Below, one piece after another: positions 1 through 64,000 of a stretch of DNA of 64,000 nt. Every line of letters starts with the position of its first letter. Positions within the stretch are counted from its first letter, which is position 1. Made by a program: the position numbers and the translations under genes. The stretch comes from Octopus sinensis (taxonomy: Eukaryota): NCBI RefSeq assembly GCF_006345805.1, contig NC_043004.1, positions 103,292,001-103,356,000 of the forward strand, read 5' to 3'. The notes beneath the pieces were generated by a model. That model ran no database searches, had not been told where the DNA came from, and worked only from the letters and a program-made list of their open reading frames with translations.

Positions 1-429
1 AGAACTTCTTAATCACACAGAATACAAGTCTGCTAACTTTTGTCCAACTGCAATTCATTACCCAGTGATATATTCACATCATTAATGAATTCCGAATCTG
101 AATCAAAAAGTTCACTTTCCGTTTTATCTCCTCTCGATTGTCTCCTTAACTAATTATGCAAAAGAACTTACTAGATTAACTGCCACTGTATTTACAGAAC
201 AGTTTATTCCCTTGCTACTCCTATCTAAAAAGTTTCTCATTTCCAAAAATTAAATTAACTACACTATCAGAAGCTGACAGCAGGCCAAAATAACTCAAGT
301 TATCTCTTCTCACCATCATACCGTTTATAAAATATTATGTGTAAACTCTGTATTTTTTTTATTTGATTAAGCTTTGAGAGGCGACAATTTATAACATACA
401 TACAAACATACAAACATACATACATACAA

Positions 430-3296
430 AGACACCGATCCAGAGGATTATACTGAGCCAAAATGGATTACCTCCCTCCAAAAAAAACATCAACGGACTC
501 AGGAAAAAGATGGGACATTTGGATGCTATCGTCAAATGCAAAGCTAAAGATGAATTCACTAATCATCATTTATTTCTGCAGGATAAATTCTCCAAATTGT
601 ATGGGAATTGCCGCCAAGAAATAATGCTCACAAGCAAAGTCATCACCCTCAGACACTTTCTACACGCGATATATGAAAAACTTCGTTACTGCAAAAAGAT
701 TACATGGACGAAAAATTATAAACCGCAAGTTTGCCCAAAACCCACAAACTGTATGTCTCAGTATGAAAGGTGACACCGCCAAGGTAGTAAGTGTTCCTCT
801 CTAGGAAGACCTAGAGTTATTCTGACGGGGAATCAGGGAACGCAATCGCGATGCAGCATGGAACACAATCGCGATGTAGCATGGTTAAACAGAACTACCG
901 AGTGAGTATTGTGTAAAATGCCTCTTTCAAAACATAGAGCATCACCTGTGAAACACTCCTGACACTTATTATGAAACTGCGAATGGAAAATCAGGTGGGA
1001 GAGACCTGATAGTAGGTCACTGGTACAAAAAGCTCACGTTTCTACAGGGAAATTCTCACAACCTTGTTTTAAAAAAATGGACAGTGAGCTAGATATACCA
1101 GATTGGCTGACCGTAGATTAGACTACTCTTATCTCCAAGAACAACACAACCCATGTGACCAAAAGCTGTGCGTGAGTGTTATGTATAAACTGTACACAGG
1201 CTGTCTGAATATGCTTCTCCAAGAACACTACCAAACAAATGGTGTGATAACTGATGATCATGCAGGAGAAATGAAAAGAGTCTGGGGTTGTGCTGAACAG
1301 CTTCTCCTCAACAAAGCTGTCCTTAAGATGCCAAGAAACATGGCTGGCTTATAAGAACAACATGGCCAGTTTACAAGAAGACGTTCGACTCTGTCTCTCA
1401 CTTATGGGTGATACAATCACTATACCTTACCAAAGTACCAGCTGCTATAACGAATGACATTGAAAGACTGATCACAACATGGTCTACTAAAGCTCGTAAG
1501 CTATCAACAAGCACATACCAGAATGATAGTTTATCTGAATGTTGCTTGAACTAGTAGTGAACTTTTTGTCAGCCCTGTTGACAAAATGCCAAGGCTACAT
1601 GATGGGATATGCAGAAAAGAATGAAATTAATGTCACGCATGCATTTTTATGTTGATGACCTAAAGTTATATTCTGGTAACATGAAAAACATAAAGAAACA
1701 TTTAGAACTAGTCACAACATTCCCACGAGACATAAGAATGGAGTTTGGGAAAGATAAATTCTCATATATGATAGTCATCCGAGGAACGATTGTCGACCAG
1801 ACAGAGGACATGTACATCAACGGCTTGTCTATCTCCCATCATCTCTAATGATGAAAACTATGAATATCTCGGAATCGATGAGAATGTTGCATACGTCTTT
1901 GCTGTAATTAAAACCAGAATAACAGGCTCCGGAAAATATAGAACTCATAGCTGTCTGCATTTAACAAGACAATATCTCACAACAAAGCTTTTACTGTGCC
2001 AGTGCTAGTACCAACACTTGGGCTTTTGGACAGGATACTCGACGAGATTCTTAGCCTGGACACCAAAGCTAGAAAGATTCTGAACACCACTGGCAACTTC
2101 CACATTAACAGCAACACCAATAGGATATATGTGACATGAAAAGATGGTGGTAGAGACATAACAGCCTTTTAATGTCGCATTGTATCACTCAGCATCTGCT
2201 TATCAGTAAAGAAAGAAACGAGTACATTACATGCATACTCAAAAGTGAGGGCAATAACACCTTCAGAGTTGGAGAAGAACTACCGAGCAAGTACTCTGAA
2301 AATACAACTGTCTCATGCGACCCAAAGAAGGCTGGGATTGCCTATTTTAAGAGAAGCTTGGAGAAGCAGGCATCATACCAGCAAAAAGCAGTGCATGATA
2401 CATATCCCGTTGACAGGAAGACTAGCCACTCCTGGACTTGTGATAGATACATTGCATCCTAACTAGAATAGTATGCCTTCGCTGTCCAGGAACAGGAGAG
2501 ACAAAGATACCATCAAACCTGCACGTTGTGATAGAAACTGTCGGCTCTGTTATACTAGTGTGAAGGATATCATCCACATCATTAACATTTGTTCCAAAGT
2601 GTCTACGAAATACTCCTGTCCTTGAGGCATGATATAGTTGCATAGATTATTTACTTCGCTATCTGTGTATACATCAAAGGCATGTCAGAATCAACATGTA
2701 TTCACACCTTTAAAAACAAAGAATACTGGTGGAGCACTCCAATAAAAAAACAACAACTTGGGGCAAACATAACACACCTGATATTATTTTGTGATACAGG
2801 GTACAAAAGTCATGTACTGTTGTAGAGGTCAGCTGCCCAGCGGATGCGAATGTACCATCAAAGGTCCTGGAAAAAAGAACATTTAAAGTGAATTAATGCA
2901 GAACTTACAGCTTTTGTACCTTGACCATAAATTCTCTTTTGAACCTATCGTCATTGGTGCATTAGACTATGTACCAACAAATTTAGACAAAAACCTAAGA
3001 ATTCTAGGTTTTTCGAAGAAAGAGCAAACGAAATTAACGCGCCTTCTCGAAATCCAATCTATTAGCGACACAGTGAAGGATCTGTAAAATATTCCAAAGA
3101 TTCTCCGTCTGAGGTTCTTTAGGTGAACAGATGCACATACTTTGGTGTGTACATCAACAGCTCAACCAACACACCAACTCAACCACATATTTACAAGCAA
3201 TGGGAACTCACTTAACTCAAAAAGCCTTGTCGCTTTGTTAGCGACCGGCTTGAACTCTCTAAATAAGAACTTAAATACAACTCAAAGAAAAAAAAC
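430..3296 (+). mobile_element. Decayed R4/Dong-clade non-LTR retrotransposon (RT, CCHC knuckle, restriction-like endonuclease)
   Basis: Frameshifted fragments: GCAEQLLLNK (RT), KKTFDSVSH, HFYVDDLKL (catalytic DD), YEYLGIDEN, FAVQEQE, CRLCYTSVKDIIHIINIC, VEVSCPADAN, FSFEPIVIGAL. A-rich 3' end near 3285-3296. Confidence 0.85.
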
Positions 3297-3304
3297 ATAG
3301 ACTT

Positions 3305-3482
3305 AGGCGCAGGAGTGGCTGCGTGGTTAGTAGCTCGCTTACCAACCACATGGTTCCGGGTTCAGTCCCACTGCGTGGCACCTTGGGCAAATGTCTTCTA
3401 CTATAGCCTCGGGCCGACCAAAGCCTTGTAAGTGGATTTGGTAGACGGAAACTGAAAGAAGCCCGTCGTATATATGTATGTT

Positions 3483-3542
<60 letters not shown>

Positions 3543-3755
3543 TGTGTCTGTGTTTGTCCCCCCAACATCGCTTGACAACTGATGCCGGTGTGTTTACGTC
3601 CCCGTAACTTAGCGGTTCGGCAAAAGGGACCGATAGAATAAGTACGAGGCTTCCAAAGAATAAGTCCTGGAGTCGATTTGCTCGGCTAAAGGCGGTGCTC
3701 CAGCATGGGCACAGTCAAATGACTAAAACAAGTAAAAGAGTAAAAGAATAAAAGA
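3305..3755 (+). mobile_element. tRNA-derived SINE family A with internal microsatellite. Other copies: 38168..38592(+), 44207..44616(+), 29644..30035(+), 59705..60044(-), 61651..62053(-), 63634..64000(-); partial copies near 11000, 24380, 27662, 42890, 45937
   Basis: Shared head AGGCGCAGGAGTGGCTGTGTGGT...GGTTCAGTCCCACTGCGTGGCACCTTGGGC, internal (TA)/(TG) tract, tail ...GACTGAAACAAG(TAAAAGAG)n. Confidence 0.92.
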
Positions 3756-3965
3756 ATAGAAGCACGCACACATATCCAAACACACACACACACACATATA
3801 TTATGATTTCGTTTAGGTATAGCGATATTAATAGTCGGTAGATATAACTAAATATGCGTACAGTTTCGTGTAAAGCATGCGGTGAATACAGACAGCAATG
3901 TTAATGGATGACAAGAGAATAGGAGCCAGATAATCACTTTCACAGAGATTATGGAGCTCCTGCTC

Positions 3966-4252
<287 letters not shown>

Positions 4253-4442
4253 GACATGTGCATGTATGCGTGTATCTATGTACGTATGTATACGTATATA
4301 AGTGTGTGTGTAGATATATATACGTATGTGTGTATGTATATGTATATGCATATATATGTGAGTGTGTGTAGATATACAGTACATGTATTTATATATATAA
4401 ATGTATGCATGTATATACATGTGTGTATGTGTGTGTGCGTGT

Positions 4443-4710
4443 GTGTGTGCAGGTGCGTGTGTGTGTGCAGGTGCGTGTGTGTGCAGGTGTGTGTGTGTGC
4501 AGGTGCGTGTGTGTGCAGGTGCGTGTGTGTGCAGGTGCGTGTGTGTGCAGGTGCGTGTGTGTGCAGGTGCGTGTGTGTGCAGTGCGTGTGTGTGCAGGTG
4601 CGTGTGTGTGCAGGTGCGTGTGTGTGCAGGTGCGTGTGTGTGCAGGTGCGTGTGTGTGCAGGTGCGTGTGTGTGCAGGTGCGGTGTGTGTGCAGGTGCGT
4701 GTGTGTGCAT
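4443..4710. repeat. Minisatellite (GTGTGTGCAGGTGC)n, about 19 units
   Basis: 14-bp unit embedded in a GT-rich tract. Confidence 0.95.
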
Positions 4711-4944
4711 CTTTTAAAAATTCAAGCTGGTCACTAACAAAGTTATAAAACTCTTTTATTTGAGTCGAAACAGTTCCAGGTATTTATGAATGTATGAACG
4801 AGGTAATGTATGAGCTTAAGTAAAGGTGTAAGCGTGTCGATATGCTTGCATTCAGAATACGGGTGTACATGTCTCTTTAGTACACGAATGTGTGTTTGTG
4901 CGCGTGTATCGATTTGCGTGTGTGATCTTTCTATATACATAGAG

Positions 4945-5088
4945 AATACCAAACTCATTCCCTATGGATACCGTATTTATTACAACGAGTGGCTTGTAAG
5001 CGTATCTAACGAGCGAAAGCGAGTTAGATACGTTTACAAGCCACGAGTTGTAATAAATACGGTATCCATAGGGAATGAGTTTGGTATT
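4945..5088. repeat. 144-bp near-perfect palindrome (70-bp arms, GAAA loop)
   Basis: Arms are complementary except for two tandem G.A/A.G mismatches in CGAG/CGAG context and one G.T. Confidence 0.95.
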
Positions 5089-5182
5089 TTATTTATTACA
5101 CACGAATAAACGACCATATTTTATTAACCCAATAACTAAATTCTTCACATCGTCTTGAAGCGCGCATGAATACAGCTTGATT

Positions 5183-5510
5183 TCACGTCAGTGACGTCAC
5201 AATGTGTAACTGTAAAAGATGTCCTGCCGCAGGAAGATAGTCCGACTTTATAGCGCTAAGTTTTCAGGTGAAATGACCCATAACATAATATTTTGTTAAC
5301 ATTCAAGTTCACGTTCAAGAAATACATAACACAGATTGAATCTTCAATAATTTTAATAATACTGAAACCTGTTTTCGAGTAGCAATGTCGGTCAATGGCT
5401 ACATTCTACCTGCTCGTGAAAGTAATGAATGAAGTTTAGTTGTAACTTATGAATGACAAAAGTAGTGCCGTCACCGTGACCTCGGGTCATCACCATGGAT
5501 TGACCAATCA
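5183..5510 (+). promoter_or_regulatory. Candidate SPTLC1 promoter region
   Basis: TCACGTCA (5183-5190) abuts the palindromic CRE GTGACGTCAC (5191-5200). NF-Y-type GACCAATCAG at 5502-5511. Non-repetitive and CpG-richer than its flanks. Candidate first coding exon ATGGCTACATTCTACCTGCTCGTGAAA|gtaatg (5395..5421, MATFYLLVK, phase 0). Confidence 0.35.
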
Positions 5511-5725
5511 GAAGCAGCGCTCGCAGTATCTGACATATGTTAGATACCAAAAATATCTCAAAGTGTTCTCACTCACATGTGTGTAATAAATGATTGTAAA
5601 TCATCTTTTTTTTCAGTCTTAGACGAGACATTCATATCCGCTAGACAGCTGATTTCTAAAAAAAGTATTTACGAGTTTTGCTACTAGTGCCACAGAATAA
5701 TATCCATTCTGTTATAGGCACAAGG

Positions 5726-5985
5726 GTGGAGGCGCGTGGCTTAGTGGTTAGGGTGTCAGCATCATGATCGTAAGATTGTGGTTTCGATTCCTGGACCGGG
5801 CAACGCGTTGTGTTCTTGAGCAAAACACTTCATTTCACGTTGCTCCAGTCCACTCAGCTGGCAAAAATGAGTAACGCTGCGATGGACTGGCGTCCGTCCA
5901 GCTGGGGAACACATACGTCATGGAAACCGGGAAACCGGGCCCATGAGCCTGGCTAGGCTTTAAAAGGGCGCATTTATTTATTATT
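5726..5985 (+). mobile_element. tRNA-derived SINE, family D (head H2 with CORE-like segment + V-domain-like tail T2)
   Basis: GTTGTGTTCTTGAGCAAAACACTT (CORE-like), GCGATGGACTGGCGTCCGTCCAG (V-domain-like). TSD TTATAGGCACAAGG (5712-5725, 5986-5999). Confidence 0.88.
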
Positions 5986-7300
5986 TTATAGGCACAAGGC
6001 CTGAAATTTTGTATACAACAGGTTCTTATTTTATCGACTCCGAAAAGATGAAAGGCTACGTCAACCACAGCAGCATTTGAACTCTGAATGTAAAGTCAAG
6101 TGAAATGCTAACGATTCTACAGAATAATCTCAGTTTCGAATTTTGGCACAAGGCCTGCAAGTTATTTTTGGTGGGGTGCGGTACGTCGATTATATCGACT
6201 CAGGAGCTCAACTCGTACTTATTTCATCGACTCCGAAAGGATGAAAGTCAAAGTCAAAGTCGATGAAATTTGAACTCAGAACGTTAAGATCGCCGAAATG
6301 TCGCTAAGCATTTTGCTTGGCGTGCTAACGATTCTACAGAGTAATATCGGTTTCAAATGTTGACTCAAGGCCAGCAGTATTTGGGGGGAGGGGACAAGTC
6401 GATTTCACCTGCCCCACTACTTGATTGGTACTCATTTTATCGACTCTGAAATCATGAAAGGCAAAATCGATCCCGGCAGAATTTGAACTCAGAATGTATA
6501 AGACGGACGAAATACCTATTTCTTTACTATCCACAAGGGGCTAAACACAGAGAGGACAAACAAGGACAGACAAACGGATTAAGCCGATTATATCGACCCC
6601 AGTGCGTAACAGGTACTTATTTAATCGACCCCGAAAGGATGAAAGACAAAGTCGACCTCAGCGGAATTTGAACTCAGAATGTAACGGCAGACGAAATACG
6701 GCTACGCATTTCGCCCGGCGTGCTAACGTTTCTGCCAGCTCGCCGCCTTATGATAACGTAGATTTAAAGACACCCATATATGCGCACATGTATACACATA
6801 CACATGTTTATGTGCACATATGCATATACACATCCAAACACAAGCACATATACATACACCAAAATATACAAGTACATTTGCTCTTAAAAAGCTGATTTTG
6901 AGGAAGTTAGCATAAAGGAGGAGTTAGAGAGAAGCACTGAGTATTAGCAAATGGTTCTGTGGAGGTGATACGTATGCTAACATGTGCATACGGTAATTAC
7001 GAACTTTTCAATTAAGCAGTGGAGGACAATTTAGCACTACGCATATCTGGATAAAGCCCCTGTATTAATCCCTAACGTCAACAACATCTATATTCTGGTT
7101 AAATAAAACATGAGGAAAAGAACGAAATGTTTCTTTACAATATTTGCCAGTTTATTTTGTCTCTTTGTCTTCTCTCCTGGTGCTGTATGAACATTTAATG
7201 TGGTTTTAGAGTCACGTTTTGACTGCTATTTTCAGCGTGGTGGTATCTTTTAGATACCCTAAATTATAATTTTAAATATATATATTTATATTTGTATATA

Positions 7301-9625
7301 CAGAGCAACCTCGGTTCTCGGCCATAATTTGTTCTGAAAGTCTGTTCTAAAACCGAATTGTTCTAGAACCGAATTGTTCTAGAACCGAATCATTTTTTCT
7401 TCCCATTATAATTAATGTAAAAGAGGTTAATTCGTTTCCAAGTACCGGATGACTGCTTTATATACATGCTTACACTATATATTTTAGTTTTAAAACGTTT
7501 ATTCAAACTGTAAATGACACACAAAGGTGTGTCATTTCTTAGAAGGAGAGTCTCCTTCCATAAAATAAAACTTCTGGTAACTGTCCTTCGGGTGTTTCTT
7601 CCCTTCTCTGTCTCTTTGGCTCAGATAAATCTTTCTCTGGGGTTTCTTTTCTTTGTTCTTGCAGTAAAACCTCTCCAAAATTAGTTGTTTTTGTCTGCTT
7701 TGTAAATTTTTTCTAAAATGAGAGATGGCATCGTCATTGAAAAGTTTTACTGCGCTGTTTGCTACCACTGTATCAGGGGGATATTTTACCAAAAGACTTT
7801 GCACATCACCCAATTTAGCACAAATTTCTTTGATTAAAGAACTTGGGACATCCTCCTTTCCTTCCTCCTCCTCAGAAGACATTTCCTCAGCCAAAGTCTT
7901 TTGCTGTTCATTTTGAAGGTGTACGAGTTCTTCGGTGGTAATCTCAGTATGGTGGTCTTCAACCAACTCTTCAATATCTTCACTGTCGACATCCAAGTCC
8001 TTAGTTTTTCCCATAGAAACAAGATTATCTACAATAGCAATTTCTTCGACAGCAGTAATACTTGTAGCTGTCTCAAACCCCTCAACGTTTCGTTCTGGTA
8101 CACAGTCTGGCCAAAGTTTCCTCCATGCTGAATTCATGGTTCTATAACTCACTTGGTTCCATGCATTATCAATCAGATTAACACAATTCAGGATATTGAA
8201 ATGATTTTTTCCAAAATTCTCTGAGAATTAACTGAGTGTCATTAGTGAGTTGGAAACACTTTCGAAACAGAGCTTTTGTGTAAATTTTTTTAAAGAATGC
8301 AATGACCTGTTGGTCCATTTGTTGTATTAGAGGAGTTGTGTTGGGTGGCGGGTATTTGACTTGAATAAAATCAAACTCTTCAACTAAATCATCCTCAAAA
8401 CCTGGAGGGTGAGCGGGAGCATCGTCTAACCTGAGAAGGCATTTTAGTGACAAATTTTTTTCTGGCAGATAATTTTTAACACGCGGGGCAAAAACTTCAT
8501 GAATCCACTCAATAAAAAATTGTCTGGTTACCCTAGCTTCCGTATTAGCCCACCACATAACAGGCAATTTACTCTTCATAACATTGTTTCTTTTGAAAAC
8601 CTTCGCATTATCGGAATGGTAAACAAGCAATGGCTTGACCTTGAAATCGCCACTTGCGTTGCAGTATTGCAAAAGAGTGAGTCTGTCTATCATTGGCATG
8701 TGCCCTGGCAACATTTTTTTCCTCCTCAGTAATATAGGTCCTATTTGGCATTCGTTTCCAAAATAATCCTGTTTCATCCCCGTTAAACACCTGTCGAGGG
8801 AGATAACCTCCTTCTTATTCAAACTGTAAACTCAATCACAAATTTCAGTTACTAAACTCAGTCACAAATTTCCTTGTTTGAACTCGCCGCCTTTCCAAGC
8901 CTAATTACATTGTGTATTTCACTTCGCTTCTTAGATTTCTCGAACTAGCCTCTACTAGCTTTGAATTCAAAATTATCGATTTCAGGACTTGTACCACGAG
9001 TTTTCTTTACTAGATCATTATAAATTTCTAACGCTTTCTCACAAATAAATGTTTCACTGATACTGTCACCGGCTAACCGTTTCTTATTTATTAAAATAAG
9101 GAATAACTTTTCCACTTCTTCGAATATCTTTGGTCTTTGTTTATTAATAACAGTCACTCCTTTTGCAACATCAGCTGCTTTTATCACTTCCTTATTTTTT
9201 AGAATAGTAGATATTGTCGATTTAGGCATACCGTACTGCACAGCGAGATCTGACCCACGAATGCCATTTTCGTGTTTTGCGATGATTTCTTCACTTCAAT
9301 TGTTTTTCTCTCAACTTTTCTTTTTCCATTACCAGTACCACTGCTAGCTTTCTTCGGATCCACGACTAAGGGCTAATGAAAAGAGAAAAAAAGGAACAAT
9401 ACAATAAAATTCGAAAAGAAAAGCAAAACACAACACACGATTGTATACAACACGACGGTCGACTCAGAAATGATATCGTTCGGGTTAACTCGGTTCGGCT
9501 CGATTTAGCAATGTTGTTCAAGAACCGAAATTTTATTTGATAACCCAGGCATTTTCATCTTGAATCTTCAATTCGAAAACCGATTTGTTCGACATGTGAT
9601 ACGTTCGAGAACCGAGATTGCTCTG
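7301..9625 (-). mobile_element. Full-length Tigger/pogo (Tc1-mariner superfamily) DNA transposon with a disrupted transposase
   Basis: 20-bp TIRs CAGAGCAA(C/T)CTCGGTTCTCG at 7301-7320 and 9606-9625 with TA on both flanks. Minus-strand fragments: CENP-B-type HTH (MPKSTISTILKNK), FNGDETGLFWK, LRLDDAPAH...PNTTPLIQQMDQQVI (36 residues between the second and third Asp). Confidence 0.95.
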
Positions 9626-10185
9626 TATATATATATATATATATATAATATATATATATATAATATATATATATATCAGAGGCGACTACAGGTCATCAGC
9701 ATCACTCGGGATCGTCACAGATTTCGCATAAGACACATGCTTGCCCGAAGAATTTCACGTTTCTCCGCCATATTTCTAGCCCCAAACGGCTGATTTTTTA
9801 ATACCTAGCACTAAGTCTTTCTCCATTTCTAAGTTAAGGGTAAAAATAAAATAACCCTGCAAAACACAAATGATCTTTAAACACAGACGCACAGAATAAC
9901 AACAATCAAATAACAACAGTGAAGTGCACAACAGACATCAGCCATCTGACTGTCGCTTGTACTCTTGACAAGAGATGCCAGTTAGTCTTTTACACTCACC
10001 AGGCTCGTTCGTATTAGCCCGAGATGCTGGATAATTTTTCGTTCCTTTAAGAATATTGTAGAACGGAATATTGTAGGACTGAAACTTTTCATAGATTGGA
10101 GGTTTTCAAGCAGTTGTCCGTAGTATTCTCTTTGACTTTCAAAGAGATATTCGCATCAGTGGGACAGCTGATCTCCATCAAATCG

Positions 10186-10320
10186 ATGTATGTATGTATG
10201 TATGTATGTATGAATGTATGCATGTATGCATGCATGTATGTATGTATGTATATATGTATGCATGTATGTATGTATGTATGTATGTATGTATGTATGTATG
10301 TATGTATGTATGTATGTATG

Positions 10321-10354
<34 letters not shown>

Positions 10355-10492
10355 TGTATGCATGTATGCATGTATGTATGCATGTATGCATGTATGCATG
10401 CATGTATGTATGTATGTATATATGTATGCATGTATGTATGTATGTATGTATGTATGTATGTATGTATCTATGTATGCATGCATGTATGTATA
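10186..10492. repeat. (TATG)n microsatellite with TGCA variants
   Basis: Direct reading. Confidence 0.97.
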
Positions 10493-10574
10493 TATTATAC
10501 ATACTATACACAAACATATATAACTCTACAAGATAAATTATGTTATGTTGTATTTTTTGTGTTTCACATTGAAG

Positions 10575-10676
10575 GTTATCTCCCTGCGGTTCTGTTTCGA
10601 AATAATACTGGTCGGTTTGCTCATCAAACTGCTTCTGAAGAGTCGACACTTTGATCAGATTCAGCTCACTGAAGAG
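10575..10676 (+). CDS. SPTLC1: SPTLC1-like exon (human exon 2 equivalent, N-terminal TM helix): [34 protein letters not shown]
   Basis: Acceptor cacattgaag, donor GAG|gtaagt, 102 nt, phase 0-0. Hydrophobic helix aligns to human [23 protein letters not shown]...LTVK. Confidence 0.85.
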
Positions 10677-11139
10677 GTAAGTCTTTCAACCTATCACTTT
10701 CACAACTTTGATGACTATACGACACACTTTTTTCCCTTTAAAAATGTCTCAAAAAATCGTTCCAGGCCCAATTGTGAAGTTAGGTCTCCCATATACTTTA
10801 ATGAACTAAGAACTTTTTTTCTGGATACGCAATTTGAAATTGGAATGCATCTTATTTTCCCATGCGCCTTTAATTGGCGTCAATTACGGTATTTCTCTTA
10901 CTCGGAGTACAATACAGTTACTGTTGGGTGTTTAGACTTTTGATTAAAGGGTCGATGGGTCGTTGTGAGTGGGGCCAAGAGAACATGATTGACTGCATGC
11001 TTTTGGGGCATGTGTGGTTAAGAAATTCGCTTTGCAACCACATGGTTTTGGGTTCAGTCCTACTGTGCGGCACTTTGGGCAAGTATCTTTCCTTATAGCC
11101 CCGAGCCAACCAATGACCGTTGTCTTATGAGTAAAAATG

Positions 11140-11197
<58 letters not shown>

Positions 11198-11424
11198 TTA
11201 ATCCAAACAAGTAAGCACAAAAAACACAACAACGCGAGGACGTGGAACAAATAAAGTATTATTGGACGCTCGGGAAAGAAGGAAAGAAGGGGGGTTTAAC
11301 GTTTCGAGCGGAGCTCTTCGTCGGAAACATAGGAGAAGGAAAGATCCAGAGAAGGGAAGACAGAGGAAAAAAATCGCTAACGGTACACACGCGATCACAT
11401 TTTGAATATATATATATATATATG

Positions 11425-11503
<79 letters not shown>

Positions 11504-12383
11504 GTGTGTGTGTGTGTGTGTGTGTATACATACATACAAAAATGAATGAGGAAGAAAAAGAGAAAGAGACAACGTTGGGGGGAGGAAGGAAGAGAAAAAT
11601 GTTTTCTTTTGGATTGTGGGTAAAGTTAAGCGATAATGCTTGTTTTCCCTTTTTTTCTCTCAATCCGAAGCCGAAGGCGAAGACCCCAAACGTGAAATGC
11701 TTCCCTCTCCATTGGTAATTCAATCTATCTATGAACTCTCCAAAAGAAGCTAAATGCTGCTGACATTGAACATCACCAATTTTAGTAGATTCTAAATGTT
11801 ACCCTTATCCTTCCCGATAAGTTTCTGATTTCGTGTCAATCTAAGAATGCAATAATTGATAGATATCCATCTTAATGTGGTCTTCGTTGTTTCTAGGAAA
11901 AAGAACAGGTCGTACAGGAATGGACACCCGAACCGTTGGTCCCTACAGTGCCAGCTGACCATGAACTGATTGTTCGAATGAAGGAAAATGTTGTGCAAGG
12001 GTAAATATGTTTTTATTCATTAATTCTTACAATTTTATCGGCCCGTATCTCTTGCATATTGTCTTCGGGAGAATGCTTTAGAGAGCGTTGAGGAAGGTGT
12101 CATGAAAGAAAAGAGAAGAGATAGAGGGAGGGAGAGGGAGAGACGGAAAGGGAGAGAGAGTGAGAGAGAGGGAAAGAGAGAACGATAGGGGAGAGAGAAA
12201 TAGAGATAGGGGGAGGTGAATCCAGTCTTGAAGCTAAACTTATTTTTTTTACCTGTTTTCAATGCCAGTTAAAGGGTTGACATTTGTTATTTGTTTTCGT
12301 TGAATCGGCAAAGATTCCCTTCACTCAATCACCAAAACACAAGCGGGCTAACAGTGATAATGTACAATCTTTCTCCCCGACCA

Positions 12384-12455
<72 letters not shown>

Positions 12456-12681
12456 AAAGAAACTTCGTGTCTTAAAACAAAAACGAAAAGAAAATCATAA
12501 TCGCTAAGCAAATGTTCTTTCTAATTTGCAGATTTGCTGGTAAGATATTAAAAATCAACGGGAAAGAATGCATCAACATGGCGACTTTTAACTTCCTCGG
12601 TTTACTAGGTGACAAATCTGTTGAAGTAAGAGCTTTGAAATATCTACGTTGCGTACATTTATTCATACATACATACATACA

Positions 12682-12713
<32 letters not shown>

Positions 12714-13591
12714 CATACATACATACATACATACATACATGCATACATATATACATGCATGCATACATACATACATCATCATCATCATTGTTCGACCGTG
12801 GTCGAGACAATGGAATTTACCATGTTGCGCCAGACTTCACGGTCCATCATAGCATTACGGAGGTCCTGTTGCTGGATGCCTGTATCCCTGGAGATTACAT
12901 CAGGGTAGGAGAGTGTGCGCCCTCTGGTGTTGCGAGTAGATGGCTTCCAGAGGAGAAGAGTAGAAATTACTTCTTTTTCAGCTCTACAACAATGTCCAGC
13001 AAACTGGACTCTCCTACCTTTCACAAGAGATGACACAGGTGGTAATTTCCCATATATTTGCATTTTAGTTGGATGGCGCCTCCAAGAGAGATTTTGAGCT
13101 CTCATAAGGAGGCGAGTGTAGGTTCCATCCAACCGCCTCTCAAGCTTCTTTGATAACGTCCAGGTTTCTGAGCCATATAGTAGGATTGGTTCGACTGTGG
13201 CTTTGAATATTTCAAGTTTGAAGTCTCTACTTAATGACATGCATAAGATCTGGTCATCATACATACATACATACATACATGCATACATACATACATGCAT
13301 ACATACATACATGCATGCATACATACATACATACATACATACATACATACATACATACATACATACATACATACATACATACATACATGCATACATACAT
13401 ACATGCATACATACATATATACATGCATACATACATACATACATACATACATGCATACATACATACATACATGCATACATACATATATACATGCATACAT
13501 ACATACATACATGCATACATACATACATGCATACATACATATATACCTGCATACATACATACATGCATACATACATACATGCATACATGCA

Positions 13592-13625
<34 letters not shown>

Positions 13626-16600
13626 CATACATACATACATACATGCATATATATATATATATACATACATACATACATACATACATGCATACATACGTAC
13701 TTACGTACGTACGACCGTACATGCTTTAAAAAACTGTCTTCCACCCCCCAAAGCCTTTACATAGAAATTATCTCTTTATTTCCCAAGCTCCACAAATATA
13801 GAAGTAATGACAAAAAATATATCCAATAAATGTTCTGTAAAAAAGATATGATAACCGAAGAATATTATACTGCACTTTAACAAAATAAAGCAGTTAGAGT
13901 TTTCTCTAACAGCAGGAGGAGGGAGGAAGCACTCCGTCGGTTACGACGACGAGGGTTCCGGTTGATCAGATCAACGGAACAGCCTGCTCGTGAAATTAAC
14001 GTGTAAGTGGCTGAGCACTCCACAGACACGTGTACCCTTAACGTAGTTCTCGGGGATATTCAGCGTGACACAGAGAGTGACAAGGCCGGCCCTTTGAAAT
14101 ACAGGTACAACAGAAACAGGAAGTAAGTGTGAGAGAAAGTTGTTGTGAAAGAGTACAGCAGGGATCGCCACCACCCCCTGCCGGAGCCTTGTGGAGCTTT
14201 TAGGTGTTTTCGCTCAATAAACACTCACAACGCCCGGTCTGGGAATCGAAACCGCGATCCTACGACCGCGAGTCCGCTGCCCTAACCACTGGGCCATTGC
14301 GCCTCCACTCTAACAGCAGGACAGTATCCGACACTACATTTCCAGTGCAAGAACTGGAATATTTGATTTGTCTTTAAAGAAATCTGTTCTGTTGATGCTA
14401 AAAACCCACAAAATCCTGATATTAACTGGAAGCTTCCATTGACTTTATGATATTGTTAGTTTTTATGTTAAAAGAATGGAGATAGGAATGGGGATTGAGA
14501 TAAGTTCAGGAAGCCCTTGAACATCGCACATCGCTGAAATAGTAACTGCTAAACAGTAGCAGAAAGAATAAATACATCAGACAAGTTCTGAAAAGGAAAA
14601 AAGAGCATCTTACTGTTCAGGAGTGAATTCTTCAAGAAGTTCCCACTATATCTTTTCCGGTGACATTCCGTGCAATCTCAAAATTAATGGAACATCGTAC
14701 TTCAGAAAAAAATCTAAAAGAGAAATATTCTGCGTATCAGAAAGATGTCATGCATGAATGTTTCCTGTAACCTTGAAGATGGTGATAACATTAATAGGAT
14801 GTGTTGCCTCTTTTTGATCCGTGACCTTCATATATTTCGAAGATGATACTTTTGCAGTCCAAAAGTGAGAGATAGCTACACAATACCGGATCTTTTCTTT
14901 TTGAACGGCACTTTGTAACATAATTTCTAGGTAACTAAAAAGTTTTAAATTTCGTATACTGGTAGAATGTGTTTATAAAACATCATTTTCTCTTGGCTTT
15001 ATTGAGAAAATTATATATGTTGTAACATATTTCGTCTTTAATTTCGAGCATTTCGGCAATTTTAACCCGTCACTGGCGTCCATTTAGGTAAATAACATTC
15101 TGTGCATAATGAATATGTCCCGCCTTTAAGAAACAGATTGGGTTTATTTACATTTGTGAAGAAAAAAAGATACCCTTCCCCCACCCCTAACCCTAACCCT
15201 AATACCTAATGAAAAAATGACACAATGAAACCTTTAAATACCCAAGATGTGACACAAAGTTTTTTGCAATTATGTTGCAATTTTATATAAGCTATTACAC
15301 GTGTGATTAACAGCTGCTTAAAAATATCATTATGGTATTACCTCCAAATGTGACATGATGTTGCTGAAACAAAATACATGACCATCCACAAGAAAGACAT
15401 AAAGATAGAAAATATCAGTATCAATACAGTAAATATTGCCGGAAAATTCTCACCAAAATATCTTCCATAAGATATAGTGACTTTTTTTAATAGCAGAAAA
15501 TAAAGTCTGCTTTCAGTTATAGGGGTTCAGCTGCCCTGCAGGTGTAACCATCCTTTTTCAAAATTTGCGTGAATTGGAATATTTACGGAAAACTACTTTG
15601 AAACCTATTGCTTCTCTACTTAGGTTATAAATTCAAATTTATACTGATAATTGTTGATCCGCTTCATTGTGTTAGTTAATATTTACTGAACAAACTTGAA
15701 AAGTTGGAGTTTTCAGGAAAAGAAACTGGAAAGCTATCATTCACACTGCAGATACGATCTGAAAACGGATGAGTAAAAATAAGCTCAACTTTTCTGAAGT
15801 TCAATGGGTTGTTGTGATCTAAATTTAAACGATGTAGTTTCTTCATAAAATTAATTCAAATAACTATAAAAGAAAGGTAACATATTCATATCATAGTCGA
15901 ACAAGTATCTAGAAAAAAGGTATTTGGAGATGATAAGCAACTCCTAATCAACAAACTTGTGATGACAAGATGCAACGAGATAGGAGGGTAGGAATTTAGT
16001 TGCAGTCTAGATCGATTACAAGAAAACTTTGTACCCCATGCGTCAATGCTTGTAGCTCTTCGATTTGCTAGAGTTCCAGAGACCATAACCAAAGCCATAA
16101 ACAATCTAGATTCATCCTGAACAAACATTCTGAAGTTAACTAAAAGTAGTGATTGCGATATTTCTATTGGGATAAAATACCGCAGCGATTACTCAGATAA
16201 CTCGCTTCTGACTTTAACACAGTATTGGATAACACAGTCCTAAACTGAAGATGGGTTGGTCACAGTTGAAATTCTTTTGATCATAGGTCTAAACTGAAGA
16301 CGGGCTGTCATAGTTGGAATACTGTTGAGCATAGGTCTGCTTAATTAGTGTCGACCTGAAACTAAACAACTACAACTTCATCCAGAAGATGAGACTGTTA
16401 AAATTCGGAAACGTTTGTGATGTATTCGGAAGAACACATCATATTGTCTTAAGCTCTTCAACACCAGCCTCGGAAAATATACTTGTAGATACAAAATGCT
16501 GTAAAACTGCCCTACATACATCTGGCGACCCGATTCAGCTTCATACAGAAAAATACCTTATGAACCGTCACTTGTCTTAGAAAATTACTCAGTACACAAA

Positions 16601-19247
16601 CAGTCCACCACATATATACCCAATGATCCTGACATCATTCTCCTTGACAAAAATTACATTAGTGTACTAATTATCAACTTAAGACTATAATGTTGTACAG
16701 AAGTGAGCAGAAAAAACTAAAGAATTACAAAGGCTTAACAATTCGGTTAAAAATAGTTAAGGAGTGTATCCATTCTCTCATTTGTAACTGGTACAATTAG
16801 AATGGTACACAACACCTTATAACTATATCAATGATACACATTGATACAAGGATAGAGAAAGACAAGTTCCATAAAACAGTTATACAAGGATCTTTAAATC
16901 GTATTGTCAGTGCATTCTCACACAATATTTGTAAAGCTTGAACATTTTCGTTAACTTTTAATATCATTGATAATATTAAGCATTTGTAGACATGTACCTA
17001 ATTCATGTTTTATGTAAAGAAACTTTTGATGGATTTCTCAAACCATGAGTAATGTAATAATCATAATCATATAAAATTTGCTTTAAAACATGTGTCAAGT
17101 AAACACTAAAAATATGGAAACTAACAAAACCCACGAATATAATTAAGGCGACGAGCTGGTAGAAACGTTAGCACGTCGGACGAAATGCTTAGCGATATTT
17201 CGTCTGTCTTTAAGTTCTGAGTTTAAATTCCGCCGAGGTCGACTTTGCCTTTCATCCTTTCGGGGTCAATAAATTAAGTACCAGTTGCGTATTGGGGTCG
17301 ATCTAATCGACTGCCCCCCCCCCCCAAAAAAAAAAAATTTCGGGCCTTGTGCCTAAAGTAGAAAAGAATATGATAAGATAATGAGTCGGGGATAAGACCA
17401 ATCAGAATAGCAAATATTTTCTCTTTCTCTCTCGTCAGACTGGGATAGGGATTTCGTGGTTAGCTATTGGAAAAGTTGACAGATGCCTCCAGAATTGCTT
17501 CCGGTGCCGCCTTCTGTTGTGGTGCAATTTCCGTACTTTATTATTGATGTTATCATTTTTGTCTTTTGAACTTTCTGGACAGAAAACCCTTAAATTGCTG
17601 TTACTATCCTTAAGTCCTTCCTATCAGTATCCTCTATAGAATACAACCATGGGATTGTGTTGAGATATTGCAAGGCCATGAGGTCTTGTATGTCCTTAGC
17701 AACCCTACCCGACTGCATCGCTAGAAGTGATGTCAGACAGAACATCTTGCCATATTGTACAACGAAAGTGACTACGAGCCAGTGATGGACATCATCATTG
17801 CTGTCCTTGATGGGGGACCCTGATGTGTTTCCTCAAATATTATAAGTCTAGTTTATGGCCGTGTGAATCTTGTATGATTTGGGTTTATGGACACGATTGT
17901 TAATGTTTGTTTTAGGACCACTCGAACAAAGACCTCTACAACGCTCAGCATGGAGATTCCGCTGTAGTTGATACAATCTCTTCTATTCCCTTTGTTCTGG
18001 TGTTGTTTTGAATGCCCTGTGTCATTGCTATTTCTTTCCAATATTTTCACAGTAGTTTGTATAGATGATGTAATAGGATGCTCTTTGGACACCTGATGGC
18101 CTCTAGTGGAATGCCATCCAATCCTGGTGTCTTGCCAGTTGGAAGACAGTCAATAGCTTTTCTTAGTTCTTCAACAGCCAGCTGTGTATCTAATTCTTCC
18201 ATCACTGTCAGATATTTCACAGAGTCCAGCATACAGTCCGAAATGATGTTTTATGTGAAGCAGAGTTTGAAATAATGCATTACCCATATTTCTATCCACT
18301 TCATTTTGTCTTTGATAGTCTCACTTGTTACGGGTTTTAGCGGTTCTGACATGCTAATGGTTAGGCTAAAAGCCTTCCTTATTCACTCATACATTCCATA
18401 GATGTCACCTTTGTCAAATGATGATTGAATACCTTTGCAAAGTTGTAACCAGTAGTCATTTGCTCAGCGTCAAGATGTTTTCTGGGCCTTGACTCTTGAT
18501 TTCCTTAATGCTTGCAAAGTTGTTCGGGTGGGGTGACATTTATGTTCGAGTAGCACAGTACAATTTGAATCAATGACAGGGGTGAGGTTGCCCGAACTTG
18601 CTTCAAACCAATGCTTTGCCCTACACTTCCGTTTCTTACGAAACACCTTCAGTGCAGCACTGTAAATGGAATTTCTGAGAGGATCCTATCACATCTTCCT
18701 CCAGTAACTTGACGAACTCTTCTAGATGTAATAATCCTTTCTACTATAGGCACAAGGCCTGAAATTTGTGGAGGGGAGTAAGTCGATCACATCAACCCTA
18801 GTGTTTCACTGGTACTTAATTTATCGACCCCGAAAGGCTGAAAGGCAAAGTCGACCCCGGTGGAATTTGAAATCAGAACGTAAAGACGGACGAAATGCCG
18901 CTAACCATTGGTTCTAGTTGTAATCTGCACTGTAAAGAATCGAGGCATGAGCACATTCCTCAAAAAGCAGAGTTCTTGTAATTATTAGGCCTTGCTGGTG
19001 CCAGCGTTTTGAGCAGGGGTGTTTCTAAGGCACTTTATGCAAGGTTTATTTTAGAAGTGCGTGTTGGTGATACACAGTAACTGGATTGTGCCCAACTGGT
19101 CCTTATTTTTACGACCCCGAAAGCATGAAAGGCAAAGTCGACTCCGGTGGCATTTGAACTCACAACATAAAGAGGGACGAAATGCTACTAAGCATACTTG
19201 TCCGACGTGCCAACGATTCTGCCAGCTTCCAGCCTAATAATAATAAT

Positions 19248-19289
<42 letters not shown>

Positions 19290-22200
19290 AATAATAATAC
19301 TTCCTATTATAGGCACAAGGCCTGAAATTTTGGGGGAAGGGACTAATCGATTACATCGACCCAGTACTCAGCTGGTACTTAATTTATTGACCCCGAAATA
19401 ATGAAAGGTAAAGTGAACCTCGGCGGGATTATAATAACAACAACAACAGCAACAACAACAACAAAAACAATAACGATAGCGATAACAGTGACGATGACAA
19501 TGATGATGATGATGATGATTTTAAGCATTAAAAATGATAACAGACCAAAAGTAATAATGTTCTCTATATTCTCGATTTCAGAAGGAAAGCATAAAACGAT
19601 TGAGATATTATGGTGTTGGCACATGTGGACCACGTGGTTTCTACGGCACCACAGGTAAGGAAATGATTCAGGAACGTATTTATTATGAGAGTTTATATGA
19701 AATGTCAACGATTGTAGCGATGGTTACTGCACTTAGCTCTTGATCAGGCTTGATCCAGTAAACCTGTGATCAAAGACATTCCATCCATTACTTTCGTGTT
19801 TTACGCTTTGAGACACTGTACATAGGATTGCATTATCCAATGTGTCCTTTATATTTTTTGATACTGTAGCATTGGATTCCTCGTAGATTGAACGATTGTG
19901 TAGGTGTCCTCATTGAGTCACTGAGATTGCCTTGTAAGTAAACCACATGCAATCAAACATGGTAACAATTCGACATGTGAAACCGTTAATCTACACGCGT
20001 CTTTTTTTCTCGCTCCGTTTTTTATTTCCTCATTGCTTTCTGTCGAAGAGCGTAGACTCGAAACGTCAAAGAAGTTTCTATTTTTCCTGAGTGCCGAACT
20101 AATACACCTTGTTTGTTGCTCCCTCGCCCGTGTCAGTCTTTTGTTTTTTGTACATTTGCACCATGATAACAAACCTAAGGATATTTGAAATATTTAATAT
20201 ATTTATATATTTTTACTTATTTTATAAATTTATATATTTTTAAAATTAATTACATTTTGCTTCTAATACTGAGCTCAGGCAGAGACTTAATTAATGACAT
20301 TTAACTTCTATCATCAGCAATATGCGAGAGAGGGGTGAACGAATTCCGATGAATTGTGAAATAACAAGGAAAATTATTAGTTCGATAATCAACCTAAATT
20401 GATGTAAAGGCAATCGGGGAACTTTTTTTATTTTTTTCAGCTAGACTTCTGTCTCAGTATACATTCGTTAGCTTTTTTTGCAGTAGCTTAACATCACAGG
20501 TGCGACCATGATTGAGTGGTCTCAATGATAACGGTCCGAAACCACGATGATACTTTGGTCATTGACTGACGAGGAAAATTCAGCTGCGAATATTCCGTGT
20601 ATCGTATCCTTGTCTATATTCCCCGTCTGTTAAGTTTTCATCTCGTTTCCTGTTTGCTCTGCTTTCGTCTAACTTTTTCTCCTTGTTGTGTTCTGTCTGT
20701 TCAATCATTGATACATATACATACAGTGATATGAGTCTGCCTATATATTTACTCATAACGTAGCTGTTTTGGTACTCTAACATCTATTGTGTGGCAGAAT
20801 CGTTAGCACGCCGGGCGAAATGCTTAGCAGTATTTCGTCTGCCGCTACGTTCTGATTTCAAATTCCGCCGAAATCGACTTTGCTTTCATCCTTTCGGGAT
20901 CGATTAAATAAGTACCAGTTACGCACTGGGGTCGATATAATCGACTTACCCGTTTGTCTGTCCTCTCTGTGTTTAGCCCCTTGTGGGCAGTAAAGAAATA
21001 GGTATTTCGTCTGCCGTTACGTTCTGAGTTCAAATTCCGCCGAGGTCGACTTTACCTTTCATCCTTTCGGGGTCGATTAAATAAGTACCGGTTACGCACT
21101 GGGGTCGATGTAATCGACTTAATCTCTTTGTCTGTCCTTGTTTGTCCCCCCTATGTCTACCCCACCCCTGCGAGCAATAAAGAAATAAATATCTATTGTG
21201 TCATAATACAAATGAATTTATGCCGCCAGGTTCATAATTGTTTACATTCCAATAAGCAGTCTTTAGCTAATATCATCGGCAGCAAGGAAGGAGAAGAAGT
21301 GAGTCAATCCTGATGAATATTTGAAATGAAACTTCGTGTGTCCAGTTTTTTCACAGAGAATGAATTTGTGAAAAATGGTTTGCATACGTTAATAATCACA
21401 AGATGTCGTTGAGCAGTTTAGCCCCTTGTATTCATGAGGATAAGTCACTAGACAACAAACTGGCATATTGAGAAACTAATGAAAACGGTACAAAAGTGTA
21501 GAAGGCAGCTTATTAAGGATTCCTACATAAAGTGAAGAGGTGTCAGCAGCTCTAATCTAGATTGGGGCGTGTTGATTGGTTGGTCATTTAAGTGTTAGCG
21601 TAAGATATATTTTGAACTAACCAACAATTTCTAATTTTTCTTTCCAATTACAAAATGTGTTGGTAGTTCAAGATTTACATAGTATTCAATAATATTTTAA
21701 TCATCTCAGTCAAAGGAGTGTAGTCATACCGGGGTACCTCTTTATATCAAACTCTGGTACTTTGCCCGCTATTTATTTTACCAGCTTCAGAAAGAGGAAA
21801 AACGAAGCTGGTAAGGCGGCGAGCTGGCAGAACCGTTAGCACGCCGGGCGAAATGCGTAGCCGCATTTCGTCTGCCGTTACGTTCTGAGTTCAAATTCCA
21901 CCGAGGTCGACTTTGCCTTTCATCCTTTCGGGGTCGATTAAATAAGTACCAGTTACGCACTGGGGTCGATATAATCGACTTAATCCCTTTGTCTGTCCTT
22001 GTTTGTCTCCTCTGTGTTTAGCCCCTTGTGGGTAGTAAAGAAATAGGTATGGTAGCGTTTTAAATTTAGGTGTAGAACGACGTTACAAATACCATACATT
22101 ATTTTATTCGATGCTCTACCGATTCTGCCATTTCACTGCTTAGAATTTAATAAATTTTACATTTCGCGAAACAGTGGGCCAATAATTTAAATATGACCTT

Positions 22201-25200
22201 TGGTCATATAATGCTGGTCAAATTTGCCGTCATATTGTACGTATCGTACAGAAAGTCAATTAGTAGAGTCGTTAAGGCATTGAACAAATTGATTTTCGGT
22301 TCGATAAATGTTCTGACCCTCCCTGTTCTGAATTTAAGTCCCACCAAGATCAACTTTGCCTTTCATCTAGAGTGGGAGGAAGGGTCAGTTCTCTTTCTTT
22401 CGTGTTTATCTCTCTACCTTACTTTCTGGTAGAAATTAGCTGCGATCAGAGCTGGTGATGGGTGAGATCCACCAGGTTAGAAAAAACAAAAGGAGCCTAT
22501 TATGCGCCGTATATCACGGCAGTGCCTCTATGATTCCATCAATGAGATGAGAGTCAAAAGCAAAGACAAGTATGTATCACATTATGTTTAGCGATTAACA
22601 GACCGCCCCCGCCCCTAACTTTAGCATGATATTCAAAATAATTATTTACACTCAATATAAAAGTGCTATGAAAAGCTCAGCTTTTTCTATTTGCTCCATA
22701 TTATTCCAGAATTTATTTTTATATCAGCACTTCTAACAGTGCAAAATAGAATTTCACCAGCTCAGAACATCTCTGCCCAAAAGAATAAATTCTTCACTCC
22801 CATTTGAACTTTCCCTTGACACTAACGAATTTGAGGGTAAGTTGGTCGGTTTTTTTTTTGTTTTTTTTTTGTTTTTTTTACAGACCTAGTGACCGGGTTA
22901 AGTTTCTTTCTGACCATGAAACTGTGGATGTTTTGTAATATGACAAAATTTATGAACTAAACTAACTTTTTGTTACTATATTTCAACAGATACACACTTG
23001 GAATGTGAAGAGCGATTCTGTGACTATATGGATACCGAAATGGCTGTTTTATACTCACATGGATTTCTTACTGTTACGAGTGCAATGGCCACGTATTCAA
23101 AACGTCATGACGTCATATTTTGGTAAGTATACCATGCAAACATCGGACATTGCACACATTAATTTATGGTTTTATAACTGCCATTCTGTAACTCCACAGT
23201 ATTAACGATAACTGTATTCGTCATACATTTCTCCCACCTTATTTTCTACGATGCATTTACCATTTTATTTATCGTTTGGTCAGAGAATGAGGGACATTGA
23301 TCCTGACCTTCTTCAGAACCTTCAAAGGAAGGAAGAAGTTATTCTTAAAACAGAGACCTGGTTTAAATGATTGCAACAAAGTAATGTATACTTAGGTCAC
23401 GTATGAGCTTAGCTAAATGATTATGCGTTAAGCTATAGATACGTTAATTTAACTCTTGCGAGAAAACTGTGATTTTGTGAATGAAATTTGGTAAACAGAC
23501 AGACTTCACTTGTTCGTGGAATAGACTTAATCCGTCCCTTTGCTCCATGCCACCATCATTCCCTTGGGTAGCTTTAGCATTAACTACTCTTGTATTTTGA
23601 CCCCCATCTCTGATTTCCTGTCTGAAGTTTTCTTCATCTTACAAGACTTGGATGTATTAAAAATAGTTTGATGAGCACTGATTATCCTTCTGTGACTGAC
23701 CCATAAAAAAAAGTTTGTTAATCTATGCGAAGAACGGACAACATAAGATGCTGACTGAAACTCGGAAGGTTTGGCTTAGTGGAAAATTTAATCCTCTCTT
23801 AACATTTCGTCGATATTTTAGATAGCGACACATCTCCAAGCATTCTAATCTCGTTTCAGAAGATTCTGCATGCTGAATCAATTTACGCTTATAGCAATTT
23901 GGTATATCAGTAGTGGTGGTGATTGTTGTTATATTGTCTTAAGTGAGCTTTGATCCAGCCTTAACTTCACTACTTGATATTACCATATTTGTAGCACGTT
24001 GGTAGTTAAATACAGATCATGTGTGACAACGCATTGTGAAGATTAGTGCATAGATATCACGTTATTGGTTAACTATTTGCCGCTAATAACTTCAAGTGTT
24101 GCTCGATCAGCAAGAAAAAAGAAACAAACCCTGAAATCACAGCTTATTGTCTTGCAGAATATATGATGTTTTTGTATCATACAGTCCTAGATACACAAAG
24201 TATCAAGTCGAGATGACCATGGTCAGAAAGTCTATGATACTAAGTCTGTCTTATCAGGATAATCCAGAGACTGAAGAATGGCAATTATTGTTCCTAAGTA
24301 ATACTTCCTATGTAAACTAGAGTATAAAAAGTAAGTCTTCATAAATTACCTATGAACCATCTTTTTTTTTTTCCACTTGTTTCAGTTTTTGAAGTGTGGC
24401 CATGCTGGAGCACCGCCTTGAAGGATTTAGTCGAACAAATCGATTCTAGTACTTATTTTAAGTCTGGTACTTATTCTATTGGTTTCTTTTGCTAAACCGC
24501 TATGTTACGTAAACAAGCCAACACCGGCTGTCACACACACCAAAACCATAGTTGTCCTTCGTATGGCCTGGTAACATGTACCATGCTTTCGCTAATTGTT
24601 TTAGGTGTCTACGTTGGTCATCGCTAGCAGGCATAGACATTCTCTCATCCCTCTCGCCATAACATCCTGAATACTGTTTTCCATTTCGTTCAATAGTTAA
24701 GATTGTTAAGTAAACGTCTGCCATATACACTATTTTTTCGACGAATTAGACGATTCGGGGAAAAGTTAAGAGAAGAGGAAAGATTCTAAATTCATCGTCA
24801 GTACAGAGTACGAATATGGAAAAAGTATCAAGAATTGAGATGAATGGCATTACTGTCTGGAACAAATGAGAGAGGCTGATCGAAGCAGAAGAGAAAATAC
24901 GAATGAGAACAAAAGAAAACCGTCTCCAGAAAACAGCAAAGGAACATTAATTTACCTTTCATTTTGGAGAGATATCAGTCTCCAAAAGCGTTTATTATTT
25001 TCAATAACAATAAATAATTTTGAAGGATAAACATTCGTAAATGTTACAATATTTTTCTTGAGTTTGTATTTTATCATCAATTAGCAATATCGCCCGGCGT
25101 TGCTCGGGTTTGTTTTCTTTTCGACCTTTTAGAATTGGAATTTTTGAAAAGTAAAAATGTTGCATTATGTAGCTTGTTATTCTCTTTAAGTGAACATTTT

Positions 25201-28200
25201 TCTGGTTGAAATACACCGAAAAATGGCGACACAGCAGTCAAAAAATCGTTAAAAATAGGGATTTTCATAGGAAAAATGCACCTTTTTGAAATTGTGTATT
25301 TTATGCAACTCCATAACCTCCCATCTAAGTTTTCAGAAAAACCGAGGAATTTACACAGGTACTCTTAAGTATATTATTATGTGTTCTTCCAACCCCGTCA
25401 CCACCTTCCCTACCACCACCAAGTCTAAGGCGTATTACTATTTTACAACCTTCATTCACAGTGATATGGGGGCGTCTTTCGCAATCACACAAGGATTAAG
25501 AGTGTCGCGCAGCAATTTCCATTTCTTTCGACACAACGACATGGACCATCTTGAAGAATTACTTATCGAACACCAAAAATGGGAAAAACAAGTAAGTCAT
25601 CTTCGTTTTTCTTTTGATAATATTCTCCCGATACAAGGCGGTGAGCTGACAGAAACGTTAGCACGCCGGGCGAAATGCTTAGCGGTGTTTTGTCTGTCTT
25701 TACGTTCTGAGTTCAAATTCCGCCGAGGTCGACTTTGCCTTTCATCCTTTCGGGGTCGATTAAATAAGTACCAGTTACGCACTGGGGTCGATATAATCGA
25801 CTTAATCCGTTTGTCTGTCCTTGTTCGTCCCCTCTGTTTAACCCCTTGTGGGTAGTAAAGAAACAGGTATTTTGTCTGTCTTTAAGTTCACACTTCAAAT
25901 TCCGCCGAGGTCAACTTTGCCTTTCACTCTTTCAGGGTCGATAAATTAAGTACCAGTTGTGTACTGGGGTCGATCTGAGCGACTGGGTCCCTCTCCCAAA
26001 ATTTCGGGCCTTGTGTCTAGAGTAGAAAAGAATATTCTCCCGATAGGGTCGAATGAAATGCTGTAATGATTTTTTAAATATCTTTTACATAGTATTGTGA
26101 CAACAAATATTGTTAGTAGATTGAGAGAATCGTTAGGGCTTCAGACAAAATGCTTTGGAAATATTTAGTATAGTTCTTTTTTCGTGCTAGGTTCAAACCT
26201 TACCATGGTTAACTTTGCTTTTATCCCTTTGTCTGATGCACAGGACGTATTTTATTAGAGGAATAAAAGATACAAAAATCTACTAGACGCAACGTACCAG
26301 AAAAATTATACAAATTGGGAATAAAGTGCCAATATCATTTAACGATTAACATACTTTGTGCAAGTAGAGAAGCTCAAGAAGTTACCCCGTCAACTGCTCG
26401 GGCCTTACTTTTTCCATAGATCTAATGTGATACATATAATGAGATGGCTCTTGAGAGCATATCTCGAAAAAAATATAAGGCCAGACTGTACAAGTGATTT
26501 TACCAGTTTTCAACAAGCAAATAGTCTACATCACATTCAGAAAGATATCATAACACAAATGATGTCGGGCTTGAAGAAGTCTTAACAGATAATGTCGTTG
26601 AGTTAGGGAAGGTTTATCTAACGAAGAGCTGATACTATTAGAACAAAAGTACAAAAAAAATATTGCTAACGAGTCGGCACTTGTGGAGGAAGGTCTGTAA
26701 GTTTTTGTTGATAACCACCCTAATCATGAACGAAACCTAAAAATTACAAGAGGCGTCAACAATGACTTTAGTTCCTATACTGAGCTATATGATGATACGA
26801 CATAAACATCAAGCAATTTTGGATAAGTTCTTCGTCCCTCAAGCAGATGTTGGTTATGGTAAAGCATAAGTCAAAAGATAGTATCCATCATCCATCATCC
26901 TCCCAGCAACTCTCATTCTATCACCACCCCTCAGACAATAGTCAACTTTTTATGGGGTACGATTTTATGGTCCTTATTCATTCCCGAACATATTTCACTT
27001 GAACTATTTTTATGTTTAAAATTATACGGGGTAACTTTAGAAATTGCTTTCTTTATGTAACACATATATATTTCTGGCATTCATACTTGTAATGCAATAA
27101 ATACCATTTATGCCCATTATCACTTTGTTATTAATTAAAATTCTAATCTTATGTTATCTAAATAACTAATCCTCACACAGAACCCGAAGAAGGCTAAATT
27201 GACCAAAAAGTTAATCGTCGTCGAAGCACTGTACCTCAACATTGGAGATATATGTCCTTTACCAAGAATTGTGGAGTTCCGAGACATTTACAAAGTACGT
27301 GTGATGGTTGATGAAAGCTTTAGCCTGGGTATCCTGGGAAAAACAGGCCGTGGCATAACTGAACACTACGGACTTTCAGTAAGTCATAATTCCAATGTTT
27401 TCAACAAACCATCGAACATATATATTGAATAATCCTTTTTATAAATACACATTTAATTTCGCTCTGAAATAATACTGAGGTCATGAACTCGAGTAAGAAA
27501 CGGTTTAACTCACTGAGCAGGTGTTCCAACAATACTGAAGCATAGTGAAACCGGCACAGGTAAAAACAGCGCTCCTTCAGTTCTCAGTTTATAGATGGCT
27601 ATAAGCTCTCTCCATTAATTATTTCAGAGGAGGAATGAAACAAATTTTTTGATTATTTAATGTAGGCGCAGGCATAGCTGTGTGGTTAAGAATCTCGTTT
27701 TGCAACCACAAGGTTTCGGGTTCAGTTCCACTGTGCGGCACCTTGGGCCAGAGTTTTCTACTGCAGCCCTGAGTCCACCAATGCTTTGTGAGTGAATTTA
27801 GTTGATGGAAACTGTATGGAAACTTTTGATATACTTCAATAGGTTGAAACTTACGAAAGCTATTTTAACCAATCAGAATGCAGCTTAGGCGTCAAAGTTT
27901 CATGAACGTCGTTACACAGTTGACACTGAACGTGCTTATTCATAGAAACATTTTAACCAATCACAAACACCGATAGAGGATTCGGCTATAAACAGAATGT
28001 GAGAAATATTTGACACTACGAACCGTAGTCCCACCTTAAATATTTTAAAATTGATTTCATTCAAAAATATTTAAGGCGAGACTATGGTTTGTAGTATCAG
28101 ATGTATCTCAACATCTGATTGCAGCCGAATCCTTTATCGGTGTCACTGATTGGTTAACAAGCTTCTATGAAAAAGCGCAATCAATGTCAACTGTTTCCAC

Positions 28201-30629
28201 TTTCATCAAACCGTGATGCCTAAGTCGCAAGCTGATTGGTTAAGATAGTGTTCGTAAGCTTCAACAGAGAATCCAACATCCTAACCACCAGAACATGCAC
28301 CTTCACATCATCCAATCAAGGAAAGCTTCCTACATCCTTGTCACAAGTTACAGAGGCATACTCTTCCTCCAGTGATTAAACTATATAAAAAATAAGTTAA
28401 TTTTCATCCTTCCAAGATCGATTAAATAATACTCGTTGCATGAGGATCGATGTAATCAACTGCACTTCTGTCCACAATATATAAGACCATGCGCCTATGT
28501 TTGGCAGAACCGTAAGAAAATCGAACAAAACGGTTTGCAGCACTCGTTCCGTTTCTTTACGTTCTGAGTTCAAATACCGCCGAGGTCTACATTGTCTTTC
28601 ATCTTACCGGGCAATAAACTACCAGCCAAGTATTGGGGTTGATTTCATCGACTCAAGTACCCTCAAATTGTTATCCTTGTACGTAATTCAGAAACAATTA
28701 TGGACAACGAGCTGGCAGAGTCGTTAGAACATCAGAAAAATGCTTTCCGGTATTTCTTCCGGCGTTTCACGTTCTGATTTCAAATCCACCAAAGTCAACT
28801 TTGCTTCCATCTCTCTGGGGGTCGATAAAATAATGTATCAATGAATTACTCGAGTCGATGGTACCAACTAAATCCTCCCTTAAAAGTGCTGAGTTTGTGT
28901 CTGGCTCCCTATGTTCCAATCCCGAAAAGTCAACATTTGCTTTTCATCCAATCGAGATCGATGAAATAAAGAACCAATCAAATACTAGAGTCAATGAAAT
29001 CGACAAACTACATTCCTTCAAGACAGCTGGCCTTGAGCTTAAATTAGAAACAATAAATAATTTTTTCTTGTTGCTATGATTATTTATTTAATTATATACT
29101 TTTGTTATTATTATCACTGTAGATAAAAGATATTGATGTGTTCACAGCAGATCTCGAAAATACGTTCGCCAGTGTTGGAGGTCTTTCTGTCGGCAAGAAG
29201 TGGGTTTTGGATAAACAGGTATATGGAAATTTTTCAATATTTTACAATCAAAAGGTGGCGAACTGGCAGAATCGTTAACATGCCGGGCTGAATTTTTAGC
29301 GGCATTTCGTCCGGCTGTATGTTCTGGGTTCAAATTCCGTCGAGGTCGACTTTACCTTTCGTCTTTTCGGGGTCGATAAAATAAGTACCACTTAAACACT
29401 GGGGTCAGTTTAATTGACTTACCCCTACCCCCAAACTTGTTGGCCTTGTGCCAAAATTTGAAATCAATATTCTACATACAAACATGAAAGTATGGCGGTA
29501 TAAGCGACACAGCGCTGCACTAAATGTCTTCTTACTGTCGTCCCTCTCACTTTGGCTATCTACCACTACATTTCATTATAAATCTTTTAAATCTGCAATT
29601 CTTAATTTATTCTTGTGACATTGCCCGCAATATGTTTTTTTTTAGGCCCAGCGTGGCTATATTGGTTAAGTAACCTGCTTTACAACCACATGGTTTCGGG
29701 TTCCCCCTACCCCACCCCGCCTGTACGGCGCTTTGAGTAAATGTCTTCTACTGTAGCCCCAAGCCGACCAATGCGTTGTGAGTTAATTTGGTAGATGGAA
29801 ACTGTGTGGAAGCCTGTCGTGTGTGTGTGTCATTGTGTCTGCGTTTATCTACCATCCATCACTTGACAACCGGTGTTGATTTGTTTACATTCCCGTAACT
29901 TAGCGGTTCGGCAAAAAGAAACGATACACTAAGTATTAAACTTTAAAACAAAAGAAAGAAAAAGAAGTACTGGGATCGTTTGTTGGACTAAAATATTTCA
30001 AGGCCGTGACCCAAATGGCCGCAGTTCAATGACTGACCAACTCTTTAAGGCAGTGAATTAGCAGAGACGTTAGAGTGTCGGATAGAATGCCTCTCCATAT
30101 TTTCCCACGCTCTTTGCGCTTTGAGTTCAAGTTCTACCAAGATCAACTCAATAAAAAACGTACAAATCTAGGGCAATTGATTGACTGGGGCATAAGAATA
30201 TCAGATCAGATGCCTTGCGATATTTGTTCCGCCTCTTTGCGTTCTGAGTTCAAAAAGCAAGTAGTGGAAGCATCGATGACACCATCCCATTTCCATTGCG
30301 CGCACGCACACATACACACAAATATCCACATACCTACCTTTTACATACACACACATGTACTCACACAGAGTTGAATCACTGATTTTTTTTCACCCCTTCC
30401 TTTCTCATTCATATGTTGTAACGGAGAAAAACAAAAGATTCACGACGTGCTCTTTGCCACTTCTCTCTCTCTCTCTCTCTCATTGCTATTACTTTCTCTC
30501 ACCTTCTTTCAGTCAGAGCTATTATTCTCACTACTTCTCCTTCACTGAATTACTATTTTCTCTCCTCTCCCTTCACTTATACTACTCTTTCTCCTACTCC
30601 GTGATTTTGGACAAATATGTGTGTGCGTG

Positions 30630-30673
<44 letters not shown>

Positions 30674-31044
30674 CGTGCGTGCGTGTATATAATATATACA
30701 GAGAAAAAAGTCGTCAGAATTTTGGAAAAAAATCCTCGTATTTCTTCATTATTATTAGCTCTTTCGTTCCTCTCTCGAACTTGTCAAATACAATTTTGTG
30801 AATGTACACACAGCTTGTTTATTCATATAAAGCAGTTGCTTTTATTTGTGGGGTGGGTTAGAAGAGAACAAGCTGTTTGTACATTTACAAAATTGTATTT
30901 GACAAGTTCTAGAGAGGAAAGAAAGCGCTAATAATAATGAAGAAATACAAGGATTTTTTTCCAAAATTCTGACGACTTTTTTCCTCAATATTCAGTTCTA
31001 TACATCACATCTAACACACTCTATACATACATATATGTATATAT

Positions 31045-31118
<74 letters not shown>

Positions 31119-32069
31119 GAAGGTTTGAAAATGTAATGGGCTTTTAGAGATGTTTATTCACTTGACCAGTTTCACTTTTTTATAAAAAGATTGTCAAAAG
31201 TAAAATGTAAGGCTTTGTATAAGCTAATACAAAGCCTTACATTTTACTTTTGACAATCTTTTTCTAAAAAAGTGAAACCGGTCAAGTCAATAAACATCTC
31301 TAAAAGCTCATTGCATTTTCAAACCTTCTTTCATATATATTTTCACTCGTGCGATACCTTACAACATTTACTTTGTTATATATATATAAAAATATATAAA
31401 AACACTACGCTCATTATTATATTAGGGGATGTTACAATTTTATTTTTAAAAAAGCATTATTGCCATCGAGTTTTTTTTATATTTTATCTTATTTTATTTT
31501 ATTCATTTTCCAGAGAATGGGAAGTCTCGGTTATGCTTATTCTGCCTCACAACCTCCGTTGTGTGTTGGGGCCATCATACAAGTGATCAATATTTTAGAG
31601 GGGAGTAACGGTAAGTTGTTTTACAGATATTTGATGAAAAGCGAATGGAGAAGCTCAATCAAAGATCGAAGTCTGCATTTTATTTCATTTTTATATAATT
31701 TAATTAGTGGAGGAAATGCAGTGCCCAGAACCCCTTCAAGGACCGCTAATAACACTGATTGCAAAGCGGAAGTTATCCTCAGACCAGCCAGAATGCTTGC
31801 AACAGTTTGTATTTCGTTAAAGGCACCCAATGGTGGTGTCAATTAAGTGACGGGCTAAGTTTACTGCACATGTACTGAAGCTGTCATTCGGGCAAGTTTC
31901 CCTACAGTTTCCGCCGACTAGATTCCACTCACCAGGCTTTGGTCGACCCCTGGCTGTGGTAGAAGATGCTTGCCCAAGTTACTGCATAGTAAAATTTAAC
32001 CCGAAACTAATGTCAGGAAGTGAACTTCTTAAAAACGATACATGCTTCTCTACCTGTCTGGTACAGCCT

Positions 32070-32125
<56 letters not shown>

Positions 32126-34694
32126 GTGTGTGTGTGTGTGTGTGAGTGTGTGTGTGTGTGTGTTACAAAAAATGTAATGAACTTTGTGACAACTCATTAA
32201 GTTATGTTTGTTACAGTCTTGGCTACCATGTGTATTACATAGATGAATGTTACAATGTATGTTACATGCTAAATTCTTTAATATAATTAAGTTTATGCTG
32301 CATCTGATAATTGCACCTAATGTTATGAGCCGACGAGGAAGCTTCTACTTGATTACACAACTTGCAAGAAGTAGCAGCCAAGTCTCCTTTAAATCACATC
32401 TTACTGTCTTAAGATATTTTTTAAATGACGTGATTGCCATGGCTAGATTGACTTTAATTATAGTTAGGTCGATCAAGGCTAACTTGGAGCTAAAGAACAA
32501 CATCTTATGTTACAATGCATAGAGTGAAGTATCTTATAACCTATTCTGACATAAGTAACCAGTTTATGTGACAAATCGTGTAACACCTATTTTATAGGGA
32601 ATATTGGTTTCAAATTTTGGCACAAGGCCAGCAGGTTTGGGGAGGGGCTAAGTCTATTAAATCAATCCCAGTGTTCAACTGATAATTCTTTTATCGACCC
32701 CAGTGTTCAACTGGTACTTATTTTATCAACCCCGAAAGGATGAAAAGCAAAGTTGACCCCGGCGGAATTTGAACTCTGAACATGAAGACTGGTGAAATAC
32801 CCATTTCTTTATCACCCACAAGGGGCTAAACATAGAAGGGACAAACAAGGAGAGACAAAGGGATTAAGTCGATTACATCGACCCCAGTGCGTAACTGGTA
32901 CTTAATTTATCGACCCCGAAAGGATGAAAGGTAAAGTCGACCTCGGCGGAATTTTAAACTCACAACGTAACGGCAGACGAAATACCGCTAAGCATTTCGC
33001 CCGACGTGCTAACATGAAGACTGGTGAAATGCCGCTAAGTATTTCGTTCGGCGTGCTTACGATTCTGCCAGCTCGCCACCTTGACTTTATAGGTAATATC
33101 AAAATCAATGATAGATACACCCGATGGTACATTCGATATTACACTCCATGATGCGATACAGACCAATAAGCTGGCAGAATTATTAGAGCGTCGGGCAAAA
33201 TACTCAGTGGTTTTCTTCCAGCTCTGAATTCAAATCCTGCTGAGGTGAACTATACATTTCATCATTTCGGGGTCGTTAAAACAGAGTATCAATTAAGTAC
33301 TGGGGTACATTCAATCCACTTATTCAACTCCACAGAATGCCAGGCCTAGGACCGGCAAAATCGTTAAGCGATTCAGACAAAATGCTCAGCGGTATTTTCT
33401 CCGGCATTTTATATTCCAAGCTCGAATTCCGCCGAGGTTGACTTTTCTTTCATTGTTTCCGGAGGTCGATAAAATAAAGTAACAGCCAAGGACTGGGGTT
33501 GATGTAATCGACTATTTCACACTCTTAAAATGCCAAAGCTTAAGACTCATATATCTGCGCATAACTGCTGCCTGACCTACATTCTTTGAGTCACGTCACA
33601 ACGGGATGAGACGGTTTGGCACAGCCGACTAAACCCTCAGCCTGTTTTGACGGCTGTGCTTATTGGCGCTGGAGGCTCGCGCTCAGAAATATACACATAC
33701 AGATAGAAAGAATGAGAGAGCGAGAGAAAGAAGGAAAGAAAGAAAGGCATCACAATTTATTAATTGAACACGATCGACATAAACAGTTCCCCTCTCCTCA
33801 TTAACATCAATGAAAATTCGCTCAGGCATAAACACGGAGAGCGGGTAAGAGGAAAGGAAGGTGGGATGGAACGAGAATCACATTATAGCGTCTGATGACA
33901 AATCAGTTAGCGTCGAGCCCGCAGCGCCAAAAAAGGCGGCGACAAAACGGCTGTGCAGAAATGTCTCACATCACGTTGTAACTTATATCTTATCTCTATA
34001 TTAGAAATCGTCTTACAACTCTTGTTACAGCTCATAATACACTATATGTTACAGCCAACTGTAGCAGGCCATGATTAGATTATGTAACATGACAAAAACT
34101 ATGCTTATATAGCACGTGTTAAAACCTATATGACATCTTAAACTAACGCTACAACATGACCAATGTTCCATCGTATTTAGTCATAAAATTTCCAACGTCA
34201 TAACTCTATTACCATATGTTACAGCATACATCACAGGCTATGTAACTGCTACTTTCTGTTGCAGAATTTGTAACAGAATGTCGCCAAACTTGCGAAATGG
34301 TTCAAGAAAAACTTTCTGAGTAAGTTTTCTTATTTATTACTTAATGAACATCACAACTCATTAGTCATTTCCCATCATCGAGAACATTCACTACATGCTC
34401 GCTTAAAAAAAAAAAAAAGAAAAAGATTGTAGACAGTGAAAATACGTCAAGCATAAGAGTCACAGAGGAGTGGATGGGAACCTACGTGTATCACTTGCTA
34501 GAAATAGCAGCCAAGTTACCTCAAATCACACTTTGCAGCATTATATAGGAAGGATACATAATACAAGAGACTGGATGGTCACAGCTGAGACGCCTTTGAT
34601 AATAAGGTCTGCTCTGACATTGGGTTAAACAACTTCAATAACGATGACGAAGGCAACAATGCTATGCACTATATTACACCATGAACGGTGAATT

Positions 34695-34730
<36 letters not shown>

Positions 34731-35062
34731 ACATGTATACATACATACATGCTTACATACATACATACACACACATACATACATACATACATACACACAT
34801 GCATACATACATACATACATACATACACACACACACATACATACACACACACACACTCACACATGCATACATACATACATGCTTACATACATACAGACAG
34901 ACACACACACACACATACATACATACATACATACATACATACATACATACAGACACACACACACACACACACATACATACACACACATACACACACACAC
35001 ACGCATACATACATACATACATGCTTACATACATACATACACACACATACATACATACACAC

Positions 35063-35097
<35 letters not shown>

Positions 35098-35114
35098 TAC
35101 ATACATACACACAC

Positions 35115-35155
<41 letters not shown>

Positions 35156-35673
35156 CCACACACACACACATGCTCCTTGGGATGTTTTTTTTTTTTTTCC
35201 TTCTCGAGTCACGCCTGGCTCATGAGAGCCGGTTCCCCGATTTCCTTGGCGTATAGGTTCCCCACCTGGACGGGATGCTGATCCATCGCAAAGAGTGAGA
35301 CAAAGTTGTGGCGAAAGAGTCAGTAGAGGTTCGCCATTACCTTCTGCTGGAGCCGCGTAGAGCCTAGGTGTTTCGCTCATAAACACTCACATCGCCCGGT
35401 CTGAGATTCGAACCCGCAATCCTTCGATCGTGAGTCCGCTGCTCTAACCACTAGGCCATGTGCCTCCACGCTCCTTGGGATATTATATGCAAAAGAATAA
35501 CAAAAACGACCCGACAGACGAAACTATAGTCACGTTTAGAATTCGCAATATGTTGTCATCGTTGTCCCCTACGTCTGCAAATGGTCCACTCAATTCACTT
35601 TACGCCAACATTTTTAATTTTATATTAAGGCAGTCTTCAACTGTGTCGGTCTCACCGGGTTATATTATTCATA

Positions 35674-35704
<31 letters not shown>

Positions 35705-35783
35705 CATACATACATACATACATACATGCATGCATACATGCATGCATACATACATGCATGCATACATACATACATACAGTACA

Positions 35784-35867
<84 letters not shown>

Positions 35868-36069
35868 GAAATGAGGTAATCAGAAGATCGGATGGTTCAT
35901 ATTTATAGATATTTATTTATATATTACATTTTTTACATATATATATATCATATCATTCAGATCATATCATTCAGATTATTAGCGGTTTCTCCCATTCCAG
36001 TGGGGTTTTCAAATCAAATTAATATATATATATATATTATATATATATATATTTCAAATCAAATCAAAT

Positions 36070-36127
<58 letters not shown>

Positions 36128-36610
36128 TGCAAACTCGTGTTCGAGTATTGTCATCGCCTGATCGAAAGTCCCACACATGCGAAGGTTACACGACTAGCCA
36201 TTTTTGTGATGGGTCTTACCTTTTTTCAAGCAATACCTGTGCATGATGATTTTTTTATTGTGGGGAAAGGATTTGCACAAATCCAATCCCACTCTCTGAA
36301 TATGGACAACACAAACTCAAAAAGCAGAACTAGTCTATATCATATAATATTGTCAGTGTCGCAGGTTTTCTCTCAGAGTTTCCTTCTCCTAGAGAGATGT
36401 TGTGACAACAACAGAGGGTCCTCCCACTCGCAGTGGGCCAGCTGCGCGCCTGGACACCAACCCAGGTTTTTCCACGTCCCCGCACATACATACATGCATA
36501 TATACACATGTACACATATTGTTGTATGGCAAATGACTGCTCATGAGCTCCTCTGCCATTTAACAGGTCTTATTTTTCGTCCTGCAAGGTGTACACTCGC
36601 ACACATCACA

Positions 36611-36655
<45 letters not shown>

Positions 36656-39600
36656 TCATGTATGTAAGAATTTTGAAGGGCGAATAAAGTATGCGAGTAT
36701 TTGTGCCTCAGAATGTATGTATATATCTATAATGTATGTTTGTCTATTTTTAGTATTGATGGTTTGAGACTAGGCGGTTTACCATTATCTCCTGTGAAAC
36801 ATCTCTACCTCTCCAAATCTTCAGGTGACAGACAGACAGACTATGATCTTTTACAACGGATTGTCGTATTTGTAAGTATAAAGGTCTCCTTGATTATTTT
36901 TGTTTGCTGTGTGGAAGACAGGAGATGTGATGATCGGCCGCTAAGGCTCCTCTCATCAAAAAAGTCTTCTTTGCGGCCCCTAGGAATCCTTTTAAACTTA
37001 CTGTTTGCCGACTCAGAATCATTCCTAGATTTTTCGGTTTCTATTGTTTCCTTTTACTTGACCACCTCAAACATAAATCTATCACTCCCACCCCCGCTAA
37101 TATTAGTTTCAAATTTTGGCACAAGGCCAACAGGTTCGAGGGAGGGGATAAGTCGATCACATCGAATCCCAGTCCTCAGTTGGTACTTATTCTATCGAGC
37201 CCGAAAGGCAAAGTCGACCTCGGCAGAATTTGAACTCAGAACGTAAAGACGGACGAAATGCCGCTAAGTATTTTGCCCGGCGTTCTAACGATTCAGCCAG
37301 CTTGCCTCTTTCACTACAGTTAATATTAACAAATGATAAACTGACAAACCAAGCCAATGAGTGAGCCTCTACATCAGTGGTTCCCAACCTTTTTTTTTTA
37401 ATCATCTATGGACCCCTTTGATTATTATTTTGCTCTGATGGATTCCCATTGCTGATCGAAGTTTAAAAACTAGTATTATAAATACTTCTTTCGAAATTCC
37501 TGCTTTGTTTTTCACGCATTAACTTGTGAAGGCTGAACTACGTGAAACATTAGAGAAAGAAATCTTGCTGTTTCTTGTAGTAAATACATGTAAATCAGAA
37601 CTTTCTCATGGACCCTTATAATACTATTGTGAATCCCTAATTTACTCTTTTGCATGAATGGACCCCTAAAAATCTTATATAGATCCCCAGGAGTTATATG
37701 GATCCCAACCGGTTAGAAATAACATACACATCTCTATAAGAAAATACACATACATGCGCACACCCTACTGACTTAAAAAGGGAACATATTGAATAATTAG
37801 TCCTTGATACACTATGTATCAAAACAAGATATGGTCATTGGTGGAACGCTTTAAGTTATAGATCTATACTGTTTGAGCTGATATTAGACTAATCAACAGA
37901 AGAATAGACTAACGAACCGATGGCAGAACCACAGCATTATCGCTGAACCTGCTAGAAATAGCTGCAAAAACCCCATCAAAATCTCAACCACTGTCTGTAA
38001 AAAAGGAAGGAAGGACAGATTGGAACAACACAGTTCTGTATACATCATCACTGGTAAGAAGGTGAGATAGCCACGGTTGGTACCCATGTACAGTTGTGAA
38101 TTGTAACATCTAGTGGTACCTAGTTATAACTACGGATTCTGTGACCAACTTACAACTAATCGGCTATAGGCGCAGGAGTGGCTGTGTGGTAAGTAGCTTG
38201 CTAACCAACCACATCGTTCCGGGTTCAATCCCACTGCGTGGCACCTTGGGCAAGTGCCTTCTGCTTTAGCCTCGGGCCAACCAATGCCTTGTGAGTGGAT
38301 TTGGTCGACGGAAACTGAAAGAAGCCCGTCGTATATATGTATATATATATATATGTGTGTGTGTGTGTGCGTGTGTGTTTGTGTGTCTGTGTTTGTCTCC
38401 CTAGCATTGCTTGACAACCGATGCTGGTGTGTTTATGTCCCCGTCACTTAGCGGTTCGGCAAAAGAGACCGATAGAATAAGTACTGGGCTTACAAAGAAT
38501 AAATCCCGGGGTCGATTTACTCGACTAAAGGTGGTGCTCCAGCATGGCTGCAGTCAAATGACTGAAACAAGTAAAAGAGTAAAAAGAGTAAAGAGAGAGT
38601 CAATGAGTGTTAAATTGCCTTAACCACGAACACAATTCAACGCTGGTGACAGGACACGAACCGCCTACCTTTGAGCTGGTTGTTTGATAAGCCAATTGAC
38701 TCAATATCTGCTTCTATGATGAATAATTTACAAGAACAATATTTTACTGAAAAATTGCAAACTTTTATTCACGAATTCTAAGTTTTTTTCCCCTCGTATT
38801 TTTTTTTTTTATTAGAGCCTTACTTTCCTATCTGCAGAATATTTTCATTGACCCATGCAATTCGATATTGGTTCTATTGCTACCCAGTAATTTAGTAGCT
38901 TCTGTTGACCGACACCAAATTTTTAGCGTTATTCTAGATTGGAAGAATCTCACTTCATCTACTTTACCAATATTTTGGTAAAGGCATGATCACCACATTC
39001 GCACTTTACCTTGAGAACAACTTTCAAAGTTAATACAAGTAATTACTGCATGCTGATAAATATCGCGATATAACGAATGATCCTCTACTCGGTTGCTCAA
39101 CATACTAGAAATAACAGCCAAATCATCATCAGTTCACACCCAAACGATTTCAGAAAAGACAGACTGCATAATCTTCGTTGTTCTGGACATACAAAACAGT
39201 GGGATGACCATCGAACATCTTTGATGATTAGTTTGCTCCACAGGGGGATAAACAGCAAGGTGCCACCCGTTATGAATATTAGCAGAAGATCCAGGCTTTC
39301 ATAGATTGAAGAATACGTAACGTAGCAGTGGGCTCCTGTAGAATTAAGTCAGTGAAGCAGTTTCGATTTCCAGGCAAAGCTATTTAACAATTTGTGTGGG
39401 AATTTTTTTCAAAGACGCATGAACGAAATGACCTCTGTTTCTCATCACTCGTTGATGGACACTACTGGCTAAACAGCATCAAAGAGCCAATACCTACATG
39501 ATTACAACAATTCAAAAGGAAGTTTAACTGCGTGGATCTTACCACTCTCGGTTGGTCTGCGACGACAATGAATAAAATCCCTTCTGCCTGAACAATTGAA

Positions 39601-42600
39601 AAAAAAAAGCAGCCTATAAACGATAATTCCTTCACTGTATATGCGTGAATTAAGAACCTTCTTCTGCAACCTCAAATAGATCAGAGCTTTGTGAATGGAA
39701 GACGGACACCGTTCTCTGAACTGTATTATAATACTTAACTTGACTTGACTTCGATGCGATCTCGTTTCAGTCGTCTTTGACTAATGAGTGAATTTTTATT
39801 TTTGTGATGAAAATTCAATAACAGAAATAATAGAAAATTTTAATGTGTCCAATGAGCTGGCGTTAAGATGTGATCAACCAATCAGCGGTCTATGGTTGTC
39901 TATAATAGTTTCTAACAAGCAACTAGATAGTTTTATATATTTTTTCACAAGTGCTGGGCGATTCCAACTCGTGATACAAACACAGACTGCGTTTTAAGTC
40001 AGATCAAACATTTTAATGTCTAACGACGATTTTACCGCTTTGATTGTTGACAATGGATCCGGCATTTCCAAAGCTGGATTTGCAGGAGCTAATTCGCCCT
40101 GTGTTGTATTTCCCTCCATCGTTGGTAGACCAAGACATCAAAGTACCATGGTCGGTATGGCTCACAAAGATTTCTACGTTGGAAACGAAGCCCAGAATAA
40201 AAGAGGCATCCTTTCTTTGAAATACCCCATTGAGCATGGTGTTGTTACCAACTGGGATGATATGGAGAAGATCTGGGAATATACCTTCTACAATGAGCTC
40301 CATGTTTCTCCCGAAGAACAACCTATTCTCCTCACAGAATCTCCTCTTAATCCTAAAGTTAACAGAGAAAAGATGACAGAGATCATATTCGAGACCTTCA
40401 AAGCTTCTGCAATGTATGTTGCAGTTCAATCTGTGTTGTCTCTGTATGCTTCTGGTCGTACCCTGGGTACTGTTATTGACTCCGGCGATGGAGTCACGCA
40501 CACGGTTCCCGTCTATGAAGGTTATGGCCTTCCCCATGCGGTGAACCGTTTGAATTTGGCTGGTCATGATCTTACTGATTACCTCGAGAAGATAATTACT
40601 GAGCGTGGTTACTTATTCACCACATCTGCCGAGAGAGAAATTGTTCGTGATGTCAAGGAGAAATTATGTTATGTTGCAGCTGACTTCGAAGAGGAGCTGG
40701 TTACAGCTGCCACTTCCGCTTCCCATGAAAAGAGCTACGAATTACCTGATGGTCAAATTATCACCATTGGTAATGAAATGTTTAGGTGTCCAGAATCTCT
40801 ATTTCAACCTTCCTTCTTGGGTATGGAATCTGATGGTATCCATAGGATCACATACGATTCCATTATGAAATGCGATGTTGATATCAGGAAAGATTTGTTC
40901 GCCAACATTGTCTTGTCCGGAGGTAGCACTATGTTTCCGGGCATTGCCGAAAGAATGCATAAAGAAATCACTTCCTTTAATCTTGGAACCTCGAAAGTCA
41001 AAATTGATGCTCCCCCAGCACGAAAATATTCCGCCTGGATAGGCGGCTCTATTTTAGCTTCCTTCTCTTCTTTCCAGCAAATGTGGATTGAAAAGGAAGA
41101 ATATATTGATTCCGGACCGTCTATTGTCCACCGCAAATGTTTCTAGGAAGTTTTTCTTTTTAGCCCTTTTGCAACAGCAAAATCGCAGAGTAAAATTTGA
41201 AAAGTATGAATTTCATCGATTGCATGCTTTGTTGCCATAGACTCATTAACAAAGCTCCCTCTTTGTGCTTGTGTTTGTGGAATCATTTTATTTTAGAAAA
41301 AAAAACTGGTTCATAATTTCGGAAAGCAACTCTAAATGTGCAAGAATAAGTTGGTAACATGGAACATATATCCGGTACGAAGGTTGTATGTCTCTTGAAA
41401 ACTAGACTAAGTTGTTAAAGATTTGGAAAAATTATTTTTAAATGACTTAATTTGTACTTTACGAAAAAGGACTATAAACGCACAGCAACCAAGATAATGA
41501 AAAACCACTTTTAACTGAAAAACCAACTGAAACATTGAATTACCTGAACTCCACTATATTGGTGATTTTTAATTTGGTTTAATTGTAAAACAAAGAATTT
41601 GCGCCGTAACGCAAAATTGATTGCAGCGAGGTTTCATGACACCAAGTGAAATGTCACAATTTAATTGTCTTTTTTTTAGTCCGTCTGGCCTTTCAGGTAC
41701 ATTTAGAGTAGCAACTTTTTCAAACATTCCGACTAAGTCTCTGGACGGATAATTCTCCTTTCAAAGTCCAACGAAATTCCAAACGTTTTATAGACAATAT
41801 TGAACGTGCGATGAGTAGGTTTCAATAACTAAAAGAAAAACATTTAATGCGTAGCTTAAGTCAAATATAGACAGTTTCCCCTCCTCAAAATTTTAATGTG
41901 TTTATGCTTTTCAGTTGTACACTTTTGGGTCTGTTATATAAACTTATATAAGGGCAGCAAACTCAAGGATTACCCTTGGAGGTACACATTTAAGCTACGC
42001 CACTGTAAATATGTGTGCGTGGCCTCCTTCAATTCTGAGTCCTGCGGTTTTTCTGAGCTTTGGAATTTCCTTCCAGGGCACTCTTCTGACCAAGGTCTTT
42101 CTGAAAAAAGGCAAGTCGTTGCCCCAGCATGGAAGAGTTCCCTCCTCATTGAACCGACGAAGTGCAATGGAAAAGCAAGGCCGATAAAGAATGACTCTTG
42201 CATCGTCATAAGAGTTGTCTTCAAAACGAAAAGCTACATTATAGCATCCTGTCCAACGTCCTGACAGTGCTTCCAATACATCACCTTGGATAGGTGCATT
42301 TTTATCGATCCCTGAAAGACAAAGTTGGCTTCGGTGAGATTTAAAATCGGAGTTTCAAAAGAAATATCGCAAGGCATTATATCTGATGCTCTGACGAGTC
42401 AACCAGCAGTCGCCCATGCATACCGGCCTCCCCTCTCCACGCCACCAGTGTTATCGAAGGGAAAGGCAAAGGCCGATACAGCTTGACACCTGTGACGTCG
42501 CAACTCATTTCTACAGCTGAGTGAACTGGAGCAACGTGAAATAGAGCTCAAGAACGCAGCCCGGTCCGGATTCGAACTCACAACCTCGCGATCGTAAGCT

Positions 42601-42802
42601 CGACGCTCTAACCACAGAGCCATGCGCCTTCACTATATATATAGTGTGGAATGATTAACAGTCGACAACTGAGGAGGGGTTAGACTTCTTGTGCTATTTT
42701 GTTCCGTACTTGTCTCTCATAATGTGTTTAGATATTATTCACTCGTTGGTGATGTCCTATACTTGATGTATTGTATTTTATCTCTCTCTCTCTCTCTCTC
42801 TA

Positions 42803-42888
<86 letters not shown>

Positions 42889-43193
42889 AGCAGTCATGGC
42901 TCTCTGGGTAAGAGGCTTATTTGCGACCACTTGATTTCGGTTTCAATCCCACTACGCGGTACATTGGAATGCCTGAGCCGACCAATATCTTGTGATGAAT
43001 TTGGTGGGCAGAAACTGTATGAAAGTCCATCGTAGGTGTGTGTGCCTTTATATTTGTTCTCCAGGCACTGTTTGGCGTTGATTTACGTCCCCGTAACTTA
43101 GCGGTTCAGCAAAAAAACACATAGAATAAGTACCAGACTTTTAAAAAAAAAGTACTGGTTGTTCAACTGTTTCAAGTCCACTGACTGAAACAA

Positions 43194-43229
<36 letters not shown>

Positions 43230-44336
43230 TAGCAGTATCGCCCGGCGTTGCTCAGGTTTGTAAGGGAAATAACTATAAAGCATTTTTAGAGAGTTATAGC
43301 CCAAAAATAGCAAAAAATGATGGTAAATTCTTTTTTTAGTTAAAAAAGGTGGAGTTGCGTCCCCTAGACAGTTTGCGATTTGTGTTTCCGATTCTCGACC
43401 CCATGTTGAATTTATCGATTAATTTCAATACTGGGGGAACTTTTCAAAATTTTCGCTGCGTTAGTTTTGAATTATGACATTGGGCTATGTGTGTGTCAAG
43501 TTTCATCAGAATCGGTTGAAAGCCGTGGTCAGGGTGAGGGTACAAGCAAACAGACACACAGAAACACGCACAGACAAACTGCCGTTTATATAGAGAGAGA
43601 TAACCACATGACCGGCCAGGCTATCAGATATTATACATCGCTAGTAACAATGCACTTTTGCATTGTTTTATCCTTCAGATAACACCACCTTGGTGGCTAG
43701 GCGAATCGAAAGGAGGACTGGAGCAACATGAAATTGAGTGTTTTGCTGAAGAAAACAACGCGCCAGCGAGTCAAATCCGCGATTGTGAGTGCAAAAGCCT
43801 AACCACTAGGCCACGCGCATTATATGCGTGTGTGTGTGTGTAGTGTTATACATAGCCACGCCTCAAGAAAGTAAATCAGTTACCGCATACCGAAACGCAG
43901 TTTCTTTACGCCGCCGTAATCTAATGGTTCGACAAAAGTGACCAATAGTATAAATACCAGGCTTTAAAAAAGTCCTGGGATCGATTTGTTCGACTAAAAA
44001 CATTTCCAGGTGGAGCTACGCCATGTCTACCACTTCCGTAACGCGAGCTGATGTAAGTTTTCTCGCTTGTCTAAGACTTCCAGGTGTTTTAACACCAGGC
44101 GAATTGATTAGAATATATTCTCTTACGCCTATAAATCGCAGTCTGCCCACGAACTGGCAAAACGCATACTTTGTGTACGTGTGTTCGATATTGTTTATAA
44201 AAGATATTGCTAACCAACCACATGGTTCCGGGTTCAGTCCCACTGCGTGGCACCTTGGGCATGTGTCTTCTGCTATAGCCCCGGGCCGACCAATGCCTTG
44301 TGAGTGGATTTGGTAGACGAAAACTGAAAGCCCGTC

Positions 44337-44412
<76 letters not shown>

Positions 44413-47400
44413 ATGTATGTCTGTCTGTGTTTGTCCCCCTAGCATTGCTTGACAACCGATGCTGGTGTGTTTACGTCCCCGTCACTTAGCGGTTCGGCAA
44501 AAGAGACCGATAGAATAAGTACTGGGCTTACAAAGAATAAGTCCCGGGGTCGATTTGCTCGACTAAAGGCGGTGCTCCAGCATGGCCGCAGTCAAATGAC
44601 TGAAACAAGTAAAGAGATCGTCTCAAATAATCGAATGTGTGGAATGTTCAATACACGTTGTAGATTATATGGATTCTCGAGACAATGTTTAACTTGTAAC
44701 TCGAACTTCGCACGTCAATGATCTGAAGTGGTATTGACAACTGAAGATTGCAGTAGCCTGAATTGAAACTCCAGTCACAAAATAAACATTTATTTTCAAT
44801 AACTCCTGTCAACTTACTATGTTCCATTAGTAACCATTCATAACATACTCTAAGAATCTATTTTGTTCTTTTGCAGGCTAAGACCGAAGGTGTAGCACTA
44901 GTCGTCACGGAATATCTGAATGACATGGAATGGTATCTTCCAGATCCAAGGTGAGATGTAGGATCATAGACTTCATTTGAACAATGTATGACTCGTTTGA
45001 ATCCTATTCAAAAAGAAACAAATGTGGAGTATCGTTAAGGACTATGAAATATGAAAAAATAAAAAATAAGTTATATATATATATTTTACTACCCACAAGG
45101 GGCTAAAACAAGGACAGACAAACGGATTAGGTCGATTGCATCGACTCCAGTGCGTAACTGGTACTTAATTTATCGACCCCGAAAGGATGAAAGGCAAAGT
45201 CGACCTCGGCAGGATTTGAACTCAGAACGTAACGGCAGACGAAATACGGCTACGCATTTCGCCCGGCGTGCTAACGTTTCTGCCAGCTCGCTGCCTTAGA
45301 ATGAATAAAAGTTATATATAAGGATCCAGTGGTAAACAAGCTATGAAAAATTGTTATTCGGAACAATTATTCAATTAGTAACGTTGGAACGAGACGAATT
45401 CGGATAAGTTCCTACACCGAGCTGAGACGAAGCTCAAACATTTTTCGTCTCTGGGCGACTTGCAAGCTGTTCTAAGGTACTTTTTTTTATCGACAAAGAC
45501 CGCTATAAGTTTCCTCGAGGACTAGGGTTTATTGTTTACTCTTTTAAAGTATCATCTTTATATATAATTTAAAACTAAAAACTATGAAGGTCTTTGAAAA
45601 TAATTAATTTAGTAAATTAAAAGTAATATGTAGCATATACAGATGGGACGTCAGAGATATATTAATGATTTCGAAGGCGGCGAGCTGGCAGAAACGTTAG
45701 CACACCGGACGAAATGCTTAGCGGTATTGCGTCTGTCGTTTCGTTCTGAGTTCAAATTACGCCGAGGTCGACTTTGCCTTTCATCCTTTCGGGGTCGATA
45801 AATTAAGTTCCAGTTACGCACTGGGGTCGATGTAATCGACTTAATCCGTTTGTCTGTCCTTGTTTGTCCCTTCTGTGTTTGGTCCCTTGTGGGCAATAAA
45901 GAAACATATATTAATGATTTCGAGAATTTCACAGCTATGGCTGTGCGGTGAGAAATTGCTTTGCAACCGCGTTGTTTCGGGTTCAGTTTCATTGTGCTGC
46001 ACCTACAGCTCTTATCTTCTACAGCTCCGGGCCGACCAATTCCTTGTGAGTAAATTTGGTTGAGAGAAACTGTGGAAGCCCGTTCTATTTGTGTTTGTGA
46101 AGGCGTGTGGCTTAATGATTAGGGTCTTCTGCTCAGGATCTTATGGTCGTTAGATGCCCGGCGGCATTTTGTGTCCTTGAGCAAGACACTTTATTTCACA
46201 TTGCCCCAGTCCACTCAGCTGGCAAAACGAGGTAGTACCTGTATTTCACAGTTCCGGCCCTGTCACATTCTGTGCCACGCTGAATCTCCCTGAGTACTGC
46301 ATTAAAGGTACTCGTGTCTGTGGAATGCTCAACCACTTGCACATTAATTTTAAGAGAGAGATTGTCCAAGTGATCGGATCGAATGAAACCCTTGTCGTTG
46401 TAACCGAAGAAGTGCCAGTGTGTGTGTGTGTGTGTGTGTGTGTGTTCGCATAAGCCTTCTCTCCATTTGCTAACCGTGTTACTTTACTATTATCAGTCCA
46501 GTAAAAGAGATCAATTGAATAAGTATCAGGTTTGAAAAATAAGTACCGGGCTCTGTTTGTTCGACTAACCCCTTCAGGGCGGAACCACAATGTAGTTGCA
46601 GTCCAATGACTGAAACGTGTAAAAGATTAATAAAAGAAATTCCTCTTCGTGTTTAGCTTGTCCAAAACACATTATCTTGTTCATACGCTACTTTATCTAC
46701 TTTTAAAAACTCACATTAGTAAATTCCTTTATGACTGACAACGAATAAGAATTAATGAGGTTAAGCAGAATGTTTAAGTATGGGATATTTCGTTTAACTA
46801 AACTAACTTTTATATTGGTTCCATAATTTGTCACACGGCCAACAGTTTGGGGGAAATCTGTAAATTGGTTAGAACTCAATGCTCAACTAATATTTATTTT
46901 ATCGACCCCCGAAAGGATGAAAAGTGAAATCGACCTTGGCGGAATTTGAACCCAGAACGTAAAGACGGACGAATGCCACTAAGCCCGGCCTGCTAACGAT
47001 TAAGCAAGCTCGTCCCCTTAACTAACTTTTCTATTAAAACGAATATTATTTGCAATGATTTACGAGATGCACTCAATGAAGTACACAGACATCAATACAA
47101 GTCATGTTTTCTTTATTTCCTATAAAAAGGATACATAGAGGGGACAAACAAGGACAGACAAGGAACATATAAGGGTCAGACACAGTCTTTACAAAAGATT
47201 AAAAACGCATGGGTTTATGGATATGTCTGACGGATGATATGAAGTAAAAAATATAGATGTTAATTTATCACTGTTTTTTCAGGTTAGTGAACTAACCCGC
47301 CGGTTGATTTCCTTTTTTGGTAATCCTCTCCGTCCCTTTATGCCTGGCCCGACCGTGCAAGTACGACTCCTTGTATTCTCACCTTTCTTACTACTTCCGT

Positions 47401-49092
47401 CCATCTTTTCCCAAATACTCTTGGCGGCAGACATCAATACAAGTCAGATTAATTCGTCACCACTGTTGTTCAACGCCGTTTTAAGGTCGCTCGGTAGCCT
47501 CATGGGTCCACATGCCCGATTCTGATTATCTATGCTTTCCTCAGAGCAATGGTTTTTCAGGGGGGGGGGTGCTGTAATGCTGCAAAGACAGCTCTGCTGC
47601 TGCTGTTGTTGTTTAAGAGAAGTTTCTTATTTGACCAAGAAAGGAAATAAAAATTTTCTCTTCACTTTTTAAACCAAACTAAATTCTGGTTTCATTGAAG
47701 TGTCTTATCCTTGGTTGCCCTCGACGTTGAGGTCAACGTTGTTGTTGCTTACTCCTAGTTAGGCTCTGATCGAGTAGACCTATGATCAAAGATGTTCCAT
47801 CCATGGCCAATACTTTAGAGTTATTTCATATCCAGGATGACATTATTCAATGTGTCCGTCTGTTTTAGAAACAGTAGTTTCATGTAAGGGAGAATATGCT
47901 GCTATTTCTACTAATGAGAAACATTTGACATGATGGGTCGATATGGTAGAAATAGCAGCTAAATTTCTCTAAAAGTACCGTAAATCCTCGAGTATAATCC
48001 GCATTTTTTCCCAAAATTTAAAGGTCAAAATCCCTAGTGCGTATTATGTACGAGGTTAAAAATGAAAAATATTTTCTAAGCAATGTCCGAGTCTCCATTT
48101 GCTGTCCGGCAATGTTTATTCAGACACATTTTGTGAAGTCGGGCGCGAAAATATCTTAAGCTAAGCCTGAAAGCAATGAGGTCATAAAAGAAACATCCAT
48201 AACTTGAAGTAAGCAACATTTATTAAACGTTATTACTGTTATTTCTTTATATTCTGCAAACAAAATGCACAAAAAAGCTACACGTTTGCATTATGTTATG
48301 TAGACCTCCTTACTCAAGTTAGAGAAGAGGTGCGTATTATACACAAGGTTTAGGTTTTTCAGAGGTACCCCCCTCTAAAAATCCCCTGCGTATTATATTC
48401 AAGGGCGGACTATACTCGAGGGTGGAGGCGCAATGGCCCAGTGGTTTGGGCAGCGGACTCGCGGTCATAGGATCGCGGTTTCGATTCCCAGACCGGGCGT
48501 TGTGAGTGTTTATTGAGCTAAAACACCTAAATCTCCACGAGCCTCCGGCAGGGGATGGTGGTGATCCCTGCTGCACTCTTTCACCACAACTTTCTCTCAC
48601 TCTTACTTCCTGTTTCTGTTGTACCTGTATTTCAAAGGGCCGGCCTTGTCACTCTCTGTGTCTCGCTGAATATCCCCGAGAACTACGTTAAAGGTGCACG
48701 TGTCTGTGGAGTGCTCAGCCACTTACACGTTAATTTCACGAGCAGGCTGTTCCGTTGATTCGGATCAACCGGAACCCTCATCGTCGTAACCGACGGAGTG
48801 CTTCCATACTCGAGGATTTACGATAACCTTACTGGCTAAAACAAGGATACATTGCATAATATATGTATTCTAAAAACTAAAAATAAAAGTGCTCATGATT
48901 AGGACGTGTTTTATCTGCAGACCACCACCTGTAGATCAAGGTTTATCTCAGACCAGACAGTAATATATATTTCGTTTAGAAAATCCTGAGATATCCAAAT
49001 ATTAATTTCGTAGAGAACACAGAAAAAAGAAAAAACAGGATGGAAAATATCTTCATTTTCTCCCCCACCCCCTCTATCTATATCTCTACATG

Positions 49093-49128
<36 letters not shown>

Positions 49129-49458
49129 TTTTACAGCATCCATCTTTTTCTTCCATGTCTCTCAATTTTGTTTACCTACGTAATTATCTTCTTTCTCCTT
49201 GTACGTTTTACATCATGAATCAAAATTTTGATCGTAAATCACTGAATACAAAATAAATCGATTCAATGTTTTTAAATCATTATCCAATGTTTACGTCATA
49301 GATAAATGTGTGCGTCATAACTGCTTAAATCAATGTTGTTGTTTTTTTTTCATCTTTACAGTTTACGGATTGCTGTGAACAGAACACATCAGCCAGAAGA
49401 TATCGACAAAGTGGTTAATGTCTTGCGAGCAGCCACCAAGGAGATTCTATCGCTATAA
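10575..49458 (+). CDS. SPTLC1: Serine palmitoyltransferase long chain base subunit 1-like, spliced CDS of 13 exons; first coding exon not securely identified
   Basis: join(10575..10676,11897..12000,12532..12625,19582..19654,22990..23122,25462..25591,27181..27378,29123..29218,31514..31610,34265..34319,36754..36871,44877..44950,49362..49458) = 1371 nt. All introns GT..AG, phases compatible, no internal stop. Motifs: [58 protein letters not shown]. Asn (DLEN) sits at the position of the PLP-binding Lys, and there is no PLP-stacking His (DMGASF), so this is the SPT1-type subunit, not SPT2. Confidence 0.95.
11294..11328 (-). ncRNA. Minimal hammerhead motif (U4>C variant) within a repeat at about 11195..11410
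   Basis: Minus strand: GTTT-CCGACGA-A-GAGC(TCC)GCTC-GAAAC-GTT^-AAAC. Confidence 0.6.
11897..12000 (+). CDS. SPTLC1: SPTLC1-like exon: [35 protein letters not shown]
   Basis: ttctag|GAA ... GG|gtaaat, 104 nt. Matches human [22 protein letters not shown]. Confidence 0.95.
12532..12625 (+). CDS. SPTLC1: SPTLC1-like exon: [31 protein letters not shown]
   Basis: ttgcag|A ... GAA|gtaaga, 94 nt. NGKECINxAxFNFLGL motif. Confidence 0.96.
12775..13259 (-). mobile_element. 5'-truncated RTE-type LINE 3' end inserted in a (CATA)n microsatellite
   Basis: Stop-free C-terminus ...[36 protein letters not shown]...FAGHC...DREVWR...VEQ* followed by a (TGA)4 tail; (CATA)n on both sides. Confidence 0.88.
13260..13700. 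repeat. (CATA)n microsatellite; continues at 12664..12775 on the other side of the RTE fragment
   Basis: Direct reading. Confidence 0.97.
13918..14307 (-). mobile_element. tRNA-derived SINE, family C (head H1 + tail T1)
   Basis: Pol III A/B-box-like head GGAGGCGCAATGGCCCAGTGGTTAGG...GTTTCGATTCCC. 14-bp TSD CTCTAACAGCAGGA (13904-13917, 14308-14321). Confidence 0.92.
14885..15203. repeat. Dispersed repeat ending in a short (CCCTAA)n run; inverted partial copy at about 54640..54795
   Basis: CGGATCTTTTC...TTCGTATACTGGTAGAATGTG...TTCTCTTGGCTTT is shared between the two loci. Confidence 0.65.
15890..16150 (+). mobile_element. Second R4/Dong RT fragment
   Basis: Broken-frame [47 protein letters not shown], homologous to the RT motif at about 1290-1420. 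Confidence 0.7.
17680..18720 (-). mobile_element. Decayed RTE (BovB-like) LINE fragment
   Basis: [24 protein letters not shown] and [28 protein letters not shown], with stops and frameshifts. Confidence 0.8.
19582..19654 (+). CDS. SPTLC1: SPTLC1-like exon: [24 protein letters not shown]
   Basis: tttcag|AAG ... G|gtaagg, 73 nt. [14 protein letters not shown] identical to human, including C133. Confidence 0.97.
20036..20071 (+). ncRNA. Penelope-type minimal type I hammerhead ribozyme motif (A6>U variant) within a dispersed repeat at about 19960..20170
   Basis: CTTT-CTGTCGA-A-GAG(CGTAGA)CTC-GAAAC-GTC^-AAAG: helix I CTTT/AAAG, helix II GAG/CTC, palindromic ACGT helix III. Confidence 0.6.
21812..22050 (+). 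mobile_element. tRNA-derived SINE family B (Meta-domain-like; resembles octopus OR-type SINEs). Other copies: 6512..6749(-), 17145..17370(+), 20793..21188(+, dimer), 25635..26033(+, dimer), 29270..29470(+), 32610..33080(-), 37100..37312(-), 45085..45299(-), 45675..45905(+), 55333..55564(+), 58823..59053(+)
   Basis: AAGGCGGCGAGCTGGCAGAA..GTTAGC...GTTCAAATTCCGCC head plus GCCTTTCATCCTTTCGGGGTCGATAAA.TAAGTACCAG core. The 45675 copy has an 18-bp TSD ATATATTAATGATTTCGA. Confidence 0.92.
22990..23122 (+). CDS. SPTLC1: SPTLC1-like exon: [44 protein letters not shown]
   Basis: caacag|AT ... TG|gtaagt, 133 nt. Confidence 0.95.
25462..25591 (+). CDS. SPTLC1: SPTLC1-like exon: [44 protein letters not shown]
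   Basis: tcacag|T ... CAA|gtaagt, 130 nt. SRS..F.HNDM motif. Confidence 0.96.
27181..27378 (+). CDS. SPTLC1: SPTLC1-like exon (human exons 8+9 as one): [66 protein letters not shown]
   Basis: cacacag|AAC ... TCA|gtaagt, 198 nt. Confidence 0.97.
27843..28265. repeat. About 420-bp imperfect foldback (palindromic MITE-like) in an SPTLC1 intron
   Basis: Arms about 75% complementary by eye; perfect 13-bp inner arms CCTTAAATATTTT/AAAATATTTAAGG. Confidence 0.85.
29123..29218 (+). CDS. SPTLC1: SPTLC1-like exon: [32 protein letters not shown]
   Basis: ctgtag|ATA ... CAG|gtatat, 96 nt. Aligns to human [32 protein letters not shown]. Confidence 0.93.
31112..31335. repeat. 224-bp near-perfect palindrome, TA-flanked (mariner-type palindromic MITE-like)
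   Basis: 109-bp arms with about 5 mismatches and no indels; loop AAGCTA at 31221-31226. Confidence 0.93.
31514..31610 (+). CDS. SPTLC1: SPTLC1-like exon: [32 protein letters not shown]
   Basis: ttccag|AGA ... G|gtaagt, 97 nt. GY..SAS.PPL motif. Confidence 0.95.
34265..34319 (+). CDS. SPTLC1: SPTLC1-like exon: [18 protein letters not shown]
   Basis: ttgcag|AA ... GA|gtaagt, 55 nt. Size and phase (1 to 2) are those required by the neighbouring exons. Confidence 0.88.
34697..35170. repeat. Mixed (CA)n/(CATA)n microsatellite
   Basis: Direct reading. Confidence 0.96.
35186..35469 (-). mobile_element. Chimeric SINE: family C head (H1) + family D V-like tail (T2)
   Basis: Minus strand reads ...CCACAACTTTGTCTCACTCTT (C-like), then TGCGATGGATCAGCATCCCGTCCAGGTGGGGAACC (D-like), then an A-tail. 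Confidence 0.8.
36754..36871 (+). CDS. SPTLC1: SPTLC1-like exon: [40 protein letters not shown]
   Basis: ttttag|T ... TTT|gtaagt, 118 nt. Aligns to human [39 protein letters not shown]. Confidence 0.93.
38168..38592 (+). mobile_element. SINE family A, full length
   Basis: Collinear with the 3305 copy; shorter internal microsatellite. Confidence 0.9.
39849..39907 (+). promoter_or_regulatory. Candidate promoter of the nested actin: two CCAAT boxes and a TATA-like element
   Basis: CCAAT at 39849-39853 and 39878-39882 (AACCAATCAG), TATAATA at 39901-39907, about 110-170 bp upstream of the ATG. Confidence 0.4.
40016..41146 (+). CDS. Divergent actin / actin-like protein, 376 aa, single-exon ORF nested in SPTLC1 intron 36872..44876
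   Basis: Uninterrupted ORF with [32 protein letters not shown] and IVHRKCF*. About 87 differences from beta-actin in 375 positions (manual count). Confidence 0.97.
42398..42632 (-). mobile_element. tRNA-derived SINE: H2-like head with a third tail type (T3)
   Basis: Minus strand: GGTTAGAGCGTCGAGC...GTTCGAATCCGGACCGGG, then TTCACGTTGCTCCAGTTCACTCAGCTG, then an unrelated tail. Confidence 0.75.
43229..43600 (-). mobile_element. Non-autonomous Helitron, same family as 53473..53857
   Basis: Reverse complement matches the 53473 copy end to end; CTAG terminus at 43229-43232. Confidence 0.8.
44877..44950 (+). CDS. SPTLC1: SPTLC1-like exon: [24 protein letters not shown]
   Basis: ttgcag|GCT ... AG|gtgaga, 74 nt. 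Aligns to human [24 protein letters not shown]. Confidence 0.92.
45675..45905 (+). mobile_element. SINE family B with 18-bp TSD
   Basis: ATATATTAATGATTTCGA at 45657-45674 and 45906-45923. Confidence 0.92.
46098..46417 (+). mobile_element. Chimeric, older SINE: family D head (H2) + family C tail (T1)
   Basis: TTGTGTCCTTGAGCAAGACACTTTATTTCAC...CACTCAGCTGGCAAAA joined to ACCTGTATTTCACAG...GTCGTTGTAACCGAAGAAGTGCC. Confidence 0.75.
47978..48823. mobile_element. pogo-like MITE with TA TSD, interrupted by a SINE in its right TIR
   Basis: Left end TA|CCGTAAATCCTCGAGTATAATCCGC. Right end GCGGACTATACTCGAG[SINE]GATTTACG(A)|TA. Confidence 0.8.
48422..48805 (+). mobile_element. SINE family C
   Basis: Near-identical to the 13918 copy. 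TSD ATACTCGAGG (48412-48421, 48806-48815). Confidence 0.92.
49362..49458 (+). CDS. SPTLC1: SPTLC1-like last coding exon: [32 protein letters not shown]
   Basis: ttacag|T ... TAA, 97 nt. Aligns to human [31 protein letters not shown]. Confidence 0.93.
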
Positions 49459-49592
49459 ACACATACACACACAAAAAGAGACATACATATATGCATACAT
49501 ACATGCAAACATATATATATATATACTGTTGATATCATAATGCTATAAACTTTTGAGAGAACGTGAAATAATTTTGTTGGGGAACACTGGAG

Positions 49593-49829
49593 CTCGAAGC
49601 ACACAACATAATGCTATAGAAAATAGCATGTAGATATTGGGTTGAAAAACCCTTTTTGATCGAAAAGGTCGAAGGCTGTCCATGCGAAATCGAACCCACA
49701 TCTCCTGTCGTGTCTATAAAAGGTGTGGGTTCGAATCCCAAGGGCAGCCTTCGACTTTCCTATCCAAAAGGGATTTTCAACCCAATATTTACGTGCTATT
49801 ATCTATAGCTTTATGTGATGTGCTTCGAG
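49593..49829. repeat. About 237-bp imperfect palindrome starting 135 nt after the SPTLC1 stop
   Basis: Arms CTCGAAGCACAC...CCCACATCT and AGGTGTGGG...GTGCTTCGAG, about 80% complementary by eye. Confidence 0.88.
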
Positions 49830-52066
49830 ATCCTGTTCTGTTATATACTTTCATATACGTGTGAAAAAGTCTTCTTGGTTATCTTCAAGACGTGGAGACA
49901 TACCATGATCTCTCACTACTTTATATTTCAGTGCAGGAAATAATGGACATGATAGAACTCGTTGTTGTGGAAACAGAAATTATAAAATGTTTACCATGGA
50001 AACAACGCTAGTGACGGACTAATTTTCTCAGTGAACTAGGAGCACATTTCATCATCATTAATTTTAATTTTTACTATGGCAGTGGATGGGCCAAATCAAC
50101 TGAACGTTGGACGAAATAATTTGTATTTAGTCTCATTACGTTCTGAGTTCAAATCCCACAGAATTTGCCTTTCATCATTCCGAAATCAATAAAATAAAGA
50201 ACCAGTGCAGTGCTGGCTTCAATTTAATTGACAATATCTTCCCTCCAAAATTTGATTTTTTTTTTTTTTTTTTTCCAATATCAGAATCGTTAGCACACAG
50301 GGCAAAATGCTTAGCGCAATTTCATGTCTTTACGTTTTGCGTTCAAATTCCGCCCAGGTCGACTTTGTCTTTCCTGCTTTCGGGGTCGATAACGTAAATA
50401 CCAGTTGATGCAATCGACTTAACCCCTCTCCCAAAATTGCTGACCTTGTGCCAAAATTTGAAACCAATATTAGAAATCAGTGTACAGAAATTCCCAAGGT
50501 CGTCATTGACTGTCATCTTATTGGGGTAACGAGAATTTTTTTTTTTTTTTCAGTTTCTGCGCTTTATATTCTGTGTTCAATTCTTCCTGCGGTCAACTTT
50601 ACCCTTTGTCTTTCCAAGGTCGATAAAATAAAAATTCTAGTCAAGTCGGAAAAATAAAAAAATTATAGCATGAAACTTATATCAGGCTTGACCCGAGAGT
50701 GAAACAGAATTTCTAAACCTTAAAAGAAATTCCACGTTTTTAATAGACAGATTGCTTTTAGAGCGTTCTCATAGATCATCGCACCGATAAATTTCAGATA
50801 AACACCGTCCTGATAAGTATGAAAATAGTTTAGCTAAACTTTAGTTATATGTGCAATATAAAATCAACACAAAGCGCAAAGTTAATCTGACAAGAATCCA
50901 TAGGTACAAGAATTGGAATCGATATGATATGAAAATAACCAACTTACTACATTTGAGACCTTGTGCCTAGGTCAGAAAACAATTTGATTGATCCACCTGA
51001 TATTGAAAGTCGGTGGTTAGGAGTAAAAAGATGAGCAGGAGAGTGGTTATGAAAATGCTTGAGTTGTAAATGTAATAAACTACTGCGCCGTTTCAAATAC
51101 GTGAACTGTGTATTCTTTTGAGGGTTGACTTTCGTTTGTTTTAAAATAACTAGGTCTCTATTCGTCACTACACTGCCGGTAAAAAAATTCGTTAATCATG
51201 CACGTACCTTCTTATAAAAGTAGGCTGTTATATAGTGAAAGTCTCGTTAGTTACTATGGTAACAACACATTACTTATCTCTCTCTTTCTCAACAACCACC
51301 TGTCATAGTAAAAGTATTTTTTTAAAGAGTCTGTTGCCGTGTCTATGTTGAATAACACAGGCGCTAACGCGTGACCAAAACAATAACTATATTGTTATAG
51401 AGTGAAAGTTTTAAGCCTGTGTTGCATTGTGTTCACAGACTTGCACTTAAAATTCTCGTGTTTTTAATCAAAACTTGTTAGCTTCTATGCTGGCAACGCT
51501 ACCTATCTATCTTTCACACACACACACTCACTGTCTATTTAACTGTATTTCTCTCTCAACTTCAACAACTTTCCTCCTCCCCTGCCTCCACATATATTTT
51601 GTGACGAGGATCTGCTTCTCTTTTATAATATAAGATTTCCAGTGAAATAGAAGCTGTTCAAGACCAGAAATTATAATTTGCTCGCTCGAAAATATAACCC
51701 ATCTTCTGTGACATATTCTTGGTTTAAAGGGAGGAACGTGTGGTTAGAAGTCAGTTAATACTATTGTAAAGGATATAATTTCCACAGTAAAAAAAAAATT
51801 TTATCACTAGTGCTTACTAAAAGGTTATTTTAATAGATTAAGAATCTCTTTATCTATAAACGAGCTGTCACTAAGGACACTATCAGGTGATGCATTATTG
51901 CGTTACAATGACATGTGAATTAAGAATGCACTTTCTTATCAGGTGCATTTCTGAAGAGCACTAAACATGAAACGTTCTTTTGTTAGGTAAGCATGTATAG
52001 GTTTTGCATGCTTATCCGACTTAGAATGAGTTACCTAAATGTAACACGAGTACAGTTGACTTATGT

Positions 52067-52455
52067 GGTGGAAGCACTCCGTCGGTTACGACGACGAGGG
52101 TTCCGGTTGATCCGAATCAACGGAACAGCCTGCTCGTGAAATTAACGTGTAAGTGGCTGAGCACTCCACAGACACGTGCACCCTTAATGTAGTTCTCGGG
52201 GATATTCAGCGTGACACAGAGAGTGACAAGGCCGGCCCTTTGAAATACAGGTACAACAGAAACAGGGAGTAAGAGTGAGAGAAAGTTGTGGTGAAAGAGT
52301 GCAGCAGGGATCACCACCACCCCCTGCCGGAGCCTCGTGGAGCTTTTAGGTGTTTTCGCTCAATAAACACTCACAACGCCCGGTCTGGGAATCGAAACCG
52401 CGATCCTATGACCGCGAGTCCGCTGCCCAAACCACTGGGCCATTGCGCCTCCACC
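52067..52455 (-). mobile_element. SINE family C
   Basis: TSD TGACTTATGT (52057-52066, 52456-52465). Confidence 0.92.
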
Positions 52456-53472
52456 TGACTTATGTACAACTGTGCACTAACAATACATTCTAATACTTTA
52501 GCTTCACACCTGAAACCCTTTGTAACTTTATACCTGCTTATCATTTTGTCCCAACCAGCAGCTCACAAGAATTTGATTCGAACATTAACCTCCATAGTTA
52601 TCTCTACCACCCACTGCAGAAATGTCGACAGATACTATAAACATTCTCCGCCTCGTCATGTTAACAAATGAAACAAGTATAATGACTGTACAGTTTATTC
52701 ATCTATCTGTGTCAAAGTTCATGACAGACATTCTCATTCTCGTGTGGCATGATTATGAAGCAATGCTACATTCAAAATATTGATCTTAGCTCTAATTATT
52801 GCTTGTTAGGTAACAACGATATATAATGAAAGGAATCAAATTAAGAGAATGTTTTATTAATATCTTAAATAAAAACATGACCATCACAGTATCTTGTCTT
52901 CCTCTGCTAAAGTATAGAACCTTTGTTTTTAGTTAATCAGCAACCAATATTTAATACAATGACTAATCATCGAGAGAGTCTGCCTGGTCACTCGACTGAT
53001 TAGAAAATATCAACAAAATCTCCCTCAATTCGCCTTACTTAAAGAAAATATATTCAATAATGCCTTCCGAGATAAATTGGGCTTATGAAAAAACGTGAGT
53101 TAATAACGGTTATAATACGGTTTATTATAAAGATAGTTGTATCGTGAACGACCTTGGCCTAAAACCAAAAGTTGTTGACCTGAAAGTTTAATCTTTCAAA
53201 ATGTTGAATGTCTGTCATCTCTCTACTTTTCAACCTTTACATTGTTCAGAAATGTAAAAATTAAAATTATTACAAAAGATTACACTCAATTTATATCAGT
53301 TTTGTTGATAAACTCCCCATAATATCAAAAGGTTGAATCAATTATTAAACAACTGGTAGCCTTTGTCTTAGCAATTCACTTCATAATCGTAATTTGTAAA
53401 AAAAAAAACAAGTAAAAAGACTGGAAGTGATGTACAGTTGACCGAGATGATAGACATTTCATGCTCAACTTA

Positions 53473-53857
53473 TCTCTCTCTATATAAACGGCAGTTTGTC
53501 TGTCTGCGTGTCTGTGTGTCTGTTAGGTTGTACCCTCACCTTGACCACGGCTTTCAACCGATTCTGATGAAACTTGACACACACATAGCCCAATGTCATA
53601 ATTCAAAACTAACGCAGCGAAAATTTTGAAAAGTTCCCCCAGTTCTAAAAAAAATCGATAAATTCGACATGGGGTCGAGAATCAGAAACACAAACCACAG
53701 ACTGTCTAGGGGACGCAACTCGACCTTTTTAACTCTCAAAAAAAAAATTTACCATTTTTTCCCCCAATTTTTTTGCTATTTTTTGGCTATAACTCTCTAA
53801 AAATGCTTTATAGTTATTTCCCTTACAAACCCGAACAACGCCGGGCGATACTGCTAG
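53473..53857 (+). mobile_element. Non-autonomous Helitron
   Basis: A|TC 5' end, CCCG..CGGG subterminal hairpin, CTAG|T 3' end, no TSD. Confidence 0.8.
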
Positions 53858-54946
53858 TACTTTATATTAATAAAGATCCCCGAAATGTCCTTTTGTGTGG
53901 ACTCAGCAAACTGGTCTCTTTCAACAGCGCCAAAACGGTCACTACACATATCGGTGAAATACTCTTCTAATATTACACCCTCGCTGCAACCGTTCGGCCT
54001 CTTAAATCTCTGATCCTCTCTGACAGTGACCTCATATATATAACTGCTTCTAAAGGCTAGTTTTATTTTCGCAACCAGCTATATACAAATTGACCATTTA
54101 CAAGGTTCAAATGTGATCGACACATCTAAGACCGAAGTTATTGTTCTATGCACAAGCATCTAATACTTTCTCCAAAACAAAACAAAAAAAAAACGTAATC
54201 CAGGTGTGTTGATAAAAGTTCACTTCTTACATAATCATTGGCACAAATAAATATCGTATCCTCTGTCTGTGTTTTCTAACGTTTCTACAACGATAGAAGA
54301 CATAGATCTGAACTACTAGGCTGTGGTACCACCTCTAGAGGTAGAGGTGGTACTTTAGAGGTGGTACTTTATTATTCAGCCTCTCCTCCTTTCGACATCT
54401 TTACATTCTTAATGTGTCCAATCCACAAACCTAACACAAAATTAATTGATCGTATGCATGCTGACTGGCTGACTGATTGATTGATCGATTGGTTAATTGA
54501 TTGATTGACTAATTGAACATACTGAAGAATTTTTATGTTTGTTTTTAGAAAGATAAATGTACTTATATTATTTAAAAACTCCGAAATATTATCATAAATG
54601 TACTTATATCATCATTTAAAACTGCCGAAATGCAAGAAATTAAACAAGAAATAGCTTACAAACTACAGAATTTTCTCAAGAAAGCCAAGAGAAAAAGATG
54701 TTTTATGTAACACATTCTACCAGTATACGAAGTTTAAAAGTGTTTAGTTACAAAATAATTATTTTAAAAATCTGCCGGTCAAAGCGAAAAGATCCGAGCA
54801 TTTTATCATAGATCAGCTCGACTGGAGCTGACTCGGGGATGAACAACAGCAGCTGTGGTGAAACATAGATCTTGCTCGGTAGCAAGAAAATATTTGTATC
54901 ACCACGCATATAAACTGTCATTTAGTAACTTGGTATTTTGTTACTT

Positions 54947-55318
54947 AGTGGAGGCGCAATGGCCCAGTGGTTAGGGCAGCGGACTCGCGGTTTCGATTCC
55001 CAGACCGGGCGTTGTGAGTGTTTATTGAGCTAAAACACCTAAAGCTCCACGAGCCTCCGGCAGGGATGGTGGTGATCCCTGCTGCACTCTTTCACCACAA
55101 CTTTCTCTCACTCTTACTTCCTGTTCTGTTGTACCTGTATTTCAAAGGGCCGGCCTTGTCACTCTCTGTGTCACGCTGAATATCCCCGAGAACTACGTTA
55201 AGGGTGCACGTGTCTGTGGAGTGCTCAGCCACTTACACGTTAATTTCACGAGCAGGCTGTTCCGTTGATCGGGTCAACCGGAACCCTCATCGTCGTAACC
55301 AACAGAGTGCTTCCATAC
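54947..55318 (+). mobile_element. SINE family C
   Basis: TSD ATTTTGTTACTT (54935-54946, 55319-55330). Confidence 0.9.
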
Positions 55319-55874
55319 ATTTTGTTACTTCCAGGGTGGTGAGCTGGCAGAATCGTTAGCACGCCGGGCGAAATGCGTAGCCGTATTTCGTCTGCCGTTA
55401 CGTTCTGAGTTCAAATCCAGCCGAGGTCGACTTTGCCTTTCATCCTTTCGGGGTCGATAAATTAAGTACTAGTTATGTATTGGGGTCGATATAATCGACT
55501 TAATCAGTTTGTCTGTCTTTGTCCTCTCTGTGTTTAGCCCCTTGTGGGTAGTAAAGAAATAGGTATTTTGTTACTTCCTCTCATCCCCCCCCTCTCTCTC
55601 TCTCTGCAACAACCTGCGTGTTAACATATTTTTATATGAGTTAATAGAGAAGCCTGTACTATGCGGTCCCTCAATCTATTAGAAGTAACAATCAAATCTT
55701 TCTCAAACCACACCCTTCGGTCTTAAAAAATTACCAAGAAGGTTATATGGAAAAATGTAGCTGTATATATACAAGAAGACGATAGTGTCGTGACTGAATG
55801 CCTTTGACCATAGGTCTGTTTGATTAAGGCCAACCTGGATCTGAACTATATGTGTTCGAGGAGAATGAATGCTT

Positions 55875-56483
<609 letters not shown>

Positions 56484-56888
56484 AAATTAGTAATGCAATA
56501 CGAGAGTATGCCTTTCCAGTAAAGGATAGCCCGTGAGGGAAAATTATATATAGAAGTAAATATATATAGAAGTAAATATCGGTACTTCGTTGTGCCATAT
56601 ATTTACTTCTATATATATCTTCAGTCAAGAACCGGATCATCCTAGCAATTTCGGCTGATTAATCTTGAGATCGCTCCGATCCGGCCAGCCCCAAGGAAAA
56701 ACTAAGCTACGAGCATTAGATTTCTTGTAAGAAGGATCGAATGTATACGAAACAGGGACAGAAAAACGGACGATGCCACACGAATATAAAATACAAAAAA
56801 CAATAATGGTAAAAACAGGACAAAAACAGCGGGTGTCTTACGACTGATAAACAGTACAAGTTTAGCTGGCGTATTATATATATATATA

Positions 56889-57396
56889 CTAGCAGTATCG
56901 CCCGGCGTTGCTCGGGTTTGTAAGGGAAATAACTATATAAGCATTTTTAGAGAGTTACTTCCCTTATAAATTCGGGCTTTCTTAGCCATTTTTGTTTTGG
57001 TGTCTTCAAGCCATGAAGTCGTTGTTCTAAAAGAACGCTGGTTTCCTTCACAACGCATTACGACGTTGATTTCTTTACACTCCCTTCCCCACACATCTTC
57101 ACGGGGGAGGGAAGGGGGAGAAGCAAACAGGTGCAGCTGTGAGCGTGGACGCCAACTCCGCCGCCATCGACATACGATGCATTTTATGCATTAAAATGGA
57201 ATAAAAAATGATGTTAAATTATTTTTAAAATCGTAGACTCATCGTTGACGCGCGCTAATAGTCAGACGGGCTCGATGTGAATCACGACTATAAGATACCC
57301 GAATTTGATTAAACTGCACCGCAAAATGTGGGAGGAGTTAGGAATCTAAATCGAAGGGGACAGACACTCACACAACTAGAGTTTTATATATATAGA
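56889..57396 (-). mobile_element. Non-autonomous Helitron subfamily with the same 3' end and a different body
   Basis: Shares CTAGCAGTATCGCCCGGCGTTGCTCGGGTTTGTAAGGGAAATAACTA; ends TATATAGA|T. A further 3'-end copy starts at about 25081. Confidence 0.72.
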
Positions 57397-58166
57397 TAAA
57401 ATCCATTTCGTCTGTCTGTCTGTTTGTGCGCTTTTAACTCGAGTATTGTTCATCCGATCGCGCTGAAATTTTAAACATGGAAACATGAGAGAGCTGGGCG
57501 TTCTGTAATTTAGTTTCAAAGTAAGAATCGCTATTTTTGTAATCTTTAATGTCCTGTTTATTCCCCCATTAAAACAACCAGTTTCTCACACAGCCGGCAC
57601 ATACCATTTCACTAGCAACAAGGGGAGTACAAGATGACAGTCAGCCAAAACCATCGCAATGCTGTCTCTCTTCTTTCTTCTCTCTGTTGGGTTAATAATC
57701 TTAATCTTTAGTTACAATTTCTCATTCAAACTACATAAAGGCAGAATTGTCCGATTAAGACAGTAGGGTGTTTTGAGACAGATTTGGTTGATATTTCTAC
57801 CAAGTCTAGCTACCTTGTAGAGGTCTGCCTCATTGATATTATATATTCCTTATGCTTTCCAAAACCGAGTTACAGATTTTGACATATGGGGTATCAAAAG
57901 ATTCAGTACTATTTCGGCTACAAATTAAACTTAATTTTCATTCACATATTTGCATTTCAAAAATGTAACATTCTAATCTTTTCCATAAATCAACTATCGT
58001 AAAAATTTTATACGATGACGTCACATTTTCTATGTGTGTGTACCTTAAAAGACATCAATCATCACGACACACACCTTCACTCACTCACTCTTTCTCTTTT
58101 TCACACTCTCTTTCTCCCTCTCTCTCTCACGCACGCACGCACGCACACACACACACACACGCACAC

Positions 58167-58217
<51 letters not shown>

Positions 58218-58521
58218 GTCAATTTCCTATAGACGTACATACATCTTTCACTTTCTTTCTCTGTTCTTTTTATCTTCTTTCAATTTCTGCTCTCTTCAAA
58301 TAACATTTTTACGGATACAACTGCTTACAAAAATTGGGATTAATGTATAATTTCTTTCTATGTTCATAATTTTTTGTTTACAATATTGAGGAAAATATAC
58401 CACCGAAGAAAAGACGTAATCTCTCCAGAAACAAGTATAAAGTAAGGAGGATTGTAGAAAACCGAACGCGAAAGTCTGAAGAGAGAAGCTAGATGAGATT
58501 TTCTCAACATCAGCAAATATA

Positions 58522-58566
<45 letters not shown>

Positions 58567-58670
58567 TAATATATATAGTCAATCCAAACAAGAACAATCA
58601 AGATAAAACAACAACACGAGGAGGTGGAACAAGGGCTGTGTTACTGGACGCTCAGGAAAGAAAAGAAAAG

Positions 58671-58705
58671 AATTCACGTTTCGAGCGGAGTTCTTCGTCA
58701 GAAAT
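58671..58705 (-). ncRNA. Minimal hammerhead motif (intact CUGACGA core, H17=G) within a repeat at about 58575..58745
   Basis: Minus strand: ATTT-CTGACGA-A-GAAC(TCC)GCTC-GAAAC-GTG-AATT. Confidence 0.5.
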
Positions 58706-59274
58706 ATAGAACAGTCCAAAGAAGGGAAGACGGAGGTCTCCTTTCTCCACATGTTCCCTCCATCAATATCCATCACTGACTGTGTCCAATTTGTGATATA
58801 CATATGGATCATAGCGATCATAAGGCGGCGAGCTGGCAGAAACGTTAGCACGCCGGGCGAAATGCTCAGCAGTATTTCGTCTCTCGCTACGTTCTGAGTT
58901 CAAATTCCGCCGAGGTCGACTTAACTTTCATCCTTTCGGGGTCGATAAATAAAGTACCAGTTATGCACTGGGGGTCGATGTAATCTACTTAATCCCTTTT
59001 TCTGTCCTTGTTTGTCCCCTCTATGTTTAGCCCCTTGTGGGCAATAAAGAAATATATACATATGGATCAAAACAGTTTGATACAAATTCTTTGGTACTCC
59101 AAGTTTCAAAGTGCGATGCTAATCCTTAGCTACTGGAAATTTGAATCAAACTGTTTTGATCCATACATGTAACCCAACAGATGTGTTGAATGCCCTTCTT
59201 TTGTTTGTCCACTCACTCGTATATATTAGAGGAGCGTAACAACATTCAATTCATAGTGAGAGATAAAGACGTGT

Positions 59275-59645
59275 GTGGAAGCACTCCGTCGGTTACGACG
59301 ACGAGGGTTCCGGTTGATCCGATCAACGGAACAGCCTGCTCGTGAAATTAACGTGTAAGTGGCTGAGCACTCCACAGTCACGTGTACCCTTAACGTAGTT
59401 CTCGGGGATATTCAGCGTGACGCAGAGAGTGACAAGGTACGGGTACAACAGAAACAGGAAGTAAGAGTGAGAGAAAGTTGTGGTGAAAGAGTACAGCAGG
59501 GATTACCACCATCCCCTGCCGGAGCCTCGTGGAGCTTTTAGGTGTTTTCGCTCAATAAACACTCACAACGCCCGGTCTGGGAATCGAAACCGCGATCCTA
59601 CGACCGCGAGTCCGCTACCCTAACCACTGGGCCATTGCGCCTCCA
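59275..59645 (-). mobile_element. SINE family C with a small internal deletion
   Basis: TSD ATAAAGACGTGT (59263-59274, 59646-59657). Confidence 0.9.
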
Positions 59646-60413
59646 ATAAAGACGTGTATTGCTTTCCTGTCAGTCATCTGTCTTTCTTGCTCTGTTTGTT
59701 TGCTCTTTTACTTGGTTCAGTTATTTGGCTGCGGCCATGCTGGAACACCGTCATTTAGTCGAACAAATTCTTTGTAAGCCTAGTACTTATTCTATCAGTG
59801 TCTTTTGCCGAACCGCTGGTTACGGGGACGTAAACACACCAACAGCGATGATGCGGGGGTGGACAAACACACATATATACGACCGGCTTCTTTCAGTTTC
59901 CGTCTACCAAAACCACTCACAAGGCTTTGGTCGGCCCAAGGCTATAGTAAGAAGACACTTGCCCAAGGTGCCACGCAGTGGAACTGAACCCGGAACCATG
60001 TAGTTGAGAAGCAAGCTTCTTATCACACAGCCACACCTGCGCCTGTTTGTTTTGTTTCTTTGTTTGTTTTTCTTGATGCATTAAACTTAAAAAACAAAAT
60101 GAAGAACCCAATTTTTGAACGATTCGACATTTCAAAAAAATTATTATCCGATCTTCCTAACAATTGTAATTATTTCTTTTACCATTGATTAGAAAAAGGT
60201 CAAAGTTCATCCATTAGACAGGGTTATTATCTAAGAACACAGATATCCCTATCAGATCGTGTGATTTGTAAAATACTGTTCGGTTTTACCCTTGTCATAT
60301 GCCATCCTAGAAAAACCGTGACTCTATCTTAAAAACACATCGAGGCAGCCAAATCATTGATTAGCATTATAGCGTAAGGATAGGTTTTTCATGTACAGTA
60401 ATCACTATCTGTA

Positions 60414-60672
60414 AGAGGCGCGTGGCTTAGTGGTTAAGGTGTCAGCACCATGATCGTGAGATTGTGGTTTCGTTTCCTGGACCGGGCGACGCGTTGTGTT
60501 CTTGAGCAAAACACTTCATTTCACGTTGCTCCAGTCCACTCAGCTGGCAAATATGAGTAATGCTGCGATGGACTGGCGTCCCGTCCAGCTGGGGAACACA
60601 TACGCCATAGAAACCGGGAAACCGGGCCCATGAGCCTGGCTAGGCTTTAAAAGGGCGCATTTATTTTTTATT
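60414..60672 (+). mobile_element. SINE family D, second copy
   Basis: Near-identical to 5726..5985. Confidence 0.88.
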
Positions 60673-62059
60673 TTAATCCCTATCTAGTTTCGATTCTAAT
60701 AAGCGTCGTGCATTACTTGTCGAAAATGTATAACCATCACTTAATCTCACACAGTTTTATATTTCCCTGAATTGTAAATTTCAAATTTAATATTCAAAAA
60801 TTCTAACGTGAATTTTTTCGTTTTTTTTTTTGTTTGTTTTTAATCTAAGCTAACCAGTGGAACAGCATGTTATCCAGTTTCAATTCACGGATGTAATTAT
60901 CTTATTCCCTTTTAAATCGTCAGTTTCAGATATCCATCCCTGAAAAAAAAAATCATCAAATTCATGCCCATAATTTTGGTTGAGAGCAATTTGGGGGAGA
61001 GGAATGGTATCTTCTCGGCGTCTATAACGGTGCTATTGTAATCCAGCGAATTACAGATACATTGATTATCAAAATAAATTATTTCACTTCGATTTTAAAT
61101 AAATTCCAAGGAGACCAAACGAATAATCACTTAGTATGATCCGTTATAAAGGCACAAAGGAATTTCGTAGAATACTTAGCGAGTCAAAAGATTAGTACAT
61201 ACTGACTTAGTCTATTTGGTACTTTTATAAATTACATCATTGTGTGATGCTAGACTCACATAAGAGGGAGATGAAATGCAATTTCCATAGACTTTGAAAG
61301 CTTTAACAGATTTGTTGTTGTTGAACTTCAGCTGATCAACGTCTTCTTGCAAAACATTGGTGGAAAGAGTACCAGAGTACCGCAACTCTAAAGAGAAATG
61401 ATTGGCCAATATGTATATAGTAGGATCTGTGACGATAAATCTCGGTAGCATCTAAGAGTCTTGAGCGATGCTGGTATGAATCTTGAAAGGTCAGAGGAGT
61501 AAGGGCCGTTGGCGCAACGGTAGAAGAGATAGAGGGACTGCGTTCGATTGAATCATGCTAGAGAGAGAGAGAGAGAGAGTATTTATCGAGGGCTTTTTTT
61601 TGGAAGTGATCTTGTTGAGACGCAGATTTAATAATGTTTATATATATATACTCTTTTACTCTTTTACTCTTTTACTTGTTTCAGTCATTTGACTGGCCAT
61701 GCTGGAGCACCGCTTTTAGTCGAGAAAATCGACCCCGGGACTTATTCTTTGTAAGCCTAGTACTTATTCCATCAGTCTCTTTTGCCGAACCGCTAAGTTA
61801 CGGTGACGTAAACATACCAGCATCGGTTGTCAAGCGATGTTGGGGGTACAAATACAGACACACAAACATATACACGCACATACATATATATATATATACA
61901 TATATACGACGGGCTTCTTTCAGTTTCCGTCTACCAAATCCACTCTTAAGGCTATAGTAGAAGACACTTGCCCAAGGTGCCACGCAGTGGGACTGAACCC
62001 GGAACTATGTGGGGTGCAAGCAAGCTACATACCACACAGCCACTCCTATGCCTTCAGTG

Positions 62060-62120
<61 letters not shown>

Positions 62121-62169
62121 ATGTATGTATGTATGTATGTATGCATGTATGTATAGAGTGTTAGGTGTG

Positions 62170-62220
<51 letters not shown>

Positions 62221-63453
62221 TATATAAGTCACCATGAGAAGCCATCAGGCATTGACTATGAAGCTACGCATTTGTAACATTGAGGGTTTTGTGGTGTTTT
62301 GCTCATACGTATGAAGGGCGTAGAACATCATTTTGCTTGACAAGTGTAACCAGTGAACCATTGTGTCACTGTGTTACTTAATGAGACTGTTAGACATTTA
62401 TTTTGTCAATTGGAGGGTATTTTCAATGTCTTTCTTCACGAAACAAAACATGTCAGGTTTAAAATGGTTAGATTATGTTTGGATGATGCCAATGTTAACG
62501 AATAATGAAGGGTGTAATCATTTGCACAAGTGTGATTAGAAGAAACACGAAGTAGGCTAATAACACATAACCGGAAGCATGTCGGAAACGTAACCGAAAC
62601 CTGGATTGATACAATACTCCTCAGAAACAGCCCAAACAGTGCATGCTGCAATTTTGGCAGTCTATCAGGAAATCTTCGACTCGAAAGATAAAAAGGCCTA
62701 AAAAGGCAATAAGCAAGCAGCTGAGCTAAGTGATCCACATGTCAAACACGATCAAATGCATTATTAGTGCTATGGTGAACATTTCTTCTGAAGGTTCTCA
62801 GGGGCAAAAAGAAAAAAACCCTCAGGTGTATAACATAATTCTCGGTAAATCTGTATTTGCAGAAATCGTACAGGCAGTCACTAAAACGGGGCATAAAGAC
62901 TCAAGATAAAGACGGGAATGCTTGCTTATGATTGTCGTTATCAATGCTGCAGCATGGTCGGGCTGTCGTTGAAATTGTTTCCCTCGGGAATGAAACATCA
63001 TTGTGTGCATCCATGAATTAAAATAGATCCCAATAGAGGGATAAACTAAAGAGTTTGGTGAGAATATCTGGGGTTAATATTTAAGGATCACTACTTCAGG
63101 GTCGAAAAAGATGTTTTTGCTGTTGCTATTTTTGTTGTTGTTGTTGTTGTTTTGTGAAGCAGAGCTACACTCAAAGATCAAAGATATTCAAGGTCGTATT
63201 TCAGTCAAAAATTGTGTACTCTCTGGCCTACTTTTCTCACTTATCTAATATATATATATATATTTTATGCAGTAAAGTATTTTTAAGGAGACTTGGCTGC
63301 TGGTTATTGCAGGTCTTATGACCACAGAAGAGGTTTCTTCATTGCCTCAGAATCAGAAAGTAATGTGCCTACATTCTTATATTTTCCTCCTACTGCTAAG
63401 ATTTTCTAACGCACGCGCGCATGCACACGCACATTCATTAATGACGAACAAAC

Positions 63454-63463
<10 letters not shown>

Positions 63464-63539
<76 letters not shown>

Positions 63540-63566
63540 GGAGGGAGGGACAGACAGACATCCCCT

Positions 63567-63606
<40 letters not shown>
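63464..63606. repeat. (GATA)n followed by (GACA)n microsatellites
   Basis: Direct reading. Confidence 0.96.
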
Positions 63607-63633
63607 GGCAGACGGATAGAGTTGGGAGCTTAC

Positions 63634-64000
63634 TTACTTACTTTTTACTCTTCTACTTGTTTCAGTCATTTGACTGCGGCCATGCTGGAGCACCGCCTTT
63701 AGTCGAGCAAATCGACCCCGGGACTTATTCTTTGTAAGCTCAGTACTTCTTCTATCGGTCTCTTTTGCCGAACCGCTAAGTGACGGGGACGTAAACACAC
63801 CAGCATCGGTTGTCAAACAATGCTAGGGGGACAAACACAGACACACAAACACACACACATACATATATATATATACATATATACGACAGGTTTCTTTCAG
63901 TTTCCGCCTACCAAATCCACTCACAAGGCATTAGTCGGCCCGGGGCTATAGCAGAAGTCACTTGCCCAAGATGCCACGCAGTGGGACTGAACCCGGAACC
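63634..64000 (-). mobile_element. SINE family A, runs off the window end
   Basis: Reverse complement of the family A tail and body. Confidence 0.9.

What the first reader, a model, noticed from the sequence alone, without database searches (positions are those of the whole stretch)
4945..5088. 144-bp hairpin with two tandem sheared G.A motifs and a GCGAAAGC apex, next to the putative SPTLC1 promoter
Seen: 70-bp arms whose only non-Watson-Crick positions are CGAG/CGAG at 4986-4989/5044-5047 and 5010-5013/5020-5023, plus one G.T; loop C(GAAA)G. Established: 5'-CGAG/CGAG forms stable tandem G.A pairs, and d(GCGAAAGC) is an exceptionally stable mini-hairpin. As I recall, Crypton-related Eulor-type repeats have similar CGAG-flanked hairpin apices. 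Inference: the same mismatch motif occurring twice is unlikely from random decay and suggests a structure recognised as folded ssDNA or RNA. Candidates are a tyrosine-recombinase or HUH element terminus, or a structured RNA. It lies about 100 bp upstream of the CRE-containing region.
Basis: partly seen in the sequence, partly recalled or inferred. Interest (0 to 1): 0.7.

Follow-up and report, generated by a model that had tools for sequence, protein, structure and literature searches.

The report
Transposon end hairpin with G·A pairs
The 144-base hairpin is real and is the conserved end-structure of a roughly 660-base mobile element in the octopus genome; related copies keep both its base-pairing and its odd G·A mismatches, so the DNA is probably recognised as a folded single strand, and the "promoter" beside it belongs to the same element.

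Summary
Window 4945-5088 (Octopus sinensis) is a 144-nt palindrome. Its only non-Watson-Crick stem positions are two CGAG/CGAG tandem G·A sites and one G·T, and its loop is C(GAAA)G.

It is not a lone structure. Three metagenome contigs hold five related hairpins (51-90% identical among all copies) that keep the fold: 35 of 63 pairs show compensatory changes. They also keep same-orientation CGAG at three fixed sites, spaced about 32 and 24 bp. One of these hairpins was not selected by my search key.

Conservation extends beyond the palindrome. On the minus strand the unit spans about 4931-5593: a 13-nt inverted repeat (5591-5579 and 5103-5091), then the hairpin just after the right repeat, then a CTCTAT tail. 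No target-site duplication is visible. The repeat pairs co-vary between copies.

This architecture matches Helentron/HLE2-type rolling-circle elements, but the stem is about ten times longer than usual. No Rep/helicase partner could be sought here, so membership is unproven.

The first coding exon of the gene, a divergent SPTLC1 paralogue, lies 5.4 kb away. The Crypton/Eulor link is unsupported.

Verdict: a new variant of a known kind, of moderate interest.

The parts
4945..5088 (+). 144-nt hairpin (G·A version on the + strand). Left arm 4945-5014, loop GAAA 5015-5018, right arm 5019-5088.
   Evidence: The profile of five family hairpins matches here at E=5e-38.
4986..4989 (+). CGAG block B, left half. 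It pairs with CGAG at 5044-5047 to give tandem G·A/A·G.
   Evidence: The same block is at the same position in L025, L042 and L021 hairpin 2.
5044..5047 (+). CGAG block B, right half.
5010..5013 (+). CGAG block C, left half, next to the apex. It pairs with CGAG at 5020-5023.
   Evidence: It is also present in L021 hairpin 2, which was not selected by the apex search key.
5020..5023 (+). CGAG block C, right half.
4954..4957 (+). Site A, left half. Here it reads CTCA and pairs perfectly with TGAG at 5076-5079. In the other four family hairpins this position is a third CGAG/CGAG block or a one-transition derivative of one.
   Evidence: Alignment columns 11-12/135-136 and the per-copy mismatch lists.
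5076..5079 (+). Site A, right half (TGAG).
5091..5103 (-). Right 13-nt inverted repeat of the unit (minus strand GTGTGTAATAAAT), 2 nt from the hairpin.
   Evidence: Perfect 13/13 inverted repeat with 5579-5591 (I2). The exact 10-mer ATTTATTACA occurs only four times in 64 kb, all within 4975-5591. The same repeat lies directly before the hairpin in L025, L042 and L021.
5579..5591 (-). Left 13-nt inverted repeat (minus strand ATTTATTACACAC). Conservation with other copies begins at its TTT.
   Evidence: The repeat pairs co-vary between copies (window ...A..CACAC; L025/L042 ...C..CAC(AC)CC; L021 ...CACTAC).
5446..5593 (-). Conserved 5' module of the unit. It includes CCAAT (5504-5508, + strand) and the palindrome TGACCTCGGGTCA (5477-5489).
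   Evidence: blastn match to L025 149-200, alignment A3, and an nhmmer profile hit at E=5e-41 that is shared with L025 54-201 and L042 237-411.
5184..5200 (.). CRE-like CACGTCAGTGACGTCAC (TGACGTCA at 5192-5199) inside the unit body.
   Evidence: Collinear TGACGTCA pairs are present in L025 212-252.
4931..4944 (-). Tail after the hairpin (minus strand CTCTATGTATATAG). CTCTAT follows five of the six family hairpins, and L042 reads TTCTAT.

Best explanation
The hairpin is the terminal stem-loop of a non-autonomous DNA transposon of about 660 bp. The element is inserted on the minus strand at about 4931-5593 of this Octopus sinensis window.

Read on the minus strand, the element runs as follows. 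It starts with TTT plus a 13-nt inverted repeat (5591-5579). Next comes a body carrying CCAAT and TGACGTCA motifs, then the matching inverted repeat (5103-5091). Two bases later comes the 144-nt hairpin, and then a short CTCTAT tail. No target-site duplication is visible. This is the layout described for Helentron/HLE2 rolling-circle (HUH Rep-helicase) elements and their non-autonomous HINE derivatives, except that the stem is about 70 bp instead of 5-10 bp.

The inferred mechanism is as follows. During transposition one strand becomes single-stranded, the palindrome snaps back, and the folded end marks where the transposase stops or cleaves. Three CGAG blocks (C:G, two sheared G·A pairs, G:C) at fixed spacing make the two strands fold differently: purine G·A blocks on one strand and pyrimidine C·T/T·C internal loops on the other. 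This could give a strand-specific, shape-specific mark.

Shown here: family membership of the hairpin, conserved pairing, conserved G·A sites, the unit architecture and the absence of a TSD. Inferred: rolling-circle mobilisation, recognition by a protein, and which strand is the active one.
For: - Related copies exist. L025, L042 and L021 were found by the apex scan followed by blastn.
- With four sequences and the window's own structure, 96.6% of cells pair. 27 of 66 pairs changed on both sides and only 1 pair varies on one side. No shuffle out of 500 reached these values, and slid controls gave about 35% paired.
- With five sequences, 35 of 63 pairs carry compensatory changes.
- L021 hairpin 2 is only 51-61% identical to the others and was not picked by the search key. 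It still has 60 of 69 Watson-Crick pairs and G·A/A·G doublets at all three sites, spaced 31 and 24 bp.
- Across the five complete hairpins and three sites, 13 of 15 instances are G·A-type and 2 are Watson-Crick (TC opposite GA). Deviations inside the motif are mostly single transitions at the CpG (CAAG, TGAG).
- On the G·A strand there are 7 G·T wobbles against 1 A·C. That strand also folds 1.3-7.2 kcal/mol better in all five hairpins.
- Architecture: the window has a perfect 13-nt inverted repeat. The same repeat sits directly before the hairpin in every copy and co-varies with its partner. The conserved 5' module is shared by three copies.
- L025 holds two units head-to-tail, the first hairpin's tail abutting the next unit's left repeat. 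Tandem arrangement is reported for Helitron-type elements.
- Published definitions match: 12-16-nt inverted repeats at both ends, a stem-loop after the right repeat, T-rich ends and no TSD.
- The sister species O. vulgaris is reported to carry Helitron-order families, some recently active.
- Structural chemistry: the CGAG block has been solved by NMR. d(GCGAAAGC) melts at 76.5 C, against 33 C for a T-loop variant and 39 C for the RNA version.
Against: - No Rep/helicase-encoding partner with these ends was found, and none could be sought. The octopus genome itself is not searchable with these tools.
- The insertion site could not be shown to be T-T, and no empty site was recovered.
- The 3' end (CTCTAT, or CTCTATATAG) is not a T-run like published HINE ends.
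- Published subTIR sequences do not resemble ATTTATTACAC.
- The stem is about ten times longer than any described Helentron or HINE palindrome.
- No central tandem repeat or microsatellite is present.
- In the canonical HLE2 orientation the G·A-bearing strand is the bottom strand. Either the element is of the 'reverse' type (stem-loop at the 5' end) or the bottom strand is the one that folds.
- Only six hairpins (one of them half-deleted, another a partial left arm at L021 2875-2945) from four contigs support the family. Four of them share the apex by construction of the search.
- The source organism of the metagenome contigs is unknown.
Confidence: 0.5

Rival explanations
1. It is the end-structure of a mobile element of another or an undescribed class, for example a tyrosine-recombinase (Crypton-like) element or a different HUH enzyme. 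Such an element would also leave no target-site duplication and would use the long G·A-punctuated hairpin as its recognition site.
For: No TSD is visible. The ends do not match published Helentron subTIRs or T-run termini. The stem is far longer than in known Helitron-like elements.
Against: The combination of a short inverted-repeat pair with a stem-loop just outside the right repeat is specifically the HLE2 layout. The one paper read on Cryptons and Eulors does not mention hairpins or palindromes. No recombinase gene lies nearby in the window.
Confidence: 0.2
2. The hairpin is a structured RNA module (a long-hairpin small-RNA precursor, an ADAR substrate or another non-coding RNA) carried by the repeat. 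On this view, selection acts on the RNA fold: G·U wobbles are tolerated, and GNRA loops and tandem G·A are classic RNA motifs.
For: There are 7 G·T against 1 A·C non-canonical pairs on one strand. The apex is C(GAAA)G in four copies. Compensatory changes run throughout the stem. The unit carries promoter-like CCAAT and CRE motifs.
Against: - No Rfam family reaches its threshold. The weak hits are generic long-hairpin plant miRNA models scoring 58 bits or less against gathering scores of 44-140.
- The GNRA loop is not conserved: L021 hairpin 2 has a TTT triloop on the G·A strand.
- The promoter-like motifs lie upstream of the hairpin only on the strand that would give the C·U/U·C version.
- The fixed position beside an inverted repeat at the element's end points to a DNA-level role.
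- r(GCGAAAGC) is far less stable than the DNA form.
Confidence: 0.15
3. It is an ordinary foldback element or MITE of a cut-and-paste (DDE) transposon. Its TA duplication would be hidden inside the palindrome (AA-TA-CC...GG-TA-TT), and the mismatches would be inherited quirks of the parent's inverted repeats.
For: The outermost palindrome bases allow a TA/TA reading. Tc1-mariner and MITE families are abundant in octopus. A pogo-like transposase remnant lies 2.5 kb away.
Against: - Conservation between copies continues asymmetrically beyond the palindrome, with CTCTAT on one side and GTGTGTAATAAAT plus about 500 bp on the other.
- The hairpin always sits beside the right repeat of a larger unit.
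- Neutral inheritance would not keep 97% pairing at 51-79% identity while holding three mismatched sites.
- Control palindromes in the same window behave differently.
Confidence: 0.07
4. It is a relic of the hairpin telomere of a single-stranded DNA virus (parvovirus-like), integrated in the genome.
For: The length of about 145 nt, and the mismatched purine bubbles in the stem, recall the terminal hairpins of parvoviruses. This is from my own knowledge and was not tested.
Against: No capsid or replicase open reading frame lies in the window. No family member was found in 2.9 million viral contigs, either by the apex or by the CGAG grammar. The grammar matches there are period-12 coding repeats. 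The hairpin is embedded in a repeat unit with its own inverted repeats.
Confidence: 0.03

Closest known systems
Helentron / HLE2 non-autonomous elements (HINE, DINE-1-like, oyster Cg_HINE)
   Same: Inverted repeats of 11-16 nt near both ends, a palindrome or stem-loop just after the right repeat, an element that begins with Ts, no target-site duplication, head-to-tail tandem copies, and known occurrence in molluscs.
   Different: The stem is about 70 bp rather than 5-10 bp and carries three conserved CGAG (tandem G·A) blocks. The 3' end is not a T-run. The unit has no central tandem repeat or microsatellite. The repeat sequence is unlike published subTIRs. No Rep-helicase partner has been identified.
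IS200/IS605 subterminal imperfect hairpins (bacterial HUH TnpA)
   Same: A working analogy only. In both, an imperfect palindrome at the element's end would be recognised as a folded single strand, the non-Watson-Crick positions being part of the signal and only one strand being active. This is from my own knowledge.
   Different: Those elements are prokaryotic, with stems of about 10 bp, single mismatches or extrahelical bases, and a different enzyme. No sequence relationship was tested or is expected.
CGAG-block DNA hairpins (AUTS2 promoter region) and d(GCGAAAGC) mini-hairpins
   Same: The same local chemistry: C:G, sheared G:A, A:G, G:C blocks, and a GAAA loop closed by G-C/C-G.
   Different: Those are short purine-rich repeats or 8-mers studied as oligonucleotides. 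Here single blocks are set at about 32- and 24-bp intervals in a long Watson-Crick stem of a mobile element.
Canonical Helitron 3' hairpin
   Same: A hairpin close to the 3' end of a rolling-circle transposon, thought to act as a termination signal.
   Different: A canonical Helitron has 5'-TC and 3'-CTRR ends, a 16-20-nt palindrome about 11 bp from the end, insertion between A and T, and no inverted repeats. None of these end motifs is present here.

Membership tests
Helentron / HLE2 (HINE) | Short (about 11-16 nt) terminal or subterminal inverted repeats at both ends | tested here: met
   The window has a perfect 13/13 pair at 5579-5591 and 5091-5103. Homologous pairs in L025, L042 and L021 co-vary.
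Helentron / HLE2 (HINE) | Palindrome or stem-loop located after the right inverted repeat, at the 3' end | tested here: met
   The hairpin starts 2-4 nt after the right repeat in every copy. It is about ten times longer than described examples.
Helentron / HLE2 (HINE) | Insertion between T and T, T-runs at the termini, no target-site duplication | tested here: inconclusive
   No TSD was seen in three flank pairs, and the 5' end starts TT(T). The 3' end is CTCTAT(ATAG) rather than a T-run, and no empty site was recovered. The L042 repeat R (1-241 and 1082-1322) is ambiguous as an empty site.
Helentron / HLE2 (HINE) | Autonomous partner encoding Rep-helicase (with or without an endonuclease) that shares the same termini | not testable with these tools
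   The octopus genome cannot be searched by DNA here, and no Rep/helicase ORF is present in the window or in the three contigs.
Helentron / HLE2 (HINE) | Sequence similarity of the subTIR to known families | tested here: not met
   None of the 15 published subTIRs resembles ATTTMTTACAC. This is not required for membership, because subTIRs differ between families.
Canonical Helitron (HLE1) | 5'-TC and 3'-CTRR ends, a 16-20-nt hairpin about 11 bp from the end, insertion between A and T | tested here: not met
   The ends read TTTATTAC... and ...CTCTAT(ATAG), with no CTRR.
MITE / foldback of a DDE transposon | Element boundaries at the outer ends of the inverted repeats, flanked by a target-site duplication | tested here: not met
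   Conservation continues asymmetrically beyond the palindrome, and there are no direct repeats at the unit ends. A TA hidden inside the palindrome cannot be formally excluded.
Crypton / Eulor5-6 | Sequence similarity to Crypton or Eulor termini, with a tyrosine-recombinase partner | not testable with these tools
   No Repbase or Dfam library is on hand. The review linking Eulor5/6 to Cryptons does not mention hairpins or palindromes.
miRNA / hairpin-RNA precursor (Rfam families) | Match to a curated covariance model at its gathering score | tested here: not met
   There were no hits at gathering score. The best sub-threshold hits (58 bits against a threshold of 119) are plant long-hairpin models.
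CGAG block / sheared tandem G·A motif | 5'-pyrimidine-G-A-purine-3' on both strands, in tandem opposition | tested here: met
   Every G·A doublet sits in CGAG, TGAG or CGAA, matching the context solved by NMR. The sheared geometry itself was not measured here.

The most novel reading that the evidence does not exclude
This may be a previously undescribed family of eukaryotic mobile elements, present in an octopus and in unidentified organisms from three metagenomes. Its terminal hairpin of about 140 nt would be kept by selection as a folded single strand. Three evenly spaced sheared-G·A 'CGAG blocks' would act as a shape code that tells the two strands apart for the mobilising enzyme. That would be a eukaryotic counterpart of the imperfect hairpins read by bacterial HUH transposases. 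The occasional conversion of one block to a perfect TC/GA pair would then be a footprint of mismatch correction on the folded intermediate.
Probability: 0.3. Interest if true: 0.75.

Novelty: new variant of a known kind. Interest (0 to 1): 0.55.

Why it matters
How eukaryotic rolling-circle transposases recognise their ends is poorly understood. The 3' hairpin is thought to matter by shape rather than by sequence. A family whose terminal hairpin carries conserved non-Watson-Crick blocks, with dense compensatory evolution around them, offers a natural mutational series for testing structure-specific and strand-specific recognition.

The finding also corrects an annotation risk. The CCAAT/CRE 'promoter' upstream of this SPTLC1-like gene is transposon cargo. 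If it drives the gene at all, it would be an exapted element and not an ancestral promoter.

Finally, a near-perfect 70-bp palindrome persists in the genome. Its symmetry-breaking G·A blocks may be relevant to how long palindromes escape deletion. One related copy (L025 1226-1302) has in fact lost one arm.

Tried and rejected
- Searching the translated hairpin (an open frame through the palindrome) against 5.8 billion predicted proteins, to catch other copies inside spurious ORFs, found nothing.
- An exact apex 20-mer has no match in viral contigs.
- The apex 18-mer has 48 hits in prokaryotic genomes and at least 120 in metagenomes. All but three are unrelated short hairpins or tandem repeats. 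The arm-extension test gives 28 paired positions or fewer for them, against 42-72 for the family.
- My first CGAG-grammar pattern used the wrong spacing (N19) and gave 7 chance hits. The corrected N20 pattern gave at least 119 viral hits, but they are period-12 coding repeats with non-complementary arms, not hairpins.
- The orthologous locus in Argonauta hians (L170) has no copy of the hairpin or of the unit, and its upstream region is alignable only at exons and common repeats.
- Orthologues of the gene in other Octopus species are not in the protein collection, and the canonical SPTLC1 could not be looked up. An empty-site test was therefore not possible.
- A full-text search for the repeat and apex sequences returned only unrelated primers.
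- Rfam gave nothing at threshold.
- Chance was rejected as the origin of the G·A pattern.
- A template-switch or local-duplication origin, suggested by TATTTATTACA occurring both in the arm (4974-4984) and after the hairpin (5090-5100), was dropped once the flank copy proved to be the unit's conserved inverted repeat.
- A simple satellite monomer was rejected because the two consecutive units in L025 have unrelated bodies.

Full report

Yes. Window 4945-5088 is a 144-nt palindrome with 70-nt arms and a GAAA loop closed by C5014-G5019. The only non-Watson-Crick stem positions are these:
- G4987·A5046 and A4988·G5045
- G5011·A5022 and A5012·G5021
- G5000·T5033

Each G·A doublet lies inside CGAG on both arms. 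In other words, the dinucleotide GA is repeated directly where a true palindrome would have it inverted (CGAG opposite CTCG).

As single-stranded DNA the region folds at -70.6 kcal/mol, against -11.5 +/- 2.6 for shuffles (z = -22). In a simulation of five random substitutions in a perfect 70-bp palindrome, two G·A/A·G doublets arose in about 1 of 10^6 trials. Three other long palindromes in the same window (27916-28194, 30703-30983, 31107-31340) carry only isolated mismatches of mixed types. The hairpin is single-copy within the window.

**2. Where are we?**

An intronless actin-like gene in the window (40016-41146) maps exactly to Octopus sinensis chromosome CM016866.1 of assembly GCA_006345805.1. 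The 'SPTLC1' of the finding is a divergent paralogue. It is 52% identical to the canonical O. sinensis SPTLC1 and 78% identical to an Argonauta hians protein. Its first coding exon lies at about 10545-10685, which is 5.4 kb downstream of the hairpin. A pogo-like transposase remnant lies between the two.

**3. Related copies**

The octopus genome cannot be searched by DNA with these tools. A translated-hairpin protein search found nothing.

A scan of metagenome contigs for the 18-nt apex returned at least 120 loci. blastn and an arm-extension test showed that three of them hold true relatives:
- L025 (FXBE01013309.1)
- L042 (Ga0256826_1061703)
- L021 (OFBE01000919.1)

L021 also carries a second, much more diverged hairpin (2047-2187) and a partial third copy. 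L025 carries a second copy that has lost its left arm and apex. The source organisms are unknown. The contigs have 36-37% G+C and no recognisable genes.

**4. What is conserved**

All five complete hairpins fold into one long stem.

*Pairing.* On the four-sequence alignment, using the window's own structure:
- 96.6% of cells pair.
- 27 of 66 pairs changed on both sides, and only one pair varies on one side.
- No shuffle out of 500 reached these values.
- Sliding the partner by 1-3 columns drops pairing to about 35%.

With the fifth hairpin added, 35 of 63 consensus pairs show compensatory change. Pairwise identities are 51-90%.

*Mismatch sites.* The internal loops sit at three fixed places, about 32 and 24 bp apart. 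They are almost always CGAG on both arms.
- Site A is G·A-type in L025, L042 and both L021 hairpins. Three of these carry single transitions within the motif (CAAG, TGAG, CGAA). In the window, site A is a perfect CTCA/TGAG pair.
- Site B is G·A-type in the window, L025, L042 and L021 hairpin 2. In L021 hairpin 1 it is of the Watson-Crick type.
- Site C is G·A-type in all copies.

Four of these copies were retrieved with the apex as the key, so site C and the GAAA loop are conserved in them by construction. L021 hairpin 2 was not selected that way. It has all three blocks but a different apex (GGC-TTT-GCC on the G·A strand). The blocks and their spacing are therefore the family feature, and the GCGAAAGC mini-hairpin is not.

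*Strand bias.* On the G·A strand the remaining non-canonical pairs are 7 G·T against 1 A·C. That strand folds 1.3-7.2 kcal/mol better than its complement in all five hairpins. This is suggestive, on small numbers, that one particular strand is the one that folds.

**5. The hairpin is the end of a larger unit**

Alignments with flanks show that conservation runs beyond the palindrome. On one side is CTCTAT. On the other is GTGTGTAATAAAT, followed by several hundred bases.

In the window the 13-nt sequence at 5091-5103 has a perfect inverted partner at 5579-5591. The exact 10-mer occurs nowhere else in the 64 kb outside 4975-5591.

The same arrangement recurs in L025, L042 and L021: left repeat, body, right repeat, hairpin 2-4 nt later, then a tail (CTCTAT in five of the six hairpins, TTCTAT in L042). 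The repeat pair changes in step between copies:
- ATTTATTACACAC in the window
- ATTTCTTACAC(AC)CC in L025 and L042
- TTATTACACTAC in L021

A 150-nt module next to the left repeat is shared by the window (5593-5446, minus strand), L025 and L042. It contains the CCAAT box and the palindrome TGACCTCGGGTCA. TGACGTCA pairs follow collinearly.

No direct repeats flank the unit. In L025 two units lie head to tail, the first hairpin's tail abutting the next unit's left repeat.

**6. What it most likely is**

The published definition of Helentron/HLE2 rolling-circle elements and their non-autonomous HINE derivatives reads: inverted repeats of 11-16 nt at both ends, a stem-loop after the right repeat, T-rich ends, insertion between two Ts, no target-site duplication, and frequent tandem copies. 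The octopus unit meets the two architectural criteria and shows no duplication.

Several points remain open or do not fit:
- The T-T target could not be verified.
- The 3' end is not a T-run.
- The repeat sequence is unlike published ones.
- The stem is about ten times longer than any described.
- The decisive criterion, a Rep-helicase partner with the same ends, is not testable here.

The sister species O. vulgaris is reported to hold Helitron-order families with recent activity. I therefore call this a probable Helentron-type non-autonomous element with an unusual terminal hairpin, at a confidence of about 0.5. The broader statement, that it is the conserved and structurally constrained end-module of a mobile element family, is much firmer.

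**7. How it may work (inference)**

Rolling-circle transposition exposes one strand. On that strand a 70-bp snap-back would form at once and could mark the end for the transposase.

The CGAG block is a solved DNA motif: C:G, two cross-strand-stacked sheared G:A pairs, then G:C. Its complement gives C·T/T·C internal loops. d(GCGAAAGC) melts at 76.5 C, a T-loop variant at 33 C and the RNA version at 39 C. The two strands of this element would therefore fold into clearly different objects, which gives a simple means of strand discrimination.

In the canonical HLE2 orientation the G·A strand is the bottom strand. Either the element is of the described 'reverse' type, with the stem-loop at the 5' end, or the complementary strand is the folded one. 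This remains open.

Two site instances read TC opposite GA, always on the same arm. These are what short-patch correction of a G·A doublet within a folded intermediate would produce. That is speculation.

**8. Rivals**

| Explanation | Confidence |
|---|---|
| Another TSD-less class of element (tyrosine recombinase or another HUH enzyme) | 0.2 |
| An RNA-level function | 0.15 |
| An ordinary foldback/MITE with a hidden TA duplication | 0.07 |
| A relic of a single-stranded-DNA virus telomere | 0.03 |
| Chance | negligible |

- The RNA reading has the wobble bias and the compensatory changes in its favour. Against it are the absence of any Rfam family at threshold, the non-conserved loop, and the fixed position at an element end.
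- The MITE reading is contradicted by the asymmetric conserved flanks.
- The viral-relic reading lacks viral genes and has no match in viral contigs.
- The Crypton/Eulor recollection found no support in the literature held here and could not be tested against Repbase.

**9. Verdict**

The motif is non-random, the single-strand reading is favoured, and an HUH-type terminus is the best candidate. The promoter context and the Eulor link are not supported.
- Novelty: a new variant of a known kind.
- Interest: moderate (0.55).

Noticed in passing
window 5714-5995: A SINE-like insert of about 258 bp with tRNA-type A/B-box-like motifs (TGGCTTAGTGG, GGTTTCGATTCC). It is flanked by a perfect 12-bp direct repeat, ATAGGCACAAGG (5714-5725 and 5984-5995), a likely target-site duplication. 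ARAGORN calls no tRNA there.
   Followed up: partly
window 10545-49449 and 40016-41146; L170: The gene is a divergent SPTLC1 paralogue, 52% identical to the canonical O. sinensis SPTLC1 on the same chromosome. An intronless actin-like gene lies between its exons. The SPTLC1-like/actin pairing is also present in Argonauta hians.
   Followed up: partly
window 5184-5200; L025 212-252 and 844-925; L021 470-545, 1590-1640, 1920-1950: ACGT-core motifs (TGACGTCA, GACGTG, TGACGTAA) are dense in the bodies of all related units. Several published mite HINE subterminal repeats are also ACGT-N5-6-ACGT palindromes. These 'CRE' sites may therefore be transposon protein-binding sites rather than CREB sites.
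   Followed up: no
L025 1226-1302: A family hairpin that has lost exactly its left arm and apex, compared with L021 838-954. This is a one-arm deletion of the kind expected from palindrome instability.
   Followed up: partly
L042 1-241 and 1082-1322: A 241-bp direct repeat (97.5% identical). The first copy abuts the left end of a family unit, and the second lies 60 bp before the right repeat and hairpin. It could be an empty-site pair or captured flank, and it remains unresolved.
   Followed up: partly
window 4441-4709: A 16-bp minisatellite, GTGTGTGTGCAGGTGC, in 16.7 copies at 96% match, about 235 bp from the hairpin.
   Followed up: no
window 7532-9241 (minus strand): A remnant of a pogo/Tigger-like transposase, split over three ORFs. 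It matches DDE_1 at 3e-27 and gives a weak CENP-B_N hit.
   Followed up: partly
window 27916-28194, 30703-30983, 31107-31340: Three other long palindromes (arms of 117-136 nt, 79-95% complementary), probably foldback or MITE-like repeats. They were used here only as controls for mismatch patterns.
   Followed up: partly
L004 50-247; L124, L128, L132, L137, L148 and others: The 18-mer AACGAGCGAAAGCGAGTT recurs in unrelated prokaryotic DNA. It occurs in a 90-bp tandem repeat in one metagenome contig, and on several contigs in some MAGs (Fretibacterium, Burkholderiales, an Enterobacteriaceae bin). This suggests bacterial repeat families built around the same mini-hairpin.
   Followed up: no
viral contigs L178-L296: The pattern ACGAG-N20-CGAG-N5-9-CGAG-N20-CGAGT is more than 15 times as frequent in viral contigs as the same pattern with N19. 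The excess comes from coding tandem repeats of period 12 (and 9), not from hairpins.
   Followed up: yes

Follow-up and report, generated by a model that had tools for sequence, protein, structure and literature searches.

Few eukaryotic proteins are as conserved as actin, and a strongly divergent, intronless actin lodged inside an intron of another gene raises the question of whether it is a working gene and, if so, what kind of actin it encodes. Such a locus lies in the window analysed here, a 64,000-nt part of Octopus sinensis chromosome CM016866.1. We consider it, with a probability of roughly 0.75, to be a functional, independently transcribed actin paralogue of the octopod lineage.

A divergent single-exon actin nested in a SPTLC1 paralogue

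The actin open reading frame (ORF) runs from ATG to TAG on the + strand and is stop-free over 376 codons, as the original prediction from the sequence had claimed. Its product matches the Pfam Actin family (PF00022) over residues 4-376 with 442.4 bits (cut-off 27) and the best PDB actins at E ~1e-202. The alignment to beta-actin (9uxa_I, E = 1.5e-202) is end-to-end and ungapped over 376/376 positions, of which 289 are identical (76.9%) and exactly 87 substituted, in agreement with the predicted ~77% identity and ~87 substitutions. The ORF and the surrounding host gene are laid out as follows.

40016 to 41146, + strand: single-exon divergent actin coding sequence (CDS), 376 codons plus TAG, starting with ATG (ORF, PF00022, orthologues)
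11897 to 34317 overall, + strand: upstream host exons, from tblastn HSPs with SPT1 proteins, in order and with approximate splice boundaries, at about 11897-12001, 12536-12649, 19573-19665, 22974-23120, 25430-25591, 27178-27381, 29123-29233, 31511-31612 and 34264-34317
36754 to 36871, + strand: host exon directly 5′ of the actin-bearing intron, flanked by AG/GT, human SPT1 residues 380-418
36872 to 44876, + strand: host intron holding the actin, 8005 bp, GT...AG, colinear with the O. bimaculoides intron
44877 to 44950, + strand: host exon directly 3′ of the actin-bearing intron, flanked by AG/GT, human SPT1 residues 419-442
49360 to 49458, + strand: last host coding exon, TAA at 49456-49458 (tblastn with P0130 and P0122, called gene model)

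Same-strand nesting between the exons at 36754..36871 and 44877..44950 had also been proposed. The two are indeed consecutive exons that splice colinearly, and when joined they are colinear with residues 380-442 of human serine palmitoyltransferase 1 (6m4n_A, E = 2e-6). Rfam and tRNA scans of the whole window gave no matches.

The prediction that the host is SPTLC1 holds for the family but not for the gene. The host belongs to PF00155 with serine palmitoyltransferase 1 as its best solved-structure match, but it is only 54% identical to canonical O. sinensis SPT1, and its identity to a mammalian SPT1 is 52%, compared with 57% for the canonical copy. The window exons match the annotated O. sinensis SPTLC1 (P0130) at only 40-63%. 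In a neighbour-joining (NJ) tree the host falls outside canonical SPTLC1, in a clade with 100% support that also holds an Argonauta protein (P0121) and two transcript-derived proteins. The canonical gene, located through its longest isoform (P0246), lies at 87.84-87.90 Mb, 15.4 Mb away. Exon boundaries are the same in both genes, and the homologous intron of canonical SPTLC1 contains no actin, indicating that the insertion is specific to the divergent paralogue. A human SPTLC1 sequence served as a tblastn probe for exon finding only; the conclusions come from window-derived peptides and database proteins. By these sequence comparisons the host is a cephalopod-specific divergent SPTLC1 paralogue, and cephalopods thus have a second, divergent SPTLC1 gene.

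The nesting predates the Octopus-Argonauta split

A single-sequence protein search returned only the O. bimaculoides protein as nearer than conventional actin, and a profile built from the two Octopus proteins scored conventional actins at 718-722 bits vs 580 bits for the true Argonauta orthologue. Because similarity ranking misplaces the Argonauta orthologue in this way, orthologues were located through host-gene synteny instead. A single-exon actin occupies the same intron on the same strand in O. sinensis, O. bimaculoides (L001, 10001-11131; 88.6% amino-acid identity) and Argonauta hians (L003, 24921-26048; 63.5%). The flanking host exons have Argonauta homologues at L003 23211-23327 and at L003 32338-32409, the latter 83% identical. 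The synteny check that the original prediction had called for across Octopus and Argonauta thus finds the orthologous ORFs in place, uninterrupted and without frameshift in all three lineages. Both Octopus proteins align ungapped over 376/376 positions, the Argonauta copy is one codon shorter, and 14 derived residues are common to all three. In RefSeq and UniProt, the O. bimaculoides copy goes under the names 'actin, adductor muscle' and 'Actin, cytoplasmic'.

The shared intron position places the nesting before the Octopus-Argonauta split, for which fossils give a minimum of ~29 Ma. The nested actin is therefore at least ~29 million years old, at a dS of ~1.1.

The ORF is intron-free in all three species, as expected of a retrogene. 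A conventional gastropod actin gene (Babylonia, L010) carries a 9-kb intron at codon 41/42 that is missing in the octopod copy, which is consistent with retroposition. An A9 run at 41297-41305, 151 nt past the stop codon, is ambiguous as a poly(A) remnant: O. bimaculoides retains part of it, whereas Argonauta lacks an equivalent. No direct repeat bracketing the actin gene was found in a search for a target-site duplication; erosion of such a duplication is expected at this age, and its absence is compatible with retroposition. We propose that an intronless actin copy, most likely a retrocopy of a conventional 'MCDDD...' molluscan actin mRNA, was inserted in the sense direction into an intron of the divergent SPTLC1 duplicate, ahead of the Octopus-Argonauta split. 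With about 14-21 substitutions on the stem vs about 75-125 later, the insertion would date to a time shortly before that split, and the nested actin would be expected in all incirrate octopods but not in decapodiforms or Nautilus.

Conserved nucleotide site and altered surfaces

To map substitutions onto the protein we used functional residue classes of actin (nucleotide-binding, D-loop, plug, cleft and contacts) that we take from general knowledge of actin, not from a computed structure. On this residue list, nucleotide- and cation-binding positions are unchanged at 23/24 sites in O. sinensis, 22/24 in O. bimaculoides and 21/24 in Argonauta, the changes across the three species being M16I/T, S303T/N and K336N. 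Set against all changed residues, this gives 1/24 vs 92/376 overall in O. sinensis (Fisher p = 0.013), 2/24 vs 85/376 in O. bimaculoides (p = 0.13) and 3/24 vs 142/376 in Argonauta (p = 0.008). The phosphate-binding loops DNGSG and DSGDG, Gln137, His161, Lys213/Glu214 and the C-terminal HRKCF are retained. In Argonauta, changes are enriched on partner and filament surfaces (34/61 vs 108/315, p = 0.002). Residues 225-240 and 318-332 are among the divergent parts of the protein.

The state of these surfaces bears on whether the protein still polymerises. Mammalian testis actin-like proteins are thought to act as non-filament monomers or complex subunits, and the octopod protein could likewise be an Arp-like, non-polymerising actin-fold protein, acting as a monomer or complex subunit in, say, the nucleus or the sperm-head cytoskeleton. 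The Argonauta copy comes closest to this description: His73 (in the YPIEHG context, the methylated histidine of conventional actin), kept in both Octopus species, is Asn; the hydrophobic plug carries Phe266->Lys, Gly268->Asn and Met269->Ile; 8/14 barbed-end cleft and 8/15 D-loop residues differ; and Leu replaces the C-terminal Phe375. The Octopus copies also differ at 5/15 D-loop residues, and their N-terminus is partly neutralised, but their plug is largely intact, and only 2/14 cleft residues and 4/24 listed lateral and longitudinal contacts are changed. Furthermore, Arps and actin-like proteins combine low identity with insertions or extensions; the octopod proteins have no Arp-typical insertions, and identity to actin is still 77% in Octopus and, at 62%, borderline in Argonauta. 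A non-polymerising protein is on balance unlikely, if a serious possibility.

A putative promoter and a predicted non-canonical poly(A) region

The sequence around the actin CDS contains candidate elements for an independent transcript.

39849 to 39853, + strand: second, distal CCAAT, identical in O. bimaculoides and unaligned in Argonauta
39875 to 39942, + strand: putative core promoter, with CCAATCAG at 39878-39885 and TATA-like CTATAATA at 39900-39907, then TTTCTAAC...AACTAGATAG
39930 to 40015, + strand: predicted 5′ UTR, placed from the TATA position
41147 to 41280, + strand: predicted short 3′ UTR and poly(A) region, with AGTAAA at 41189-41194 and U/GU-rich tracts at 41223-41237 and 41260-41280

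CCAAT/TATA elements had been suggested previously and are present, with CCAAT at 39849 and 39878 and TATA-like sequences at 39900-39907 and 39934. The block at 39875..39942 is the only part of the flanks that can be aligned with Argonauta at dS ~1.1; its local alignment score of 18 compares with a shuffle mean of 11.5 +/- 1.65 and was reached by 6/500 shuffles for O. sinensis and 1/500 for O. bimaculoides. Alignment of the 3′ flank and of a distal intron control with Argonauta gave no signal. Within Octopus, a 55-bp stretch without mismatch covers the CCAAT boxes but ranks only seventh in length among such runs; the promoter block is conserved within the genus no more than other flank runs, which by itself is no evidence, and the distal CCAAT is likewise conserved there no more than background. 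The predicted 5′ UTR contains no upstream ATG and tolerates a 31-bp indel relative to O. bimaculoides. No CArG box was found within 1 kb upstream of the actin.

Downstream, the original prediction had noted AGTAAA at 41189 and the absence of AATAAA and ATTAAA in 41147..41880; the + strand is in fact free of both hexamers from the stop codon to 44781. The AGTAAA at +43 is shared with O. bimaculoides (+42), in which the tract further downstream consists of a (GT)n repeat, but not with Argonauta. In all three species a canonical poly(A) hexamer is absent for 0.9-3.6 kb past the stop codon, a pattern noticed post hoc that is at most suggestive of protection of the host transcript.

A further proposal would bind the two genes together. 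Actin and host may form a co-evolving, co-regulated pair in one specialised cell type, with transcription or 3′-end formation of the actin controlling the host product; we regard this as doubtful. If it were true, both members would be fast-evolving, lineage-specific copies of housekeeping genes that are otherwise strongly conserved, jointly expressed in, for example, spermatids; the host product would be either full-length or without its last two exons; and selection against strong poly(A) hexamers would explain the AWTAAA-free stretch in three species.

The sense orientation also allows for a promoterless ORF that is expressed only within host transcripts, either as their alternative last exon or through intron retention. 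Pyrimidine tracts ending in AG lie upstream of the actin, such as ttttttcacaag ending at 39951, and the Argonauta host gene model ends exactly at the exon preceding the actin, but the nested gene offers a simpler reason for this truncation, a break in the annotation. Because of an in-frame TAA at 39995, the actin can be neither extended at its N-terminus nor fused to host exons, and within a host transcript it would be a poorly translated downstream ORF; moreover, the CCAAT/TATA block is the one flanking sequence conserved to Argonauta. We therefore consider expression through the host alone improbable.

Long-term purifying selection, weak for an actin

The original prediction derived purifying selection from the lack of stops and frameshifts. 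The conclusion holds, but this argument does not carry it, as the two Octopus copies diverge in a near-neutral manner. Between them, omega is 0.55-0.74 (~0.74 in the kappa-aware estimate, p = 0.15 vs neutral), CDS identity is 93.9% vs 93.7% and 92.0% for the flanks, and the probability of no stop after 69 neutral substitutions is 0.12. Taken alone, these values would suit a neutrally decaying processed pseudogene not yet hit by a stop or frameshift: substitutions have accumulated in the CDS as fast as in the surrounding intron, the N:S ratio does not fall significantly below the neutral value, and the stop-free state is weak evidence by itself.

Purifying selection is supported instead by a CDS without indels, by conservative replacements and, above all, by the Argonauta orthologue. 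Between O. sinensis and Argonauta, dN is 0.255, dS 1.106 and omega 0.23 (bootstrap 0.16-0.31). The two Octopus species differ by 0 indels in the 1131-bp CDS vs 23 in 2239 bp of flank, where 11.6 would be expected in the CDS (P = 9e-6), and between Octopus and Argonauta the CDS shows one in-frame codon deletion vs ~180 indels expected. Replacements on the stem have a mean BLOSUM62 score of +0.54 vs -0.36 for random mutation (p = 5e-5), and those on the recent branches are also more conservative than random mutation (p = 0.017). Together with the spared ATP-binding core, the intact ORF, omega and indel record of three lineages effectively refute neutral decay, which retains a very small probability. 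The ORF has been maintained continuously since insertion, and judged by its sequence evolution the octopod actin is a functioning gene rather than a retrocopy in decay.

Despite this constraint, omega, at 0.23-0.55, is very high by the standards of actins; constraint is weak, and the extreme purifying selection of conventional actins is absent. Relaxation may be under way in Octopus. Identity to conventional actins is 75-77% in O. sinensis and O. bimaculoides and 62% in Argonauta, below the ~90% or more that characterises conventional actins, seven of which, from flatworms to mammals, share 91.8-95% mutual identity; 73/91 derived states sit at positions invariant among them. Although its full length and colinearity, along with the database names of its O. 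bimaculoides orthologue, would fit an ordinary cytoplasmic or muscle isoform, these identity and rate measurements refute that assignment, which we hold to be highly improbable. Misassembly of the actin into the intron is the least probable explanation and is refuted by the same layout with colinear flanks in three independent assemblies of three species; no point in its favour was found, and the placement elsewhere that would have undone the original prediction is not seen.

A probable specialised actin of octopods

As a functional and independently transcribed paralogue, the octopod actin would probably be transcribed from its own CCAAT/TATA-type promoter at ~39875-39942, and in Octopus the transcript would probably end at the non-canonical AGUAAA ~45 nt past the stop codon, giving a predicted unspliced mRNA of ~1.3 kb. 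The protein appears to have kept the actin fold and a nearly intact ATP/cation-binding core while being released from most conventional-actin constraint, with fast evolution at the D-loop, hydrophobic plug, barbed-end cleft, N-terminal acidic patch and myosin/tropomyosin face. Its most likely role is that of a specialised, tissue-restricted actin whose filaments, or co-polymers with ordinary actin, would bind altered partners. Analogy with other actin paralogues that evolve fast hints at a possible role in the male germline.

Our literature search for expression data found nothing specific to the octopod nested actin. An O. sinensis gonad RNA-seq study lists a differentially expressed actin-domain gene, EVM0021683, whose identifier cannot be mapped to 40016-41146 and whose +/- sign contradicts the text of that paper. 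The protein clusters that contain the octopod actin hold no Octopus transcript-derived sequences, which makes the lack of a transcript there uninformative.

Full-length actin copies that escape constraint and yet remain functional are informative about actin itself: the ATP-binding core appears indispensable here, and the D-loop, plug, cleft and the myosin and tropomyosin faces are shown to be remodellable. The three proteins, with 77%, 77% and 62% identity and the last without His73, form a natural series for the biochemistry of filaments and partner specificity, and the locus provides a clean, dated case of a sense-nested gene that has been stable for at least ~29 million years.

Comparison with known actin paralogues

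Relative to conventional actins (beta-actin, molluscan P0107), the octopod proteins have the same length, no gaps and the same PF00022 domain, but they replace 23-38% of residues, mostly at conventionally invariant sites. Mammalian ACTBL2 (beta-actin-like protein 2, kappa-actin) is similar in being 376 aa long and colinear with cytoplasmic actin, and it is the product of a single-exon gene regarded as a retrogene. Among the search matches, its representatives P0112 and P0118 are 75-76% identical to the octopus protein. ACTBL2 is, however, far less divergent (346/375, or 92%, between P0118 and a beta-actin-type protein, vs 77% and 62% for the octopod actin), and it has an independent vertebrate origin and is not orthologous to the octopod gene.

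Mammalian ACTL7A/ACTL7B and ACTRT1-3 are intronless or lineage-restricted, rapidly evolving and germline-biased actin-fold genes. Drosophila Arp53D is described as another member of this kind (PMC8291977). All of these lie much further from actin in sequence and contain extensions or insertions, which the octopod actin does not, its length varying only by the one Argonauta codon deletion.

Other parallels are D-ActL1-3 and Arp2D of the Drosophila obscura group, lineage-specific actin/Arp duplicates that are 96.8%, 66.8% and 57.1% identical to Act5C (Schroeder et al. 2020, PMC7038667). Arp2D is the product of retroduplication, and the fly paralogues are retained across the clade and fast-evolving (PMC7038667). 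The 77% and 62% identities of the octopod actin fall within this range. Male-germline expression and positive selection have been shown for the fly genes (PMC7038667). Only the octopod gene is nested in an intron in sense orientation. The fly paralogues date back ~14 My and include pseudogenised members, whereas the octopod gene, at least ~29 My old, is intact in 3/3 species. The octopod actin is thus a lineage-specific, fast-evolving actin paralogue, of a type already known.

An intact actin gene nested in a divergent SPTLC1 paralogue

The original prediction placed a 376-codon actin ORF on the + strand at 40016..41146, and these coordinates, from ATG to TAG, are exact. The Pfam Actin profile matches the ORF with 442 bits, and beta-actin chains in the PDB align with it ungapped over the full length (E ~1e-202). 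The anticipated ~77% identity to beta-actin and ~87 substitutions agree with the direct count of 289/376 identical residues (76.9%) and exactly 87 substitutions. An antisense ORF of 184 aa (40013-40567, - strand) runs across the 5' half of the actin CDS and gives no sign of being more than a by-product of sense-strand codon composition. The gene, at ~103.33 Mb of CM016866.1 (GCA_006345805.1), indeed lies between two SPTLC1-family exons of the same orientation. Both exons (36754..36871 and 44877..44950) have AG/GT boundaries and, when joined, are colinear with residues 380-442 of human serine palmitoyltransferase 1, so that a single 8005-bp intron (36872..44876) encloses the actin on the host strand.

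The host is not SPTLC1 itself, as had been proposed: the window exons are only 40-63% identical to the annotated O. sinensis SPTLC1 (XP_029639928.1 and its isoforms), which resides elsewhere on this chromosome, at 87.84-87.90 Mb, a distance of ~15.4 Mb. The host paralogue spans 11897-49458 (+ strand) and is 54% identical to canonical O. sinensis SPT1. In a neighbour-joining tree, the cephalopod SPTLC1 sequences form one clade (96% bootstrap) with two subgroups, a canonical-type one (92%) containing isoform X2 of O. sinensis SPTLC1 (P0130) and two transcript-derived proteins, and a divergent one (100%) in which the host and the Argonauta protein are joined by a further two transcript-derived proteins, of which P0122 is found in spliced form in at least 11 RNA-seq runs. 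Two SPTLC1 genes appear to exist in cephalopods, and the exon boundaries common to both O. sinensis copies show that the duplication was DNA-based. No actin-like sequence was found in the homologous intron of canonical SPTLC1 (53771-57647 of its locus, L015), and the actin thus resides in a lineage-specific, faster-evolving SPTLC1 duplicate. With such a host, the yeast LCB1-actin connection, like any tie to canonical sphingolipid synthesis, is even more remote than originally thought. The host's own product is 475 aa in the gene-position index; a homology search built from its exons did not return it.

The nesting is shared by Octopus and Argonauta

Apart from the gene's own protein, XP_014779484.1 of O. 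bimaculoides, which bears the database name 'actin, adductor muscle', is the only one among 5.8 billion proteins nearer to it than conventional actin. The O. bimaculoides actin lies on the same strand within a PF00155 gene, and the actin-bearing introns of the two Octopus species are colinear along their whole length. Because conventional actins score higher (718-722 bits) than a true distant orthologue (580 bits) against a profile built from the two Octopus proteins, further orthologues were sought through the host gene rather than by sequence ranking. The nearest relative of the host in this search is a partial Argonauta hians protein. The Argonauta locus (L003) contains a single-exon actin of 375 aa at 24921-26048 on the host strand, with the counterparts of those two host exons on either side (23211-23327 and 32338-32409).

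The synteny check suggested in the original prediction therefore yields the same intron, the same strand and an intronless actin in all three species, whose independent assemblies agree and exclude misassembly. Fourteen derived residues are common to the three actins and 7 more to Argonauta and one Octopus. Given the shared intron, strand and derived residues, the nesting arose once, before the Octopus-Argonauta split, for which the paper on the A. hians chromosome-level assembly gives a fossil minimum of ~29 Ma.

The Argonauta host model GAB1600150.1 (L003 10001-23330), labelled 'partial', stops exactly at the exon preceding the actin after reading one codon into the intron (...RIVLFV), and the last two host exons are still found downstream (L003 32338-32409 and 32962-33051); the nested actin probably broke this annotation.

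Selection on the actin coding sequence

Purifying selection, originally deduced from the unbroken ORF, is upheld by three lines of evidence and left unsupported by a fourth. Between the two Octopus species, identity is 93.9% in the CDS, 93.7% in the 5' flank and 92.0% in the 3' flank. The corresponding omega is 0.55 (NG86; bootstrap 0.33-0.96), or ~0.74 from 46 nonsynonymous and 23 synonymous changes when transition bias is allowed for (p = 0.15 versus 1), and these substitutions alone make a surprisingly weak case for a working gene. The CDS nevertheless has no indel in 1131 bp (11.6 expected), versus 23 in 2239 bp of flank (P = 9e-6), and the replacements are more conservative than random mutation (p = 5e-5 for 50 shared-derived, p = 0.017 for 43 recent). 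Between Octopus and Argonauta, dN is 0.255 and dS ~1.1, close to saturation, giving an omega of 0.23 (bootstrap 0.16-0.31), and, against ~180 indels predicted from flank rates, Argonauta shows a single length change, of one in-frame codon. The absence of indels, the conservative chemistry and the Argonauta omega together exclude a neutral retrocopy. An apparent rise in omega on the recent Octopus branches, significant only with multiple-hit-corrected counts taken as counts (p = 7e-4, versus 0.14 uncorrected), is suggestive of either relaxation or positive selection.

A fast-evolving actin

Among seven conventional actins (mammalian, molluscan, flatworm and environmental), pairwise identity is 92-95%; identity to them is 75-77% for the Octopus proteins and 62% for the Argonauta protein, and 73 of the 91 Octopus derived states fall at sites invariant among the seven. 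These values rule out a conventional actin. The Octopus and Argonauta actins are only 63.5% identical to each other, further apart than the Octopus proteins are from conventional actin, which is the signature of two lineages diverging fast and independently from a conventional-like ancestor. The O. bimaculoides N-terminus, Met-Cys-Asn-Asp-Asp, is near the molluscan MCDDD type.

Residues were scored by what we take to be the functional classes of actin. Nucleotide/cation-binding residues in this scheme are changed at 1, 2 and 3 of 24 positions in O. sinensis, O. bimaculoides and Argonauta, significantly less than the remaining protein in O. sinensis and Argonauta.

The remaining classes show more change, with ranges over the three actins of 5-8 of 15 residues in the D-loop, 3-7 of 13 in the hydrophobic plug, 2-8 of 14 in the barbed-end cleft, 3-4 of 8 among N-terminal acidic patch and myosin weak-binding residues, and 4-7 of 11 on the myosin/tropomyosin face.

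Pooled, these surface classes show a significant excess of change in Argonauta only (p = 0.002), where His73 is lost and Lys replaces the plug Phe266. Judged by these residues, the Octopus actins look capable of still entering filaments, and the Argonauta actin may not be.

Predicted transcription unit

Neutral DNA is unalignable at the Octopus-Argonauta distance, and the 3' flank aligns at shuffle level, as does a distal intron control. One upstream block (39875-39942) aligns with Argonauta above that level, its score being matched in 6/500 shuffles for O. sinensis and 1/500 for O. bimaculoides. The block comprises, in order, CCAATCAG, ~20 bp, a CTATA(T)A element and TTTCT[AG]AC...AACT[AT]GATA. 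It is the best evidence for a putative promoter of the actin's own, and its position would place the start site near 39930 with a 5' UTR of ~85 nt, in which no upstream ATG was seen on reading the sequence. Fusion to host exons is ruled out by an in-frame TAA at 39995. No CArG box occurs within 1 kb upstream of the actin. The two Octopus species differ by a 31-bp indel at 39991, within the predicted 5' UTR, and an 8-bp indel at the TATA-like element (39905-39906), which indicates that within Octopus spacing is not strictly constrained either in this UTR or at the TATA-like element.

Downstream, AGTAAA at 41189 (+43 after the stop) is followed by U/GU-rich tracts; this arrangement is kept in both Octopus species and is not conserved in Argonauta. 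The GT-rich tract (window 41260-41280) has grown to a (GT)n microsatellite of ~50 bp in O. bimaculoides (~11244-11296 of its locus, L001), and if it serves as a poly(A) downstream element, its length varies markedly between the two species. The lack of AATAAA/ATTAAA behind the actin had been understated: neither occurs on the + strand from the stop to 44781, and the gap from 40196, within the CDS, to 44781 is the longest in the window. O. sinensis has a hexamer-free stretch of 3634 bp after the stop, O. bimaculoides one of 1410 bp and Argonauta one of 892 bp, against background rates of 1.45-2.64 canonical hexamers per kb. The joint probability is ~0.01 if Octopus and Argonauta count as independent lineages; the pattern, spotted post hoc, is only suggestive for the original idea that weak poly(A) signals may spare the host transcript from truncation.

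Other features of the window

7532-8822, - strand: two adjacent ORFs, the frame between them broken
8181-8822, - strand: the second of these ORFs, DDE_1 (PF03184, 3e-27)
4256-4717, 10089-10649, 12512-13829, 34681-35386: long microsatellite arrays with spurious ORFs of 150-320 aa on both strands
32865-33013 and 45128-45291; 45689-45847 and 55348-55503: SINE-like interspersed repeats of ~150 bp, in several host introns

The DDE_1 match, upstream of the mapped host exons (the first at 11897), reads as a probable pogo/Tigger-type DNA transposon remnant. The spurious microsatellite ORFs occupy several frames and read 'YIHTYIHT' or 'CMYVCMYV'; the C-terminal part of one (12785-13744, - strand) is non-repetitive, and this ORF has no Pfam match. 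In cross-species BLAST, the SINE-like repeats match common O. bimaculoides segments (L001 6410-6573 and 17763-17919).

Origin and relation to known actins

A gastropod gene for conventional actin is interrupted by a 9-kb intron at codon 41/42, and the intronless octopod gene thus fits retroposition, which we regard as the likeliest route of origin at somewhat better than even odds. No target-site duplication survives in the flanks searched, and an A9 run 151 nt past the stop has no Argonauta counterpart. Some ~14-21 actin replacements precede the Octopus-Argonauta split and ~75-125 follow it, which at a constant rate indicates insertion shortly before the split. Such a late insertion predicts that squids, cuttlefish and Nautilus have no nested actin.

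RefSeq and UniProt already contain the gene, labelled as an ordinary actin, and a literature search found no paper describing it. O. sinensis gonad RNA-seq on the same assembly reports an actin-domain gene, EVM0021683, as differential between ovary and testis with the GO term 'sex differentiation' (PMC11202624); this identifier could not be linked to the nested locus.

The octopod actin is an independent instance of a lineage-specific, fast-evolving actin paralogue. Mammalian ACTBL2 is analogous, but just 8% diverged from beta-actin. The closest documented analogues are the actin-like paralogues of the Drosophila obscura group, among which Arp2D is a retroduplicate (PMC7038667). Compared with these, the octopod gene is older, intact in each of the three sampled species, and stably nested on the sense strand of its host.
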